Below are positions 1 to 64,000 of a stretch of 64,000 nt of DNA, one piece after another; position 1 is the stretch's first letter; each line of letters begins with the position of its first letter. The notes beneath the pieces were generated by a model. That model was not told the DNA's origin, did not search any database, and was given only the letters and a program-made list of their open reading frames with translations. The DNA is taken from positions 1 to 64,000 of the IMG/VR virus record IMGVR_UViG_3300008050_000036. One strand, 5' to 3'. A program made the translations under genes and the position numbers. The DNA comes from a virus.

Positions 1-776
1 CCCCTATGCAAAAAGGAATAGTCCATTGTGCTGATGTTGGGCCAGCAATGACGGCTTCAGGGCCTCCTTACTCAAGAACAGGGCAAGAGGCCGTTGAAGC
101 CGAAGCAATAGTAGTTCAAGCCCCTATGCACGACCCATCACCAACCCTTGACGCTTCTTATGGTGTAGGGGCAGGTATGCGAGCAGGTATTGAACGGCAA
201 TGTATTGGTGTTTCTAAAACCTATATTGAAAGCGATTTTGCTGAATATAGCGAAAGTGAAAAAGGATGCACTTTGCGTTGTTCGGGCGGAGATGGTATGG
301 AAGTCTTAGTCAATGAAAAAATTGGTGTTGATATTTGGAATCATCAAATTACAGGTGAAACGGCTTCAACGATGGGGTCTAATACTGGTATTGCTATTGA
401 TAATGGGCCAATGGTGATGGAAAAAGAAGGGGTGGTAGCACCGACTCTTACATCATGGAATCTTGATAGCCGTTCACCACAAAGCGAAGAACAACAGAAG
501 ATTGTGGGCGCGATATTTGAAACAACCCATGTTGTGCGCCGCCTAACCCCAAATGAATGTGAACGCTTGCAGGGCTTCCCTGACAATTATACTCAAATAC
601 CATACAAAGGTAAATCTATTGAAGATTGCCCCCAAACCCACCGCTACAAGGCATTGGGCAATAGTATGGCAGTTCCGGTAATGAAATGGATTGGGCAGCG
701 TGTTGAAGCGGTTGATTCATTAGATTTAAGTGAAAGAAAAGCCAGTAAAACAACCGTTCAAAAAAGCCTTTGGTGA
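1..776 (+). CDS. C5-cytosine DNA methyltransferase, C-terminal part (gene starts before the window)
   Basis: Motifs IX/X: VRRLTPNECERLQGFPDNYT and RYKALGNSMAVPVMKWIG. The variable region has repeated xxPTL[DT]AS-like segments. Confidence 0.9.
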   Translation, partial: PMQKGIVHCADVGPAMTASGPPYSRTGQEAVEAEAIVVQAPMHDPSPTLDASYGVGAGMRAGIERQCIGVSKTYIESDFAEYSESEKGCTLRCSGGDGMEVLVNEKIGVDIWNHQITGETASTMGSNTGIAIDNGPMVMEKEGVVAPTLTSWNLDSRSPQSEEQQKIVGAIFETTHVVRRLTPNECERLQGFPDNYTQIPYKGKSIEDCPQTHRYKALGNSMAVPVMKWIGQRVEAVDSLDLSERKASKTTVQKSLW

Positions 777-783
777 TGATATT

Positions 784-2073
784 ATGGGGTTTGAATTATT
801 ACATGGGAATTGCCTCACGGTAATGGCCGAAATGGATGACAATACAATTGATTCTATCGTCTGCGACCCACCGTATGGATTACATTTTATGCAATCCAAA
901 TGGGATTACGATGTGCCGTCTGTTGAGATTTGGAAAGAGGCTTTAAGGGTCTTAAAACCCGGAGGCCACCTTCTTTCATTCGCCGGTTCTCGCACTTATC
1001 ACCGTATGGCGGTGAACATTGAAGATGCAGGGTTTGAAATCAGGGACCAAATCATGTGGGTGTATGGGTCGGGTTTTCCTAAATCGTTGAACATCAGCAA
1101 GGCAATAGACAAAGCCAAAGGTGCGGAAAGAAAAGTTGTGGGGTATGATTCAAGCAAGGTAAGACCCAACAAAGAAAATTATGCTAAGAGAACTGCCCCC
1201 GCCACACCCGAAGCGAAACAATGGGATGGTTGGGGTTCAGCCCTCAAACCCGCCCATGAGCCTATCGTGGTCGCCCGTAAGCCTCTCATCGGAACTATCG
1301 TTGAGAATGTGCTTGAGCATGGCACAGGCGGATTGAACATTGACGGTTGCAGGGTTGGAACTAATGATAAATTAGTATCAGGTGGCAATTTGGTATCTCA
1401 TTCTGCCGATGAAAGAACGGGGCAAGCATTAGGTATGTTTCAACAAGGAACAGAAAACACCTTTGTTCAAAACCCAAAAGGCCGTTTCCCTGCGAATATC
1501 ATTTTTGATAAAGAAGCAAGTGCTATGCTTGATGAGCAAAGTGGTTTTACTCAAAGTGGTGCGCCCCGTAATGATAGGGAACAATCTATCGGGGCAATAT
1601 GGGGTAAAAACCGTAATCATATTCCTTGTGGTCCTCAATATGGAGATAAAGGCGGTGCATCCCGATTCTTTTACTGCGCTAAAGCAAGCAAAGACGAGCG
1701 AAACGCAGGGCTTGAACACTTTGTTGATGTTGAGCGCACTGACTACGGTGGCTTTCACAGTGAAGAAGGACTCATCGCCAACGGGCGCAACCCTGCGAAC
1801 CGACTCCCCATGAAGAACCCACATCCAACGGTAAAGCCGGTTGCCCTCATGCGCTACTTATGCCGCCTTGTGACTCAACCAAATGGAATCACCCTTGACC
1901 CTTTTATGGGTTCAGGGACAACTGGTATCGCCGCCACCCAAGAAGGCTTCAATTTTATAGGTATTGAAATGAGCGAGGAATATATCGAAATCGCCAAACA
2001 ACGAATAAATCATTGGTCTGATGCTCAAGAAGAAATAATAAAAGAAAAGAATAAACAAACCTTTCTTTGGTGA
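784..2073 (+). CDS. N6-adenine/N4-cytosine DNA methyltransferase (beta class)
   Basis: IVCDPPYG (motif IV) precedes HPTVKP and LDPFMGSGTTG (motif I). ATG 784 follows a GGTGA RBS. Confidence 0.93.
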   Translation: MGFELLHGNCLTVMAEMDDNTIDSIVCDPPYGLHFMQSKWDYDVPSVEIWKEALRVLKPGGHLLSFAGSRTYHRMAVNIEDAGFEIRDQIMWVYGSGFPKSLNISKAIDKAKGAERKVVGYDSSKVRPNKENYAKRTAPATPEAKQWDGWGSALKPAHEPIVVARKPLIGTIVENVLEHGTGGLNIDGCRVGTNDKLVSGGNLVSHSADERTGQALGMFQQGTENTFVQNPKGRFPANIIFDKEASAMLDEQSGFTQSGAPRNDREQSIGAIWGKNRNHIPCGPQYGDKGGASRFFYCAKASKDERNAGLEHFVDVERTDYGGFHSEEGLIANGRNPANRLPMKNPHPTVKPVALMRYLCRLVTQPNGITLDPFMGSGTTGIAATQEGFNFIGIEMSEEYIEIAKQRINHWSDAQEEIIKEKNKQTFLW

Positions 2074-2079
2074 TGACAA

Positions 2080-3141
2080 ATGGCACATTTATTTCGACAT
2101 TTTCCGCGCGAAGTAGATATGCGGAAGCGCAAAGTGGTGCATACGATGGAGGAATTACAACATTACGTGAACGCCACTAATGGGGGAGATAATTTAACCA
2201 CTACTGTTTATGGTTTTAGGGAATTAAAACCAAACGGGCATAGGGGCGAATACTCTACCGCCATAATACCCCATTTTGTAATTGATTTAGACTATGAACG
2301 GGCTTTGGTTGATGGGCGCACCGCGATTGAAGCAGGTAATAGGTGCATTGAAGAAGTTAATATGCTGCACCAACACTTGCTCTCAAATAACTGGAAACAT
2401 GGTATGTGGTTCACTGGCGGGGGGGTTCATATATGGGTTAATCTTGACCGCACATATTATCCTGAAGGGGCAGAAATGTCCGATATACTGATTGCTGGTC
2501 GGCGTATGATAGAGGGGTGGGTAAAGGAATGGGATTTATCCACACTTGACCCCGTAGTATCATTTCGACCTGACCGGCATATTCGCATCCCCAACACATA
2601 TAACTTCAAAAGAGGTTATTGGGGAATGCCCCTCACTACCAGTGATTTAGAAGGTGAATGGAAGGCAATACTAAATAAAGCAAACAAGCCCCATTCAGGT
2701 ATGAACATTTACGGCTCTAAGGGGCTTACGCTTGAGGTAAAGAAGCGGGACCCCAACCAACCCTTTGAAGCCGAAGCGGTTGAAGTGGATATGAAAAAAG
2801 TAGGCAAAATATCTGTATTACCCTGTTTGGCTACTGCGGCTTGCGAACAACCAAACCCGCCACACGAAGCAAGGGTATATCTAATTTTATTCTTACAAGA
2901 CCGCTTCAGGTCATTTGCCCGCCCCCCTCGTTCATCACCAACCTCTAATGCAAGTATCAAAGAGTCAATCAAGGCTTTCATTAAAGTGTTGAATTGGTCT
3001 GACTACAAAGAAGATATTACCAGTAGTTATGTTGAACATAGTGTGGACCGATATTACAAAACCCCATCTTGTAGGACATTATATGAGAATGGTTATTGCT
3101 TAGGTAAATGCCCGTTTTATGACGGTAGTGGGGGGCAATAA
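2080..3141 (+). CDS. Archaeo-eukaryotic primase, PriS catalytic domain fused to a PriL-like C-terminal Fe-S domain
   Basis: AEP motifs FVIDLD, TGGGVHIW and DRHIRIPNTYN. The C-terminus has LPCL..HEAR..YKTPSC..GYCLGKC, the four-Cys pattern of the PriL C-terminal domain. Confidence 0.85.
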   Translation: MAHLFRHFPREVDMRKRKVVHTMEELQHYVNATNGGDNLTTTVYGFRELKPNGHRGEYSTAIIPHFVIDLDYERALVDGRTAIEAGNRCIEEVNMLHQHLLSNNWKHGMWFTGGGVHIWVNLDRTYYPEGAEMSDILIAGRRMIEGWVKEWDLSTLDPVVSFRPDRHIRIPNTYNFKRGYWGMPLTTSDLEGEWKAILNKANKPHSGMNIYGSKGLTLEVKKRDPNQPFEAEAVEVDMKKVGKISVLPCLATAACEQPNPPHEARVYLILFLQDRFRSFARPPRSSPTSNASIKESIKAFIKVLNWSDYKEDITSSYVEHSVDRYYKTPSCRTLYENGYCLGKCPFYDGSGGQ

Positions 3142-3206
3142 TTCAATTGAAAAAACGATTATTTAATTGAAAAATGCGCTAAAAATAATTCAATTGAAAA
3201 AAACGA
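3138..3206. repeat. AT-rich intergenic triple direct repeat with palindromic TTCAATTGAA core
   Basis: AATAATTCAATTGAAAAAACGA (~3138), TTATTTAATTGAAAAATGC (~3159) and AATAATTCAATTGAAAAAAACGA (~3184). Confidence 0.8.
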
Positions 3207-3220
3207 AGGAGATATTAAAA

Positions 3221-3325
3221 ATGAGATTATGTGTAGTTAGAAATTGTGATAAAATAGCCCGCCGTGGGTTTAGAAAGTGTATCTCTTGCTTGCAGGGAAT
3301 AAAACCACCAACGGAGGAAGAATGA
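3221..3325 (+). CDS. Small Zn-finger protein (34 aa, not in ORF track)
   Basis: MRLCVVRNCDKIARRGFRKCISCLQGIKPPTEEE. Upstream AAGGAG RBS; ATGA overlap with the next gene. Confidence 0.65.
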   Translation: MRLCVVRNCDKIARRGFRKCISCLQGIKPPTEEE

Positions 3326-3663
3326 TGGTAGAAGAAGATTTAGAAAAGATAAGAGCCGATAAATTAGCCGCCATTAGTGCTAAAATGAATGAGGTAAAAG
3401 ACGAAGTAAAAGACCTACAAGCCATGCAAAATGAGTTCACTTGGTCTGACTTTGGCTTTGATGAACCGGAATGGGCTTTTAGAGATAGTGAAGAAATGTC
3501 CGGTGCTATGGAAATATGCCAGCGAGGTCAAACCGTTGCCATCACTGGTGACCCCCGTTGGGCATTGTTGGTGACAGATTTACTCAACCGAGCCAAGTTA
3601 GAAGAATTGATATTAAGTGAAAGGAGGGATTCTGCATCAAAAAATGTAAAGGTTGTGGAATGA
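3322..3663 (+). CDS. Hypothetical protein
   Basis: ORF with GGAGG RBS and ATG at 3322; acidic, with a coiled-coil-like N-terminus. Confidence 0.75.
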   Translation: MMVEEDLEKIRADKLAAISAKMNEVKDEVKDLQAMQNEFTWSDFGFDEPEWAFRDSEEMSGAMEICQRGQTVAITGDPRWALLVTDLLNRAKLEELILSERRDSASKNVKVVE

Positions 3664-3732
3664 TGGTTAAGGTATTGCACCCTGAGCATCGGCTTTGCAC
3701 AAGATGTGAGCGTAAGTTAAGGAGGCATCTAA

Positions 3733-4440
3733 ATGGCAGATAAGATATTGTATATTGATAATCGTGAACGGTCAGGTCTTGAAGAAGCAGTAAAAAAACA
3801 CGCTGATAAAAATAAAATAAAATGGGAAGTCAAACAAAACCTCATTACCGATTATTGCTATGGCTCTTTAGGCATTGAAGCAAAGAGTATGCAAGACTAT
3901 TTTCAATCATTACAAAGCGGCCACCTTCAACACCAATTAGAAAACATGGATGATAATTATGCCCGCATGGTGTTAGTCATTCATGGTAAATTAGACGGTT
4001 ATGTGGGGCGTTTGCGGCGGCGAGGCAGTAAGATGCCCTATGCCCGCGTAGAAGCCCAATTTATAGGCTCTTTGGCCCGCTTTGATGTGGATTTTGATAT
4101 GACTATTATGCACTTCCCTACTTCATCTGCCGCCGCCCGATGGATTGTTAAGCGGTGTCAGAAAGACGGCACAATAGGCAGCACTACCACTTATCGCACC
4201 CTACGGCGCACTACCAGTGAAGATTTACGCATTGATGCTTTACGTGCAATTGGTTGTAGTGAGGCTATTGCCACACGCCTAATAGCGAAGTTCGGCTCAA
4301 TCGCTGAAATATCGTGTGCTAATACAAAAGAATTGATGAAATTAGAAGGGGTCGGGAAGATTCGGGCGAAGGCAATTGTTGATGCCTTGAATAGTGAAAA
4401 CGCAGTGATGAAAGAAAAGGTCAAAATTACCTACGCCTAA
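3733..4440 (+). CDS. ERCC4/XPF (Hef-like) structure-specific nuclease with HhH motifs
   Basis: YIDNRE ... DYCYGSLGIEAKSMQDYFQSLQSGHL..QL (GDxxxERK-type). C-terminal KFGSIAEI..ELMKLEGVGKIRA is a helix-hairpin-helix. Confidence 0.88.
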   Translation: MADKILYIDNRERSGLEEAVKKHADKNKIKWEVKQNLITDYCYGSLGIEAKSMQDYFQSLQSGHLQHQLENMDDNYARMVLVIHGKLDGYVGRLRRRGSKMPYARVEAQFIGSLARFDVDFDMTIMHFPTSSAAARWIVKRCQKDGTIGSTTTYRTLRRTTSEDLRIDALRAIGCSEAIATRLIAKFGSIAEISCANTKELMKLEGVGKIRAKAIVDALNSENAVMKEKVKITYA

Positions 4441-4490
4441 AGCATTAAATGGGTGAGCCATATAGCAAGAAATCCGCAGGGGAAGATGAA

Positions 4491-6035
4491 ATGACAATAA
4501 CTATAAGTGAGGAAATGAATAACTTAGAAAACAAAGTTCGCAAGTGGGATGACTACATGCTTGTGCAGGATGATAATGAGGGTGCGAGATTTATAAAACA
4601 TTATCTTGACCGCTTTAATACGGTGTCATATTTCAATGAGTTCGCCGGTTTGCTTTCATTCTTTTTTACGATGGGACAATTATGTGCGCCATATATGAGA
4701 ATACCGATTCTTGGGACATGGATTGATTGTAGGGTCCATACCTTTTGGATTCAACAATCAAGAACAGGTAAGTCGATTGCTTGGGAGTTCACTAATCGCT
4801 TATTAGGGGCTTTAGGTGTTGAAAGCGAATCATTTACTGCTGGTTCTGATGCTAAATTGATTGGAACAGTTAAAGAAGAAAGAATATATGATGATAACGG
4901 GCGACCTACTGGTGAAACACAGGTAATAACTACTGAGGGGCTATTAAATGGCTATAAAACGCTTGTATTTGATGAGGCTTCGGTTTTATTAAATGACAGT
5001 AAATCTCATTTTAGTGAAAAAATACTTTATTTACAACAGGCTATGGCCCCTCTTGGGTCAAGCACCAATGTATTAGTAAAGCACTTGGTAGGAGGGTCCG
5101 TTCACACACCTTCAGGTGTTTCCTTGTGGATGACAACCTTCCCCCCAAAAGACATTATGGCCCATGTATTAGACAAAGGCTTTTTTCAACGGGTTTTCTT
5201 ATTTCAAAATGATATTACCGCCGAACAACGCCACACAACCAGTGAAAAACGCATGGGTGGTGCATATGAAAAGGTAGATGAAGAAATAATGGATTATGAG
5301 GAAATTGCTGAATATATGCAAGGGTGTTGTGATTTAGTAAGAGAACGCCTTTGGGATGCTATCGGCCTTGAAAGTCGCTATATTGAAGTGCCTGACCCAA
5401 TGAACCCAAGAGAGCAAACCATGAGGCAAGAATTGACAAAGGCTACCCAATGGGCATCTTTAACTGATAGAGAGCGTGAAGATTACGCCATAAAACATGC
5501 ACACGATATATTTGACATATCTCCGGGGTATCACCCTGCTTTATTCAATGCACTTGATGATTATTACAGTTTAGCCAGTAGCATTTCAAATGAACATGTT
5601 AAGGAAACAGCGTTATCATTTTTACCGAACATTGAGAATTACACATTGATATTTTCTAATTTAATCGCCACCATTCGCCGTGAAAGCACAATTACCGAGG
5701 AACACATAATGATGGCTAATGAGATTATTTTTGACAATTTTCACAATTTGATTATTTGGCTTGAACAAAAACAAAGTGTGGTAAATAAGAAACGCAGCAC
5801 TGCTGAAAAGGAATCTTGGCGTAATGCTTTCAAACAATGTAAAGAATATGTGGATGATAAAGACGGTATTAAGAAAGTATTACAGGCGGATTTATTAAAG
5901 ATTTACGCTGAACAACAATCTATTGCCGACATTACTACAAGGCGGCGGTTTAATGCTCTCAAGAAAAGTGGTTTGATTACCATTAGCCGTAGTGGTAAAG
6001 GGAATCGCAACTTTATTCACTTTGCTTGGGGGTAG
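4491..6035 (+). CDS. AAA+ ATPase, probable MCM-like replicative helicase
   Basis: Walker A-like QQSRTGKS, Walker B LVFDEAS, Arg-finger-like GFFQR and a winged-helix-like C-terminus. Confidence 0.7.
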   Translation: MTITISEEMNNLENKVRKWDDYMLVQDDNEGARFIKHYLDRFNTVSYFNEFAGLLSFFFTMGQLCAPYMRIPILGTWIDCRVHTFWIQQSRTGKSIAWEFTNRLLGALGVESESFTAGSDAKLIGTVKEERIYDDNGRPTGETQVITTEGLLNGYKTLVFDEASVLLNDSKSHFSEKILYLQQAMAPLGSSTNVLVKHLVGGSVHTPSGVSLWMTTFPPKDIMAHVLDKGFFQRVFLFQNDITAEQRHTTSEKRMGGAYEKVDEEIMDYEEIAEYMQGCCDLVRERLWDAIGLESRYIEVPDPMNPREQTMRQELTKATQWASLTDREREDYAIKHAHDIFDISPGYHPALFNALDDYYSLASSISNEHVKETALSFLPNIENYTLIFSNLIATIRRESTITEEHIMMANEIIFDNFHNLIIWLEQKQSVVNKKRSTAEKESWRNAFKQCKEYVDDKDGIKKVLQADLLKIYAEQQSIADITTRRRFNALKKSGLITISRSGKGNRNFIHFAWG

Positions 6036-6040
6036 TAAGA

Positions 6041-6595
6041 TTGAGAGGAATAGCCACTTTTTATGATTCTAATTTTGAAGAAGGTTGGCGTAGTGAAGAT
6101 TTACAAGTGGTGTTTATCGCCACATGGGATGGCTTCAAACATGAGGTATTTACCAACATTGACCTTAGCGAGCGAATACTTGGTTGTCCTATCAATCCGC
6201 TTAAGGAATGGCCTTCTAATAAGGAATACGTAGGGCATAATTTAGTGGGTTCACAAACAGGCCAGTATTTTGATTTGATGGATGAGGTAAAGAAAATTAC
6301 CGCTAAGTATTTGGATAATGAAGGAAAGCGTTGTTCTTTGGGTGAATTGGCTCGCTGGAATCAGCCCCAACCCCTGATAAATGATTTAGGGTCTAAAATG
6401 CGCCGCCTGATGGCTTGGCGTAAAGGACAACACATCAAAGTAGCCCGATGGTGTATGGAAGATGCAAGACTGTGTTATGACATATTTACCAAAGTGAGGC
6501 GTAATGGGGAAATTAGATTTAAGGACAATATCACTGGGAAGAAGCCGTTTGTTAAGGTGAATTGGGTAGTTCGTGCTAAAGGAGAGGAAGAATGA
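6041..6595 (+). CDS. RNase H-fold/DEDD-like 3'-5' exonuclease-related protein (degenerate)
   Basis: YVGHNL, CSLGELAR and ARWCMEDARLCYDIF resemble exo II/III motifs. Exo I acidic residues are unclear. Confidence 0.5.
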   Translation: MRGIATFYDSNFEEGWRSEDLQVVFIATWDGFKHEVFTNIDLSERILGCPINPLKEWPSNKEYVGHNLVGSQTGQYFDLMDEVKKITAKYLDNEGKRCSLGELARWNQPQPLINDLGSKMRRLMAWRKGQHIKVARWCMEDARLCYDIFTKVRRNGEIRFKDNITGKKPFVKVNWVVRAKGEEE

Positions 6596-6906
6596 TGAAA
6601 TATAAAGCATGGAGAGAAAGCGCAATTAGGTATTTGAAAATACATAATGAAGCAACAACAGAAGAATTGATTACTAAAGTTAAAAACCAAAGTGGTAAGT
6701 TAATGGGTTCTCGCAGAATGCCGACAAGTAAAAGAGGTGCGGCAAATTGTTTGGCTTCGGATAAAAGGTTTGTTAATATACGGAATATCAAAATAGAAGC
6801 AATACCACTGGCGGTTTGGGGTTTGAAGTGCGACATTTCTCCAATGTGGGGGGAAGAAAGCCCTTCCTTATCTATTCCTCATGGGTCGCTTACCACCTGC
6901 ACCTAA
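6592..6906 (+). CDS. Hypothetical, possible winged-helix DNA-binding protein
   Basis: ATGA-coupled ORF; AIRYLK..EATTEELI..helix..LASDKRF..W pattern. Confidence 0.5.
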   Translation: MMKYKAWRESAIRYLKIHNEATTEELITKVKNQSGKLMGSRRMPTSKRGAANCLASDKRFVNIRNIKIEAIPLAVWGLKCDISPMWGEESPSLSIPHGSLTTCT

Positions 6907-7260
6907 TTGACGGCGCATCTTGGGTCTTGCCCCTGAACCACTACCGCGAACCTTGTTTCGTTTGTAGCGATTGGTTGTGCGCTTAGATTGGTTTTTGCGT
7001 GATTGACCCCAAGCCCTACGCTTGCCTTGTTTGGTAGCCCTATCAGATATGTTGTTTTTAGAATAGCCCCTAAATTGCCCTTTATCCATCTTATTTGTTT
7101 GACATCTTTCACAAAATTGCTGACCTAATGGCACTTGGGCCATACACATAACTCCTTCACAGGGCTTCCTACCCTCTCTAAGACCTATTCCCCGCCGCTT
7201 TACAACGGACCAGCCTTGATTGAAGGCATCTGTTTTAATTTGGGCCTCGCCTTTCGCCAC
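6868..7260 (-). CDS. Highly basic Zn-finger protein carrying the AFxxGWxVVK tag
   Basis: N-terminal DAFNQGWSVVK, then CxxxxC..CxxC, then an Arg/Lys/Gly-rich tail. Confidence 0.7.
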   Translation of the reverse strand: MAKGEAQIKTDAFNQGWSVVKRRGIGLREGRKPCEGVMCMAQVPLGQQFCERCQTNKMDKGQFRGYSKNNISDRATKQGKRRAWGQSRKNQSKRTTNRYKRNKVRGSGSGARPKMRRQLGAGGKRPMRNR

Positions 7261-7415
7261 AAACTACCGCAGGTAGGACATTCCCATAAATATATCCTCT
7301 CCCGACTACCCGCATAGAAGCCATTTATGCGTAAAGCAAGAACGGGGGCTTCACATTTAATACATATTTGTTCAACTTTATCACGATAAGTAGCATCCCT
7401 GTATTTGTTCCCCAC
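7200..7415 (-). CDS. Zn-ribbon protein
   Basis: CIKC...WECPTCG; GTG start 2 nt after the upstream stop. Confidence 0.7.
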   Translation of the reverse strand: MGNKYRDATYRDKVEQICIKCEAPVLALRINGFYAGSRERIYLWECPTCGSLWRKARPKLKQMPSIKAGPL

Positions 7416-7417
7416 GC

Positions 7418-8575
7418 TCAATACCCCGCATGAGTATAATAAAACCATACATCACCAGCCCCAAGAGGTCCTTGAGGCACTGGCACAGTCAAAGCCAAAT
7501 CCATGAAAGTCACTATTTTACCCATAATTGTATAATGCACCCCTTCAATCAAAGGAACGGTCTTACCTGTAATGTCAGCCCAAACCCCTGACACAATATG
7601 TAATGTGGCTGCACCAGCCGTATTCTCAACAGATAAAGGGGTAAATTGTAAAGGGGCAGCCGCCGGTCCTAAACCAACATAACCCACTACCTCTTTTGCT
7701 TGTCGATGAACAGGAGTAATTTGATATGCACCACCATTACCTGCACCTATGGCTTGGTCTGCTTGATAAAACAAATGTGTTTCACCTGCCCCATGAATAT
7801 GAGCATTCAAAGGATTATAGCCAGCAGGGTCACGGGCATAAACCATACCCAAAGTAGCCATAGGCAACCCTCCGGGGGTCAAAGCAGGTATTGTGCCGTA
7901 ATCATTTTGGGGGTCAATAGCCCCACCTGACCCCTCAAGGGCAGTAAGAGGAATAGGCCCCCCTCTAATAAAAAGGCGTTTATCTTCAACAGATACTACA
8001 TTAAGCAAGGGTGTAGCATAAGACACTCTTACTGCACCAAGAATGCAAGATTGTTTAATTAAATGAGAAGAAGGCATTTGCGGATAAATACCAGTGCTGG
8101 TATCAACAACAGTGCCTCCAACAAGCCCCACATTATTTGTTCCCGGTAATTCAGGGTCCACAATAACCAAAACCCAACATTCTTCATTAACAACCGAAGG
8201 CAATACCATACCTCCCGCATTAAAACGTGCATTGTAAAATGCTACATTATCAATATCAAACGCCGCTACATTACCTACATTATAGTAAATGCCGTCTAAA
8301 CAAGCAACTCCTGTATCAACAAAAATAGAATTACTGGCTGCACCATTTTTACGCACCGCACAATTACCACTAATAGGATTATTGCGGTCTGAACCCCCTG
8401 AATCATTACCATAATTGGTTAATGTAAGAGGTATTATTCCGTTGTAAAGCCCACGTTCCGCAAAGCCAGTAAGTGAGGCGGTAGATAGCACATCAGTATC
8501 TCTTAGGCCGTCTGTTTGCCATGTAGCACCTGTGCCTGTTTTTTCGTGTCCCTCTCCTATGCCTGTTGTTCCCAT
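7418..8575 (-). CDS. Putative tail/tail-tip structural protein
   Basis: 385 aa, Gly/Thr/Val-rich beta composition, last large gene of the tail module. Confidence 0.6.
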   Translation of the reverse strand: MGTTGIGEGHEKTGTGATWQTDGLRDTDVLSTASLTGFAERGLYNGIIPLTLTNYGNDSGGSDRNNPISGNCAVRKNGAASNSIFVDTGVACLDGIYYNVGNVAAFDIDNVAFYNARFNAGGMVLPSVVNEECWVLVIVDPELPGTNNVGLVGGTVVDTSTGIYPQMPSSHLIKQSCILGAVRVSYATPLLNVVSVEDKRLFIRGGPIPLTALEGSGGAIDPQNDYGTIPALTPGGLPMATLGMVYARDPAGYNPLNAHIHGAGETHLFYQADQAIGAGNGGAYQITPVHRQAKEVVGYVGLGPAAAPLQFTPLSVENTAGAATLHIVSGVWADITGKTVPLIEGVHYTIMGKIVTFMDLALTVPVPQGPLGAGDVWFYYTHAGY

Positions 8576-8916
8576 TATCTAACCTCCATGACAATATCAA
8601 CCCGAATCTCATTTGTGCTATTCTTGGATATAGGAATAAAACTGCTGCGGTAAGCGGGGCTATCAAGTGTCGTTGCACCATGAATTACTACTTCTTTAAT
8701 ATCATTAGCACTAATCATTTGGGTGTCAAAAATACCGCTAATTGATATTACCCTATCGTCAAGGCGTTGAACGGTAGGTGTGACTGAAAAGGCTACATTA
8801 CCCGCGCCCCCATCACGACTGGTAGCCTCTCCACCAGCAGTGCCGAGGCTCATTTGACTAACAAGAGTCTGTAAATGTGCTGCTAATTTTGCCTTTATTC
8901 CGTCTAATACTGGCAT
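8575..8916 (-). CDS. Small tail-tip/baseplate-associated protein
   Basis: MSLGTAGG...IKEVVI...FIPISKNSTNEIRVDI resembles small tail proteins of archaeal tailed viruses; positional context. Confidence 0.55.
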   Translation of the reverse strand: MPVLDGIKAKLAAHLQTLVSQMSLGTAGGEATSRDGGAGNVAFSVTPTVQRLDDRVISISGIFDTQMISANDIKEVVIHGATTLDSPAYRSSFIPISKNSTNEIRVDIVMEVR

Positions 8917-8917
8917 A

Positions 8918-11900
8918 TCATCTCACCTCATAGAACACGGATTTAGATTGACCGAGGGGCTTCGCCCTTATGGATGCAACCCTTAATTCATCATTATCAG
9001 GCACAATTACAAGGTTATTCGCCTTTAAGACAATCAAATTAGTATTCACCACCGCAACATAACCAATCAACAAATTGGCCGAAGTATATACACCGTCATG
9101 CACTCCAAATCGCAAAGTAGCATCTATCCCATCAACTACTATATTGGTTGAAGCACCCGCCAAAATAGCACCATTCGCCAAAACACCTGAGCGACCACCA
9201 CTAACCCCGATATTACCCAATGGGGCAGTAGTGGGGCTTCCTCTCCAATAACCGCCAATAATTGTTTTAGTATTATTCACAAAGCGAGTCATAATACGGG
9301 CTGAAGCCACAATTTTAATTGGGGCATTAAATACTAAATCAGTGCGCTCTTTGGTTCTTGAAGGGTTAGCATCAATTACTCCATTTGAAGCGGTTTGTAA
9401 ATCAGCCAAAAGCCCTTCAATACCCTTTTCATATTGCCCTATTATAATGTCTGTTAAACCAGTAGTGTAATCTCTAAATACTTCAAATACGGCAAACTCG
9501 CCCTTGATATGTTCAATTATAAAATCAACCATTAGTATCTCTCCGGGTTGAATATCGGTGGCTTTCATTAAACCTTCTACTTTGATTAGTGAAGCACCCT
9601 GTTCACTTCGATTTAAGAAACCTTTAGCAAGGCGCAAAGCAAGGTTATTTTCGCGCAATCCTACTACCCTTTCTTGTAATATACGGGTGACTCCCTCATC
9701 ATTACCTTTGCCGCCCATCTGTTTTACCTTTTCCAAATCCTTTACTTTGCCTCTAATTATTTCATTTTCAGCCACTTTATCTCCTTCAACAATGACTTCA
9801 TTAGCCATTTCAAGCATAGCACTTACACTAATAGATTGTGCGCCACTATTTGACCCAATGCGGCGGTCCCGCCCAATAAAGACATTAGGGGAATAAAGTA
9901 ATAGCCCTGCATCAGTTAATAGCAACTGGTAGCCATCAATACGTGATAAATCACGCATCATATCCAATACACCCACACCTTGACTCTTTCGGGCTACAAA
10001 TATACTACTATGTTGAACGGTTGAATCCAATGAAGGGTGGGCTGATATAAAGGCCGATAAAGCAGCCTGTTTGCTCATGTTTATGGCCGAATAATCATCA
10101 TAAACCCCTAAATCTGTCATTTTTTGTTCTTGCGAAGCCGAAAACCCAACAATATCAATACCTGCTAAATTATCGCCTCCATCATTCATTATCATTAAAG
10201 CAGCATCAGTAGTTCTAACTCCAACTGCCATAATATGACCTAATCTTACTCCTTTTCCAAGCCCCATTCCTGATGCCGACAAAGAATCATTGTTCAAATT
10301 ACGGAATTGTAATTCATAATCAATGTTTTTACCTTGCCCTGTATTTAGATTATTACCAGCAATACGCCATTGTTTTTTATCACTATCAAGCAAATAAGGG
10401 GGATAAGCGGTAGTAGTCAATTCAGCACCATCAGCATAAATAGTAGACAGCCCCCCAGTTCCGGGTGTTTTCTTGTATTTGATAATCCCTGAATTAAAAC
10501 CATCCGATAACAAATACTGTTGAGGGGTAAGCATAAAAAAGTCCGAGGGGTCATAATGCCCAAGACCCCTATATGATATATTTGGGCTATATGTAGTAAT
10601 ATCATCACTACTGGTAGCATCCCATTTATCAGTAAGAGATAAGGCAAAAGAAGCCGCATTATCCACAAATGAAGGTAGCACTACAAGTGAATGGGTTGGG
10701 GGATATAAGTGTTGAATAGCAGCGTTTGTGCTTGCGCTATTCTTACCAAAACACACTTCCCCTCCAATTACATTAGCACTTGATATTAAATCACCTGTAA
10801 ATGATGATACCGTGAAGGTGTTTTCAGTGCGGGCAGTATAGGTAATTTGACCCGTTTTACCAAGTATTACCAAAGTGCCGCTTGGGGGGTAGGGGGTAGC
10901 GTTTTCAACCGTAATGGTGCTTCCTGTCATATATGTGACTTTGGTTTTAGGTCCAAGAGTAGTCATAGCGGTGGCTGGTTGTGCTTTTACTGCTATTCCT
11001 TCGCGCTCACGGCGATTATATGGATTAACTACGGTAGTGCCGTCAGTAGCATAAACGGTTTCAGTCTGCGATATTACTTCGCCGCCCCCCGGATGGGTTG
11101 TTTGTGAATAACGGGCATCCACCAATGGTGTTATGTGTCCTTCGGTATCTTTGCGGCTGGCATCTGCTTTGAAATGCTGCAACATATTAGCACTTGGTAT
11201 TAAATGCCAAACGGCATCTCGGTTGTTTGCATCAGGCCATTCAATAGTGGGTGCTTCATCATAGGCTGATGTAATGGGTAAAATGTTGCCCTTTGTTTTA
11301 GCGGTGTTTGTTTCAAACATACCATATCGCTTATCACGGGTAAATGCTTGGTCTAATGACCCCGCTTGACTAAGACTACAATATGGCCCCAATAACCAGC
11401 CGTCTTGGTTGAGTATTGACAAATCAACATCTAACAATGTGCTAAAACCATACACTTTCAATGGGCGGGTCATACGCATAATATAATCAGCAGTGCGCCG
11501 CACTGGTTGAGATATTTGGGGTTTTGATGTAGCACCATCACCAACTATACTACGGCGACCTTTGCTTTTTTCTTCGCGCTCAAGCCAAGTCTTACGCAGA
11601 ATAAATACACCACCCCACGGCGGCAAATCACCACACCCCCTTACAGCCCAATGGTCTTTTACCCCCGTTGCTAAGAAGTGTTGGCTACTATCCCCAAGAG
11701 CATTACCATCAAGGTTCAATTCACTATTACGGTTCAAAGACCACTGAGGCTTCGCTACCTGTTGGTTAGGGTTGTTTTGCCCACCATATGTATTATCAGG
11801 ATTGGTTGGAGATATGCTACCTGCACCAAATGACTCAGCATATTTAGTCCATTTAGTATCTTGGACCCAAGAAGGTAATATAGGGAATTGTTGCCCAATT

Positions 11901-14900
11901 GCGAGGTCGCTATGTAGCGATACTGCTTTGGTGCTGGTAATCATATAGTCTGTTTGTTTGGCATTATTGCGCTCAGAATTGGTTTCAACAACTAAACCCA
12001 AACGTGGTGTTAAATCTGATTGAATCTGTCGGTGGTCGGTTATTTCACTAAGAGGAATAGGCATTACTCCCCTCTCGGCTTCGGTTTTGTCTTTCATGTT
12101 CAAAGACTGACCCCATCCGTGGGCGGGGAAGTGTTTTTGGTCGCCTGAATTAACTTTTATATCGACAGGATGGGCATTGATGTGGAGGTTATTTCCTTTG
12201 TGGTGGTAAAACTCGTTTCCTACACTTGCACCAAAAGCATCTGATTGATATATTGCCTCTACTGAATCGGCGGCTTTCACTTTATCACCACTATGATGAT
12301 TTAAGCCAATAATAGGGTCCGAGCCTGTATTAGTGCTTTTGGCTTGTAAAAACTTCGCATTACTACCAGTAATTGTAGCAAACTCGGTGCGGTGTGAATC
12401 CATTACTCCCGCAGTTAATGAAGTGGGTTTAATCATCCCCAAGTCAGCATGGTTAAGGGTGCGCCCCATACCCACTTTTAATTCACCTTTAACCCACGGT
12501 TCATTAGATAAACGGGTAAAGCCTTCATTATCATATCCTTCGTTGGTATGCCCAGTTATTACAACACCAATAGGAACGGTTCGCTCAACACCACTATAAG
12601 CAGTAGGCCAAGTCCAATCAGCCCCATCACTAACAGTAGGTAGGTTTTGCATCGAATCGTGTTTGCCTCCGTCAAAACGGGCTGACCTTTGTATTTTCTG
12701 CTGAGTAGTAAGTATTTCGGTGGGGTCGCCGGATAACATATTTAAGGCATCACACCCTGTTCTAAAGCCCCATGCTCTTACGGGCAAACGCCTCGACCAA
12801 TCAATAGCAACCATAGCGTTTTCAACGGTTGTGGTTTCATTCCAAATGTAGCCATTGGTAGCGTCTTTATCCATAATTAACCGCGATACAGTCTTTCGGG
12901 GATTTAACCCATCACCTATACCTTCACCACGACTATATCTATTACTTGCCCCATAAAGGGTAAAATGTTGTCGTAATTCTAATGAACCTCTTGGTTCACG
13001 CTGACCGCTATGACCCATCAATACCGCGCTGGCTGCCCGTTCACCCCAATTAGCACCATGCCCGCCAGCATTTAGAGCATTATATCCGTAATTTTGCATC
13101 CATTGAAAGGCGTATAATCGCTCAATTGGTGTCGCTATACGGGCTACACCATCACTACTATTTCCTTCGGAGGCATTTCTTAGCAATAAGCCACGAACCG
13201 CTGGATATTGCACCGATTTGGGCATTCCTGCTTCTCTATATCGCATAGTCATAAAATGTTCACGGCTTGTGCCGAATAACGCAGGGTGGCTATATTCAGC
13301 CAACCATGTGCAAAGGAATGCGTCAGGGGTTGCACCGGAATTAGTATCTGTTGCTTTTATCAAACCGAGGTCATTATGAGCCGTGGTTTGAGTAAAGTCG
13401 CCGCTAATTGTAGGGCTTTCAACAGTAGCAACCGGAACGGCAGACATATTCAACATTTCGGGGTCATGCCCAAACAAAGGTGGCACTGTGCCTAATTCAG
13501 TCGCTACTCTTGGCCTATGCCAACCAGCAGGAAGCCCTGTATTTGAGTAAAAGTGGGGCTTTGTTCCGCTGGCTACATGATGTGCGTTAATCCAAGAAGG
13601 AGAGGGTCGCCCACCCATCATTAGATATTGATTCAAAAAGAAGCCATTGATAGCGTATTCTTCACTGGCATTATGACGATTTACTACTATGCGGTTAGAA
13701 GCCGTATTTATTGCGATAGGTCCTGAATGTGCCGTATTAGGATAGGGACCCAATCCTGTGCTTTTACCATGTGTCCCACTGATGAAATGGGCTTGCTCAT
13801 ATGCCCCCTCTACCAGTGTATGCTCTTGTCCGGGGGCAAATAATAGGTCAAAAGAGGTTTGAGGGTCAGCCCCATATTTTTTACGATGATTAGGCATACC
13901 ATTATTTCCTATTTCACCAAGAGGGAAACCATCTGCTGAATACGAACCAGCGTTGTATGTTTCCCCATTTACTTCTAATGTGTCTAAGTAATATAATGTA
14001 GCACTTGGAGGGTTAGCCACGCCACTATATGCAGATTGAAAGCCCCAATGCTTATTTTCACTTTCGGCCTCAAACATAAGCGAATATGCAGAACCATGAG
14101 AACGGTGCAATTGCCTCCGTAGGGCTATTGGTGTGCCTCTCATGGTGTATGGTGTAATGAAATGATGACCTTGCCTACCAAATCTAATACGATGGTGAGG
14201 GTGGGTTTGTGTGTGGTCGACCCCATTTTGAGTCGCTAATAATACTGAACCACGTTCTGTATGGTCGCTCAAGCGGTGAGCAGCAAATAAGCGGGTTGAA
14301 CCGCTTGGCACTGCGCCAGCAGCCGCATTTGTGTTTAACCCAAACTGGCTAACCATAGTGTCGTGTAAGATTCTGACGGGGTGAAAGTGCAGAACCCTGT
14401 CGTTTGTGTCAAACTGTGTAGCCCCTCCTTCGGTGGTATCATAGGTATCGGCATTTGCTTCGATTATTCCGGGCGCATCGGGGCGAGGGTCGCTTAATCC
14501 CCCCATACCCCATGATAAATTGCGCCATGCTTGCACACGGTCATGGCCGCTTCTTACAATTATATTTCCGGGTATTTCATCTTGAGAAGGTAAAGATATT
14601 TCCATATTAGGCTCAATGCCACTTCCGGGTGTTGAAGGCAGGGTTGTTGTAGTGCCAGTTAATGGGTCAATGCGTTCTTTATTTAATGTATAATCCTTAA
14701 TTACCGTTCCAAAAGGTGAACCCCCTTCCAAAACTAATTCTTGGCCCTTATCGTCAATTACTGATATATTATCCCAAACCCGTTCTTCATTTGATATTGA
14801 AAGACCCTTTACTCGCTCAGTATTGACTGTTCTTACGGTTCTATATGGGCGTGACACATAACCTTGAACCCCTTGATTGTAGTTAGAAGGTGAAGTAATG

Positions 14901-17284
14901 GTTGTGGCTTCACTTTTTAGACTATTCCACGATATTGCCTTATTATCGGAGGCTGAACCATTACTCACATTAGTAATTAGGTGATGATTACCCGCTATAT
15001 CATCCTTCAATGCACTAAAACGAGTATCTAATTTATACCCATTTTCAAGAGCAATTTGCCATTTATTCATTGACCCCTTGAATAACATATCATTATGAAA
15101 AATACTTGTTGGGTTGATGCTACCACTTATTGTAATTGTAGCGCACTGTCTAAAAGATTCTGTTTGAGTAGGTATTGTTTTTATCAAAGACCCAAGACGC
15201 ATACTACTAAATGTATTGGGGGCATATATCACTGACGAGCCAATTAAAGGGGTAGTAATTGTAGCATATTTATTGCCTTCATTATCAAGTAAAAGGGCCG
15301 GATTCCCTACGGTAGTATCGCTATAATCACTTAACCCCCCGTGACCTCCAAAGGCTTCTTTATCATCTGTTTCTTCAGTGCCACCAGTATATAGCATTAA
15401 AGGTATATTATCTTTGAAATGGTCTGCTGTATAGTCAATTCCCGTTGGAGATACTGCCCATGTTATAGCATCAAGGAAAATAATTTCACCATCATAAACA
15501 TTGTAGTTAAGATTAGCAAGAAATGTAATTGTAGTGGTGGTGACTCCCCCAATTCTTCCCAAAATTACCCCGTCAGTGTTCATTATATTTGTCCCAATAG
15601 GTAAAGCCGAAGGGTCTTGATTAGTGGTAATTGTGCTTACTGCGGTAGTAAAATTACCATTTATGGTTATTTCAGTATTGGTGCATATCGGCCCCAACAT
15701 AATTAAACCCGTTGAATGTATATCACTTATTGAAGTTATTTGGGGATTAGTGGCGATATTTGACCCTTCTGAATTATAAATACTATCGCCCACTTTGTAA
15801 TGAGAATGAAGATTAGTATTTGGTGCTAAAACTTTTATATCACTTAAACCACTTAAAAGTGCTAAATCATTAAGTGTCACCACACAACCACTTTCATATG
15901 GTCCCATTTCATCCATTTTAGTATTATACTCCGGCTTAGTTATCAACAAATCATCATCATTATTTGCTGAAAGTCCATCCCATTGAAAGGGGTCTGCTTC
16001 CACTTCACCCATAATTGCAGGTCCATTGAATGGCATATCAGGGGGCGGTAATTCCGGCATTACACATGAATTAAGCCCTTCAATAGAAAAACGGCTATAA
16101 CCATGTCCTAAAGTATGAGCCACAGGTTGCGCCCCCTTAGAATCATAAGCCAAAGAAGGTAAGCCAAGATTGCCCCCATCCATCGGTTTAGCCGTTAAAT
16201 ACCACACCGGTAATGAAGTGCCTAATCCTTGAACAATTGGACCCCCATTGGCCGTTCCCCAATAGCCCCCTCCTGCGGGGGTGTCATATTCCCAAGAAAC
16301 AATCACAGTATGTTGGGGTTCATTAGTAATAGACCAAGCACTCACCCCTATAATATCACTACTTACACTACCACTGCTATGTTCAACCTTTGTTATATTA
16401 AAACGGATTTGATTAGACATAGAAGGGGTGTTTGAAAAAGAATAATGTTCCCAACCATCATATGTTAATGTAAAGTAAGCACCACCTGTCGATTGAGTAA
16501 TTATTCCTTTTTGGGGTAAATCTGAAGGTAAAACATCAACATTCCAATCATTTGTATAAAACCAACCCCCAACAATAACTGAACCCAATGGCAAATCAGA
16601 CGCATTTTGTTCATACATTACAATATCTAAAGTATTATTTACTTCTAATAATTTTCCTATATAATCTCCACTAATGGTGTATATTTTTTCATTATTTTTA
16701 ATTAAACTACCTACACTACTACCCACACTAAATACTTTAGTGGTGGTTTTCAAAAAGGGTCCATTTGCTGTTGTAAAAAGGCCAGTAAAAGGATAATAAT
16801 TACTACTATTTGAAAAGGTATAACTTTTTTTGGGTCCCATATTTTGGTATTTGGCCCGTAAAAAGCGTTCCCTGCCCAAATGATGGCTCGCTTGCCTATT
16901 CCTACTTGAATTGATAGTAGCAGCAATAAGCCGCGATGCTTCTTCTGTCCCTAAATCATATGTTTTAGTGCTGCCCGCTGCTACCGAAGCCTCATAAGCC
17001 CGTTTTAAGTCAATCACCGTATAGTTAATATCAGTAGCATCATCTTCACCATTTGAATATGTCCTTGCACCATTAGCCAAACGGGTTCTAATCAAATAAT
17101 TCATCCCTAATTGATTTGACCCCGCACCCCCTCCCCATTGAGTATCAGTAGGGTCATTGTATTCTGTATCAGGATAGGTGAAATGAAGATTAAAAAAACC
17201 ACTTTGGGGTCTTTCATCACTTAAACCAAATGTCTGTAATTTGGCTGGATATTCCTTCTTGTAAAAGGTTTTTATCTCCGTCAT
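8918..17284 (-). CDS. Giant tail protein (~2790 aa), probable baseplate hub/host-recognition protein
   Basis: The C-terminus (EMANEVIVEG..LAKGFL..DIQPGEILMV..IIIGQY) is hub-like. It lies downstream of the tape measure gene; ATG 17284. Confidence 0.7.
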   Translation of the reverse strand: MTEIKTFYKKEYPAKLQTFGLSDERPQSGFFNLHFTYPDTEYNDPTDTQWGGGAGSNQLGMNYLIRTRLANGARTYSNGEDDATDINYTVIDLKRAYEASVAAGSTKTYDLGTEEASRLIAATINSSRNRQASHHLGRERFLRAKYQNMGPKKSYTFSNSSNYYPFTGLFTTANGPFLKTTTKVFSVGSSVGSLIKNNEKIYTISGDYIGKLLEVNNTLDIVMYEQNASDLPLGSVIVGGWFYTNDWNVDVLPSDLPQKGIITQSTGGAYFTLTYDGWEHYSFSNTPSMSNQIRFNITKVEHSSGSVSSDIIGVSAWSITNEPQHTVIVSWEYDTPAGGGYWGTANGGPIVQGLGTSLPVWYLTAKPMDGGNLGLPSLAYDSKGAQPVAHTLGHGYSRFSIEGLNSCVMPELPPPDMPFNGPAIMGEVEADPFQWDGLSANNDDDLLITKPEYNTKMDEMGPYESGCVVTLNDLALLSGLSDIKVLAPNTNLHSHYKVGDSIYNSEGSNIATNPQITSISDIHSTGLIMLGPICTNTEITINGNFTTAVSTITTNQDPSALPIGTNIMNTDGVILGRIGGVTTTTITFLANLNYNVYDGEIIFLDAITWAVSPTGIDYTADHFKDNIPLMLYTGGTEETDDKEAFGGHGGLSDYSDTTVGNPALLLDNEGNKYATITTPLIGSSVIYAPNTFSSMRLGSLIKTIPTQTESFRQCATITISGSINPTSIFHNDMLFKGSMNKWQIALENGYKLDTRFSALKDDIAGNHHLITNVSNGSASDNKAISWNSLKSEATTITSPSNYNQGVQGYVSRPYRTVRTVNTERVKGLSISNEERVWDNISVIDDKGQELVLEGGSPFGTVIKDYTLNKERIDPLTGTTTTLPSTPGSGIEPNMEISLPSQDEIPGNIIVRSGHDRVQAWRNLSWGMGGLSDPRPDAPGIIEANADTYDTTEGGATQFDTNDRVLHFHPVRILHDTMVSQFGLNTNAAAGAVPSGSTRLFAAHRLSDHTERGSVLLATQNGVDHTQTHPHHRIRFGRQGHHFITPYTMRGTPIALRRQLHRSHGSAYSLMFEAESENKHWGFQSAYSGVANPPSATLYYLDTLEVNGETYNAGSYSADGFPLGEIGNNGMPNHRKKYGADPQTSFDLLFAPGQEHTLVEGAYEQAHFISGTHGKSTGLGPYPNTAHSGPIAINTASNRIVVNRHNASEEYAINGFFLNQYLMMGGRPSPSWINAHHVASGTKPHFYSNTGLPAGWHRPRVATELGTVPPLFGHDPEMLNMSAVPVATVESPTISGDFTQTTAHNDLGLIKATDTNSGATPDAFLCTWLAEYSHPALFGTSREHFMTMRYREAGMPKSVQYPAVRGLLLRNASEGNSSDGVARIATPIERLYAFQWMQNYGYNALNAGGHGANWGERAASAVLMGHSGQREPRGSLELRQHFTLYGASNRYSRGEGIGDGLNPRKTVSRLIMDKDATNGYIWNETTTVENAMVAIDWSRRLPVRAWGFRTGCDALNMLSGDPTEILTTQQKIQRSARFDGGKHDSMQNLPTVSDGADWTWPTAYSGVERTVPIGVVITGHTNEGYDNEGFTRLSNEPWVKGELKVGMGRTLNHADLGMIKPTSLTAGVMDSHRTEFATITGSNAKFLQAKSTNTGSDPIIGLNHHSGDKVKAADSVEAIYQSDAFGASVGNEFYHHKGNNLHINAHPVDIKVNSGDQKHFPAHGWGQSLNMKDKTEAERGVMPIPLSEITDHRQIQSDLTPRLGLVVETNSERNNAKQTDYMITSTKAVSLHSDLAIGQQFPILPSWVQDTKWTKYAESFGAGSISPTNPDNTYGGQNNPNQQVAKPQWSLNRNSELNLDGNALGDSSQHFLATGVKDHWAVRGCGDLPPWGGVFILRKTWLEREEKSKGRRSIVGDGATSKPQISQPVRRTADYIMRMTRPLKVYGFSTLLDVDLSILNQDGWLLGPYCSLSQAGSLDQAFTRDKRYGMFETNTAKTKGNILPITSAYDEAPTIEWPDANNRDAVWHLIPSANMLQHFKADASRKDTEGHITPLVDARYSQTTHPGGGEVISQTETVYATDGTTVVNPYNRREREGIAVKAQPATAMTTLGPKTKVTYMTGSTITVENATPYPPSGTLVILGKTGQITYTARTENTFTVSSFTGDLISSANVIGGEVCFGKNSASTNAAIQHLYPPTHSLVVLPSFVDNAASFALSLTDKWDATSSDDITTYSPNISYRGLGHYDPSDFFMLTPQQYLLSDGFNSGIIKYKKTPGTGGLSTIYADGAELTTTAYPPYLLDSDKKQWRIAGNNLNTGQGKNIDYELQFRNLNNDSLSASGMGLGKGVRLGHIMAVGVRTTDAALMIMNDGGDNLAGIDIVGFSASQEQKMTDLGVYDDYSAINMSKQAALSAFISAHPSLDSTVQHSSIFVARKSQGVGVLDMMRDLSRIDGYQLLLTDAGLLLYSPNVFIGRDRRIGSNSGAQSISVSAMLEMANEVIVEGDKVAENEIIRGKVKDLEKVKQMGGKGNDEGVTRILQERVVGLRENNLALRLAKGFLNRSEQGASLIKVEGLMKATDIQPGEILMVDFIIEHIKGEFAVFEVFRDYTTGLTDIIIGQYEKGIEGLLADLQTASNGVIDANPSRTKERTDLVFNAPIKIVASARIMTRFVNNTKTIIGGYWRGSPTTAPLGNIGVSGGRSGVLANGAILAGASTNIVVDGIDATLRFGVHDGVYTSANLLIGYVAVVNTNLIVLKANNLVIVPDNDELRVASIRAKPLGQSKSVFYEVR

Positions 17285-17285
17285 G

Positions 17286-20200
17286 TTAATCCCACACACT
17301 CCTTGCATTGTAAAGGGTTGTTATGTCAGAAGGTGAAAGCACCTTATCCCACAATGCTACTTCACTAAGCCGCCCGTTAAAATAAATTGGGTCATAAACA
17401 TTAACACCCCCACCGTGATGCTCTCCGTAAGTGTAGGTGGGGATAGGTGAATGGGTGATTAAACCAACACCGAGAGTAAGCATATTACTATCACGACCAT
17501 AAAACCCTGTCCCAAGAGCCGTTATTTTTTGTAAATTATCATTGTGAGGCACATTTACTAATATATTTTCAACAAAAAGGATTGTGGTTGAATCCATAGA
17601 ATCAATTATGCCTATAAATCCGCCCCCACTGGTTAATACTTCATCACCTACGTTGAATTGAATTGTTGGGTTTGAGGCTACTGCTATTCTGTCTGTTGAA
17701 AAAGCCGAATAAAGGCTTGCTAAGGGATGGTTCACCAATATACCACTATTTGCTTTTATCCCCACACCAATGTTTTGTGGTAAATGAGGGGTGTCCGGCA
17801 CTGTGCCTCCGTTGTATATGCCTTGATTAACTAAATCCACATTTAGGATAGGGGTTTGGATGGTGCTTATTAACGCCCCATTAACATAAACCAATGCACC
17901 AGCACCCCCATGACCTCCTTCGTGGGTGACTACAATATGATTCCAAAGCCCTTTTGCTCTTACAACACTATTGCTTTCATAATTGAAAGATAAACCCCCA
18001 TTTTGGGTATCGTGCATAATTACCTTAAAATCAATATCTGTTCCAATTAACACATCTTCTTTACTAACAATTGATATGCCCCACGGTTTCCCGTTTTGGT
18101 CTATACCATGTAATACGGGGCCGTTGCCGTATATAGTAGTCCACGGCCATGTTGTATCATGGGGGTGCATAAAGAATGAAATAGACCAATCATCGGCTTC
18201 CATGTCATTTTTAATTGGCACTCTTGGTGATACTTGTTGTAGCCCCTCTACTTCTATTTTATGTAAGGCTAAACAAGCATGGTTTGGTTGTCCTGAAAAA
18301 TAAACGGCTCTTGCATCTCCATCAACTATAATGGGGCTACTGGTTTGTGCAATTAGAGCATTATTCCAATTACCAACAGCCATCAATTTAGAGCCATATA
18401 ATGATTCAACGGGTGCTTCACTACCTGTTGTATAGTCTATTTGGTCTAATTCCCCATTATTTAATCGCACATAAAATAAAACATCTTGAGTCATTAAATG
18501 GTTCGATTCGGGGGCAGTGCCAGTATTGGTTATTGTCTGTTTATGATGAATGCCACGGTATGTATTTTCTTTGACCGTATCTGCATTTTTAATGTTAGTG
18601 AAGTCTAATACTGCGGCAGCGGTCTGCACTTCATGGAGGTTTTGAAAGCCGCTATATCCCGAAGGGCCCTTAGAATAATGGTGGGTGTAAAAATCACCAT
18701 AATCATTGGCTGTTCCATCACTAATGTCAAAGGTCACACCTGTATGCCCTCCACCAAAGAATAGTATTCCGTGATTATCAATTAAAGGCAATATCAATTT
18801 TATTGTAATTTCTTTGTAATTTCCATTCCTATCAAAAAACATATCATTCCATTTTTTAACATCGTTTATGTCAATGGGCCTTGCATTCAATAAAAAGGCA
18901 CACGCCCCATTACCTCTCACTTTACATATATTCCCCGCCACATTAGCCCCAATGCCTTCAAAAACCCCTATTATACCATTGACAAGTATTTTACCTTTGT
19001 TAGTAGATGAGATATTTTCACTAACCCTGCTAATTATATCTAATGTTTTTCTTTCAACCACCAAATTAGGGAATACTTCTAAATCGTAATCAGGCCATAA
19101 TTCACCATTCGTTTGCTTGGCCCCTGTAATGGTCTTAAAAGAATACTCTTGCCCTATTCCCTTATATGTGCGTAAATTGCCCATTGCATCTTCAACAGCA
19201 CCATGTAATCCCCCTTGAAATGTGGTGATAGGCACAAATGTTTCACCATCCATACCAAGAGGTAGTGGTGCGGCGAATGATGAGGCTTGATATGACCGGC
19301 TATTTGTGGCTAATAGCCCACCATGCCCTATTGCTTGAATTGGGCGATAGGGATATGGGCTATAATTATGAAGCCAAGCCGCAAAATTACGACCAGTAGC
19401 ACCCGGAATAGTGCTATGTATTACAATAGATAACCCGCTTTCACCATCACGGCTTTCAACATCACTTCCTATAAATGCCCTAACATAACCCATATGAGAG
19501 CCATTATCAGTAGATGTTATAGTATATGTCCCTGCATTTTCATCAAACAATACTGGTGGGTCAAAAGCACTACCTCCATTTGTATTCTTAGCCAAAGGAT
19601 GCCCCGCTTGATTTATTTGGCGTATTAACTCATTTACCCCTTCTTCTAAGTTAGTGACATTGCCTTTATTGCCAATATCGCCCAATTTTATGCGTTGTGG
19701 GCGCACCCAATCGAGTGTATCATCGGCTTTCTTGCCTTTTAATGACAAATACCCAGTTCTGCATTCAATTGGAGGATTTAGGGGTATATCATCATCACTA
19801 TAAATATAATTTCCGGGGTCAAAGGAAAAACCCTCCATGTTTGGGCCATTTAGTATAATAATGGTTGCCCCTGTGCTATCATCGGGGTCAAAACATATCC
19901 GAGTATTACTACTTCTTCTAAATCCTAATGCAATTTCCATAGAACCAGCATAATTCTGCGCCAACGTGCTTGCTGATGTGCCAACAGGCACTTGAAGTCC
20001 AGTTATAGAATGACCGACTGGATATAGACCACTACCTTCACCACCGGTATCTGCTAACCAACACCCCATTATTACAGGCAAACCTTCTATTATTTGGCTA
20101 ATAAGACCTGCTTCATTGAGTAAATCATCTTCCCAATCGTGATACCTATTGTAATATAAGCGGTGTGAAGCACCGTTAATCTCCATTTTCCATATATGAA

Positions 20201-22481
20201 GCCGTAGCCCTCTTGTTGATACTACCCCCTCACCAACAGTCACCACAAAACCATTACCGTCAGGTTCAGTAGCAAAGCCAGCAGTAAGAGTCCATATTTG
20301 ATTACCCCCTCCGTATGATGCAATAACCATCCCCCCTTCTTTCACAAAGGGCAATACACTATCCACTTCAATATACGCATTACTACCAGCCAATGTTCCA
20401 AAATTAACGGTGGTGGGCGCACCCACATAAATTGAGGCTCTTGTGAATGATGCGGCGTTTTCACGCGAAAAGCGCACCCATGCTTTACCATTTACCGCAT
20501 CAAAATCATTCACCTTTAAGGCACTTACTTGGTTTTTCATTCCCCAATCAATTGCCCACCGATTCTCATAATTTTGCATTTGGGGGCGATTTGCCGCTGT
20601 CATGGTAGTATCTAAGACTAATTCTAATGATTGATTACTTGGTAATGGGCTACGTTTATTTGTGCTACTTTCTAATCGTTGCTCAATATCAAAAAACATT
20701 GAAGGGAATATAGGTAATTCCACCAAAGCCCGCGTTGAAGCATAATAGGTAGAGGTCTGCCTGTCATTACGCACCGAAGCATTACCTGACCCCACTATTT
20801 TATCCTTCCAAACTGGCAAATTACTATGTTCAACCCTTGTGGGGTTAATATCTATACCACCTTGACCTAAACCACCCATTGTGATGCTAACAGAAGGGCT
20901 ACCGAGGTCGCCTATTTCTTTAATGGGGTGTCCTTCGGCTAATGTAAAATCACGCTCAACCCGTTGGTCTGCAATATCTAATAATTGCGACCTACCCCGA
21001 ATTAGTATTTCGCTGCCTCCCTCACTTACGCTATTTGGTATAATTTCCTCAACCCGCCCTCTCATAAGCATTAACTCAATAGAACAACGGTGATATTGGT
21101 CAGATGCTTCCCTTCTTGTCAAAATAGTGGATAAAGTATTACTTCTTTGGCGGTTTTTTGGGTGTATTAGCAACAAATGTCGGTCACTTTCAATCAAATT
21201 ATCTATAATATCATATTGTTCAAGAGCAACTGGTTGCTGACTACCATATGTGCCTGTTGATAACGCCGTTCCTTTGCCTTGAATACCTATTGACATTGTA
21301 TGATAAGCATTTTTACTATTGGTTGCTGGTGAACGAGTATTGGGTAAAGCGATTGGTATTCCATAACCATTTGTTTTGTTTTTTATCCCCGCAATTGCAC
21401 CTTGAATTACCGTATGTGGGCAATTTTCAATGTTGATAAACGGCGAATTGGTTATATCTCCCGTGGGGTTATTACGAAGGGTATGACTTTTCATTGGGCG
21501 TTGTAAATCTTTAGTAGGGATGGCTATTACTCCACCGGGGGCATGAATTACCAAAGGGGTATAGGCTGGTGGTGCGCCAAATGAAGCAGTATCGTAGGGT
21601 AATTTTAACCAATCAGCCAAAGTGCGATATGATGGTGTGCCTGTGCTATTATCTGTAAAAATGGTATTTGCGTCAGGAACGGTGCGCTTTACCACCAACC
21701 ACGCATTTTGTGTAGTGTTGTTTATGCCTTCAATGTCATTTTTGCTTTCATTATGACTATTTGAGCCAGCAGACGAAGCAAAAGTGCTACCTTTCCACCC
21801 TGCCATTACCTCTCCGGTTAAATCTATTGCATTGTAATATACCAGTATTTTTGGTGGGCCTCCGGCAGTAATTAAGGCGGCTGGTGCATCTATTATAGCC
21901 AACCTGCATTCTTTTTCAGGAGTCAAATGACGGATATAATCACCATTTGTAGGTTTAGTAGGGTCAGTAAAGTCAAAAAGTGCGTTTTGGTCTGTGTCAA
22001 AACCTTTCAACAAAAAGGGTAGCACATCTTCAATACCAATCGCAATAATAGTATCTTTTCCTGACGAATCAATAATTGATGAACCATCGTGGTATGAAAT
22101 ACCCCCTTGTGTGATAATTGATTGGGTTTTGGCCCCCCCAGTAGTAGCACTATATGTGGCTAATTGGCTTTGTGTTTGAACAGTAAGTGCTTCGGCTTGA
22201 TAAACCACTTGGGTAATATCCACTTTGTCATTAAGCCCTACTAAAGAACCAATTGTTGTATCTTCATAACCCGATTCAAACTTATCGGTTAAACCCTGAA
22301 CGGTCCGACTAATGTTTTCACTTTTGGGTTCAGGCATTTTTTTCAAGTAAAAATGCCCCTCAACGCGGTTATATGTGGTTAAACCACACAAACCCTGCAA
22401 GTCTTTTACGGGTGGATTTAACGAATTACTAATTGGGTCCGACCCTTCACCTGTTAATGGTTCTGCATCCGATTCACCCAT
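17286..22481 (-). CDS. Large tail protein with C-terminal LamG/concanavalin A-like domain
   Basis: WSISFFMHP, WNHIVVT, VYVNG and FNGRLSEVALWDKVLSPSDITTLY are LamG signature segments. Confidence 0.8.
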   Translation of the reverse strand: MGESDAEPLTGEGSDPISNSLNPPVKDLQGLCGLTTYNRVEGHFYLKKMPEPKSENISRTVQGLTDKFESGYEDTTIGSLVGLNDKVDITQVVYQAEALTVQTQSQLATYSATTGGAKTQSIITQGGISYHDGSSIIDSSGKDTIIAIGIEDVLPFLLKGFDTDQNALFDFTDPTKPTNGDYIRHLTPEKECRLAIIDAPAALITAGGPPKILVYYNAIDLTGEVMAGWKGSTFASSAGSNSHNESKNDIEGINNTTQNAWLVVKRTVPDANTIFTDNSTGTPSYRTLADWLKLPYDTASFGAPPAYTPLVIHAPGGVIAIPTKDLQRPMKSHTLRNNPTGDITNSPFINIENCPHTVIQGAIAGIKNKTNGYGIPIALPNTRSPATNSKNAYHTMSIGIQGKGTALSTGTYGSQQPVALEQYDIIDNLIESDRHLLLIHPKNRQRSNTLSTILTRREASDQYHRCSIELMLMRGRVEEIIPNSVSEGGSEILIRGRSQLLDIADQRVERDFTLAEGHPIKEIGDLGSPSVSITMGGLGQGGIDINPTRVEHSNLPVWKDKIVGSGNASVRNDRQTSTYYASTRALVELPIFPSMFFDIEQRLESSTNKRSPLPSNQSLELVLDTTMTAANRPQMQNYENRWAIDWGMKNQVSALKVNDFDAVNGKAWVRFSRENAASFTRASIYVGAPTTVNFGTLAGSNAYIEVDSVLPFVKEGGMVIASYGGGNQIWTLTAGFATEPDGNGFVVTVGEGVVSTRGLRLHIWKMEINGASHRLYYNRYHDWEDDLLNEAGLISQIIEGLPVIMGCWLADTGGEGSGLYPVGHSITGLQVPVGTSASTLAQNYAGSMEIALGFRRSSNTRICFDPDDSTGATIIILNGPNMEGFSFDPGNYIYSDDDIPLNPPIECRTGYLSLKGKKADDTLDWVRPQRIKLGDIGNKGNVTNLEEGVNELIRQINQAGHPLAKNTNGGSAFDPPVLFDENAGTYTITSTDNGSHMGYVRAFIGSDVESRDGESGLSIVIHSTIPGATGRNFAAWLHNYSPYPYRPIQAIGHGGLLATNSRSYQASSFAAPLPLGMDGETFVPITTFQGGLHGAVEDAMGNLRTYKGIGQEYSFKTITGAKQTNGELWPDYDLEVFPNLVVERKTLDIISRVSENISSTNKGKILVNGIIGVFEGIGANVAGNICKVRGNGACAFLLNARPIDINDVKKWNDMFFDRNGNYKEITIKLILPLIDNHGILFFGGGHTGVTFDISDGTANDYGDFYTHHYSKGPSGYSGFQNLHEVQTAAAVLDFTNIKNADTVKENTYRGIHHKQTITNTGTAPESNHLMTQDVLFYVRLNNGELDQIDYTTGSEAPVESLYGSKLMAVGNWNNALIAQTSSPIIVDGDARAVYFSGQPNHACLALHKIEVEGLQQVSPRVPIKNDMEADDWSISFFMHPHDTTWPWTTIYGNGPVLHGIDQNGKPWGISIVSKEDVLIGTDIDFKVIMHDTQNGGLSFNYESNSVVRAKGLWNHIVVTHEGGHGGAGALVYVNGALISTIQTPILNVDLVNQGIYNGGTVPDTPHLPQNIGVGIKANSGILVNHPLASLYSAFSTDRIAVASNPTIQFNVGDEVLTSGGGFIGIIDSMDSTTILFVENILVNVPHNDNLQKITALGTGFYGRDSNMLTLGVGLITHSPIPTYTYGEHHGGGVNVYDPIYFNGRLSEVALWDKVLSPSDITTLYNARSVWD

Positions 22482-22483
22482 TT

Positions 22484-25099
22484 TTAGACCCCATATTTAT
22501 CTTCGAACCATTGTTTTATATCAGCATCTTGAGTATCACTCATATGAAGTGGATAGGCGAGTATTTCATGCACAATAAAACCCGGTGGTGCTAAGTTAGC
22601 AATATCATTGGCCCCCCCACTATCTGTCATTTCACATAAAAAGTCAATGCCTCCCCTTTGGGGTGAAATATCATCAAAAATAAGTGAAGTGGTAGGCGAC
22701 CAATTACCTGTCCCACCAATACCATTTACTCCCTGTTCCCCACGCCAATCCCAAGCGAAACGAGAAGCCCCTGCATCTATTCTTAGGGATATAAGAGCAG
22801 GTGAACCAGCAGTAGGTCTGTAAGTAGAAGGCAAACCTACACCAACCATCCCATCAGCATCAACGTAAGGGAATGTTCCCCCATTATCTATTTGAACATT
22901 AAAATTATTGTTTATTTCACTTCGCATCAATGTAAGAGGCACACCAGCAGTATATTGAGGGGTGACTACGAAGTAATAAGACCAATCGCCGTCTGTCATA
23001 TCTGGACCACCGCCATACAAATTAGCGAGGTGTTGGATAGCAAAAGCAACAGGGCTTGACCCCGCAACGGCATTTGCTCTTACTGCGCTATCTCCATTAA
23101 CCCACCCTGAACCACCATAGAATTGTTGCCCAACTGGATATGTAGGCACGATTACCCCACCGCCAATAACAGGGCTACCACCCTGCCAAGCCATAGGTCC
23201 AGTAGGAGATACTAATGCTTCACTTGGGCTTACTGCTATAAGCCCACTACGATTGTTTGCTTTACCACAATTTTGAATCCAACGCCAGCCATCACCCCAA
23301 CCATAAAAGTGATAATTCATAGTGCCGTCTGCCCTTGCTTTACTGTTCCACCAAAACACATAATCATCATTACTGACAACAGAAGTGCCGTCATAGCGCA
23401 ATACTGTTGTTTTGTCGTTAGCATCTAACCATATAGCAAGGTCATTAGCAAGAGGTGGTTCTATTGCTGATGAAGTGCCTGATACTCCTTGCACTTGAGT
23501 AAGCATTTCATTTGACATACGAGATTTGGTAGCGATAAAATAAGCATCATTACCTTCGCCACTTTTATCATTAAAACGCTGGTTTTGAGTGAATGTAGCC
23601 CTTGTCATTTGTCCTTTTGGTCTTACAACAGCGGTAGTAGCACCGGGGTCAATAACTAAATCAGCATTACCAAGTGTGAACCAAACAGGGGTGTTGTCAG
23701 GATGCTCAAACAAAAATCCCTGTGTATTGGGGTCGTTGTTCCCTGACAATATAGTGTTTTGAATTATAACACTTGGGGGTCGGCCTAATCCTACATCCCC
23801 TTTGAAGTCAATTGCTACAATCCTCACGCGCTCAATAGGGTTCACCATTGGGTCAAGGTCAATGCCCCCTTCAGGTGATGAATCATAATACCCAAAGGGA
23901 GAAACACTACCCCCTGTCATTGGGTCAGTGCCGCCCGCATTTACTATGGCGTTGAGATTTGAAACGGGGATGCCGTCAGAATGGTAGTTAGCACCAGTAA
24001 TTTGTGATGAAATGTCAAGAACCCCTCCTTCCCACCAAGTCTGCAATTGTAATTCCTCAACTTCTATTGAAAGCATATGAGAAGCCAATAACTCTAACGC
24101 AGTAGGGCGTTCTGTAAGGCCCGCCACTACACTATCAGGAAAATCCCTTATACTAAAATAACCATAATCATAACCTGCTTTTAGAGTAATAGGGCTGGTA
24201 ATATCACCACTTACCTCAATGGTAGTAAAATCATACCCTACGCAAACCATAGGTAAAGGCATCAACCCCTCCCCTTCACTACCCACGCCATCTTTGCCCT
24301 GTTGAGGATGAGCAGGATTACGATTATTAAAAAAATATATTTGTGGTATATCATCTTCATCTTCAAAATCCCATAAACCAACTGCTTCAGGTATTGTAGT
24401 AAAAGGGCGCATCTTTGGTTCAATCACACCCCTACTAATACGCACACTTTCAATAATACCTCTATATTCGCCACCCTCACCACCTATGAAAAGGTCTGCT
24501 GATTGACTACGTATGATGCGTTTTTCACCTCCAAAATCCATATCTGCTACTAAATCAGTGTTAATGTAAATACGCATCCGTGTTCCTGTAAATTGGGCAT
24601 TTACATATAATAATTCACGGGAGGGTAAATCAAGGTCATGGGGTTTTGATTCGCCCCCACTATAAGACCCCCAATCAGTATTTGTTTGAGGATATGTTAT
24701 AACACTTGACACTCGTTCACTTCCTATTTTGCCTTCGGAGGTTCGGGTATGGAGGTCAAACACCGCTGGCGCAGACGAAAACGGCTCACCTACTTTTAAG
24801 GTGAAAGCATTTGGTTTGTGAACAATTACTCCCCCCCTATCGGGTATTACAAAAGCCTCTATTGTGAACGGCCCAATTATGTTATTCAACCCGTTGCCTT
24901 CATTGGGTATGTGCATAGAACCTACCTTTGGGCTATCGCTCTCATAAACACCCACTTTGTTTGTCACCCCTTGCTTTTCATCATGGGCAGCATTGAATAA
25001 ATCCACCCCACTTTCACGGAATGACCCAGTAGGCACAACCATACCATCTGTATATCCATTTAGCCTAACGGCTTTAGAATGAATCATTCGAATAGGCAT
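22484..25099 (-). CDS. Tail protein with LamG-like domains
   Basis: FTIEAFV, RIYIN, LFIGG, YRGIIESVRIS and GLWDFED; a second domain starts LAIWLDAND and ends HEILAY..IKQWFEDKYGV. Confidence 0.8.
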   Translation of the reverse strand: MPIRMIHSKAVRLNGYTDGMVVPTGSFRESGVDLFNAAHDEKQGVTNKVGVYESDSPKVGSMHIPNEGNGLNNIIGPFTIEAFVIPDRGGVIVHKPNAFTLKVGEPFSSAPAVFDLHTRTSEGKIGSERVSSVITYPQTNTDWGSYSGGESKPHDLDLPSRELLYVNAQFTGTRMRIYINTDLVADMDFGGEKRIIRSQSADLFIGGEGGEYRGIIESVRISRGVIEPKMRPFTTIPEAVGLWDFEDEDDIPQIYFFNNRNPAHPQQGKDGVGSEGEGLMPLPMVCVGYDFTTIEVSGDITSPITLKAGYDYGYFSIRDFPDSVVAGLTERPTALELLASHMLSIEVEELQLQTWWEGGVLDISSQITGANYHSDGIPVSNLNAIVNAGGTDPMTGGSVSPFGYYDSSPEGGIDLDPMVNPIERVRIVAIDFKGDVGLGRPPSVIIQNTILSGNNDPNTQGFLFEHPDNTPVWFTLGNADLVIDPGATTAVVRPKGQMTRATFTQNQRFNDKSGEGNDAYFIATKSRMSNEMLTQVQGVSGTSSAIEPPLANDLAIWLDANDKTTVLRYDGTSVVSNDDYVFWWNSKARADGTMNYHFYGWGDGWRWIQNCGKANNRSGLIAVSPSEALVSPTGPMAWQGGSPVIGGGVIVPTYPVGQQFYGGSGWVNGDSAVRANAVAGSSPVAFAIQHLANLYGGGPDMTDGDWSYYFVVTPQYTAGVPLTLMRSEINNNFNVQIDNGGTFPYVDADGMVGVGLPSTYRPTAGSPALISLRIDAGASRFAWDWRGEQGVNGIGGTGNWSPTTSLIFDDISPQRGGIDFLCEMTDSGGANDIANLAPPGFIVHEILAYPLHMSDTQDADIKQWFEDKYGV

Positions 25100-25103
25100 A
25101 TCA

Positions 25104-26372
25104 TCAAATCCCTAATAATTGTTCACAAGCGACAAATCCTAATGTATAAGTCCATACCGAATCACCCGCTTCATAAGATGGTTGAAAGGTTTGAATTACC
25201 CCCGGAATTGCTATGCCTTGCCTAAAGAATGGATTTGGGCGCACTACTTCACCGCCCACTATGTCTATTGGGTCAAATGCAGTAGTATTTTCATCTGCTG
25301 GATAACTTGTTCCGGGGCCAGATGGTGAAATAAATTGCCGTATTACAGTAGTATCAGCCCCCGTTGCAGTAATTATAGAATCATATGGTATGCGAATACC
25401 AACAATATACTTCTCTACATTATCAGAACGGTCTATCCTCAAAAACTTGCTTATATCAAAATTAGAAATAGAATCGGGCATCTCAATCAAATCTCCTGTG
25501 AAGGATTGTGCGCTCAACATACCACCTCCGGGGCTTGCATTCATAGTCATGTTAAGTAAATCTTGTATCTTATCCCCACGACTCATTTTACTACCAGTCA
25601 CACCATTATTCAATGACGATGAAACCCAAAAGGCATTAGCCCAATTTTGAGTAGTGCTAACCCCCAATGCCCCACTTTTAGTAATAGGTGTATTACCATC
25701 AGCACCTTTAGTAATGTTAGTTATAGTTATTTTTTCAGTAGTTAATGCACCTACTCCTTGATGGTCGCCACTTAATTGTTTTTGTCCTGCACTTTGAGTA
25801 ATTGTGAATATGGATGATATAGTGGCCGCTGCACCATTAACATTAACTGAATTAGTAGTAAGAGCAGTATGTATTGCATCTGCAAGGTGTCCTGTGTGAT
25901 TAACTACACCACTAAGGTCAATAGGCACAATAGTATTGGTCGCCGCACCAGTAGCCCATGCAGGGCCAGCACTTGTGCTAAAACGCAGGGTAATATCTTC
26001 ATCAAGACCAGCCGCTACTTGACCTGCTGATTTGAAAGTCCACTGCTTACCTTCTAACATTGTCACAATATCTGCAATTGACCCAATATCATCTTGTGCT
26101 ATCTGTTGATTAAACCACGAATCGGCATTAGTAGTAGGGCGTGATAAGTCTAATGACCCTATCGCACCAACCGAGCCACTTACTTCTGAATCATCAGTCA
26201 TTATACCATCAACTGTAATACTTAAATTATTGTCGTTGGTATCAAAACCAGCCCTTACGCCAACAATAGGTATAGCCCATATTTTGACTCCCCGTTGGAT
26301 ATTAAATGCTATATTAGTAGCATTCAATTCAATTATTCCGCCATCACGCCTAATTAAGTGTATTTTAGGCAT
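25104..26372 (-). CDS. Putative distal tail/tube-initiator protein with inserted domain
   Basis: Immediately downstream of the tape measure gene; terminal beta segments such as IPGVIQTFQPSY..WTYTLGF. Confidence 0.55.
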   Translation of the reverse strand: MPKIHLIRRDGGIIELNATNIAFNIQRGVKIWAIPIVGVRAGFDTNDNNLSITVDGIMTDDSEVSGSVGAIGSLDLSRPTTNADSWFNQQIAQDDIGSIADIVTMLEGKQWTFKSAGQVAAGLDEDITLRFSTSAGPAWATGAATNTIVPIDLSGVVNHTGHLADAIHTALTTNSVNVNGAAATISSIFTITQSAGQKQLSGDHQGVGALTTEKITITNITKGADGNTPITKSGALGVSTTQNWANAFWVSSSLNNGVTGSKMSRGDKIQDLLNMTMNASPGGGMLSAQSFTGDLIEMPDSISNFDISKFLRIDRSDNVEKYIVGIRIPYDSIITATGADTTVIRQFISPSGPGTSYPADENTTAFDPIDIVGGEVVRPNPFFRQGIAIPGVIQTFQPSYEAGDSVWTYTLGFVACEQLLGI

Positions 26373-26374
26373 GG

Positions 26375-28081
26375 TTAAACACCTCTACTATATCCACTAC
26401 CTCTTGAACGGTTGCGGAATGTGCGGCCTACTTCTTCGGATATTAAACGGGCTAATTTGCGATTATCGCCATTACCCCCACTAACATTGATTGTAAGATT
26501 GATGTTATCTCCCCCTTGACCGCCCCCCATGCCTTGTATTGTGACAGGGATGGTGCGGCCATCAGGGAGAGGCACAACGGCTTCTGTCCCGTGTAATGTG
26601 GCCGGATAGCCGTTCTTAGAACCACTGGCTATACCCCCTCCTGCAAAACTGAACATACTACCTCCAATACTCCCTATTCCATCCAATGTGAACCTACCAA
26701 CGCCTTCTAAAATCGTTTCTATCACATCAATAATTGGGGCTAAGAACTTCATTATTTGTTCTTTTGCTTCACCAAAATAACCAACAATCTTCCCAATTGT
26801 TCCCTGCCACATAGTAGTAATACTTTCAAGTAAAGTCTTTACTTTGCCCCAATCTCCTTGTAAAGCAGCAACAACAACCCTAATCATAGTCACAACGGTC
26901 CGAACTACTGTGATAAAGACTACTATTGCTGCTTTCATAAAGGCGAAAACTGCTTTGGCATAAGGCTTTACATATGGATAAACCCATCTAATGAACTTGA
27001 TTATTGTGGATATATATTTAGCAACACACTTAATCCATAATGCCCTTAACTCGGCAGACATACTGATTATTTCGTTAATAAAGTCTAAAAGCCCCGAACT
27101 TTCTAAGAACCCCATGAACTTAGACCACGCAGTAGTCATTGTGTTCATTATGGTATCAAATGTGAGTCCTGTGCCTTCTAAAGCCCCCGTTATTTCATCA
27201 TAAGCCCCCGATATTTCACTCCATAATAACTGAACATTTGTTATTATTGTTTGAAGGATTCCTGAACTAATCAACACATCAATTAACTCAAAAATCATAT
27301 CATAGACACTATTATAAACGACAAAAAACATACCAATTGCTTCTTCAAGCCCCGCACCCAATTGATTCAAAACTACCCGAAAATCAATATCAGTATCAGA
27401 AAAGGTGACTTGCGATTTAATGTTCTCCCATAATCCAATTACTCGTTCTTTTTGTTGTGACAAAGTATCAACTAAACCAGTAAAAAGGGTTTGAGCCGCA
27501 GGTCCAAAGGCTTCTTGTAATGTTGCGGCTGCCCCCAAAGCACCCGTTTTCACCGCTTCAAAATCAAAATTACCTATTTTATCCTTTAGAAAATCAACTT
27601 TTTCTTGAACAAAACCAAAAGCCGCCCCCAAAATAGGTAAATCTTCTAACCAAGCACGTAATGAACCCCCTCCCTTATCAAAAGCGGCCACAAGTAGCAT
27701 AACTACACCCATTATCATAAAAAATATACCAATTAAAGGTAAAATAGTAATCAAAATACCATTAAAAAGTGCTTTTGTTATTTTCAAAGTCTTAGTAAAA
27801 GGTAAAAAGACCAAATGTAATGTAGTAGCCGTCTTAGTCATTTTTTTCATATTTTCATTGGCTTTTTCATCTACTTTTTCCTTTTCTTTGAAAAGTTCCT
27901 TAACACTTTGAGTAGCCATTTTGAACTTTATTTGGGCTTCATACAACGGACCCAAAAACTTCATCATCATTCGGTATCTGTCAGGTAATATAGCAAGCCC
28001 ACTATCCAATTGCGTAAGGGTCTTTACTTGATTGGCGAATTGATAATTCATTCCACCTATAAGTTCACTATCATTACCCAT
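26375..28081 (-). CDS. Tape measure protein
   Basis: Helical amphipathic repeats with periodic aromatics. The C-terminus FAGGGIASG..LHGTEAVVPLPDGR..INLTINVSG is typical. It follows the tail chaperone. Confidence 0.88.
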   Translation of the reverse strand: MGNDSELIGGMNYQFANQVKTLTQLDSGLAILPDRYRMMMKFLGPLYEAQIKFKMATQSVKELFKEKEKVDEKANENMKKMTKTATTLHLVFLPFTKTLKITKALFNGILITILPLIGIFFMIMGVVMLLVAAFDKGGGSLRAWLEDLPILGAAFGFVQEKVDFLKDKIGNFDFEAVKTGALGAAATLQEAFGPAAQTLFTGLVDTLSQQKERVIGLWENIKSQVTFSDTDIDFRVVLNQLGAGLEEAIGMFFVVYNSVYDMIFELIDVLISSGILQTIITNVQLLWSEISGAYDEITGALEGTGLTFDTIMNTMTTAWSKFMGFLESSGLLDFINEIISMSAELRALWIKCVAKYISTIIKFIRWVYPYVKPYAKAVFAFMKAAIVVFITVVRTVVTMIRVVVAALQGDWGKVKTLLESITTMWQGTIGKIVGYFGEAKEQIMKFLAPIIDVIETILEGVGRFTLDGIGSIGGSMFSFAGGGIASGSKNGYPATLHGTEAVVPLPDGRTIPVTIQGMGGGQGGDNINLTINVSGGNGDNRKLARLISEEVGRTFRNRSRGSGYSRGV

Positions 28082-28418
28082 TATTCTTCAACCCTGTATT
28101 CATTCGCTCGAAAAAGTCAGCATCACTTGTGGTGCGAACCGGCCGGCCCTTCGTTTGGCCGACTGAATGCTCACGCTTTAATTTGTTCATCATTTCCGCC
28201 TCTTGCTCACGATAAGCCACCATTAACAGATAATCCAAAACTACCCTTTCAGGGGGTAAATCATCCCATGAATGAGGGGGGCATTTGAAAAATACCCCAA
28301 GAAAAAAAGTAGTCAAAGCCGACCCTAAAACGGGTATTTTTTGTGCATTTAAGGGAAGGTCGCCTTCGCCATTCCACTTGATGAATACCCGTATATCATC
28401 AGCAGTTATTCCAAAGGG
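28074..28418 (-). CDS. Tail assembly chaperone, -1 frame extension (GT-type product)
   Basis: The -1 frame is open from the slippery site: PFGITADDIRVFIKWNG...FFKCPPHSWDDLPPERV...KNNG. Confidence 0.75.
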   Translation of the reverse strand, partial: PFGITADDIRVFIKWNGEGDLPLNAQKIPVLGSALTTFFLGVFFKCPPHSWDDLPPERVVLDYLLMVAYREQEAEMMNKLKREHSVGQTKGRPVRTTSDADFFERMNTGLKNNG

Positions 28419-28774
28419 CCTGTCATGCCCCCTTCTCCCATCCCTTCTGTGAGGGAGTCAAAAGAGGGTAATAAAGCCTGTATAGCATTACCGACTTCAC
28501 CTTTAAGATTAAGTAAATCATTATTACTTAGGGCAGGTTCGGTTTTTATTACACAGCGTTTTAACATGAAACGCCAATAACCACCAAAGTCAATTTGAGG
28601 GGTCATTTCACCATCATCACCGGTGGTTAAAGATACAAACTTACCCAAAGCCTCTTGGCGGTCAATCCATGATAATTCACGAATCCATACGGTCAAAGAC
28701 CCAAATGGGGTTTCAATTTCATGTTCTTCTGCTGTTTTACCTATGAGTAAATCATTCACTGTTGCTCGTTGCAT
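28406..28774 (-). CDS. Tail assembly chaperone (G-type)
   Basis: Lies between tail tube and tape measure; VWIRELSWID motif; GGTGA RBS before ATG 28774. Confidence 0.8.
   Translation of the reverse strand: MQRATVNDLLIGKTAEEHEIETPFGSLTVWIRELSWIDRQEALGKFVSLTTGDDGEMTPQIDFGGYWRFMLKRCVIKTEPALSNNDLLNLKGEVGNAIQALLPSFDSLTEGMGEGGMTGPLE
28412..28418 (-). other. Programmed -1 ribosomal frameshift slippery heptamer C CCT TTG
   Basis: The minus strand reads GGC CCT TTG GAA TAA. This is an X XXY YYZ heptamer one codon before the chaperone stop. Confidence 0.75.
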
Positions 28775-29135
28775 TGTTTTCACCTTCATTGACTTCGGCT
28801 TCTTCACCTGCACCATCGTTAGTGTTCAATCGCTCAATCAATTCAGCCTTTGTGCCTGAAGCGGAGAGTCCAGCCTGACTACATAATACTTGTAATTCGG
28901 TCTTATTTAACTCACCATAACTTGTTGGCTCAACTACTTCATTAACAGGTGCTTCATCAATTACTGGTTGGGGTGCTGGTGCTGCTGGTGCAGGGGCTAC
29001 AACTACTAATGGGTCAATGACTTTAATTTCTGAAGCAGATAATCCTGCACCTTCAACTATTTCACTACCGTTAATAGTCCAATTCAAAAACTCACGCCTT
29101 CCTCCCACTGTTATATACCCTGTCAGCCTTACCAT
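28752..29135 (-). CDS. SAP/HeH-domain protein
   Basis: YGELNKTELQVLCSQAGLSASGTKAELIERL matches the SAP consensus, after a Pro/Ala linker. Confidence 0.8.
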   Translation of the reverse strand: MVRLTGYITVGGRREFLNWTINGSEIVEGAGLSASEIKVIDPLVVVAPAPAAPAPQPVIDEAPVNEVVEPTSYGELNKTELQVLCSQAGLSASGTKAELIERLNTNDGAGEEAEVNEGENNATSNSE

Positions 29136-29178
29136 CTGTATCACTCCTGTTAGTTCTTCTTATTAGTTATTTGCCTCA

Positions 29179-31404
29179 TTACAATACAAAATATGGGTTC
29201 GTTTCTGTTGCCTTTATGTGCCGAACCTCAAACTCAACATTTGCAGTAATTGGTCCTTTATCATCGGGCAACGGGTGGTCTGCTTTAGATACAGTATAAT
29301 CTTCAATGGTAATACTGCCATTTTGACGGGTTGAAGCAGAACCGGGTTTATTCAAAGTCAAGGTAATATCATTAGTATTGATGTGGTGTTTGCGCTGGCG
29401 TAATTCATCAAACCATCTACTATCTTCAACCAGTGCATTAAACTTGAAAGTGTATTCTCTTGCCGCTTCGGTAATTTCAGAAGCATAGTGTGTGGCTGCT
29501 TCGGCGGTTTGGTCAGAAGAAGCGTATGCGCCATCTGTCCCACGGATATACCACCGAGCAGTATTACCGTTTGCTATTGTTAATTCTGCATCAATGGCTC
29601 GCAATACTAATGCACCAAAGGCACTGAACGATACATGCTGAAATAGATACGGTTTTTCACCATTAACTGCAATACCCGATACTTTACGGTTAGCAAGACT
29701 ATCTGCAGTATTTTCAAACATACGATGGGGTGTGATAAAATTACCTTTTGTGTCAGTGAACATTTTACCCGCCTCATAATCACCGCTTATTTTGACTTCA
29801 CCTTCTGTATCTGCTTTTACTTGAAGGCTATTGACCTTACAACCTGAGAATATACGAAGTAATTGTTCGCCACCCGGAGTCACGTCTGTTTGTCTAAATG
29901 ATTGTTCAATTGAAAAGGTAGGCAAAGTAGTATAACCAAAGAAGTTATGGATAACTCCATATTTCAATTCATTTGTAGTATCTAAAATATCGGGGCTTCC
30001 GCGCAACCAACTTGAATTATATTGTAATCTTTCTACCCCACATGAAGCAGTAGTATGGTCGAACAAGAATGCTTCTTCAACATAAATATAATCTTCATCC
30101 CCACCGCTACTTGAACCAACGGCAATAACTCGGCGGATTTCATGTTTTTCCAAAGTGGGTGCGGTCACATCAGCACCCGGAATACTTACTGTATCTTTAT
30201 CAAAGATTTGCACATATTCACCAACAGTGAACTTATCCACCAAGTCTGACCCAATTTTCACCCTAATGTCACCTGCTGAAATGTTAGCCGTGGGTTGTGC
30301 AAGAAGGTAAATCGGAACATTGACGACTTGCGCCCTTGCTACTGCCCCGGTATCAATATCAGCACAAGAAGTAAGAGTAGTTGATGCACCACCACCTGCG
30401 CCGTAATACCCAAGCAGAACATCATTTCCATCGGCTGAAAGCACCTTGAATAGACCTGCTGCGGGTGCTGATTCATGGCTTACATTAGCATTATTGGTGA
30501 GAGTGATAGTAGCCGCCGGAACAGTAGCCACAGAAAGCGCACCAACGAATACATCTAAGTTGGTATAGGTGTTTGATAGACCTGTTAATTGGTTTGCACC
30601 AACGGTGGCCGTAATGGTTGTATCTATTCCGGCTGCACCTACTTCTTGTGCTGCATAAGCGGCAGTTGCCGAATCTTTGATATTGAGGGGTAAATCAGTC
30701 AATACGGTGTCTGTGCCTGTCACATTAGAGAACTCGCCCATGCTTCGTGCCGTATGGCCTCCAAGAGCATATTTCATAAAGCGTAAAGAATGGGCGTTAA
30801 GGTCATAACTCCCGCCTGAAAGTGTTTCTTTTCCACTGGTTAATACATTTACATCACGACCCATGCCGACAATATGTTGCTTTCGCACATCAATCTCCGG
30901 TTCAGGAAGGCTAAATGAATTGAGCAGACCCAAGAATTGGTCTGTTTTAACACGGTGGTCTGAAGAACCCATAGCCGCTTCAAAGGTAGGAACTCTCAAG
31001 TCATTTATGATAAAATAATCATCAGTATCAGCAGTAGCGGCAGATGTAGCCAAACGGGGTTGTATAGTAATACTGTCAGTATCATTCGCAGTAATATAAT
31101 ATGTTCGCTTGGTTGAAGTAAAATCATCGGCAGTAAAATTATTACTACCACCACTTGAATATATTTTCAAAGTAGCACCAACTAACATATTATCAGGCAC
31201 TTCGGCAGCGGGACCAGCCGCTACCCAATACATACCCGCACCAATGTTCAATACTGAACTGTTGGCGGTAGGTCCATTTACACTATCCCAACCACCAGTA
31301 GTGGCGGTTGCGCCAGTATTACCTGTTCCTTGACCGAATAAGCCCGTTTCTTTTCCAAGCGATACTTCGCTTAAATCACCTTTATATATGTTATTTACAG
31401 CCAT
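29179..31404 (-). CDS. Major tail tube protein with inserted decoration domains
   Basis: Tube-like segments LSEVSLGKET, FMKYALG, LPTFSIEQ..IFSGCKVNSLQV and ELTIANG..EITEAAREY; upstream of the chaperone. Confidence 0.75.
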   Translation of the reverse strand: MAVNNIYKGDLSEVSLGKETGLFGQGTGNTGATATTGGWDSVNGPTANSSVLNIGAGMYWVAAGPAAEVPDNMLVGATLKIYSSGGSNNFTADDFTSTKRTYYITANDTDSITIQPRLATSAATADTDDYFIINDLRVPTFEAAMGSSDHRVKTDQFLGLLNSFSLPEPEIDVRKQHIVGMGRDVNVLTSGKETLSGGSYDLNAHSLRFMKYALGGHTARSMGEFSNVTGTDTVLTDLPLNIKDSATAAYAAQEVGAAGIDTTITATVGANQLTGLSNTYTNLDVFVGALSVATVPAATITLTNNANVSHESAPAAGLFKVLSADGNDVLLGYYGAGGGASTTLTSCADIDTGAVARAQVVNVPIYLLAQPTANISAGDIRVKIGSDLVDKFTVGEYVQIFDKDTVSIPGADVTAPTLEKHEIRRVIAVGSSSGGDEDYIYVEEAFLFDHTTASCGVERLQYNSSWLRGSPDILDTTNELKYGVIHNFFGYTTLPTFSIEQSFRQTDVTPGGEQLLRIFSGCKVNSLQVKADTEGEVKISGDYEAGKMFTDTKGNFITPHRMFENTADSLANRKVSGIAVNGEKPYLFQHVSFSAFGALVLRAIDAELTIANGNTARWYIRGTDGAYASSDQTAEAATHYASEITEAAREYTFKFNALVEDSRWFDELRQRKHHINTNDITLTLNKPGSASTRQNGSITIEDYTVSKADHPLPDDKGPITANVEFEVRHIKATETNPYFVL

Positions 31405-31411
31405 TTTTTAT

Positions 31412-31846
31412 TCAACTCACTACTGGTAGGGGTTTGGCAAATGTCATCAATTCAACTTGCATTGTGTAGCGGAATAGCCTCTTGCTACGGTCCGACAAGT
31501 CGGTTCGGGTTTTGAAGATTGCCCTGTCAAAGTTAATACTATCCCCTTTTCTAAACAAATGTATGATTCGCCGGACCTCATCGCGGAGGTCAGAAAGACG
31601 GCCCCTTCCTTTGATTGTTCGCACATCAATAGTCAAATTAACATGTTCATTTACAAAGTCCATCAACAACTCCGGTTGAACTTCATTGTGCGAGGTTTCA
31701 AACAGACGGATAATATCGTGGTCTTGGAGGCGAGTTCTTTTTCCTTCCCCTGTTTCAAGGGTAGCAATATCAAAAATAGATGGTTTGGGTGATATATTCC
31801 AATTGCTATTCAACAAAGAAGTAAAAGCCTCTATTGCATCTGTCAT
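31412..31846 (-). CDS. Putative tail terminator/completion protein
   Basis: 144 aa just upstream of the tube gene; LTIDVRT..LRDEVRRII..LFRYTMQV pattern. Confidence 0.6.
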   Translation of the reverse strand: MTDAIEAFTSLLNSNWNISPKPSIFDIATLETGEGKRTRLQDHDIIRLFETSHNEVQPELLMDFVNEHVNLTIDVRTIKGRGRLSDLRDEVRRIIHLFRKGDSINFDRAIFKTRTDLSDRSKRLFRYTMQVELMTFAKPLPVVS

Positions 31847-32127
31847 TGATTCATCACCTTAAATAATTTAGCGCGAGATACCTCAACATTTAATGCGAAG
31901 GGGCTATTGGCTTTATGTGCTTTCATTATATTGGCTATTTCTTCTTCATCTAAAGGCTTTTCATCTTCTAAAGCCATTTGTTGCTCTAAGAGAAATAATC
32001 CCTTAAGGTAATCCGGTTCATGGGCCTGTTGCCGTTCTAATGTTTTTTTGTATTCTTTTGTAGCAACACCCACCTTTTTGAAAAACTTTATCATATCAGG
32101 TAGGTCGGCTTTACTCATAATACTCAC
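31843..32127 (-). CDS. Hypothetical protein (neck region)
   Basis: Translationally coupled ORF. Confidence 0.6.
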   Translation of the reverse strand: MSIMSKADLPDMIKFFKKVGVATKEYKKTLERQQAHEPDYLKGLFLLEQQMALEDEKPLDEEEIANIMKAHKANSPFALNVEVSRAKLFKVMNQ

Positions 32128-32294
32128 CCCTGACGCATGGCATCTAAACCAGCATCCGTGGCTTTATTGTTGGTAGCACAATCCTTACAAAGATATTGGC
32201 GATTTGCATTACTCCATATTGGTCTGCGCTTACCGCATTTATCGCAATTTTGAATCAATCTTCCGCTTTTTACTATTTTTAATTTATCTGTCAT
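32124..32294 (-). CDS. Small Zn-finger protein (56 aa, not in ORF track)
   Basis: MTDKLKIVKSGRLIQNCDKCGKRRPIWSNANRQYLCKDCATNNKATDAGLDAMRQG fills the gap exactly. Confidence 0.7.
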   Translation of the reverse strand: MTDKLKIVKSGRLIQNCDKCGKRRPIWSNANRQYLCKDCATNNKATDAGLDAMRQG

Positions 32295-32295
32295 A

Positions 32296-33903
32296 TCATC
32301 CACCCATTCCTGTCACAATTATTGATTCTTGAAACGGCACAAGTAATTTCTGCACTTCGGCTTCTAATTTTTGGTGTTTCATAGATAAGTCCACATTTTG
32401 TGTTCCTTCAGGGAATAATACTGAATAATCATCTGACATAATAATATCCATAACTACTAATTTTGTGCAAGCATCAACAATACTGCGTTCAACATATCGC
32501 TCTCCATAAATATAAGCCATACGTAGTGAATGGTTTTCAAAGAAGGGGTATTCATTGTTAAAGAGAATCATACCGTTTTCTTCTATACTCCACCAAGACT
32601 TTTGGCGTTCTTCGTCATTTATATCACACTTAAAGCGCACTTGTTTAACTACATCACCCACCAATATATTACCATCAAAGTCATTTAACTCATCATTTAT
32701 GATTGTGAATGTATTGCCACTACGGGTGCATAGGGCAATACGATTGGTTGTCCCACTTTCGATATATACCAGCGAATGACTCTTAACAAAGGTTGAACCA
32801 TCTTCAACAGTAAAAGAAGTAGCGGGCGCACCAGTCACAGTCAATACCGTGGTTTGAACGGAAGTGGTTAGGTTTGTTTTGTATGTAATTGCAGTATTGT
32901 GGGTGGTGGCAATTGTTGAATTGGCCCCTCCTTCGGTGCTACGCATAGAACTAATCTCCACCACTCCATCACCAGCATCACTATTAGCCAAAGCCAAAAA
33001 CTCATGGTTTAGGTTTAGGGCGGCGGTTGAACTGGATGAGGTTTCAGCAGTTAATGAGCCAATTTGTATGGCGGCTTTATTAAAATCCCCATCTTCATTT
33101 ATCAAAGCAGCGAGATTATCCGCTGTGGATTTAGCATCAAAATCAGCCCGCCAATTAGTAGAAGCAGCACCTACTGTCAAAGTGGCAACTCCATTAGCAC
33201 CCGGACAAAGTAATATGCTTTGACTTGATAGTAAAGTGTGGTCCATTATTGTTAATCCTACGCGGGCAGAAGCCATTTCACGGTAATAGTCACCTTGCCA
33301 TGCGCCCATCTTTAGAATGCGCTGGATAGCACCATGCTTAACAAAAACCGCACCCACGTAATCAGTATAATATCTGCGCCTAAATGGTTTGAATGTTGTA
33401 AAGTTAAGGTATTCTTCGGCTACTAAGCGGGGTCGCCAAGCATGACGGGTCACTTTATCTATGTAGTCTTGGCGATTGCGAATTAGATTCTCAACATGGC
33501 TCTTTTTAATACCCCGTTCATTACTATTGGTAAAGGCCGAAAGATGTTGGATTTGTGCGTTTTTATCACTTTCGTAAGTTCCACTCCCTACGGCCACAAC
33601 ATATACCTGCCCCCCACTACCTACTGAACTAATGCCAGTGATTGTATATTGTGTTCCCAAAGCGTTATCATCATCATATACTAAAACAGTATCACCTGCT
33701 TCATACCCCCAACGGCGATAATTAGCACCTGTGATGGGGAACTTAATGTCTGCCCCATCAATAACACTATCTGCCGCTAAAGCCACAGGGTCAGGTAATG
33801 GTAATTGTAAATAGTCACTCACTTTAGATACAGTAGTATATACTAAATCATCAGGATATAGTGGTGCTTCCGGCCTATGTCCGGGTGTAAAGGTGCGAGG
33901 CAA
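32296..33903 (-). CDS. Head-tail adaptor/connector protein with insertions
   Basis: YTTVSKVSDYL..QDYIDKVTRHAWR..YIYG..IVDACTKLV pattern of gp6/gp15-like adaptors; located after the capsid genes. Confidence 0.65.
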   Translation of the reverse strand: MPRTFTPGHRPEAPLYPDDLVYTTVSKVSDYLQLPLPDPVALAADSVIDGADIKFPITGANYRRWGYEAGDTVLVYDDDNALGTQYTITGISSVGSGGQVYVVAVGSGTYESDKNAQIQHLSAFTNSNERGIKKSHVENLIRNRQDYIDKVTRHAWRPRLVAEEYLNFTTFKPFRRRYYTDYVGAVFVKHGAIQRILKMGAWQGDYYREMASARVGLTIMDHTLLSSQSILLCPGANGVATLTVGAASTNWRADFDAKSTADNLAALINEDGDFNKAAIQIGSLTAETSSSSTAALNLNHEFLALANSDAGDGVVEISSMRSTEGGANSTIATTHNTAITYKTNLTTSVQTTVLTVTGAPATSFTVEDGSTFVKSHSLVYIESGTTNRIALCTRSGNTFTIINDELNDFDGNILVGDVVKQVRFKCDINDEERQKSWWSIEENGMILFNNEYPFFENHSLRMAYIYGERYVERSIVDACTKLVVMDIIMSDDYSVLFPEGTQNVDLSMKHQKLEAEVQKLLVPFQESIIVTGMGG

Positions 33904-33904
33904 T

Positions 33905-34246
33905 TCAATTCCTCCAATTACTATTATGACTACCCAAATTATAGTTCATGCTTTTACTACATACTCCGCATTTAGGAGTCCAACAAAAATGTAATGCACC
34001 ACAACTTAAGCACCGTGTTCCAGCACCTATGTTTTGTATGTTTTTTTTAGTATTTCCTTTTATTTGTATGCGTTTGGTTGTAGCATAACGCATATTTTCT
34101 TCAGAAAAGGGAGATTCATCTTCGTGAACCGATGATTGAGAAGCATTGGCTATTTCGGCCATACGCACCTTACGGCGTTTTTGAATATCGTATGATTCCT
34201 CAAAGTCTAAGGTTTCTATTTCCATTCTGCGAGCCATATTAGCCAC
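33905..34246 (-). CDS. Zn-ribbon hypothetical protein
   Basis: CLSCG...CGVC. Confidence 0.65.
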   Translation of the reverse strand: MANMARRMEIETLDFEESYDIQKRRKVRMAEIANASQSSVHEDESPFSEENMRYATTKRIQIKGNTKKNIQNIGAGTRCLSCGALHFCWTPKCGVCSKSMNYNLGSHNSNWRN

Positions 34247-34263
34247 CCCCTATGGGCGACTAA

Positions 34264-34605
34264 TTAAGCCCTGCCACCAGTGACCGAGATATTAACAGTC
34301 AAAGTAGATAGGTCAGTAGTAGGGTCTACATCAACAAGAGGTATATTTGCCCCCCCACCGTCAGCGGGGTCTGTTTGCCAATAAACTTTCAAAGCCCCTA
34401 CTGTTGAATCATAAGCAACGGTATAGCCGTCTTTTTGCTCAATGTTCACCATATCAATACGAGGGACATAATTAGTGAGGTCAAGAGCCTCACCTGCGGG
34501 ACCCGCATATGAATTATCAAAGGTGGCGGTCAAAAATGTAGTTATTCTATTGCCGCTTACTGAATTACGGCGTGTTTGCGATACGGTTAGTGCCATGTTG
34601 CTCAA
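34264..34605 (-). CDS. Putative small virion structural protein
   Basis: Beta-rich and Thr/Val-rich; head module context. Confidence 0.55.
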   Translation of the reverse strand: MSNMALTVSQTRRNSVSGNRITTFLTATFDNSYAGPAGEALDLTNYVPRIDMVNIEQKDGYTVAYDSTVGALKVYWQTDPADGGGANIPLVDVDPTTDLSTLTVNISVTGGRA

Positions 34606-34641
34606 TTCTCCTGTGTGGGTATGCCTTTATCAATTATTCCC

Positions 34642-35202
34642 CTAATCATAGATGATTATAACAATAATTGAACCTGTATCTACCGCCCAAGCGTTAGTGG
34701 TTTGGAGGTTTATTTGCACTTTACCACAAACAACACCAGTCCAAGCGGCGGGGGTTGTGATTACCCCTCCTGTATGTGAAGGGGCTACCCCTCCTGAACT
34801 AACCCCTGTTGAAACCACTAAATTATTACAAATAGTAGGGGTAGGGACCGATGAATCATTTTGCGCCCCACCTTCGGTTGTTTGAAAGTGGTATGGGGCT
34901 GGTGATGTAGTGCCAAAATCTAAACCTGTTAATTGGTCGAAAAAAGGAATAGCCGTTCCTAACGAATCTAAAATATCGGCCATTTTTAAGTGAAACTTAC
35001 CTGTGGTTGAGCCAGCCCCTACTTTACTATCAGTAGCATCAACTATTATTTTATGGACCTTGCCATTGATATTGAGGTCTGCGGTTGCAGTAGTATTACC
35101 GGCTAAATCACTGTTGGTGAACTCATAAACTATTCGATTAACTCTTGTCCGACTACCATAACGGCCTACGCCGTCATCTATGGAGTCAGCAGTTAGGCTC
35201 AT
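34642..35202 (-). CDS. Putative virion structural protein
   Basis: Beta-rich and Thr/Gly-rich; head module context. Confidence 0.55.
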   Translation of the reverse strand: MSLTADSIDDGVGRYGSRTRVNRIVYEFTNSDLAGNTTATADLNINGKVHKIIVDATDSKVGAGSTTGKFHLKMADILDSLGTAIPFFDQLTGLDFGTTSPAPYHFQTTEGGAQNDSSVPTPTICNNLVVSTGVSSGGVAPSHTGGVITTPAAWTGVVCGKVQINLQTTNAWAVDTGSIIVIIIYD

Positions 35203-35645
35203 TCTTCATCACCAAGAGAAGCGGCTCTTGCGGTCAGAGAAGCCTTAGTATCGGTTCTTTCAACACCCAAGCCCTGTTCTCTAAACCAGCGCATCATTTG
35301 GCTACGGGTCCAGTTAGGGTCAAAGGGGTTCACTTCTTCAATAGGTGATTCAAATAATTCTTCAACAATAGAAGGTGCGGGTTCTTCTACCTTTACCTCT
35401 TTGACGGGTTCAGGCTTTACTTCTTCAACTACTGCAAGTAATTCTTTTGTTGAAGGTGTTTTCTTCAATTCAGTGACTTCCCATTGAGGATAGCCGGAGT
35501 GTTCAAAGCGAACTGCCAATTCTTCAGGTATATCATCACGGACCATACCACGACTAAAACCATAGGTTTGCCCATTATGCTTAAACTCAACATAGGGGCG
35601 ATTACCCACATATTTTACTACTGACAAGGGCTTCCACCCCATCAA
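35199..35645 (-). CDS. Protein with C-terminal HeH/Rho-N-like motif
   Basis: NWTRSQMMRWFREQGLGVERTDTKASL after a Glu/Pro linker. Confidence 0.6.
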   Translation of the reverse strand: MMGWKPLSVVKYVGNRPYVEFKHNGQTYGFSRGMVRDDIPEELAVRFEHSGYPQWEVTELKKTPSTKELLAVVEEVKPEPVKEVKVEEPAPSIVEELFESPIEEVNPFDPNWTRSQMMRWFREQGLGVERTDTKASLTARAASLGDEE

Positions 35646-36022
35646 CGGTATAATATGCTAAGGCGGTGAGTATCACCGGCTGTTCCGGCGGCACTTGTGA
35701 AAGTCACTGTTGCGCCCGATTGCCCAACTGCGGTAGGAACATCAGCGGCGGTTGTAGTATTGGTGATTCCCAATATGCTAACTACTGCTGTGCCATCAAC
35801 GCCCGTAATACCTGTAAGCCCTATATCTGTTAAGTCAAAGGTGGTTGCGGTGGATGCCGCAGTAATAATCAAATCAATAACCAGTAGGTTAAGACCGCCT
35901 TCGGCGGAATTACTACCAATCGGCGATTGTAGCCATGCGGTGCTACTTGGGTCGCTTCCTGCCCACATTCGGTTGTCAATAACAACACTGCTGCTTGCTT
36001 CTGTAATGTTTATGTTTGCCAT
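35642..36022 (-). CDS. Putative capsid decoration/cement protein
   Basis: Directly downstream of the major capsid gene; 126 aa, Thr/Ala/Gly-rich. Confidence 0.55.
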   Translation of the reverse strand: MANINITEASSSVVIDNRMWAGSDPSSTAWLQSPIGSNSAEGGLNLLVIDLIITAASTATTFDLTDIGLTGITGVDGTAVVSILGITNTTTAADVPTAVGQSGATVTFTSAAGTAGDTHRLSILYR

Positions 36023-36044
36023 TATTCATCATCTCCATTTAATT

Positions 36045-37202
36045 TCAACTAAGGTCCCGTATCTTCCCGCTTGCTTTGAAAAAGGTGCAAGTCAATTCGC
36101 CCATTGTGTGAAACATTCCCATCTGACCAAGACGGTTAATACCGAAGGGGTCGCCGGTTTCAATACCTGATTCGTGGTAAAGTGTTGGTTTTGCGGTAGT
36201 GAACCATTGGTAGTCAGTATCTAAGAAGTAAAGACGGCTTGAACCACCGCTTTCTTTGTGAACATCTTTGGAGGGAATGATAGGCACACCGTTGTAGGTT
36301 GCTACCATGAATCCACCTTGAATGCCCGGAACTCCCTTTACGCCATTGACGCCGGGAACTACACGCTTCATCTCAACAAATCGTTGCTGAGGTTGTAATA
36401 ATTGCTGGATTGTTTCTAATGTGTCATATCCAGTTAAGATAACCTTTGGTTGGCCTCCTGCTTCCCATACACTGCGGAACATTCCGTCAAGCATATTAAG
36501 AGTAAGGGGGCGTTCTGCACCGGCTGTTCCTGCATCTACTTGGGCATCATACCATGAGGCTGAACCTGCGCTTCCACAGGTTAAATTATATATATCGTGG
36601 TCTGTTAATGCGCTAACATCACCAAAGGCTGCGGTTTCAACAAAGGATGAAGAAGTCACTCGGTCAAGAGATTCAAAGCCATTACCAGCAGGGGTGTCAA
36701 TATCTTCAAGAAGCATCTTGTTCACATGTTCTGTGTGGTGCTTTGCCATTTCCATCTTCATTACTGCTCTTGCATCACCAAGTCCATCATCTTTGTCAGC
36801 GAGGAACATTGCGGTTTCAGAAAGGTCAAATGTGTGAGCGATTGTCTTTGGCTTGGTGCTTACATGCTCAAAGGTAGGCTTACTGGTTTCAGGTAGGGTT
36901 GCGTTTTCACCAACACCGCCGCCTTTGTTAAAGTCAGGCTTTGCGGTAGTGACTCTCCAACCACTCTTTTCCCACGGTTTCTTAGGTAGGATTGAGAAGG
37001 CATTGAACTCTTGGTTCAACTGCGACCAAACTTTACGACCAAAGATTGCTTGGTATGTGCCGCTGGTGCTGCTCATTAAAGGTGCGTCTGCTTTCAAAAG
37101 GTCTGTCCCACTATAAGACCAAGCACCTTGTCCTGTGCCAGCCCCATAGTAAAGGCGTTCCATATCTTCAATCGTGCGTAAATATCCTGTGCTTCCACTC
37201 AT
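36045..37202 (-). CDS. Major capsid protein (HK97 fold)
   Basis: FGRKVWSQLNQEFNAFSILPKKPW.SGWRV, GVGENATLPET, FESLDR and YNGVPIIPSKD..YFLDTD; follows the protease-scaffold gene. Confidence 0.92.
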   Translation of the reverse strand: MSGSTGYLRTIEDMERLYYGAGTGQGAWSYSGTDLLKADAPLMSSTSGTYQAIFGRKVWSQLNQEFNAFSILPKKPWEKSGWRVTTAKPDFNKGGGVGENATLPETSKPTFEHVSTKPKTIAHTFDLSETAMFLADKDDGLGDARAVMKMEMAKHHTEHVNKMLLEDIDTPAGNGFESLDRVTSSSFVETAAFGDVSALTDHDIYNLTCGSAGSASWYDAQVDAGTAGAERPLTLNMLDGMFRSVWEAGGQPKVILTGYDTLETIQQLLQPQQRFVEMKRVVPGVNGVKGVPGIQGGFMVATYNGVPIIPSKDVHKESGGSSRLYFLDTDYQWFTTAKPTLYHESGIETGDPFGINRLGQMGMFHTMGELTCTFFKASGKIRDLS

Positions 37203-37215
37203 TTTTTTCAACTCC

Positions 37216-38550
37216 TTATTGTGTTCCTCCGAACATGGCTCTTTGGCCTAATTCCTCAAGTGCTTTCCACCCATCAACTCCGTTGCCTAAAGCAGCGTAT
37301 TCTTCGTGGGTAGGAACTCTAATGTCGGTTTGTGCGGGAACTGCAACTGCTGACTTTTGAATCTCGGTGTTTTGTGTTTGGAGATTTGCTATTTCTGCTT
37401 TCAAAAGGTCAATTTGTCCTGAATAGTCTTGTGATTTCTGAATATCGAGTGCTTGTTGTGTTTCTGCTTCATAGCGGTCATGCCATTCTTTCTCAACAAG
37501 TGCTTTTACTGCTTCTTCATCACGGATTGCTGAGTATGCACCATATCCACGCTCAAGAGATTGTGGGCTTAGGTCAAGACCTTGCTTGATAACTTGTCTA
37601 TTACCACGGGCAGGGTGTTGATTCATACCGGCAACTTGGGGTTGCTTGATAACATATTTATTGGATTTGGCATTTGGTAGGCTTGGTGCGCTTGCGAGGG
37701 TAGCATCTTCGCCACTACCTACTAAGTCACCCTGTCCTCTATGCCCATAGCCATGTTCACCATCAACGCCAGCCATATATGCTTTACCAAGACCGAAGTG
37801 GTCCCGAAGTCCGTTTAGATTAACACCTTGTTGGTGTGCAAACTTCTCAAGGGTATCAATGTAGGCAACGGCGGCTTCTTCGCCCTTACTTATTTCTGTT
37901 TGTTGTATTTCTTGTGTTGGTTGCTCAACTGCGGGTTCGTTTGTTTCCATATGCTTGTTAATGCGAGATAGTGCATCTCGGATTTCAGTTAGGGTTTCTG
38001 CTTGTTCATTTGTCATATTATCCACTTCCATTTTTAATAGTGTATATCCTGATTCGGGGTTAATCCCCTTTTTACACAAAGTAATTTCATGCAACTCCAT
38101 ATCGGTTATTTCGCGGTGTGAGCCGTGTTCTTCCGTAGTCTTATTTACTCGGAACAAGGCTTGGCCTCCGATAGAAAATGCTCGCAATTCACCACTGCGA
38201 ATCTGTTTTTGCACTTCACGTGCTTTTTCAATATCATCTCTAATGCGGCATATAACAAAGAGTCCATGTTCATCAACATTTGATTTCCATACCCTGCCGT
38301 CTGAATCAGTAAAGGAGTCAAGAACCTCACCAACTTGAATACCGCTATGTGCTAATTGCACATTACGATAAGACTTGTTAGCCATAAAACCATTAAAGGC
38401 TTTCTTTAATGCAGATACAGGGATTCTATCTCCCTGCTTATCTACCATATCAACAGAAGCATACCCCGCTACTACAAGGTCTTTATCAGCGACAGACTTC
38501 AAAATAAAGTCTTGACCGATAGCCGACCATTGAGAGGTTGCGCTCGCCAT
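37216..38550 (-). CDS. Prohead protease fused to scaffold region
   Basis: VVAGYASVDMVDKQGD, QLAHS, AFSIGG and LHEITLC..GINP are HK97/U35-type protease motifs; coiled-coil C-terminus. Confidence 0.9.
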   Translation of the reverse strand: MASATSQWSAIGQDFILKSVADKDLVVAGYASVDMVDKQGDRIPVSALKKAFNGFMANKSYRNVQLAHSGIQVGEVLDSFTDSDGRVWKSNVDEHGLFVICRIRDDIEKAREVQKQIRSGELRAFSIGGQALFRVNKTTEEHGSHREITDMELHEITLCKKGINPESGYTLLKMEVDNMTNEQAETLTEIRDALSRINKHMETNEPAVEQPTQEIQQTEISKGEEAAVAYIDTLEKFAHQQGVNLNGLRDHFGLGKAYMAGVDGEHGYGHRGQGDLVGSGEDATLASAPSLPNAKSNKYVIKQPQVAGMNQHPARGNRQVIKQGLDLSPQSLERGYGAYSAIRDEEAVKALVEKEWHDRYEAETQQALDIQKSQDYSGQIDLLKAEIANLQTQNTEIQKSAVAVPAQTDIRVPTHEEYAALGNGVDGWKALEELGQRAMFGGTQ

Positions 38551-38578
38551 TAAACTGCTTGACTTAGTGTTATGGTAT

Positions 38579-41500
38579 TTAAGCATTGGGCGGTTGAGGG
38601 GGCAAAGAAGCGGGGATAGGCACTTCTTCTTCTTCTTCAAGAGGAACATTTACATTTGCTTCTTTTTCAGCCTCATGTTTTGTTTTTTGAGGGTATCTAA
38701 GAATAGCGGCCGGTCCTTCTACTTCTAATTCCCCTTCAATTTCTTCCCCTGCATCATCAGTAGTCTGTAATGTAATGTGTAATGGTTGTTTAGGCATATC
38801 GCCTTCTTCTGATTGGTAAGGGTCATAAAATGGGGTGGCTTCTTCATCAACCAATTCAGTAGGACCTCTTGGTGCATTATGAGCATCCATCATACCTGAC
38901 CAGCCCCCACCAGTCATAGCCCCTACTGCAATTGCAGAACTAATTGCCTTTTCTTCAATCATTTCATCGTCAAGTGCTTCATTAACAGACCATTTACCAC
39001 CTTCGGTTTGTTCTAAACCATATTCGCCTCCAAAGTCATTAACCATACTACTTGTTAATCCCTTAACTTTTGTTTTCAATTCAGATAGGGTCAGGGCCTC
39101 ATCATTATCCATAAGGTGTTGCTTGGCCTCAGTCAATTTTTCTTGAGAAGCACTACCTTCACCACTTGGCTCTAATAATGAGGCTTTAGTGAATAATAGG
39201 GTATTCAACGTGGGTATCGTTGGAGGATAGGGGGTAATCTCCTTAATATCATATTTACAAAGGTGGGCTGCTACTGGACCCCACAATTCGAATTGATGTT
39301 CAGCGTGGCGACCTAATGGGTTATTTGGTTTGATTGATTTAAGAGTTAATGTTGAACCATCCCACTCACTATTTACCACAACTGGTGAAGGGTGTCCTGT
39401 GTATTCTAATATCACACTACCGTTCCTACGGCTTACATGGGGTATAAGCCCCTTTGTAATATCATCACCATTTACAGTATATAATATCCATTTGTGGTGA
39501 ACTTCTTTACCTTTCATAAATGTAGAGGTAGCATCTCGCAACCACACATCACCTTTGATACTATCAATACTTTTCTTTAGCCCGTCTTGGTCCGTGAACT
39601 TACAATTAGCGGGCATAGGGAATGATACCCCTTCATCTGTTTCATACATTGTTCGCAAAAGATTTAACCTATCTTCAAGCATTTCCATGTGTATATCTTC
39701 ATCCTTATGCACTAATAGGTCAATAGCCCTAAACTTTTTGCCTTTTAATACCCCATCAAAAGTGCAATTACCTTCTTGTTCTCTAATGCCTTTCTTTACA
39801 ATATCCGGTAATTTTATTTTGCGCCCTTCTTTGTTAATACCTTTTACTTCATTACCTTTCTTAGAAATAATAACTCTCTTGCCTTCAGGCTTTTCCTGAA
39901 TAACCCAATTACCACTAAAGCCCTTTAAGTCGCCTATATCATGTAAATCATAGATTGTGTGCGCTGGATTGATTACCTTTCGAAAAATACCAGTAGGTTC
40001 ATAATCGTCTGATTTCCATATATCCCCACTAACTATTGGTGCATGGCCTTCATCATTTGTCACAAACAATGCTGGTATATTGTTTTGTTTGGGGGTGGTA
40101 GGATAAGGCAAAATTGTAGGATTTACCATATTTACATGTCCTTCATGGGCGGTTCTTTGTAGAGTATCAAACGATTTATCCTTTATGTCAAAACGCACAT
40201 TACCACCTTTACGGTCATAATTCCAAGCAAGGGTGGTGGGCATTTTATGGCCCCAAGCATCTTTATCGCCGGTTAGATAGACTGGTGGGGTTGTTGCTTT
40301 TGAAGTAGGGTGAACTGGACCAATAGGCACATGTTGTTGATTCAAGCCCCCCGCCAACACGCTTGGGGCTATTGACTTTAATTTCTCATGCCCATTACGC
40401 ATCAACTGGTAATTAGCGGCTTGGGCTAATTGTTGTATATTGCCTCTCGCTACTGTGACTCCCCTTACATCAGAAGGGTGAGCATTAAACAAATCCGGAT
40501 TATCCTTAGTCAAAGCAATAGCCATTTCTTGCATTACTTTGCCGAGGTTTTCATCGGTCTTTTCATAATGGTCGTTGTGATAAGCGTGGTATTGTTCATC
40601 TCCGGGGTGGCGTTCTTGGCTCATACCATTACGAGGCATCCCCATATCACTATGGGCAGATACAATACGACCTAATGGTTGAGTAATAAGTGCCTCCGAG
40701 GGAATAATCATCCGTTTGCCACTACCTTCAACTTCCGAAGGGTGTAAATGATGATGATTAGATACTGACCCCCAAAGACCCCTACGAGCATTAAATGATT
40801 TAACGCGTGGGTGTTCAGACCCTACCTCCCATCCAGTAGCAATTGCAGAACGATGAGGGTGTCCTTTCATTGATTCGTGGTTAGCGGTTTCGGGGAAGTA
40901 TGATGAACCGCTACTGTGGTAAGCATCTTCACTATCATTTAATGGGTGGTTTTCATTTTTTAAGAAGTCCAGCATATCGTTGCCTACCCACCCATCAAAA
41001 GCATCGGGGTATGATTGCTTCATTACAGAAATGAGAGAATCGTGCCCACGCCCTACACCTCCCCAATACTGAAAGGGATTCCACCAATGGTGGGTATGAG
41101 AAGGCGCAATACCTCCATTTTCTTCAACAAAGGGCGATTTGAAATGTTTTAGGTCGCTATTCATATCATCTGCCGATACCGGACCATGACGGTCTGATGC
41201 CCTTTGCCACCAACGGGCAATAGGTAAGAATCGCTCAAAGTAATTGCGTTTTGCTCGCCCCCAAGACATACCAGTAGCGGCGGGCATATCGTTAATTATT
41301 TTCTTTGCGGCGGGGCTATTAGGTGATTCGGTTTGACCTAATTTACGCAACATTCCCATAAATGCTTCATTTTGGTCAGGGGATTGCCATTCTGTCCCAA
41401 AAAGATATGAAAGCATACCTAAGTTATTCCATTCCTTCTTTTTTACATCAATATATTCATCATCCGAAATAAATGAGTGACGGGTTTCTTTGTCATTTTT

Positions 41501-42055
41501 ATACAATTGGTGTTGTGATTCGTGGGGTCGCCCCATTATATCTTCATAGGTTTGTGGTAAAACACCCATCTTTTCTGCTTCTTGCATGGTTTGTAGTATT
41601 GTTTTTCCTTCTTCATCTTCTTCAATTAGATGTAATAAATGGTTAATAAATGCAGGTTCGCCCCATTGTGCGCCATGAAGTAGGGGGCAAGTAGGCAATT
41701 CCCATGAAAAGGGGTGTCTTTTACCAAAGGGGTTTTCTTTATGTGGCTGCGGCCAATCTTGAGTATAAGAAGTAGAGAACTTGCGCTGATTACTCATATA
41801 ATCGTCATATGCTTCAGGTAATTTGATATTTGTTATGAATGAGGGTTTATTGAGGTCATTCATACGATATTGGGGTTTTTGTTGGATGATTGAAGGTAAT
41901 GCGCTCATTAGTGCGGCATCTTCTTTGAGTAATGGCTCATCAGGTCCATAAAACTCTTTGACCGCTTTTAAGAACTTATCTGCATCAACTGGTAAATTAC
42001 CAACTAATGCTACTGCGGTATCTGTCCTAATGCGAATGAACTCTTGGTTATCCAT
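38579..42055 (-). CDS. Large head-module protein containing a degenerate ATP-dependent ligase-like nucleotidyltransferase domain
   Basis: WVIQEKPEGKR, CTFDGVL, FRAIDLL, LEDRLNLL and HKWILY at about 39480-39915. Confidence 0.7.
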   Translation of the reverse strand: MDNQEFIRIRTDTAVALVGNLPVDADKFLKAVKEFYGPDEPLLKEDAALMSALPSIIQQKPQYRMNDLNKPSFITNIKLPEAYDDYMSNQRKFSTSYTQDWPQPHKENPFGKRHPFSWELPTCPLLHGAQWGEPAFINHLLHLIEEDEEGKTILQTMQEAEKMGVLPQTYEDIMGRPHESQHQLYKNDKETRHSFISDDEYIDVKKKEWNNLGMLSYLFGTEWQSPDQNEAFMGMLRKLGQTESPNSPAAKKIINDMPAATGMSWGRAKRNYFERFLPIARWWQRASDRHGPVSADDMNSDLKHFKSPFVEENGGIAPSHTHHWWNPFQYWGGVGRGHDSLISVMKQSYPDAFDGWVGNDMLDFLKNENHPLNDSEDAYHSSGSSYFPETANHESMKGHPHRSAIATGWEVGSEHPRVKSFNARRGLWGSVSNHHHLHPSEVEGSGKRMIIPSEALITQPLGRIVSAHSDMGMPRNGMSQERHPGDEQYHAYHNDHYEKTDENLGKVMQEMAIALTKDNPDLFNAHPSDVRGVTVARGNIQQLAQAANYQLMRNGHEKLKSIAPSVLAGGLNQQHVPIGPVHPTSKATTPPVYLTGDKDAWGHKMPTTLAWNYDRKGGNVRFDIKDKSFDTLQRTAHEGHVNMVNPTILPYPTTPKQNNIPALFVTNDEGHAPIVSGDIWKSDDYEPTGIFRKVINPAHTIYDLHDIGDLKGFSGNWVIQEKPEGKRVIISKKGNEVKGINKEGRKIKLPDIVKKGIREQEGNCTFDGVLKGKKFRAIDLLVHKDEDIHMEMLEDRLNLLRTMYETDEGVSFPMPANCKFTDQDGLKKSIDSIKGDVWLRDATSTFMKGKEVHHKWILYTVNGDDITKGLIPHVSRRNGSVILEYTGHPSPVVVNSEWDGSTLTLKSIKPNNPLGRHAEHQFELWGPVAAHLCKYDIKEITPYPPTIPTLNTLLFTKASLLEPSGEGSASQEKLTEAKQHLMDNDEALTLSELKTKVKGLTSSMVNDFGGEYGLEQTEGGKWSVNEALDDEMIEEKAISSAIAVGAMTGGGWSGMMDAHNAPRGPTELVDEEATPFYDPYQSEEGDMPKQPLHITLQTTDDAGEEIEGELEVEGPAAILRYPQKTKHEAEKEANVNVPLEEEEEVPIPASLPPQPPNA

Positions 42056-42068
42056 TTTTTTAGCCCCC

Positions 42069-42833
42069 TTATTGGAGGCGTTTCGCAACCTTTTCTATTA
42101 GGTCGGCTATTTCATCCACAATGCCCGGATTACCATAACCGCCCGCCTTCTTCAATTGTGTTAATGATTCTTCGATTGGTGCTTTATTCCAATTGCCAAG
42201 TGAACGGTTGCCCCCATCAATGAGGTGCATATGTAGGCTGCTGCCTTTTTCATCATATCCTGTTTGCGATACAGAAGGGATTTGGGCTTTTTCACTAATG
42301 AATGACCTTTTGGGTGCTTCGGTTTTATAATCAGGCACTACTTGATTTGTGCTATAATTAACTGCTTGTATCGGAGTGCCGCCGCTATGGTCTTGAAATG
42401 TAGGAACGGAATTATCAATTGAACCTTCTTGTTCATATTTAGCAAAAATACCTTTGGTTTCAAGGAACTCGGTTGTCTTATCTATACATGCACATTTCCC
42501 TTTTTTTGTTTTAGTGCTATTACAATCAGCACAATCATTAAGCAGACCATCACCAAACATGCCGCCTGAGTAGCAATAAGAACAATTGGGTTGGCCGCAT
42601 GGTTTTGCTATTGTGCAATTTTTTCCCTGTGCCTTTTCCATATCCTTCTTGGGCTTGTTATGCTTCTGCTTCTTGGATTTAGGCAACTTAGGTAATTTTT
42701 CATCACCACGATTTGGTTTGAAGTCAGATGTTTCGGCACAACCGAGGTTCTTTTCAATTGATTTAACAAGTATGAGCAATTCTCCTTCAGGGGTCGCCAG
42801 TGGGTCTTTCCATGTTGGTTGCATATTATTCAC
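42069..42833 (-). CDS. Hypothetical head-module protein with Cys cluster
   Basis: Coupled ORF with several hydrophobic-x-K-[SAG] sites. Confidence 0.65.
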   Translation of the reverse strand: MNNMQPTWKDPLATPEGELLILVKSIEKNLGCAETSDFKPNRGDEKLPKLPKSKKQKHNKPKKDMEKAQGKNCTIAKPCGQPNCSYCYSGGMFGDGLLNDCADCNSTKTKKGKCACIDKTTEFLETKGIFAKYEQEGSIDNSVPTFQDHSGGTPIQAVNYSTNQVVPDYKTEAPKRSFISEKAQIPSVSQTGYDEKGSSLHMHLIDGGNRSLGNWNKAPIEESLTQLKKAGGYGNPGIVDEIADLIEKVAKRLQ

Positions 42834-43180
42834 CTATATCGTTGTGCTGATGGTGAAGAAGGGGCAGGTAATTCTGCTTCCATCTTTCGCCATTCTTCTA
42901 ATTCTTGTTGGTGGTCGCTTTTAGCAAGCATATCACTATTGAAACCAAATACCTGTTCATCGTTTTGGTCGCGGTGTAGTGGGTCAAATGTTTCATCAGC
43001 CAATGGTGTGACCGCCCTTAACCACCCTGCCTTTTTCATCATTGTTTCAGGGTCATCAACTGCTTTGAGTAATGATGTATTATGTGATTCTAATGTTTCA
43101 ATGCGCTTCCGAAGGGTGCGAATCTCCCCTACCATTTCTTTGAGAAGGTCTGCCGTTGCTTGCCCAATATCACCAGTCAT
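42830..43180 (-). CDS. Hypothetical coiled-coil head-module protein
   Basis: Coupled ORF; LLKE, LLKA and LAKS sites. Confidence 0.65.
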   Translation of the reverse strand: MTGDIGQATADLLKEMVGEIRTLRKRIETLESHNTSLLKAVDDPETMMKKAGWLRAVTPLADETFDPLHRDQNDEQVFGFNSDMLAKSDHQQELEEWRKMEAELPAPSSPSAQRYR

Positions 43181-43181
43181 A

Positions 43182-43769
43182 TTACATTCCCCCCATTCCC
43201 ATTGGACCGGGCATAGGCATTCCGCCCGGAGGCATACCCGCTGGTCCGGCTTGCGGCATATTCATCAATGCGCCTAAATCTATTCCGGGAGGCAAACCCC
43301 CGCCCATTCCGGGTTGGTGATTTACCATCGAAGCGTCTTTATGTGCGATAACTGTTAGTATGTTTCTTGCATCTTCAAGCACACTTCTAAAAGCCATAAG
43401 AGATTCACTGTGAGCCATTACTGCATCACTATCAAGTCCTTCGGTGTATTTGCTTTGCCCAATAGTGCCGATGTGTGCGGTTATGTCTGTCGCAAGGTCA
43501 GTCATTCTTTGTTCCCAATCGGCCAAAGCCTCTTTATTATTAGGATATACTTTACCACTGGTAAGTGCATCCAAATCTTCAGGCATTGGTTCGCTTGGCA
43601 TCATGGGCGGTGGTGGTGCTGGTGAAGAAGTAGGTGGTGATACTGCGGAAGGATTAGGCACTGTTTGACTAACGCCCCCTGCCCCTGCATCTTGTTTTTG
43701 TAATAGAGAAGCCCCAAAGTCTAATACTTTCATGCGGTCAGCAATAGAAGGATTAGCACGATAAGCCAT
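43182..43769 (-). CDS. Hypothetical Pro/Gly/Met-rich head-module protein
   Basis: ORF with GGAGTGA RBS and a low-complexity C-terminus. Confidence 0.65.
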   Translation of the reverse strand: MAYRANPSIADRMKVLDFGASLLQKQDAGAGGVSQTVPNPSAVSPPTSSPAPPPPMMPSEPMPEDLDALTSGKVYPNNKEALADWEQRMTDLATDITAHIGTIGQSKYTEGLDSDAVMAHSESLMAFRSVLEDARNILTVIAHKDASMVNHQPGMGGGLPPGIDLGALMNMPQAGPAGMPPGGMPMPGPMGMGGM

Positions 43770-43774
43770 TAAAA

Positions 43775-44158
43775 TCACTCCGTTTGTGGTCGCCAAATGT
43801 TAGATGAGCGACCCATACGCGATACACCAAGAACTACTGCCCCTTCTGACCCGTCATAATCGCTGGTTGTTTCTTTGTGAATACCTATATTGCCAAGAGG
43901 TTGTCCCTCTCCTTGAATTACATTTTCATCACTTTTTGCGATAGCAGCAGAAGCCTCCATTGATTTAACGAGGTTTAAGTCGCGCTCAAGGATTTCTAAT
44001 GCGTTTTTGGCTTCTGTAATATGTTTCGCTACATCATCACTATTGTTATGTGCAATAGCAATTTGCATGGCCTCCATACTCGCCAAAGCCCTACGAGCCA
44101 TTGGGTCCATTTTCTTTATCAATCCAAAATCAAGGAAGCCTTCTACCATCTCAACCAT
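43775..44158 (-). CDS. Hypothetical head-module protein
   Basis: ORF downstream of the portal gene; LIKK, LVKS and IAKS sites. Confidence 0.65.
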   Translation of the reverse strand: MVEMVEGFLDFGLIKKMDPMARRALASMEAMQIAIAHNNSDDVAKHITEAKNALEILERDLNLVKSMEASAAIAKSDENVIQGEGQPLGNIGIHKETTSDYDGSEGAVVLGVSRMGRSSNIWRPQTE

Positions 44159-44195
44159 ATACTCCCAAAGCGCACTATTTAATGAAGGTTGCCTC

Positions 44196-46010
44196 TTAAT
44201 CAATGCCTAAACGATTATCTATGTCCTTAATTTTTCTATCCACATTAGATATTCCCGGTGGGTCTAAATCCCTTGCATCACCTTTACTTTGCCCAAACTT
44301 AGTAGAACCACCCCATGCTTTCTTTTTATGGTCCGGCGACCTACCACTACCCTTTCTATGTAATGCGTTTTGGTTCAACCCTATACTACGTAGTGGTGGT
44401 AATTCCGTTCCCATTGTGGTTCGCAATGAACCCGAAATAGGAACAGAACCATGAATAGGGTCAGTGACATTCCTTTTCATAATATCCATCATTGAAGGTG
44501 GCAATACCCATTCGCTTGTTTGAACTGGGGTTGGGCCTCCGCCATGCTGACCTGAAGGCATAGGTGGCCCCTGTCCTCCCTGTTCGGGTGGTGCGGCTGG
44601 TGGGGGTGGTGCTTCTTTGTAATCAAATCTTAAACCAGCCACTTGTTCATCACGGAGGTTAGCCTCATAGCCCGCTTGTTTCATTTGCATCATGTTTCTA
44701 ATTTGCATTTCATCCTTACGCATAAGCAAAATCTCATCTTCTTCTTCATGTGGTGTCAAATCAATAGTCCATTCCGTGATTTGTAATGCTTCAAGTAATA
44801 GAGGGAATAATCTAAAATTATACATATTTTGACTGGCGGCTAAAGTGCGGTTTGTCACTACAATTTGCATACCTTCGTTATTCAAACCACCGCCCGATAC
44901 ATCATTCATAAACACATTAGAAATACCGTAAAACGATGAAATGCGTTGGCGTATGTCGTCTTTGATGGGGATATACTGCAATTCTTCCAGTGTGTCCATC
45001 ATACGGACATATTCAATGCCCCCACGCCCACTTTCTGTTTCAACCCCAATTGTAGGTATGTGTTGAGGGTCACGCTCAAGATGTTCCTGTATGTTTCGTG
45101 CCGTTCTCTCCACCGTTTCAAGATTGGATGATTTGATAACCATTACACCTCTTGGCATTCTGCGCTTTTGATATGCTGCATATACATAATTATCCATAGC
45201 AATTAGAGTATTGACTTGTCGCCATAATGTAGCAACGGGTGAACGGCCATATAATTTAGATGGCGACCATTTACTCAAATGTATTACTTCGCCTTCGGTA
45301 TAGACCTGCCCTTTACCTACACCTGCAAGATTCATATAATGAATAGGCACAACAGGCAAACCTGTTTTTGGGCATTTTTCATCTTTATCACTTGTGCGGA
45401 ATGACCTATCTAATAGACTGGTATATTGTTTTCCTCCCCTTATGCCCCGCTTATCACTAACAATACGCATAAAAATTGGGTCTGCTCTTGTAATTTCTTT
45501 TATTCTGTAAAATTGCGGTTTGCCTGAAGTAGGGTCCACAAAGTATTCTTTGGTGAGAATAATGTAGGCATCATCAACGATATTCAAGTCCATTTCAATT
45601 TCACGCAATACTTCAAGAAAAGATTGACCCATTCGGTTGTCATGCTCAAGCAATACCTTTGCATATTCTAATTGTCCTTTGTCTGCGGGGCGCACTTCAC
45701 CTTCACATTCAATACAATTATCCACTTCTTTTTGGTATTCTGTTTCGCATTCCCTACACTTTACCACAAAATTAGATTTCCAATCCCACCCTTTACGGAA
45801 TGTTTCGGTAGCCAAATGGTTAAGAATAGAGCGTAATACTAAGCATTCATAAGCCGCAGCGTATAGTGCAGGTATTGTAATTCCCTGTAATAATGCCGGT
45901 TCTTGCACACCACTGGTGAACAAAGGCATTTCAGGGGTTGGTGTGCTATGGCGTTCCATATCCACCCCAAGAGCAGAAAAGAGCCGTTCAATTCGCTTTT
46001 TATCAACCAT
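44196..46010 (-). CDS. Portal protein with Zn-ribbon insertion
   Basis: DLNIVDDAY, EVIHLSKWSPSKLYGRSP, RMPRGV and ISSFYGISNVF; CREC..CIEC insert; downstream of TerL. Confidence 0.9.
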   Translation of the reverse strand: MVDKKRIERLFSALGVDMERHSTPTPEMPLFTSGVQEPALLQGITIPALYAAAYECLVLRSILNHLATETFRKGWDWKSNFVVKCRECETEYQKEVDNCIECEGEVRPADKGQLEYAKVLLEHDNRMGQSFLEVLREIEMDLNIVDDAYIILTKEYFVDPTSGKPQFYRIKEITRADPIFMRIVSDKRGIRGGKQYTSLLDRSFRTSDKDEKCPKTGLPVVPIHYMNLAGVGKGQVYTEGEVIHLSKWSPSKLYGRSPVATLWRQVNTLIAMDNYVYAAYQKRRMPRGVMVIKSSNLETVERTARNIQEHLERDPQHIPTIGVETESGRGGIEYVRMMDTLEELQYIPIKDDIRQRISSFYGISNVFMNDVSGGGLNNEGMQIVVTNRTLAASQNMYNFRLFPLLLEALQITEWTIDLTPHEEEDEILLMRKDEMQIRNMMQMKQAGYEANLRDEQVAGLRFDYKEAPPPPAAPPEQGGQGPPMPSGQHGGGPTPVQTSEWVLPPSMMDIMKRNVTDPIHGSVPISGSLRTTMGTELPPLRSIGLNQNALHRKGSGRSPDHKKKAWGGSTKFGQSKGDARDLDPPGISNVDRKIKDIDNRLGID

Positions 46011-47292
46011 TGATTATATCCTCCAACCAAGAATCTAAAGTATCAATAGGCACATTCCATGCTTTGAGTAATGTGGTTTGGTGTTGTAAGTCGGCATGTT
46101 GAAATGCTAATATGCGACCCGCATTTTCATTTCCTTCAAGAGAAGCAAGAATTAAATGGGCTTCGGTTTTCTTTTTATTCAAAAATGGCAAAGCGAGATT
46201 TGCTGCCTTTATCACGGCTTGGTCGCCCTCAATCACAAATTGCTTGCCCTCCCACATAATACCCTCTACACCCAATTCCCTTTTTAGCACAACGGTATAA
46301 TCTTCTGCTCGCTTTGAATTAAAAGGTAAAAATAAACGAGGTGAACCAGTGGGTGACATTTCCACCCTACCTTCAACCTCCCATAAATTACCAATAAAGG
46401 AGTCATATTCTTTTAAGAAAAGTGGGGGTTTATTTGTGCCATAATATAATGTCCTGTCGTCATTTTTAGTGCCTTTACCTACTACTTTAAGGTCATATAA
46501 ATAGCCATAGGCTTTTATCAATGAAGCAACTTCTTGTGTAGTGCCTTTTACCCCATATGAACTAATGGTTTGGGCATTCATGTGACCGTTTTTTGTTAAA
46601 ACCTCATTACATGCCTTAAGGATGGTTCGCTCTCGCCTACTTATCCTATTTTCAGCATTAAGGCGCATATCCCATGTTTTCCAAATCTCATCCACTTCTT
46701 CATCAGTATTGGCTTTCTTTAGAGCCACTATGGTTTGGCGTAATGGTAATTCTAAACGGTCAGGGTATTTAGCCAATAAATTATAATCGTTATCTTGAAG
46801 GCGTAAAGTAATTTCATCATTATCATACCACCATTCATATTGCTTCAAAATAGCCCGTTGTTCAGCACGTAATAATGCTAATACACTTGGTATAATCTCA
46901 TGTTCACCACCTTTTTCTAATAATTCTACTAATTTTTCACCCCTTATACCGAAAGTGTCTTTGAAGTATGTTTTTGATAATTGGGGCGGAATAGGGGGTG
47001 CATCGGCAATAACACCGGGTTGAGTGGGTGTGCTTTGTTGTGCATTACCTTGTAATCCAGTTATGTCAGAACCTTTAGTGGCTTGAGATGGTAAAGGAGT
47101 ATTGTCTTGACCCTGCGACTCTTGTTGGTTGTTCATATCTTCCATAGCCTGTGTCAATTCTTTTTCTTTTTGTTGAACCTTCAATGAAGCGGGGTCAGTT
47201 CCTCCGCCCGTTGGTAATAACTTCACCAAAGAATCATTTATTGTTTTTATGTCCGGATTCCATTTTATTTGTTTCATTCCGAACCACCCCAC
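46003..47292 (-). CDS. Protein with C-terminal degenerate LAGLIDADG-like domain
   Basis: FIGNLWEVEGRV..LKRELG..G..W..LALPFLNKKKTEAHLIL resembles a single LAGLIDADG domain. Confidence 0.55.
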   Translation of the reverse strand: MGWFGMKQIKWNPDIKTINDSLVKLLPTGGGTDPASLKVQQKEKELTQAMEDMNNQQESQGQDNTPLPSQATKGSDITGLQGNAQQSTPTQPGVIADAPPIPPQLSKTYFKDTFGIRGEKLVELLEKGGEHEIIPSVLALLRAEQRAILKQYEWWYDNDEITLRLQDNDYNLLAKYPDRLELPLRQTIVALKKANTDEEVDEIWKTWDMRLNAENRISRRERTILKACNEVLTKNGHMNAQTISSYGVKGTTQEVASLIKAYGYLYDLKVVGKGTKNDDRTLYYGTNKPPLFLKEYDSFIGNLWEVEGRVEMSPTGSPRLFLPFNSKRAEDYTVVLKRELGVEGIMWEGKQFVIEGDQAVIKAANLALPFLNKKKTEAHLILASLEGNENAGRILAFQHADLQHQTTLLKAWNVPIDTLDSWLEDIING

Positions 47293-48704
47293 CCTAATCT
47301 TTTAGTCCATGCTTCGGCATCCAACATAACTATATTATCTCTATACTCTTTTGTTGCTTGAACTGCTAATGCTAATGCAATTACTGTGTCATCGTGCTTG
47401 CCGAGCGACTCCATCTTACCGTTTGGCAACAATGTGAACATTGACAACTCATTTAAGAGGTTATCCATGTGTCGGCGTGTTGCGCCTTCATCTTTGTATG
47501 GTAATGCCAAATGCCGTTGTTCGAAATGTAATTGTAAAGTGTGCATTACTGCTTCTTTACGCATACGGCTCATAGTGAATGGTTTTATGGGTAAATCACT
47601 TATTTCTTTTAATACTTGATGAAATGCTTGAGCGAAGTTATTTGTTTCTAATTCAATAATAACTGGGTTATAGCGGGCATTCAATTCAATAACTTTGTCA
47701 ATTTGAGAACTAAAGTCCATCCCCTTTTCGTGGTGCATCCATACCACCCGTTTATGGCGGTTAGCATCCATAGCAATAACAACCATACAAGTGTAATCGG
47801 CTTTTCTATCAGGGCTAATCGCAGGGTCCCACCCAATATAATAATTAACTTGTTCATCATCATCACCATCCATAAGAGCGTTGAACTCCAAAGCCCTGCT
47901 GGTATCTTTACAAGACTCTAACATATCTTCAGGGAATAAACTCGATTCACTGGCTATCGGCTTACATAAGTATTCTCTTGTGAAAGCAATAGAAGTCATT
48001 TCGCCCCTACGAGTCTGCAAGGCTTCTAAAGACCAGCGTTCAGGCCAAAGTGGATTGCCACTTTTTTCATCAATGGCGGGATATTCCCCCACCCAATAAC
48101 CTTTCAAACTCCTTAATTCTTGGTAAAGGTCAGTATATGAAAAAGGTGTTCCTACAATACATAATTGTGCGGTGTGGTGAAGCACTGGTAAAAGGGCAGT
48201 ATAGAACCAAGTAGCAATATGGGCTAATTGTGTAGCGGCTTCGCTTGAAAGTATATCGTCAAGCACTACAATGTCGGGGTGCGCCCCACGAACCGCTTTA
48301 CCCACAGACATAGCATGAATACTGGATTTATTAGTGAACTTGAACTTCTGTTTATTCCAACCTCTTTTTGGTTTAAGGTGCGCTAAAGCAGGAATAGACA
48401 TTATCATTTCATCCATTTTAGCCATGTGTTCAATAGACTGGTGCTGACTGTGTGAAAAGAAAAGCACTTCTGTTCCGGGGTTATAGGCTAATTTCCATAA
48501 CAAATAACATCTAAAAAAAACGGATTTGCCGTGGTCGCGGCTCGCTATAACGCATACTTTGGTATTGTTTTCTGCCGCATCAAACCATTCTTTATGAAAA
48601 GAAGCCAACTGAAAGGCACAAATATCTTCAAAAAAGTATTGAAAATCACGCCGCCCCATATCCCAATCTACTTTATTGGTGAGGTCTAAAACAGCATCCG
48701 ACAT
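47274..48704 (-). CDS. terL: Terminase large subunit
   Basis: Walker A ASRDHGKS, Walker B VVLDD, GTP coupling motif, nuclease IGWDPA and HDDTVIALALA. Confidence 0.95.
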   Translation of the reverse strand: MSDAVLDLTNKVDWDMGRRDFQYFFEDICAFQLASFHKEWFDAAENNTKVCVIASRDHGKSVFFRCYLLWKLAYNPGTEVLFFSHSQHQSIEHMAKMDEMIMSIPALAHLKPKRGWNKQKFKFTNKSSIHAMSVGKAVRGAHPDIVVLDDILSSEAATQLAHIATWFYTALLPVLHHTAQLCIVGTPFSYTDLYQELRSLKGYWVGEYPAIDEKSGNPLWPERWSLEALQTRRGEMTSIAFTREYLCKPIASESSLFPEDMLESCKDTSRALEFNALMDGDDDEQVNYYIGWDPAISPDRKADYTCMVVIAMDANRHKRVVWMHHEKGMDFSSQIDKVIELNARYNPVIIELETNNFAQAFHQVLKEISDLPIKPFTMSRMRKEAVMHTLQLHFEQRHLALPYKDEGATRRHMDNLLNELSMFTLLPNGKMESLGKHDDTVIALALAVQATKEYRDNIVMLDAEAWTKRLGWGGSE

Positions 48705-48710
48705 AAAACA

Positions 48711-50012
48711 TCAACTCTCTTGCCATCCTTGAGGCAAGAGGCTATAATTAACATTGGGTTCTTCTTCTTGTGTCTTACCCATAAATTGTTTTAGCATACC
48801 TTGAGGTAATAATGATGTGTCGGCTGAGGCTAATTTATCTTGAAACTCAGGGCTAAAATTGCCTCTTGATTCTTCGTCAAACATATGAGAAGGTCGGGCA
48901 TTCATAAACTCCTTTGGTAAATCATCATCATTTTTACTAATTTTGAAGTTATCGTGTATAGCGAATGCGTTTGGATTATCAAATGGATTTGCGAATGGGT
49001 TTTGTGCTACGGACCAACTTTGAGCAAAGGCACTTTTATCCACTTCTGTTTCTTTAACACCCTCCACCCTACCATTCGGCTTTAGATGCGCTACTCGCTT
49101 TGCTTCTTTCCTTTTTCCTCGCCTTTCTTCAGCAGCATTTTTTTCTTCATCAGGAGTTATTGTTTGTTGAATGGGGCATTCTTCCTCTTTTTTTGTTTCT
49201 GATGGTGTTGCTGCTGGTGGTGGTGTTGCTGCCGGTGGTGTTTCTGTTGGTGTTGCCGGTGGTGCTGCTGCTGGTGGTGTTTCTGTTGGTGTTGCCGGTG
49301 GTGCTGGTTCTTGAGGGGGTTTCAGCCTATTCATAACTTTTCTCGCGTCACTTGCATGAAGTGTGGTTTCTATGTTATTATCTTTAGGAGGGTTCAGCCT
49401 ATTCATAACTTTTCTCGCCTCATTTGTGGTTTCTATGTTATTATTTTTTATTTTTGTTTTACGGTCAGGTGGTCGTTGAACGGGTCGTTGGAGAGCGGGG
49501 CTACCGGTGGATGCCTCAACTGTTGGTGTTTCTGCTGCTCCGCGCCGCAGGGCTAATAAACGCTGTAAAGCCGCATGTCGTGTGTCGTCTGATACATTTC
49601 GCCCTCTACCACCCCCAAAACGCCCAGTAATGGCGTTTTTCACTTTTCCGGCTATTCTCCTTAAGGTGTGTGGTGAGCCTTGACCTTCAGTAGTATTCCC
49701 AACCGCCGCCCCAAATCTTCCTAATAATGATGGGCCACGTGGGGTTTGTGGTATTGGTTTATTTTGGTGTAGTGCATTGAAGCGGGGCCACCGGCCACCT
49801 TCCTCTTTGTTTTCAAGATATTGTTGTAAATGAGGGTAGCGAGGGGTGGGTGGGGCTTTAGACAAAGGAACATTTGCTTGTTCTTTTTGTAAATTATCCC
49901 ACACATAATTGAAAATAATATCAGAAGATGGTTCTTTACGCAATTGTGTTTTGCCCACCATTTCACTACGGGCTTTCAATAGCAAGTCGTCATATTTATC
50001 CATAATTAACAC
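48711..50012 (-). CDS. Low-complexity Pro/Thr-rich putative internal head protein
   Basis: Internal repeats; FNYVWDNLQK and AFAQSWSV tag-like segments; SLLPQG occurs twice. Confidence 0.65.
   Translation of the reverse strand: MLIMDKYDDLLLKARSEMVGKTQLRKEPSSDIIFNYVWDNLQKEQANVPLSKAPPTPRYPHLQQYLENKEEGGRWPRFNALHQNKPIPQTPRGPSLLGRFGAAVGNTTEGQGSPHTLRRIAGKVKNAITGRFGGGRGRNVSDDTRHAALQRLLALRRGAAETPTVEASTGSPALQRPVQRPPDRKTKIKNNNIETTNEARKVMNRLNPPKDNNIETTLHASDARKVMNRLKPPQEPAPPATPTETPPAAAPPATPTETPPAATPPPAATPSETKKEEECPIQQTITPDEEKNAAEERRGKRKEAKRVAHLKPNGRVEGVKETEVDKSAFAQSWSVAQNPFANPFDNPNAFAIHDNFKISKNDDDLPKEFMNARPSHMFDEESRGNFSPEFQDKLASADTSLLPQGMLKQFMGKTQEEEPNVNYSLLPQGWQES
49203..49443. repeat. Intragenic repeats (PPATPTETPPAA x2; NNIETT..ARKVMNRLxPP x2)
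   Basis: Duplicated GGTTCAGCCTATTCATAACTTTTCTCGC-type and GGTGGTGTTTCTGTTGGTGTTGCCGGTGGTGCTG blocks. Confidence 0.85.
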
Positions 50013-50014
50013 CT

Positions 50015-50959
50015 TTAATTGGTTTCCTCATTAAGTGTCTTTCTAATTAAAATGTGTTCCATACCTTTGTGAATACGGTCATGTGAGTCCATCATATCAT
50101 CTTCACTTCTTGTAATCCTACCAGTAGTAGCCATTTCATTTATTTGATTTCTCCCCTTTCTTCGTTGATTCCATGCCCATGCGTTGCTCAATCCAATTGT
50201 GCCAAGCAGCCCAAGAAGCCCTCCGCCACCTTGTTGTGATTGTTTATGCGCTTGCGCTAATTGAAGTTGTTGTGCTTGTTGTTGTGCTGCCCCTTGTGGT
50301 GTTGCCCCTGCTTGTTGTGGTGTTGCCCCTGCTTGTTGTGGTGCTGCCCCTGCTTGTTGTTGTGCTGCTGGTGGTAAAGGTTGCCCTCCACCGGGGGCAG
50401 GGTTCATGGTATTCAATAGGTTTTGGTTGCCCTCCTGAATGCGGTTTTTTTGAGCAAGACCCTGAACTGCTGTATTGCCTTGTCGCCCACCCCATAATTC
50501 TGCGCCAATTTGGTTTGCACCCTTGCCCTGTGTGTTGATTCCCTGTTGTTGAGCATATGCTATTTGTGCATCGGGGGTTAATTGTCTAAAACTCTCAGCA
50601 TCTATTGAATCTTTAGTGGTTCGGCCATAATTATTTGGCCCTGCTGGCCCTGCTGGTGGTGCTGGTGGTGCTGGTGGCGGTGGTGGCGGTGGTGATGGTG
50701 GTGGACCCGCCAACGGCGGTGATGGTGGTGGACCCGCCAACGGCGGTGATGGTGGTGGACCCGCCAACGGCGGTGATGGTGGTGGTGGACCCGCCGAATT
50801 AGGATTTAAGGTGTCTGGTGAGCCAGTCGCAGCAGCAGAACCCTTTATTGGTTTTAGCCCTAAAGCACCGTGTATGATATTATTTTTTTGAATCCGCATT
50901 TGTCTTGCTCTCGCAAGTGCTATTCTATCAATTCCGAACTCACGGCGTTTATCAATCAT
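50015..50959 (-). CDS. Pro/Gln-rich low-complexity protein
   Basis: GPPPSPPLA x3 and QQAGATP x3; hydrophobic GGLLGLLGTIGL segment. Confidence 0.7.
   Translation of the reverse strand: MIDKRREFGIDRIALARARQMRIQKNNIIHGALGLKPIKGSAAATGSPDTLNPNSAGPPPPSPPLAGPPPSPPLAGPPPSPPLAGPPPSPPPPPPPAPPAPPAGPAGPNNYGRTTKDSIDAESFRQLTPDAQIAYAQQQGINTQGKGANQIGAELWGGRQGNTAVQGLAQKNRIQEGNQNLLNTMNPAPGGGQPLPPAAQQQAGAAPQQAGATPQQAGATPQGAAQQQAQQLQLAQAHKQSQQGGGGLLGLLGTIGLSNAWAWNQRRKGRNQINEMATTGRITRSEDDMMDSHDRIHKGMEHILIRKTLNEETN
50691..50795. repeat. 27-bp tandem repeat x3 plus a partial copy
   Basis: GGTGATGGTGGTGGACCCGCCAACGGC at 50691, 50718 and 50745. Confidence 0.9.
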
Positions 50960-52776
50960 CTAAAACTCACCTTTACCAATTCCACATATTCTACTGGTAT
51001 ATCCATTGACTTAGCCATTTCTCGCCAATCGCCTTTACTATTTAATATGGCTACAACATCAGAAGAAGGGCGGTGTATTTTACCTGCCATGAAAGTAATA
51101 TCGCTTGCGTTGTCATATTGCATATTGGTATTGGGCAACATTTTAACTATCTTTTCATTTTGCATAGCCATATCATATTGAACATTCTCTAAAGCCATTT
51201 CAATTTCTTCTTTTGTAAAGAAGTTATACAGGTGTCCTACCCCTGTTCCTACCTTTTCTGCGAGTCTTTCAGCCATGCCTCTCCATCCTTCAGAATAATG
51301 TGGCGCACTACCTGTGCTACCTGACGCAATAGGTTGCACTTGATTAGTATTTAGGTTAAAAGAAGGTTGTTGGGGTATGTTTGGGGGTAAAGGGATATTC
51401 ACCGGTGGTGCTGGTCTTTGTCGTGCTACGGGTGGTGCTGGCCCTTGTCGTGCTACGGGTGGTGCTGATGAAGAAGGGGGTGGTGGTCTATTCGGCACTT
51501 CCCCTTGAGGGGGGTTTGCCATTGAGGGGGGTTGATGTTGCACCTGAGTAGTTTTCGGCGGTGCTACACCACCCTCCCAACCAGCCAAAGAAGCCAAACC
51601 AACTCTTAGTGCTTCAATTTGGTGTAGGTTGTTGCCCCCTGCACCAAATCGCTCTCGCCCTATTCTCATAATTTCTTGGGGCGGGGGCATATCTCTTAAT
51701 CCGTGATGTGCGCCAAATTGACCTGCTAATACACTTTTATAATGAGCAGGATTAGACCACGCTCTCCCTCCCCTCTCATCGGGAACTAACGATACACCAT
51801 AACGGTCATTATCGGTATGTTCATTGAAATATGCTTTCCAACCATCATCTGCTTGGGTGCGTTGTTGTAAGGCGGCTTCTGCGGCATCAGGTTGAGCAGG
51901 TGCAACATTAGCCATTTCATTATTGCGAATGTTATAATGAGAATCAATTGGTGTGTGTTGGTGGGGTAAATGGTTGCGGAGAATATCGTGATTAACCCAT
52001 TTGTCGCGAATTAGGTCAGGGGTAATTTGTTGCCCCGTTAATGATAATTCCCTCATCATAGAAATAATATGTTTGTAGGCTTCGTGGTTAATATATACGC
52101 TATGTGGTTGCGCCCTATGGCTTTCTATGAAATGTTTTGTTCCACCGCTATGCCCTTGTGCTTTTCTTACTTCACTGAGTCCTTCGCTATATGGTCTTGC
52201 CCATGATTCCGCCATCATGTTTTCTTTATCACGATTACCTATGCGGATTTGGGGAACTCCGTAAGCATCCATTTGCCAAGCCTTTTTTTTATCCATTGGC
52301 CCCCAAACACCTTCGGCCCATTTTTTATTTAGGATATAATGGCCCAAATCGCTATCAAAAGCATGAGGTAGGGGCATTGGTATATTTTCATCGGTCTTAC
52401 CTTCACTATGGCGTTTGGCTCTATCTTGTTCCCACTTGGCGTTTTGTAAATCAATTGCTTGGTTGATAGTAGGCGCACCTGCGCTAATGCCCCGTTGTAA
52501 TGCTTGCATGTAGGCTTCTTCTTGCCCTTGTTGTGGCCCTGCGTGAATTATCATAGCATCTTCTCTCGATATTAAACCTTGATAAATAGCCTCCCAAACG
52601 GCATCTGCTTCAACCCCTCTTAGATTACCTCCACCAATATCTCCACTTGGTATAGGGAATTGTTCTAAGCCATTAGGACCAGCATTGGCCGCTAATTGTT
52701 GTAGTAATGTTTCAAAATCAAAATGCCCCATCCCTTTAATGAGGGTGCATCTATCAATGATAGCCCAAGCATTCAT
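50956..52776 (-). CDS. Hypothetical putative internal head protein (606 aa)
   Basis: Coupled ORF; LIKG and FTKE sites; PPVARQxPA repeats. Confidence 0.7.
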   Translation of the reverse strand: MNAWAIIDRCTLIKGMGHFDFETLLQQLAANAGPNGLEQFPIPSGDIGGGNLRGVEADAVWEAIYQGLISREDAMIIHAGPQQGQEEAYMQALQRGISAGAPTINQAIDLQNAKWEQDRAKRHSEGKTDENIPMPLPHAFDSDLGHYILNKKWAEGVWGPMDKKKAWQMDAYGVPQIRIGNRDKENMMAESWARPYSEGLSEVRKAQGHSGGTKHFIESHRAQPHSVYINHEAYKHIISMMRELSLTGQQITPDLIRDKWVNHDILRNHLPHQHTPIDSHYNIRNNEMANVAPAQPDAAEAALQQRTQADDGWKAYFNEHTDNDRYGVSLVPDERGGRAWSNPAHYKSVLAGQFGAHHGLRDMPPPQEIMRIGRERFGAGGNNLHQIEALRVGLASLAGWEGGVAPPKTTQVQHQPPSMANPPQGEVPNRPPPPSSSAPPVARQGPAPPVARQRPAPPVNIPLPPNIPQQPSFNLNTNQVQPIASGSTGSAPHYSEGWRGMAERLAEKVGTGVGHLYNFFTKEEIEMALENVQYDMAMQNEKIVKMLPNTNMQYDNASDITFMAGKIHRPSSDVVAILNSKGDWREMAKSMDIPVEYVELVKVSFR

Positions 52777-54518
52777 TTTTTACCCACCAAACCTATTTCT
52801 TGGGCGGCTGCTACATCACCGAAGCGATAAGCAGAAGTTTCTTCTTCACGAATTAAAGATTGGTCGCCGGGCGCAGTAGCAACTTCTTTGTTTGCTTGAC
52901 CTCCCCGTTTAGCCGCTGAACCTAATTCGGGAGTGGCTTTCTTCAATCCCTCTACAATTTTGAGCAATTTTTTCAAATCCCGCTTCAAAGCCAATATATC
53001 AGACCTGCTAAAGTTTTTCCAATCTTTAGCAGATATTTGCATATCTGCTCTTTTTTCAAGCATTTTGAGGGGGTCGCCCCCTAATGGGTCGCCTATAAGT
53101 GAACCACTTTCTTTGTTTTTTCCTTTGAAATGTGACAGTGAAGTGCCTTTACTGGATGATGGTTGAGAAGGCATTTTAGTGCCTTTGCCCCCCAAACCTA
53201 TTGTTTGAACTTTCATTGCATCAGTTAATCCCCCTGCTGCCCCACGGTGTCCCGTCATATGGCGTGGTAATGCCCCCGTTTGACGAGCCATTTTCTCATT
53301 AGCCAATTTGCGTTGATATGCTATTGGGTCACGGAGTCTAAGGGGGATTGCCTTTGACCGCGGGTTGCCCCCCATCATGCGCCGTGGGTGAACTTGCCGT
53401 TTTGTTTCACGCGATACATTTTGTTCAGCCGCACCAGCCCTTCTTGCAGTAATGCCTTTTATGTCACGGCTTCCTCTTTTTTTCTTATCTTTCATCTTAC
53501 GCTTACGCTTGCGCTTGCGCTTGGCTTTAGACTTTTTTTCTTCTTCATCAGATTCTTCATCGGAGTCATACCTCCGACCACGTGTTTTGCGTTTTCCTTT
53601 TACAATGTCACCAATGAATGGTGGGTCTGCCGAAGCGTTTTTCTGTTGCCAATTATTACTTGATTCCTTACTATTTCCAAAATCATAAATCCCTGCATCT
53701 AACTCATTGATTCGCCCAGTATCATCATAATTAGGGTCATCTACAAAATCATCAGGTAATTTGCTGGCGGCGGGAACAGCCGCATGTGCTGGTGTAAATG
53801 CAAGCCATTTAAGTTTGTCAAGAGGGGGTGCATCTTTCAATTTTTTATATGGTGCTAAATAATCATTAGCCAAATTAGTAAATTGTTCGGGGGAAGGCGC
53901 GCTACCCTGTTCTTCTAAAAAACGAGCAATCGTTTCACCATCAACTGCGCCTCCTACTACTGCGTTTTTATTACCATCACCTGCAATAAACCCCTGACCA
54001 AACCTCCGTGGGTTTTTATCATATTCTTCACGTAATCGCTCTATTATATGTTCTTCTAAAGGATTATCCTTAACAATAGACCAAGCATCTTCAAAGGCAT
54101 CATTACTACGCCCAAAAATCATCCCCGGTCCTTCTCTTGAAATAGGTCCTACATTAGCCCCTGTTGAAACACCAATACCCCTTAAATGCCCCATATCTAC
54201 CCCAAGACCACTTTCTAATAATTCGCTTTCGCCATTAGTCATTGGTGTATTATCAATAGTCGCCTCAATTTCTTCGGGGTCAAGACTAATGTGTGGTATG
54301 CCGCCTTCTAATTCTTTGAAGGCTCTTTCTTTACGTGCTTTAGGGTCCCGTTGCTCAATACTTTCATTTGAAGCGGCTTCACGGTTATGATGTGATAAAC
54401 CATCAGCATCTTCATTGGGGTTCACATCATAGTCACCGACCATTTCACGGGGATGAAAGCCCCCAGTGAACTCTTGGACCCTAAGTGTATCATCAACACC
54501 TCTTGGTGATTTAGGCAT
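52773..54518 (-). CDS. Hypothetical protein with acidic N-half, basic C-half and the AFxxAWxIVK tag
   Basis: SNDAFEDAWSIVK; KRKRKRKRK tract. Confidence 0.7.
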   Translation of the reverse strand: MPKSPRGVDDTLRVQEFTGGFHPREMVGDYDVNPNEDADGLSHHNREAASNESIEQRDPKARKERAFKELEGGIPHISLDPEEIEATIDNTPMTNGESELLESGLGVDMGHLRGIGVSTGANVGPISREGPGMIFGRSNDAFEDAWSIVKDNPLEEHIIERLREEYDKNPRRFGQGFIAGDGNKNAVVGGAVDGETIARFLEEQGSAPSPEQFTNLANDYLAPYKKLKDAPPLDKLKWLAFTPAHAAVPAASKLPDDFVDDPNYDDTGRINELDAGIYDFGNSKESSNNWQQKNASADPPFIGDIVKGKRKTRGRRYDSDEESDEEEKKSKAKRKRKRKRKMKDKKKRGSRDIKGITARRAGAAEQNVSRETKRQVHPRRMMGGNPRSKAIPLRLRDPIAYQRKLANEKMARQTGALPRHMTGHRGAAGGLTDAMKVQTIGLGGKGTKMPSQPSSSKGTSLSHFKGKNKESGSLIGDPLGGDPLKMLEKRADMQISAKDWKNFSRSDILALKRDLKKLLKIVEGLKKATPELGSAAKRGGQANKEVATAPGDQSLIREEETSAYRFGDVAAAQEIGLVGKK

Positions 54519-54936
54519 GACGATAACTCCTTAAATCTTCATAAGCCAGTATTACCTTTTGTGGTAATGTCAAATACCATTCTGCTAATGACGGCATTTT
54601 ACCATATACTAAACCCAACGGTAAGAATGAAAGCACCAAATTAGAAAGTATTTTTTCAGATTCAAGAACTCCTACTTGTGGAGTCTTTTGTGCTAAATCG
54701 TGAAAAAGCATCCTAACAAGAGCAATACTACCAAAGGCAGATGAGGTCACTTCTTTTTCACACATTATACCAAAAGCCCCTGTTCCTATGGACCATTTAC
54801 TTACTACTGCTTCTAAAGCATCACAAAGATGGTAGGCTTCTTTTATTGAGCCGATTATCTCTTTACCGTGTAAAGCCACTTCATAATCGCTACCTTTGAG
54901 CATAAGCGAAAGAATAGATTGATATTTTTTTGACAT
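54511..54936 (-). CDS. Hypothetical protein
   Basis: Coupled ORF with an MLKG site near the N-terminus. Confidence 0.6.
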   Translation of the reverse strand: MSKKYQSILSLMLKGSDYEVALHGKEIIGSIKEAYHLCDALEAVVSKWSIGTGAFGIMCEKEVTSSAFGSIALVRMLFHDLAQKTPQVGVLESEKILSNLVLSFLPLGLVYGKMPSLAEWYLTLPQKVILAYEDLRSYRHA

Positions 54937-54966
54937 TTCAATCCCTGCTTTGTAGTAGTCTACGAT

Positions 54967-55344
54967 TCAAAATATAACCCTTACACTATTCCCACAAAGG
55001 GGGCATTCATAATACGGTTCAACGCCTCCCGTTGCCTTTCTTGCCACTTTTTTCATTGGGTAATTGTGACAATTAGCGCAATCAACCTTGTTTGAATGTG
55101 GTCGTGGCATTTGAGCCATCAAGTGTTCTTGTTCATCTTCACCTTTCAGCACAGACCAGCCTATGCGGGATGCTCGGTCATTTGACTTCTTTTTATCAGA
55201 ATCAAACGCCAATTTATCTTTATGGTGTTCACCTTGCTCAAAATCTCGGTCACGGTTTGCTGTATCGGTTTCATCTTTACAAGTAGGGCAAAGGCCGCTT
55301 TCACACTCCCTACATTCTTCATTACAATCTTCACATTTAGCCAT
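54967..55344 (-). CDS. Cys-rich tagged mini-protein D
   Basis: CEDC..CREC..CPTC, SNDRASRIGWSVLK, CANC..CPLC; ATG 55344. Confidence 0.7.
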   Translation of the reverse strand: MAKCEDCNEECRECESGLCPTCKDETDTANRDRDFEQGEHHKDKLAFDSDKKKSNDRASRIGWSVLKGEDEQEHLMAQMPRPHSNKVDCANCHNYPMKKVARKATGGVEPYYECPLCGNSVRVIF

Positions 55345-55346
55345 CT

Positions 55347-55487
55347 TCAATCCCTCTCCGTTGTTCCGCAAGTTCGGCATCTGCGTGTGCCATCTTTTCT
55401 TTCAACCATGCGTTTATTATCACAGCATTGGTCTTTCACCACAGACCAACCTGTGCGGAATGCTCGGTCATTGGACTTTTCGGTCAT
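55347..55487 (-). CDS. Cys-rich tagged mini-protein C (46 aa, not in ORF track)
   Basis: MTEKSNDRAFRTGWSVVKDQCCDNKRMVERKDGTRRCRTCGTTERD; ATGA overlap. Confidence 0.7.
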   Translation of the reverse strand: MTEKSNDRAFRTGWSVVKDQCCDNKRMVERKDGTRRCRTCGTTERD

Positions 55488-55627
55488 AGAATACCCCCCC
55501 AACAATCGTCACCGCAACATTCAGAACACATCCCACATTCTAAACAAGAAGCATCTTCATCACAATCAGGACATTTTCTCGCTTTTGCTTTCACCACAGC
55601 CCAACCTATGCGGAATGCTTCACCCAT
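55484..55627 (-). CDS. Cys-rich tagged mini-protein B (47 aa, not in ORF track)
   Basis: MGEAFRIGWAVVKAKARKCPDCDEDASCLECGMCSECCGDDCWGGIL. Confidence 0.7.
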   Translation of the reverse strand: MGEAFRIGWAVVKAKARKCPDCDEDASCLECGMCSECCGDDCWGGIL

Positions 55628-55629
55628 CT

Positions 55630-55911
55630 TCAAGCACCCCCTTTTGGTATGCAATCAGGATTAGCACAAGCACGATTTCTGCTCGGCCCTTGTGGTAATC
55701 CACATCTATTACAATTCCATGTCCCTACCTTTCCTTTTCCTGTTTTGGGGTCTGTTCCGTGAGGATGACCTTTCACCACAGCCCAACCTGTGCGGAATGC
55801 TTTGCTAACATCACACTTCGGGCAATAAGATTCAGAAATACCACCGACACCACCCCCTCTATGGGTTTGGGTCATTGGCCCTTTACATTTTCTGCACACC
55901 TTTTCACCCAT
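55630..55911 (-). CDS. Cys-rich tagged mini-protein A (93 aa)
   Basis: CRKC..CPKC, SKAFRTGWAVVK, CNRC..C..C; ATG 55911 after a GGGGTG RBS. Confidence 0.7.
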   Translation of the reverse strand: MGEKVCRKCKGPMTQTHRGGGVGGISESYCPKCDVSKAFRTGWAVVKGHPHGTDPKTGKGKVGTWNCNRCGLPQGPSRNRACANPDCIPKGGA

Positions 55912-56614
55912 CTTCAAGCACCCCCGCATCAGCCAAAGCCTTACGCATAACTCGCCATTCATCAGGCGATTTCTCGGAGAAATGGGCTTGAATAACCGTA
56001 AGAACTGATACTTGTTCATTAGAACCTATACTTTCAGCCTTTTCGATGTATTCGGCAATATCTGTTAATGTATCGCGTATTTCGCGGTGCATTTTTACGG
56101 CGGTGTCTAATCCTCTATAATCCAGTATGCCTTCGTCATTTCTTTCTTCTTCAAGCATACTTACATGAGAATTGAATAAAGAATTGAGGCGTTGGAGGTT
56201 ATTTTCGGTTTGTATCATAGCCCCTCGCACACTACTCAAAGCGGCTGGCAATACCTCCATTTCCACTTGCCGTTGGATAATGGGTGCTGTGTGCATTTCA
56301 ATGTGGTGTTCTACATTACTTGAGGTCATTTCCAAATCAAGTGCCATATCAGCAGCACTAACCAAACCATTCATTACGGCTTCCTCAATGTTAGCCCTTT
56401 CAGGGTGTGTGCATAAAGGGCATTGTGAATTACTATTATTATGATATTCACCGGAATGTCGCCTCATATGACGGTGAGCAGTGCCTTCTGCCCATATTTT
56501 ATTAGCATCTAAATCAACTACATCTAAAACACCAGTGCGTATGCGTTCTTCGTAGCCATCCCGTTCAGGGTGCATACAAAAGGGACAATTGCGCCTTGTC
56601 TTACGACCTACCAT
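55904..56614 (-). CDS. Putative terminase small subunit / DNA-binding protein
   Basis: Two CPxCxHPER..E..HTH-like..H repeats followed by a coiled coil; heads the morphogenesis run. Confidence 0.5.
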   Translation of the reverse strand: MVGRKTRRNCPFCMHPERDGYEERIRTGVLDVVDLDANKIWAEGTAHRHMRRHSGEYHNNSNSQCPLCTHPERANIEEAVMNGLVSAADMALDLEMTSSNVEHHIEMHTAPIIQRQVEMEVLPAALSSVRGAMIQTENNLQRLNSLFNSHVSMLEEERNDEGILDYRGLDTAVKMHREIRDTLTDIAEYIEKAESIGSNEQVSVLTVIQAHFSEKSPDEWRVMRKALADAGVLEDG

Positions 56615-56652
56615 TATTTAAGCGCATACCGTTGCACTTTAAGGCTCTTATG

Positions 56653-56850
56653 CTATTTTTTGGTATGAACATTACAAAATTGACCGTTCCCCATCTTACC
56701 ATTCCTACACCTTTTACCACTTTTAGTAATCGCTACGCAAACCGTTGGTGTTTCGTCATCAACTACTGGTGGTTGTATTTTAGGGGGTTCAATATACTGA
56801 ACTGGTTGATAGGCAGGGTATTGGTAATTGTTAATACCGAAAGGCGGCAA
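56653..56850 (-). CDS. Small protein with C-terminal CCCH Zn finger
   Basis: CVAITKSGKRCRN..FCNVH; Pro/Tyr/Gln-rich N-terminus. Confidence 0.7.
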   Translation of the reverse strand: MPPFGINNYQYPAYQPVQYIEPPKIQPPVVDDETPTVCVAITKSGKRCRNGKMGNGQFCNVHTKK

Positions 56851-57091
56851 ACTGCCGGACCGCCAGCGTAATAGTGAGTATTAAACCAAAAAACAAAGCC
56901 ATCATTTCACTTGTTCCTAAAGAGGGTCCTTTCCAAAGTAAAACGGTGAAGGTAAAGAGCATAAATGCAAGAATATAAATCATAGTAGCCCCTTCAACAA
57001 GCATTTTATTTGGGCTTAATAAATCAACAGTCGCACTCGACCAACTAATTTCCCCTTGAACGGCAGAATCATTTTTGTTATCATTTTTCAT
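56831..57091 (-). CDS. Two-helix membrane protein
   Basis: MIYILAFMLFTFTVLLW and MMALFFGLILTITLAV; GAGGTGA RBS. Confidence 0.75.
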   Translation of the reverse strand: MKNDNKNDSAVQGEISWSSATVDLLSPNKMLVEGATMIYILAFMLFTFTVLLWKGPSLGTSEMMALFFGLILTITLAVRQFAAFRY

Positions 57092-57100
57092 ATTTTCACC

Positions 57101-57775
57101 TCAAAGTATGGCTGCCCCTTTAGCGGCCATTCCTACACCTTGCCCTACCGTAGCACCAAAACCACCTTGTTGTTGCACTGCATTACCCATCATGCCCCCT
57201 ATTAAATTACCAAAGAAACCCGGTTGTTGTTGTGGATTCATTAACTGTTGTTGTAAAGCCCCTTGTTGGTGCGCTTGTAAAAACATTTGTTGTTGCTGTT
57301 GGTTGTTGTTTAATGTCTGTTGTGCAGAACTTTGCACTTTTTGTAATGTCAAAGCGAGGTTCTCAGGAGATAGTGTCGCTAAATTAGAAGGTAGGGAATT
57401 ACCATCTAATGTTATTTTACCGTCTGAATCAGTAATAAAACTCACACTCTTAAAGAACTCTTTAATTGAAAGCATCATTACTTCCCCTACTAAATCCATA
57501 ACCATAGCCATATTTTGACTCATCATAAATTGAGCCATTGGGTCATAGAGAGCAAGTAATTGAGCCGTAGCCACGATTGGGTCATTAGCGGCTTGTTGCA
57601 TCATGGGGTTTTGTGCTTGTTGCATCATACCAAGACCCCCCATACCACCTTGTTGCATTCCATAGCCGCCACCATAGCCTTGTTGCATTCCATAGCCATT
57701 CTGCTGCGCCGCTAAATTGGGCGCACCAAATTGTTGCGTTTCTTGTGTTTTATTTCCTCCAAAAAGCCAGCCCAT
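57101..57775 (-). CDS. Gln/Gly/Met-rich protein with N-terminal MGWLFGG
   Basis: GGTGA RBS; low-complexity ends around a central helical core. Confidence 0.75.
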   Translation of the reverse strand: MGWLFGGNKTQETQQFGAPNLAAQQNGYGMQQGYGGGYGMQQGGMGGLGMMQQAQNPMMQQAANDPIVATAQLLALYDPMAQFMMSQNMAMVMDLVGEVMMLSIKEFFKSVSFITDSDGKITLDGNSLPSNLATLSPENLALTLQKVQSSAQQTLNNNQQQQQMFLQAHQQGALQQQLMNPQQQPGFFGNLIGGMMGNAVQQQGGFGATVGQGVGMAAKGAAIL

Positions 57776-57786
57776 ATTATTTTCAC

Positions 57787-58686
57787 CTACTGTTGTGTTG
57801 CTGCTAACATTTGTTGTGTTGCATCAACCGGAACCACGCCTGACATTTTTTGTTGTTGTTGCATCTGTTCCATTTGTAAAGCCCTCAAATCAAAAGTGAT
57901 TGTCACTAAATCAGCCACCCCTGATACGGGGTTCGGGTGTTGCGTGAGGGTCACACCCTTTGAGTATTGTGCGTCTTGTTGCACCATTTTGAAAAATTGT
58001 TCATATTTCGCTAAAGACTCAGGGGTTGAACGATTGCGTTTTTGACTTTTTATCATTCCGGGTATTTTCAAAAAGCGTGTTCCTTTAGATACGGGGCGGC
58101 TAAATCCTTCAGAAGCCAATTCCTGTTCTTCTATAACTACGCGTAAAGTGTGGTAAATGTGTAAATGTGCCGGACAAAGTGTGCTATTCATTTCATCCCC
58201 AAAATCCCCATGTGTGCGGGCGTGTGGTTTTTTGGCGTTCCCTGTTTCTGCATCAAACCAGTATATATCGCTTAAAGATAAGCCAGTGCGTTCATCACTA
58301 ATATGAGAGTAAGCATTGTCGCCTTCTAAAAATCGGCGCACATCAACGCCACAACACGCACATTCATGGGCGGCATTGTAGCGATATACTTTGAAAAAGC
58401 CCAAATTGAGGTTAGGTGGCCGTAAAACCTTTCTTAGAATCTTTATATTCTTTCTTCGGGCTTTAGCAGGGTTTTTGATGTTGGTTTTTAACTTAACTTC
58501 AACAGTGGGTATCATTTCTTCTTCCCCACTTACAATTCCCGTTGAGCCAGCCGAAGCCATTTCTGCCCTTTGTTGAGCCTTTAGCAATTCGTAGGCCACT
58601 CCTGTTTGTGTGGCTAAGACACGTAATTCATCATCGGTAGCACCCCGTAAGGATATGGCCCCGCCGCCCAAAAAATTAGGTATCAT
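57787..58686 (-). CDS. Hypothetical Zn-binding protein
   Basis: HECACCG..LCPAH; Gln-rich C-terminus; GGGGAGAGG RBS. Confidence 0.75.
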   Translation of the reverse strand: MIPNFLGGGAISLRGATDDELRVLATQTGVAYELLKAQQRAEMASAGSTGIVSGEEEMIPTVEVKLKTNIKNPAKARRKNIKILRKVLRPPNLNLGFFKVYRYNAAHECACCGVDVRRFLEGDNAYSHISDERTGLSLSDIYWFDAETGNAKKPHARTHGDFGDEMNSTLCPAHLHIYHTLRVVIEEQELASEGFSRPVSKGTRFLKIPGMIKSQKRNRSTPESLAKYEQFFKMVQQDAQYSKGVTLTQHPNPVSGVADLVTITFDLRALQMEQMQQQQKMSGVVPVDATQQMLAATQQ

Positions 58687-58737
58687 GTCCTCTCCCCTAT
58701 AATCCTGTCAAGGCTAACACTATGAAAAGACTTGCGG

Positions 58738-59463
58738 TTAAATCTTATCTATTGTATCTATTATTGCCCGTTCCACATTCAAACCATATTGGGCTGCAAT
58801 AGCCTCAACATTGGTTGGTATGGCTGCCCTTCGTAGTCGCCGTAATTCATTTTGAAAGGGCAAAACCATTTTGTGTTGGCGTTTTAGCCCTAAATCCCAC
58901 ATATGTTGGGCTTCATTATCCCACCACAAATCCATTTTATTGATTAACAGACATACTACCTTTGGTTTGTATTTTTTGGCCTTACGGCGCATTTTACGAC
59001 TAAACGTGCTTGGGTATTTTTTACCCACTATAATATCCACCAAATACTGAAAACCGGCTACCATTTCAGCCGCCACATAGGGAGATTGTAATATGCGTTC
59101 ATCAATCACATAAAATATAACTTGGCGGTCTTGGTCTATTATATCTTCGGCCCACATGTTCCAGTATTGGGTTTGACCCCCAATATCTGTTGAAGTAATA
59201 GGGATTCGCTCACCCTTCCACCGTATTTGTTTTTTAGAACCATGAGGCATTTTGAAAGCCCCATGCTTTACTGGGTGGCTGGTTCGCAATTGAAGGGGTA
59301 TTGGGTCAATATCACCCGGAACAGTCATATATTGGTCTAAAGTAGTCTTACCTGCAAGACTTGAACCATAAATACCAACTCTATACGGGCGCAATATCCT
59401 ATAAATCAAATTGGCTACTTGGGCCGTTCCCATTAGTATATGACCCGCGAATAACCATGACAT
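58738..59463 (-). CDS. Arf/Ras-superfamily-like small GTPase
   Basis: G1 GSSLAGKTT, G3 DIGGQ followed by TQYWNMW, beta4 VIFYVID, G4 LINKMD and G5-like IAAQYGLNV. About 25-aa amphipathic N-terminal extension. Confidence 0.88.
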   Translation of the reverse strand: MSWLFAGHILMGTAQVANLIYRILRPYRVGIYGSSLAGKTTLDQYMTVPGDIDPIPLQLRTSHPVKHGAFKMPHGSKKQIRWKGERIPITSTDIGGQTQYWNMWAEDIIDQDRQVIFYVIDERILQSPYVAAEMVAGFQYLVDIIVGKKYPSTFSRKMRRKAKKYKPKVVCLLINKMDLWWDNEAQHMWDLGLKRQHKMVLPFQNELRRLRRAAIPTNVEAIAAQYGLNVERAIIDTIDKI

Positions 59464-59469
59464 TCAATT

Positions 59470-59691
59470 TCACTTCCCCCTTAGCCAAGTCCATATACTT
59501 GTAGGGCTTATATCTAACCATAAATCCAATCCTAACTGAATAAAAAATGAAAGGCTAACACCACCCACAAACGCCAATACCACTTTAAGCGACCAAGCCG
59601 CCCTCTCCATGCGTCTATCATACGCATTTTCAGCAAGTATAGCCGACATTGCTTCTGCTTGCCTTTCCTGAGCAGTATTAAACGGCCACAC
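59470..59691 (-). CDS. Small membrane protein
   Basis: GTG start after AAGGTGG; hydrophobic VVLAFVGGVSLSFFIQLGL. Confidence 0.7.
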   Translation of the reverse strand: MWPFNTAQERQAEAMSAILAENAYDRRMERAAWSLKVVLAFVGGVSLSFFIQLGLDLWLDISPTSIWTWLRGK

Positions 59692-59703
59692 GATAAAGCC
59701 ACC

Positions 59704-60183
59704 TTAAACCTGTATAAGAGGGATTTCTTCATTAGGGGCTTCGGGTGAATCATCTTGAAAGGATGGTTGGGTTATAGGTAGGCCGAAAGTCTGCCCGTTG
59801 CCTGTCATTGGTTGTTGTTGATAATACTTCATTTGGCCCATTTGACTTTTGCGGGCGCGGCGTTCTTGGAGGCGTTCTTGGCCTCTTTGCCACTTATCGA
59901 AGCGGGCTTCTTGAGAGAACTCGGCTCGCATAGCCAAAGAATCACGAATACCTCCTACATGAAATAGCACCATAGCCACGCATAAGAAACCAAAAGTCAC
60001 TAATCCGTATTGTAATCCCATTTCGGCGGCACTTGCAGAAGGCAAATACCAATTCATATGTGATACCGATACCGCCACACCAGTTAAAAGTGATTGCCAA
60101 AGCAGCATAGCAATTAAGTTAATATCAATTCTGTTTTCATCCATTTTGGGGTAGGTCATTTGTCTTTGTGGTGCTTGCATCAT
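59704..60183 (-). CDS. Two-helix membrane protein with coiled-coil/Gln-rich tail
   Basis: LIAMLLWQSLLTGVAV and YGLVTFGFLCVAMVLF; GGAGG RBS. Confidence 0.75.
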   Translation of the reverse strand: MMQAPQRQMTYPKMDENRIDINLIAMLLWQSLLTGVAVSVSHMNWYLPSASAAEMGLQYGLVTFGFLCVAMVLFHVGGIRDSLAMRAEFSQEARFDKWQRGQERLQERRARKSQMGQMKYYQQQPMTGNGQTFGLPITQPSFQDDSPEAPNEEIPLIQV

Positions 60184-60185
60184 GT

Positions 60186-60320
60186 TTAATCCTCCGGTTG
60201 GTTATTAAAATACTCTTTTAGGACATGAGATACAAAAGAAGATTTGCTCTCACGACCCCTTGCGGCTTCTAATTTGGCGAAAATATCATCGGACACAATC
60301 ACCGATACATGGCGGCTCAT
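60186..60320 (-). CDS. Ribbon-helix-helix (CopG/Arc-like) regulator (44 aa, not in ORF track)
   Basis: MSRHVSVIVSDDIFAKLEAARGRESKSSFVSHVLKEYFNNQPED has an alternating beta strand, helix A, G-x-x-SKS turn and helix B. Confidence 0.75.
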   Translation of the reverse strand: MSRHVSVIVSDDIFAKLEAARGRESKSSFVSHVLKEYFNNQPED

Positions 60321-60388
60321 GGTAAATTGGGAGGGTTGTCAGCCTTATGAGGGTTATGATTATTTATGGTGTTATAGTGCGACTTTAC

Positions 60389-60913
60389 ATGGCGGGTCCT
60401 AATCTCACCGAAGCGGTAATGGCTATGCGCTCGTTTCATGCAGCAAAAAACGCTTCACCCGCTAACCCTAATTTGGTGTCGTCATGGGTTCAGCGTCAAA
60501 CAAATGCTGACATTGCACCTAATTTCTCACACAATGCCGCTATTGCACTACTACACTACTACCAGCACCCACTATATGGTAATTCCAGTAATTTACCATC
60601 AACGGCTCAAGGGTGGCTACCTTTAATGCAACCCGCCGAAAACATACTATCTAATGAAGAATCGTGGATAGATACCCAAATTACGGCTAATATCAATACA
60701 ATGCTAACCCGTATTTTCACTACTGATGATATGTGGCTTCACCAATGGGGTGCAATAAACAACTTCCCGCCTGATACTCCTTTGGCTTTCATAATCAATT
60801 TTTTAATTAACCGCTTGATGAATTGTGAGGGTGCTAATGGGCCAAGTGGTGCAGGGGGAATATCTTTCACCGAACATATATTACCATCAGGTGATGATAA
60901 CTCCCTACCTTAA
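60389..60913 (+). CDS. Hypothetical protein (lone + strand gene)
   Basis: ATG 60389 preceded by a TTATTTAT TATA-like box about 25-30 nt upstream. Confidence 0.6.
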   Translation: MAGPNLTEAVMAMRSFHAAKNASPANPNLVSSWVQRQTNADIAPNFSHNAAIALLHYYQHPLYGNSSNLPSTAQGWLPLMQPAENILSNEESWIDTQITANINTMLTRIFTTDDMWLHQWGAINNFPPDTPLAFIINFLINRLMNCEGANGPSGAGGISFTEHILPSGDDNSLP

Positions 60914-62118
60914 AATCCTTCATCAACCTTTCGTGGTTGTAATGATTTGGCTCTATTTACGATAGAAACAGATGGATTTATTTGAGGTCCAGTGTAAAAG
61001 GCATTACCTTGAGGGTCATATCTCAATTGCCCACCCCCCCTTAACTCCATTGTAGCACCTTTCTTTGAACCAATATGAGGGAAAAAGGAACTCATATTAC
61101 TTTTGCGTTGCTTTTTCCCTTCAAAACAAGAGGGACAGTTATTTTCTTCACAACTATCATCTTTCACCGAAGGGTCTGATGCAGGACAAGCAAATATGTT
61201 AGGCCCCGCTGCCCCAACACCAGTAGCAGATATTTGGGGGTGTTCTTCAACCATCTCACGGAGATAGCGGGGTATAGTAGGCAAACCTAATGTTCGGTTC
61301 ATATCATCATCCATACTTTGCCCAATCCACGGCAAACTTGCACTAACTTCCATATTTTCGGGTATTGCATCATCCCATCCTCTTGCATCAACCACATTTC
61401 TTAATGCCCTATGTTCAGCAGTAGGCATCCATGATTGTGTTTTTAGTGGGTGTTCGTTAAGAATGTTGCGGGCTATATCAAAATCCATAGCAATATGTTC
61501 TTCCCCTTGTTTTTCTCCCGCATCACTATGTCTAAAATAAGGCGTTCCGTAATCCCATGTTTTGTGAGGTAATGTAGAGGCCATAGCAGAAGCATACTTT
61601 AATTGTTCTTCATGTCCTTCATTCATCAATAACGCTACGGCGTTGCGCCATAAGGCTTTATTTTTTGAATTATACTTAAAATTAGGAGTGTTGTCATTAT
61701 AACATATATTACAAGTAGCACCTTTTTTGTCCCTATAACAACCACCCATATTACATAAAGCGTTAGGTAGGCCGTGTGTTGCACCATACATTTTATCCGT
61801 AAATCCATATCCTCCCGTTTTGGCGTTTAATCCTGTCATTATGTTAGCCGACATTCTGTTCTTAGGGCCTGAAGGCCATTTCGGGATTTGGGTTATTTCT
61901 TCGACAGGCCAATGAACTTGTAAGTCTTTTAGCCAATCATCAATTTCCTCCTTACCTTCATTTGTTTTAGTCCAATTTTTAATTTGGCCCCCTGCCCCTA
62001 CTTTTGTTGTGCCTCCTAAAGCCACGGGGTCCCACCAACCCACTTTCCCCGGTTGCCCTAATGGATAATCAAGCCCTTTAACAAGAGCCTTAGCAAGAAT
62101 CTCTACACCCAAAAACAT
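60910..62118 (-). CDS. GP88-like Cys-rich (Fe-S-type) protein
   Basis: GLPNALC..CNICY, YFRHSDAGE, WMPTAE, IPENM and CPA..C..C..C match the gene-product-88 pattern as recalled. Confidence 0.7.
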   Translation of the reverse strand: MFLGVEILAKALVKGLDYPLGQPGKVGWWDPVALGGTTKVGAGGQIKNWTKTNEGKEEIDDWLKDLQVHWPVEEITQIPKWPSGPKNRMSANIMTGLNAKTGGYGFTDKMYGATHGLPNALCNMGGCYRDKKGATCNICYNDNTPNFKYNSKNKALWRNAVALLMNEGHEEQLKYASAMASTLPHKTWDYGTPYFRHSDAGEKQGEEHIAMDFDIARNILNEHPLKTQSWMPTAEHRALRNVVDARGWDDAIPENMEVSASLPWIGQSMDDDMNRTLGLPTIPRYLREMVEEHPQISATGVGAAGPNIFACPASDPSVKDDSCEENNCPSCFEGKKQRKSNMSSFFPHIGSKKGATMELRGGGQLRYDPQGNAFYTGPQINPSVSIVNRAKSLQPRKVDEGF

Positions 62119-62125
62119 AATTATT

Positions 62126-63760
62126 TCACCTGTTCCTGTTAAAATGCCCTAAAACGGCATCAGCCATTGCCCTTGCTACTAAGGGATTAACGGCATTTCC
62201 TATTCCTCGTTGTGATTGCGCTGCGGTTGTATCGCCTAACTTATAATTCATCGGGAAGTTCCCCAAAGCCAAAACATCTTTTTGACTCAATGGCCCTACT
62301 CCTAAATGTCCGGGTATATTACTACTGGTTAATGACGACATATGGGTATCTATTGGTTTAGTGCCATGCCATGAATACCCCTTCTTTTCAGAAGTCCACG
62401 GCGAGGGTGTATGCCCGCCACCCCTACCGGGAAATGGTGTGCCATGATGTGTTATATGAGGTTCTGTTAATAATTTTGTGGCAATTTTTGGGTCAATTAC
62501 TCCATTAGCGAGCAAACCTAAAATATAATCAGATTTACTTTCAAAATTATCGTGTTCTTCTTCCTCCATATGGGGCAAAAAGTCTTTTACTGTGTTCCAA
62601 TTTGACCTAAACTTTTGTCCGGGTGCTTCATCAAATGGTCTTTCAATGTCAATAAGTTGGTCTAATCCATAAAATCTATTACGTTGTTGTGCGCTGCCAA
62701 AATCAGCAGCATAAGTAGGCTTGCTTCTTTCTACCATCCGTTTAACCCATGCGGGAGGTTGCTTCCATTTTTGCCGACCTGATGCTAAAATGGGTTCTTT
62801 GATATTGGGGGTTTGTTCAAAGGCTGATACAAATTGGTTTTTACCTAATTTACGGCGGAGTTCATTCGCAAGGTCAAAGGTATAATTCTGTAATAACATG
62901 GTTTGAGCATGGTCTTTTTCTCCCGGCCTTGCATTACTACTATTGATACATGGTGCTGATTGAGATAAAAATACTGGCCTACCGTCTGCATGGTCTATCA
63001 TGCGCCCTGCCAATTCTTTATGTCCTAATTCGCCCTCTCCCTCGCCCAATGTCGCTTCAATTAACTCATGGTCGGGAAAATTGGCTCTAAATCGTTCTGC
63101 GGCGATTGGGTCATTTTCAACACCAATGCCCGGTTCTAAGCCACTCATCTCTAATCCAACATCAGTGCCACCCCACCCTGAAAATGTAGTATTGCCTACT
63201 ACATTATGGGGGTTTTTTTGTTTTTTGGGGCGGTTCATAAGGTTATGATAAGCAGAATATATTTCAGGGTCTAAATAATCTCGCCCCTTGAGTAAAGTGT
63301 CCCATGCTATTTCAAACGCATCTTCTGAGGCATAAAAGCCCATTTCACGTGCTTCTTTACCCTCCAATCCGGCAAACTTGCATTTATCCCATTGGTCCAA
63401 TACTTGGCGAGCATAAAAATGAAACTCCGTTGGTGGTAATTCAGGCTTACGGCTTGTGACATTATTTTGATAGAACGGGCCGGGTATATCACCTGCAAAA
63501 TCACGCAAAGCCGCTTCCAATTCTTCACAACTCATTGCATCATAGCCTTCTATAATTTTTGATTCATAGCCACGGGGTTGAATATCTGATTGCGCCAAGA
63601 GATTATACCACATTTCCCTTGCTTTACCACAACATGGGTCATTCCCCATGTCTATCTGCTCAAAATCAGGGATAGTATCTTCATCGGGTAATAGAATATC
63701 ATTAACCCGTTCCCGCAAATTACGTGGTTCAATGGCGGAAGCCTCTAAATCACCTACCAT
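62126..63760 (-). CDS. Divergent C5-cytosine methyltransferase-like protein with N-terminal extension and tag
   Basis: FSGWGG, GVEND, SAPC, FEQT, AADFGSAQQRNRFY and GIGNAVNP, preceded by SEDAFEIAWDTLLKG. Confidence 0.8.
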   Translation of the reverse strand: MVGDLEASAIEPRNLRERVNDILLPDEDTIPDFEQIDMGNDPCCGKAREMWYNLLAQSDIQPRGYESKIIEGYDAMSCEELEAALRDFAGDIPGPFYQNNVTSRKPELPPTEFHFYARQVLDQWDKCKFAGLEGKEAREMGFYASEDAFEIAWDTLLKGRDYLDPEIYSAYHNLMNRPKKQKNPHNVVGNTTFSGWGGTDVGLEMSGLEPGIGVENDPIAAERFRANFPDHELIEATLGEGEGELGHKELAGRMIDHADGRPVFLSQSAPCINSSNARPGEKDHAQTMLLQNYTFDLANELRRKLGKNQFVSAFEQTPNIKEPILASGRQKWKQPPAWVKRMVERSKPTYAADFGSAQQRNRFYGLDQLIDIERPFDEAPGQKFRSNWNTVKDFLPHMEEEEHDNFESKSDYILGLLANGVIDPKIATKLLTEPHITHHGTPFPGRGGGHTPSPWTSEKKGYSWHGTKPIDTHMSSLTSSNIPGHLGVGPLSQKDVLALGNFPMNYKLGDTTAAQSQRGIGNAVNPLVARAMADAVLGHFNRNR

Positions 63761-64000
63761 ATAATCAATCCCTAAAGGTTTGCTTTCAAAAACATTTAGG
63801 TTATTTTAACCAAAAACAATAGTATTGGACCCATAATGTTCAATCCTCAAAGGGTATGTTAGGGTTGTCAGCCATGCAAGCATTGATAGGCTATGCCGTT
63901 TTGCCCCCATCCATGATGAACGGACCCAATGGACCCATTTTTATTTTGAAGGAAGGAACAGAAAGGAGTCAAGGCAGGAATGCTCAATTGAATAACATAG

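Follow-up and report, generated by a model that had tools for sequence, protein, structure and literature searches.

The window, that is, the whole 64,000-nucleotide stretch of viral DNA that was analysed, carries at 56653–60320 on the minus strand a block of eight co-oriented ORFs (Table 1), as tightly packed as the initial annotation had described them, with intergenic gaps that run, in gene order, 2, 12, 6, 51, 11, 9 and −20 nt. The internal genes are preceded by Shine-Dalgarno-like GGAGG/GGTG motifs, such a motif being absent upstream of the 44-aa gene, and a ninth member, encoding a 236-aa zinc protein, always accompanies the eight. At the other end, the start of a divergent 188-aa gene lies 26 nt from that of the RHH-like gene; because of this divergence at so short a distance, the block probably has its own promoter, and a ATAAATAAT box, read by eye, is located 35–45 nt upstream of the ATG of the RHH-like gene. 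Relatives of the 188-aa gene occupy the same place and orientation in loci L007, L008, L098 and L009 (E 1.6e-28 to 8e-6), and a Pfam search with it gave no match. Within the window, the block heads a gene run leading to the large terminase (TerL), portal, protease, major capsid protein (MCP) and tail tube, the recognisable large terminase gene (47274–48704) being located 7.2 kb beyond the 236-aa gene.

Table 1. Genes of the block, its ninth member and its upstream boundary, with the evidence for each.
Feature	Position	Strand	Evidence
188-aa gene, upstream boundary of the block	60347..60913	+	ORF; relatives in the same place
44-aa RHH-like protein (pattern only), first gene of the block	60186..60320	-	ORF; conserved in 11/11 close loci
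159-aa protein, two hydrophobic segments	59704..60183	-	Hydropathy; 11/11 close loci
73-aa tail-anchored protein	59470..59691	-	Hydropathy; orthologues in close loci
241-aa divergent Arf-like small GTPase	58738..59463	-	G motifs, PDB profile, structural alignment
299-aa Cys/His (probable zinc) protein	57787..58686	-	Invariant Cys/His; profile (HMM) search
224-aa Gln/Gly/Met-rich protein	57101..57775	-	Composition; alignment; hhalign
86-aa membrane protein, two-helix hairpin	56831..57091	-	Hydropathy; 11/11 close loci
65-aa Cx9Cx10Cx2H finger protein, TTG start	56653..56850	-	ORF; weak relatives
236-aa protein, two CxxC...HxxxH units	55904..56614	-	Synteny; sub-threshold DUF7367

Judged by its motifs, the 241-aa protein is a real, conserved small GTPase, and it is presumably active. 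The G1 (GSSLAGKT), G3 (DIGGQ, then six residues and W104), G4 (NKMD) and G5 (AAQ) elements annotated earlier are conserved in the family, with G38, K39, T41, D93, G96, W104, N175-K176-M177-D178 and Q225 invariant in all 35 members; the catalytic Gln of G3 is replaced by Asp or Glu in 11 of the 35. Its switch I/interswitch region is longer than that of 8oun_A by about 17 residues, and G4 is preceded by a polybasic loop, SRKMRRKAKKYKPK. The amphipathic N-terminal extension proposed for the protein corresponds to a hydrophobic/amphipathic helix at about residues 3–24, of moderate amphipathicity in the window GTPase (Eisenberg mean hydrophobicity 0.22, moment 0.57); in the family the median hydrophobicity is 0.21 and the median moment 0.455, and the best helix window exceeds 95% of shuffles in 19 of 32 members, a lenient test given that the best window was chosen. 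Kyte-Doolittle analysis finds no membrane segment in the GTPase, whose N-terminus stays below transmembrane-level hydropathy; those of the distant members P0250 and P0264 are clearly more hydrophobic and anchor-like.

Both sequence and fold place this GTPase nearest to Arf/Arl and Asgard Arf proteins, and an Arf-like character is supported by this resemblance. PDB-profile matches comprise the Asgard Arf 8oun_A (E 2.1e-5) and Arl8 (E 0.03), and in VIA-align comparisons with the AlphaFold2 model (pLDDT 69, residues 44–90 below 50) the best 22 chains are all Arf/Arl or Asgard Arf (Z 13.3–12.5). Membership of the Arf family itself is not supported, since several Arf signatures fail and the window protein scores 11.1 bits against Pfam Arf, for which the cut-off is 22.3. 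The Leu-Asp of the Arf G1 is absent from all 35 members, only 15 of which retain the Gly at the third position of DxGG. Two distant members, P0264 (27.2 bits) and P0277 (60.7 bits), pass the Pfam cut-off.

Three further products are membrane proteins by hydropathy (Kyte-Doolittle, 19-residue windows, threshold 1.5 or above), in agreement with the initial annotation. The 159-aa protein has two hydrophobic segments (19–41 and 55–84) followed by a charged C-terminal tail and then a Q-rich one, and the positive-inside rule suggests that both of its termini are probably cytoplasmic; it is 60–72% identical across the 11 close loci, 52 clade D loci give profile (HMM) matches to it out of the 71 whose upstream DNA extends far enough, and a protein of the same build occupies its position in clades B and C. 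The 73-aa protein combines a conserved N-terminal helix (MWPFNTxQERQAEAM...) with one C-terminal hydrophobic segment (31–59); a hydrophobic ORF of 72–79 aa takes its position in loci L020, L093 and L096, and an ORF of 50–120 aa with a hydrophobic 19-mer directly precedes the GTPase in 56 of 71 clade D loci. In the 86-aa protein, found in clades A and D (11/11 close loci, 70/80 clade D loci), a single merged hydrophobic stretch (29–84) is long enough for two helices, and we infer a cytoplasmic N-terminus.

Among all the products, the 299-aa protein is the best conserved of the block, with at least 120 relatives, all 61% or more identical among the matches listed; none of the 120 listed has a Pfam domain. 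C109, C111, C112, C171, H174, H176 and H179 are invariant in 32 of 32 sequences, as are the motifs ECACCG and CPAHLHIYH, and the C-terminal tail is Q-rich. Profile (HMM) searches place this protein directly after the GTPase in clades A, C and D; its clade B counterpart is matched by hhalign at E 6e-4 and a probability of 28%, and a sequence alignment reveals a core common to the clades (a basic helix, FxYxYN, C..C and GT[YL]C[PE]xH). The 224-aa protein contains 39 Q, 32 G and 21 M, and when clades A, B and C are aligned (11 sequences), the protein is seen to begin with MG[WL]F, to have a conserved domain in its middle (about 67–163) and to end in a hydrophobic, Gly/Ala-rich C-terminus; the clade A and clade B forms match each other (hhalign probability 74.8%, E 2.6e-5, 84 columns), and no match was found in Pfam, PDB profiles or Atlas. 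Q-rich low-complexity tails are present on three cassette proteins in all.

The remaining small proteins are less readily classified. The first gene had been called an RHH regulator, and the sequence pattern stands (a strand, HVSVIV, plus two helices, with 18 invariant columns in eight sequences); it is found only in clade A, in all 11 close loci, and Pfam, PHROG and PDB profiles lend the assignment no support. The 65-aa finger protein, whose TTG start yields an MPPFG N-terminus, has a sub-threshold DUF5763 match (18 bits against 26.3) and weak relatives in 11 of 11 close loci (E 4e-17 to 0.006), of which three ORFs begin with MPPFG or MLPFG and the others hold the motif inside longer called ORFs. 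Beyond the block, the 236-aa protein corresponds to the putative small terminase subunit (TerS) of the initial annotation. It contains two CxxC...HxxxH units, is helical over a long middle part and resembles DUF7367 at its C-terminus; its syntenic place holds, always after the block in 11/11 close loci and 80/80 clade D loci, but its DUF7367 match is sub-threshold (22.8 bits, cut-off 27), its PHROG match is of unknown function, and terminase family searches gave no match.

The initial annotation had tied any joint function to co-conservation of the GTPase with its neighbours, and this is what related viruses present. The nine-gene order is preserved in all 11 close IMG/VR loci and in two GTDB contigs, and a five-gene core (two-TM protein, small TM protein, GTPase, zinc protein and Q/G-rich protein) is found again in four deep virus clades, in every case within or next to the late structural genes; these four clades are well supported in the GTPase tree. 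All 80 clade D loci preserve the order and carry both the zinc protein and the 236-aa protein. Of 80 clade B loci, 72 contain the complete five-gene core, and all 72 share one gene order; in clade C the GTPase and the zinc protein are found in 4/4 loci. The core persists where the GTPase is only about 30% and TerL only 37% identical, as between clades A and B, the corresponding values within clade A being 45–67% and 75–82%. Cassette proteins are 45–79% identical within clade A, versus 28–60% for the neighbouring 141-, 581- and 606-aa genes. The clade B block occupies the interval from MCP to tail tube, the usual site of head-tail joining genes, and this location fits morphogenesis equally well.

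In a search with the GTPase profile, only 82 matches emerged from 1.84 billion representative proteins, and 185,579 species genomes (one per species) contained two real matches, both with the whole viral cassette. A further 200 genomes of the likely host order gave no match at E up to 0.01, and in none of the genomes searched was the block encountered as a host gene. It is best explained as a late-gene cassette that archaeal tailed viruses of the magrovirus type inherit vertically, and the literature searched contains no description of it.

The genomic context would support a function in lysis/egress, in vesicle formation or in a membrane compartment, owing to the small membrane proteins that face the cytoplasm, a location in the late operon and the absence of any recognisable lysis enzyme: no lysis-type or hydrolase-type domain is found by Pfam in the 39 window ORFs scanned, a set without the 2796-aa ORF and many small ORFs. 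Upstream of the GTPase there are always genes for two small membrane proteins, and downstream those for the Cys/His and Gln/Gly-rich proteins. We tentatively prefer, at somewhat less than an even chance, a role in virion release, for which the proteins would make up a machine on the cytoplasmic side of the host membrane under the control of a GTP switch. The three membrane proteins, with probably cytoplasmic termini and no sizeable outside domain, would therefore form a membrane platform or a pore-forming unit; the N-terminal helix and the polybasic loop would hold the GTPase at the membrane, where it may switch the recruitment or assembly of the zinc and Q/G-rich proteins on the platform, and the outcome would be a timed disruption or remodelling of a host envelope that probably consists of a membrane and a surface layer only, allowing virions to leave the cell. 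In brief, a GTP switch would control a holin-like membrane unit. The players of lytic egress in archaeal tailed viruses are called 'completely uncharacterized' in a 2024 review (PMC10791045). The small GTPase ArvA, which drives vesicle formation in Haloferax alongside a Zn-ribbon protein (PMC10927574), offers a precedent. Against this reading, none of the block proteins matches any holin, lysin or membrane-remodelling family, the G3 Gln is replaced in 11 of the 35 GTPases, and the N-terminus of the window GTPase falls short of transmembrane-level hydropathy. Phage lysis genes are usually far more variable than this cassette, whose high conservation therefore looks more like that of core machinery and argues against release.

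A second, rather unlikely reading is that the cassette helps morphogenesis, acting at the host membrane as an anchor or timer for capsid assembly, DNA packaging or head-tail joining. The GTPase would then serve as a checkpoint for assembly, and the Q/G-rich and zinc proteins would be scaffolds or chaperones. The constant placement of the block inside or adjoining structural genes, in the MCP–tail tube gap in clade B and, in clades A and D, immediately ahead of the 236-aa zinc protein and the gene run towards TerL, is consistent with such a role, as are a divergence that roughly tracks the hallmark genes and a zinc protein conserved to the degree of a structural protein. The cassette nevertheless has no similarity to known head, neck, scaffold or packaging families, its position within the structural region varies by clade, which is unusual for a fixed assembly step, and tailed viruses are not known to require small GTPases or several small membrane proteins for assembly.

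It is improbable that the GTPase bends the membrane as ArvA or the eukaryotic Arf/Sar1 do, without lysing the cell, and so gives rise to extracellular vesicles or to a membrane compartment inside the cell that serves replication or assembly. The Arf-like fold and N-terminal helix agree with this possibility, the Q-rich tails could aid multivalent assembly, and PMC10927574 describes ArvA as driving vesicle formation in Haloferax together with a Zn-ribbon protein, suggested by its authors as a possible GAP. Against it, none of the nine proteins matches ArvB (DUF2073) or ArvC (DUF2072) at E up to 0.1, the Arf G1 signature residues are missing throughout the family, head-tail virions are non-enveloped and a coat-like protein is not recognisable. 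There is little probability that the membrane proteins and GTPase instead alter host transport, signalling or surface against superinfection or defence, a role unrelated to release or assembly: exclusion is a frequent role of small viral membrane proteins, and separate regulation is suggested for clade A by the RHH-like gene and its divergent 188-aa neighbour, yet eight of the nine proteins have no PADLOC defence-family match (the ninth reaches only 15.5 bits, with LmuB), and deep vertical conservation in four clades and the late position do not resemble accessory genes with fast turnover. Recent capture of a host GTPase among unrelated neighbours without joint function, which the initial annotation had named as a refutation and for which no supporting evidence was found, is highly improbable, being contradicted, for the genomes searched, by the absence of matches in the 200 other host-order genomes, the rarity of matches, the whole cassette around both real ones and the co-conserved neighbours in four clades.

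The block is a candidate for how tailed viruses of abundant ocean archaea act on or exit through the host membrane, and it can be set beside several known systems. With the Arf family (Arl6, Arl3, Arl1, Arf6, Arl8 and the Asgard Arf 8OUN/8OUM) the GTPase shares the G-domain fold, the invariant Trp six residues after the Gln, an N-terminal helix before the G domain and a switch II in which the viral GQxxFRNLW aligns to the same motif of Asgard Arf and Arl8; it differs in a G1 without Leu-Asp, a variable DxGG Gly, the switch insert, the polybasic loop before G4 and its encoding by a virus of a euryarchaeal host. SR-beta, the Arf-like GTPase of the SRP receptor, likewise joins a hydrophobic anchor at its N-terminus to an Arf-like G domain, its chains are among the structural neighbours (Z 12.1) and the distant relative P0278 bears that name in its source, but Pfam SRPRB matches are sub-threshold and limited to 6 of 35 members, and the viral block has no SR-alpha-like partner. 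The ArvA-ArvB-ArvC vesiculation operon of Haloferax volcanii (PMC10927574) resembles the block in encoding, next to a zinc-binding protein, a small GTPase with a membrane-facing helix, and in acting on the cell membrane, as the viral block presumably does. The viral neighbours, unlike those of ArvA, show no DUF2073 or DUF2072, and the block has a Q/G-rich protein in addition, as well as two or three membrane proteins of small size. Finally, phage holin cassettes such as lambda S-R-Rz, located just before the terminase genes, also comprise late small membrane proteins with charged cytoplasmic tails beside packaging and structural genes; the viral block differs in carrying, in place of a lysin, a GTPase, a zinc protein and a Q/G-rich protein, and in sequences conserved far above what is usual for holins.

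The window covers most of a linear virus record of 73.6 kb (CheckV completeness 69%), and its minus strand holds nearly all of the large genes (see the table). The structural genes, together with the marine sources of the sequence and a related contig of 106 kb from a single-cell genome labelled Candidatus Poseidoniales, identify the virus as a tailed one of the magrovirus type, with Marine Group II archaea as hosts; sequence of this virus was present in 20 DNA datasets from marine sources and in none of the RNA datasets covered by the same sequencing-run search. At the left end, an N6/N4 DNA methylase gene and a partial gene for another C5 methylase bring the DNA methylase genes of the window to three, and an ERCC4-HhH nuclease is encoded there too; the ORF running off the opposite end resembles, by eye, a group II chaperonin.

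Position and strand of the cassette and of the main features around it, in the order of minus-strand transcription
Feature	Positions	Strand	Remark
ORF at window end	63856-63999	+	runs off the window
C5 DNA methylase	62126-63760	-	first in transcription order
GP88-like protein	60910-62118	-	precedes block in transcription order
188-aa gene	60347-60913	+	interrupts minus-strand run
Eight-gene block	56653-60320	-	
159-aa 2-TM protein	59704-60183	-	
299-aa Zn protein	57787-58686	-	
Q/G protein	57101-57775	-	
65-aa finger protein	56653-56850	-	
236-aa protein	55904-56614	-	
Cys-rich ORFs with shared motif	54967-56019	-	just downstream of the 236-aa gene
Several small Cys-rich genes, four genes without significant family match		-	between block and large terminase
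Large terminase (TerL)	47274-48704	-	
Portal	44196-46010	-	
Prohead protease	37216-38649	-	
SU10-type major capsid protein (MCP)	36045-37211	-	
Tail tube protein	29179-31404	-	
Methylases and nuclease, left end	6-6035	+	

The initial annotation had described a block of eight genes, and the corresponding ORFs were confirmed at those positions, separated by only 2, 12, 6, 51, 11, 9 and -20 nt, with Shine-Dalgarno-like motifs preceding the internal genes. The block probably has its own promoter, since the opposite-strand 188-aa gene starts 26 nt from its first gene and is conserved in the same place in four related loci (L007, L008, L098 and L009); a ATAAATAAT box, read by eye, lies 35-45 nt upstream of the first ATG of the block. 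The 188-aa protein has no Pfam match, and its gene may be regulated together with the RHH-like 44-aa gene. For the 44-aa protein, Pfam gave no match to an RHH family at E ≤0.1, the PDB profile search was empty, and one PHROG of unknown function was returned (E 0.062), so that the RHH label describes a sequence pattern alone. The 236-aa protein, proposed as the small terminase subunit, matched only DUF7367 (22.8 bits, cut-off 27) and PHROG 5382, of unknown function, and neither the PDB profile search nor NCBIfam returned a match. The 65-aa protein is weakly matched in its finger region by DUF5763 (18 bits) and, at E 0.007, by a PHROG that bears the name terminase small subunit, and the sole NCBIfam match of the cassette is that of this region to the N-terminus of haloarchaeal GvpO (20.5 bits, cut-off 52); these weak matches probably reflect a common small zinc-finger motif. 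Just downstream of the 236-aa gene, small Cys-rich ORFs each carry a near-identical AFR[IT]GW[AS]VVK motif.

Hydropathy confirmed two membrane segments in the 159-aa protein and one in the 73-aa protein, and gave none in the GTPase; the 86-aa protein, which had been described as spanning the membrane twice, shows one merged hydrophobic stretch (residues 29-84), long enough for two helices. Two side observations concern the ends of the cassette proteins. Short aromatic N-termini occur in five of them (56653-59691) and are conserved among the orthologues (L001-L011), namely MWPF in the 73-aa protein, MSW[LMIV]F in the GTPase, M..PF.GGG in the Zn protein, MG[WL]F in the Q/G protein and M[PL]PFG in the finger protein; in more distant GTPases the N-terminal Trp is lost (MSAL[VI]AGH). 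Gln-rich low-complexity tails end the 2-TM, Zn and Q/G proteins, and multivalent weak binding among these three is conceivable.

The assignment of the central gene to the small GTPases is borne out by the family itself. An indexed search returned 83 relatives (E ≤0.001), and in 35 of these, which were aligned (44-73% identical to the window GTPase, many on contigs of 95-117 kb), G38/K39/T41, D93, G96, W104, NKMD and Q225 are invariant throughout; the window GTPase carries the motifs that define the Ras superfamily (G1, G3, G4 and G5 on a G-domain fold). The more specific description as Arf-type holds in part. In its favor, the family profile found the Asgard Arf chain 8oun_A in the PDB (E 2.1e-5), followed by Arl8 chains at E ~0.03; the Asgard Arf structures named in section 6 of PMC11914678 are 8OUM and 8OUL, and in the fold-search rows the same description is carried by 8OUM and 8OUK. 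The AlphaFold2 model (pLDDT 69, residues 44-90 below 50) gave at least 500 Foldseek matches at E ≤10 and 50 at E ≤0.001, with GTPases only among the matches listed, and on re-alignment with VIA-align 890 of 1000 chains reached Z ≥8. Arf/Arl or Asgard Arf chains occupy ranks 1-22 (Z 13.3-12.5), with Rag/Gtr1 and SR-beta no more than about 1 Z unit behind; the nearest solved structures are therefore Arf/Arl as a lean of the predicted model rather than a separation.

Against the Arf-type description stand the Pfam cut-off, the G1 motif and the interswitch. The window GTPase misses the Pfam Arf cut-off (PF00025, 11.1 bits versus 22.3), and 21 of the 35 members match this profile at E ≤1 only (best E 1.4e-4); the sub-threshold Pfam matches are spread over Arf (21 members), MMR_HSR1 (16), Ras (13), Roc (13), Gtr1_RagA (6) and SRPRB (6). 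Two distant relatives from the family-profile search, P0264 and P0277, do exceed the Arf cut-off. According to the same section of PMC11914678, the Arf signature comprises Leu and Asp at G1 positions 2 and 3 and Gly at the third position of G3 (DxGG). The Leu-Asp pair occurs in none of the 35 members, where G1 reads G[PS][SPT][LM]xGK[TK], and the G3 Gly is present in the window GTPase (DIGGQ) and in 15 of the 35, the other 20 having Ala; the catalytic Gln of G3 is kept in 24, with Asp in 10 and Glu in one. The interswitch length is not Arf-typical, residues 57-83 of the query facing 46-55 of 8oun_A in the profile alignment, and this excess of about 17 residues between switch I and the interswitch is modelled at pLDDT <50. 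The GTPase is accordingly best placed with the Arf-like small GTPases as a divergent family of its own, and membership in the Arf family is rejected. In one source, a relative bears the name 'GTPase SAR1 family protein', so the GTPase is already known to automatic annotation.

An N-terminal helix (residues 3-24, about the first 25 residues) is predicted at low model confidence; its median moment is 0.455 at a hydrophobicity of 0.21, and in a best-window test the helix outscored 95% of shuffles in 19 of 32 members. It could be an amphipathic helix or, equally, a shallow anchor, and in the distant relatives the segment is more clearly anchor-like than in the window GTPase. A conserved polybasic loop precedes G4.

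An exhaustive profile search of 1.84 billion representative proteins yielded 82 hits, among them full-length proteins that define further clades; one hit, P0230 (2180 aa), is a tandem-repeat protein and a spurious match. In a maximum-likelihood tree of 71 GTPases, four clades were recovered: A, which contains the window (98/76), B with the distant relative P0217 (100/99), C with P0210 (100/99) and D with P0205 (98/94); the other distant GTPases sit on long, unreliable branches. Of the most distant relatives, P0207 (by pattern search), P0250 and P0218 found no locus in the viral scan, nor did P0250 and P0282 in the metagenome scan, and tblastn with the GTPase against GenBank phage records gave no match.

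The cassette is real and deeply conserved. The neighbors had been expected to be co-conserved with the GTPase if the cluster is functional, and all nine genes occur in the same order in 11 of 11 IMG/VR clade A loci, the 65-aa finger protein being detected weakly in some. In clade D (80 loci kept of 127, searched with clade A profiles), all 80 loci contain the GTPase together with the Zn and 236-aa proteins, 70 contain the 86-aa protein, 61 the Q/G protein and 55 the 159-aa protein, and gene order is the same throughout the 80; upstream DNA was long enough in 71 loci, and in 56 of these the GTPase is directly preceded by a small hydrophobic ORF. One clade D locus (L174, 6740-6940) has a 66-aa ORF between the GTPase and Zn genes that looks, by eye, like an AbrB/SpoVT-type DNA binder. 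The GTPase is followed by the Zn protein in all four clade C loci, and the two whose ORFs were read (L093 and L096) have the complete five-gene pattern; the gene just upstream of the cassette in these two (L093 4250-5785, L096 3820-5481) is group II chaperonin-like by eye, as is the ORF at the window end (TLGPKGMDK..., ILKEGTERSQG... among them).

In clade B (80 loci kept of 140), clade A profiles match the GTPase alone, and the ORF series consists of a 165-aa two-segment protein, a 73-aa hydrophobic protein, the GTPase, a 226-aa Cys protein and a 237-aa protein starting MMGVFG; the five genes are all present in 72 of the 80 loci, in identical order in each of the 72. Profile-profile comparison of clades A and B gave a probability of 99.7% for the GTPase, 74.8% for the Q/G protein (E 2.6e-5), 28% for the Zn protein (E 6e-4), 4% for the 2-TM protein and 0.4% for the small TM protein. 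Judged by these values against mismatched control pairs (0-23%), the Zn and Q/G proteins are likely homologous between the two clades, and homology of the membrane proteins is based solely on position and build. The clade B block is flanked on one side by the MCP, a small gene and a SAP-domain gene, and on the other by two unknown genes and the tail tube. Within clade A, identity is 75-82% for TerL, 79-88% for the MCP, 45-67% for the GTPase and 61-79% for the Zn protein, and between the window and clade B it is 37% for TerL and about 30% for the GTPase. This clade-wide conservation, with GTPase and Zn identities set against those of TerL and the MCP, points to a block that has been inherited with the virus over a long time; it evolves more slowly than the non-hallmark 141-, 581- and 606-aa neighbors (28-60% identity).

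When 185,579 species were scanned, each represented by a single genome, three loci were returned. One (L097) is a 106,262-base contig in a Candidatus Poseidoniales single-cell genome, where the complete cassette is followed by relatives of the 141-, 581- and 606-aa genes of the window; it is probably a magrovirus captured inside its host cell, and supports the host assignment. Another (L098) is an 8,227-base contig binned as Parvibaculum sp., also with a complete cassette, and is most likely a binning error; the third was a short spurious match. In a sample of 200 further genomes of the order of the L097 archaeon, many of them incomplete, the GTPase was found in none at E ≤0.01. A recent capture of the GTPase from a host, which would have set it apart from its neighbors, is thus not borne out in the genomes searched, where both real matches lie in full viral cassettes.

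The AlphaFold2 model of the 299-aa Zn protein is poor (pLDDT 63, pTM 0.32); a wide VIA-align search yielded helix-turn-helix-like matches to residues 4-52 only (Z ≤4.5) and none at Z ≥5, the PDB profile search had 0 hits, and the Atlas search gave nothing usable. Aligned across clades A, B and C, the Zn proteins share a core of a basic helix, FxYxYN, a Cys pair and GT[YL]C[PE]xH. The residue spacing of the 299-aa protein (CxCC...YxHI...N-x3-C-x2-H) looked by eye like that of an HNH nuclease; this reading was rejected, the H128 stretch being an insertion confined to clade A and missing in B and C, and no HNH family matching. A complex prediction of the GTPase with the 299-aa protein, GTP and Mg scored 0.00 in a run without controls and has no bearing on whether the two bind. 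The Q/G protein resembles, in its MG[WL]F N-terminus, the membrane-inserting N-termini of ESCRT-III/PspA-type proteins; Pfam, PDB profile and Atlas searches all came back without a match for it, and the likeness serves as a lead only.

As to function, the reading we favor, tentatively, is that the cassette may be a GTP-switched membrane platform that acts late and serves virion release. By the positive-inside rule, the three membrane proteins would keep both ends, or the long one, on the cytoplasmic side, with almost nothing exposed outside, and the GTPase, zinc protein and Q/G-rich protein would be cytoplasmic; the GTPase, at the inner membrane face, would switch assembly of the platform with its two soluble partners late in infection. 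The host probably has no rigid wall, and opening of the membrane alone may suffice for release. It is possible, if doubtful, that the cassette is more precisely the lytic egress machine of archaeal head-tail viruses, in which the GTPase, anchored by its N-terminal helix, would sense the nucleotide state of the cell or a viral timer and drive the zinc and Q/G-rich proteins onto the platform of three membrane proteins, so that the host membrane opens. A 2024 review (PMC10791045) describes the lytic egress of archaeal tailed viruses as uncharacterised, its players in head-tail viruses as "completely uncharacterized", and holins as elusive there.

The main rival, a role in morphogenesis, is somewhat unlikely in our judgment; the location of the block among structural genes, like its high conservation, agrees with this role no less well than with egress. 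An ArvA-like part in forming vesicles or a compartment is improbable; Pfam found neither ArvB (DUF2073) nor ArvC (DUF2072) among the nine cassette proteins at E ≤0.1. Host takeover or exclusion is very improbable, and a defence-family search of the cassette proteins gave no real match.

The word GTPase is absent from the main text of five magrovirus papers (PMC5434244, PMC11706807, PMC10160649, PMC5628999 and PMC12999244), whose supplements may list the gene, and from that of a survey of archaeal tailed viruses (PMC8651126); no description of a virus-encoded GTPase of archaeal viruses or Poseidoniales viruses was found in the literature searched, in which the cassette is undescribed. Marine Group II archaea are described as among the most abundant microbes of the surface ocean, and their viruses are reported to be ubiquitous there (PMC10160649). 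Neither virus nor host is cultured, and the cassette, absent from the searched host genomes, amounts to five to nine genes that can be cloned as a set, centred on a small GTPase of the kind that bends membranes in eukaryotes and in Haloferax. With it, Arf-like GTP switches become known from viruses of Euryarchaeota as well, which bears on the spread of such switches before or beside eukaryogenesis. If the cassette is indeed a lytic egress machine, no small-GTPase membrane machine would be known earlier from viruses of prokaryotes, and it would place GTP-switched membrane remodelling in the euryarchaeal virosphere, beyond Asgard archaea and eukaryotes.

In comparison with known systems, the cassette differs from ArvABC vesiculation, in which, according to PMC10927574, the GTPase is encoded alongside ArvB and ArvC, by the absence of DUF2073 and DUF2072 neighbors. 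It differs from holin-endolysin cassettes in having no adjacent cell-wall or envelope hydrolase, and no hydrolase domain was found in the cassette or in 39 scanned ORFs of the window. With the latter cassettes it shares small membrane proteins with a charged tail, the 159-aa protein having two segments and such a tail, the 73-aa protein one segment and the 86-aa protein two, a holin-like build common enough to make this a weak test.
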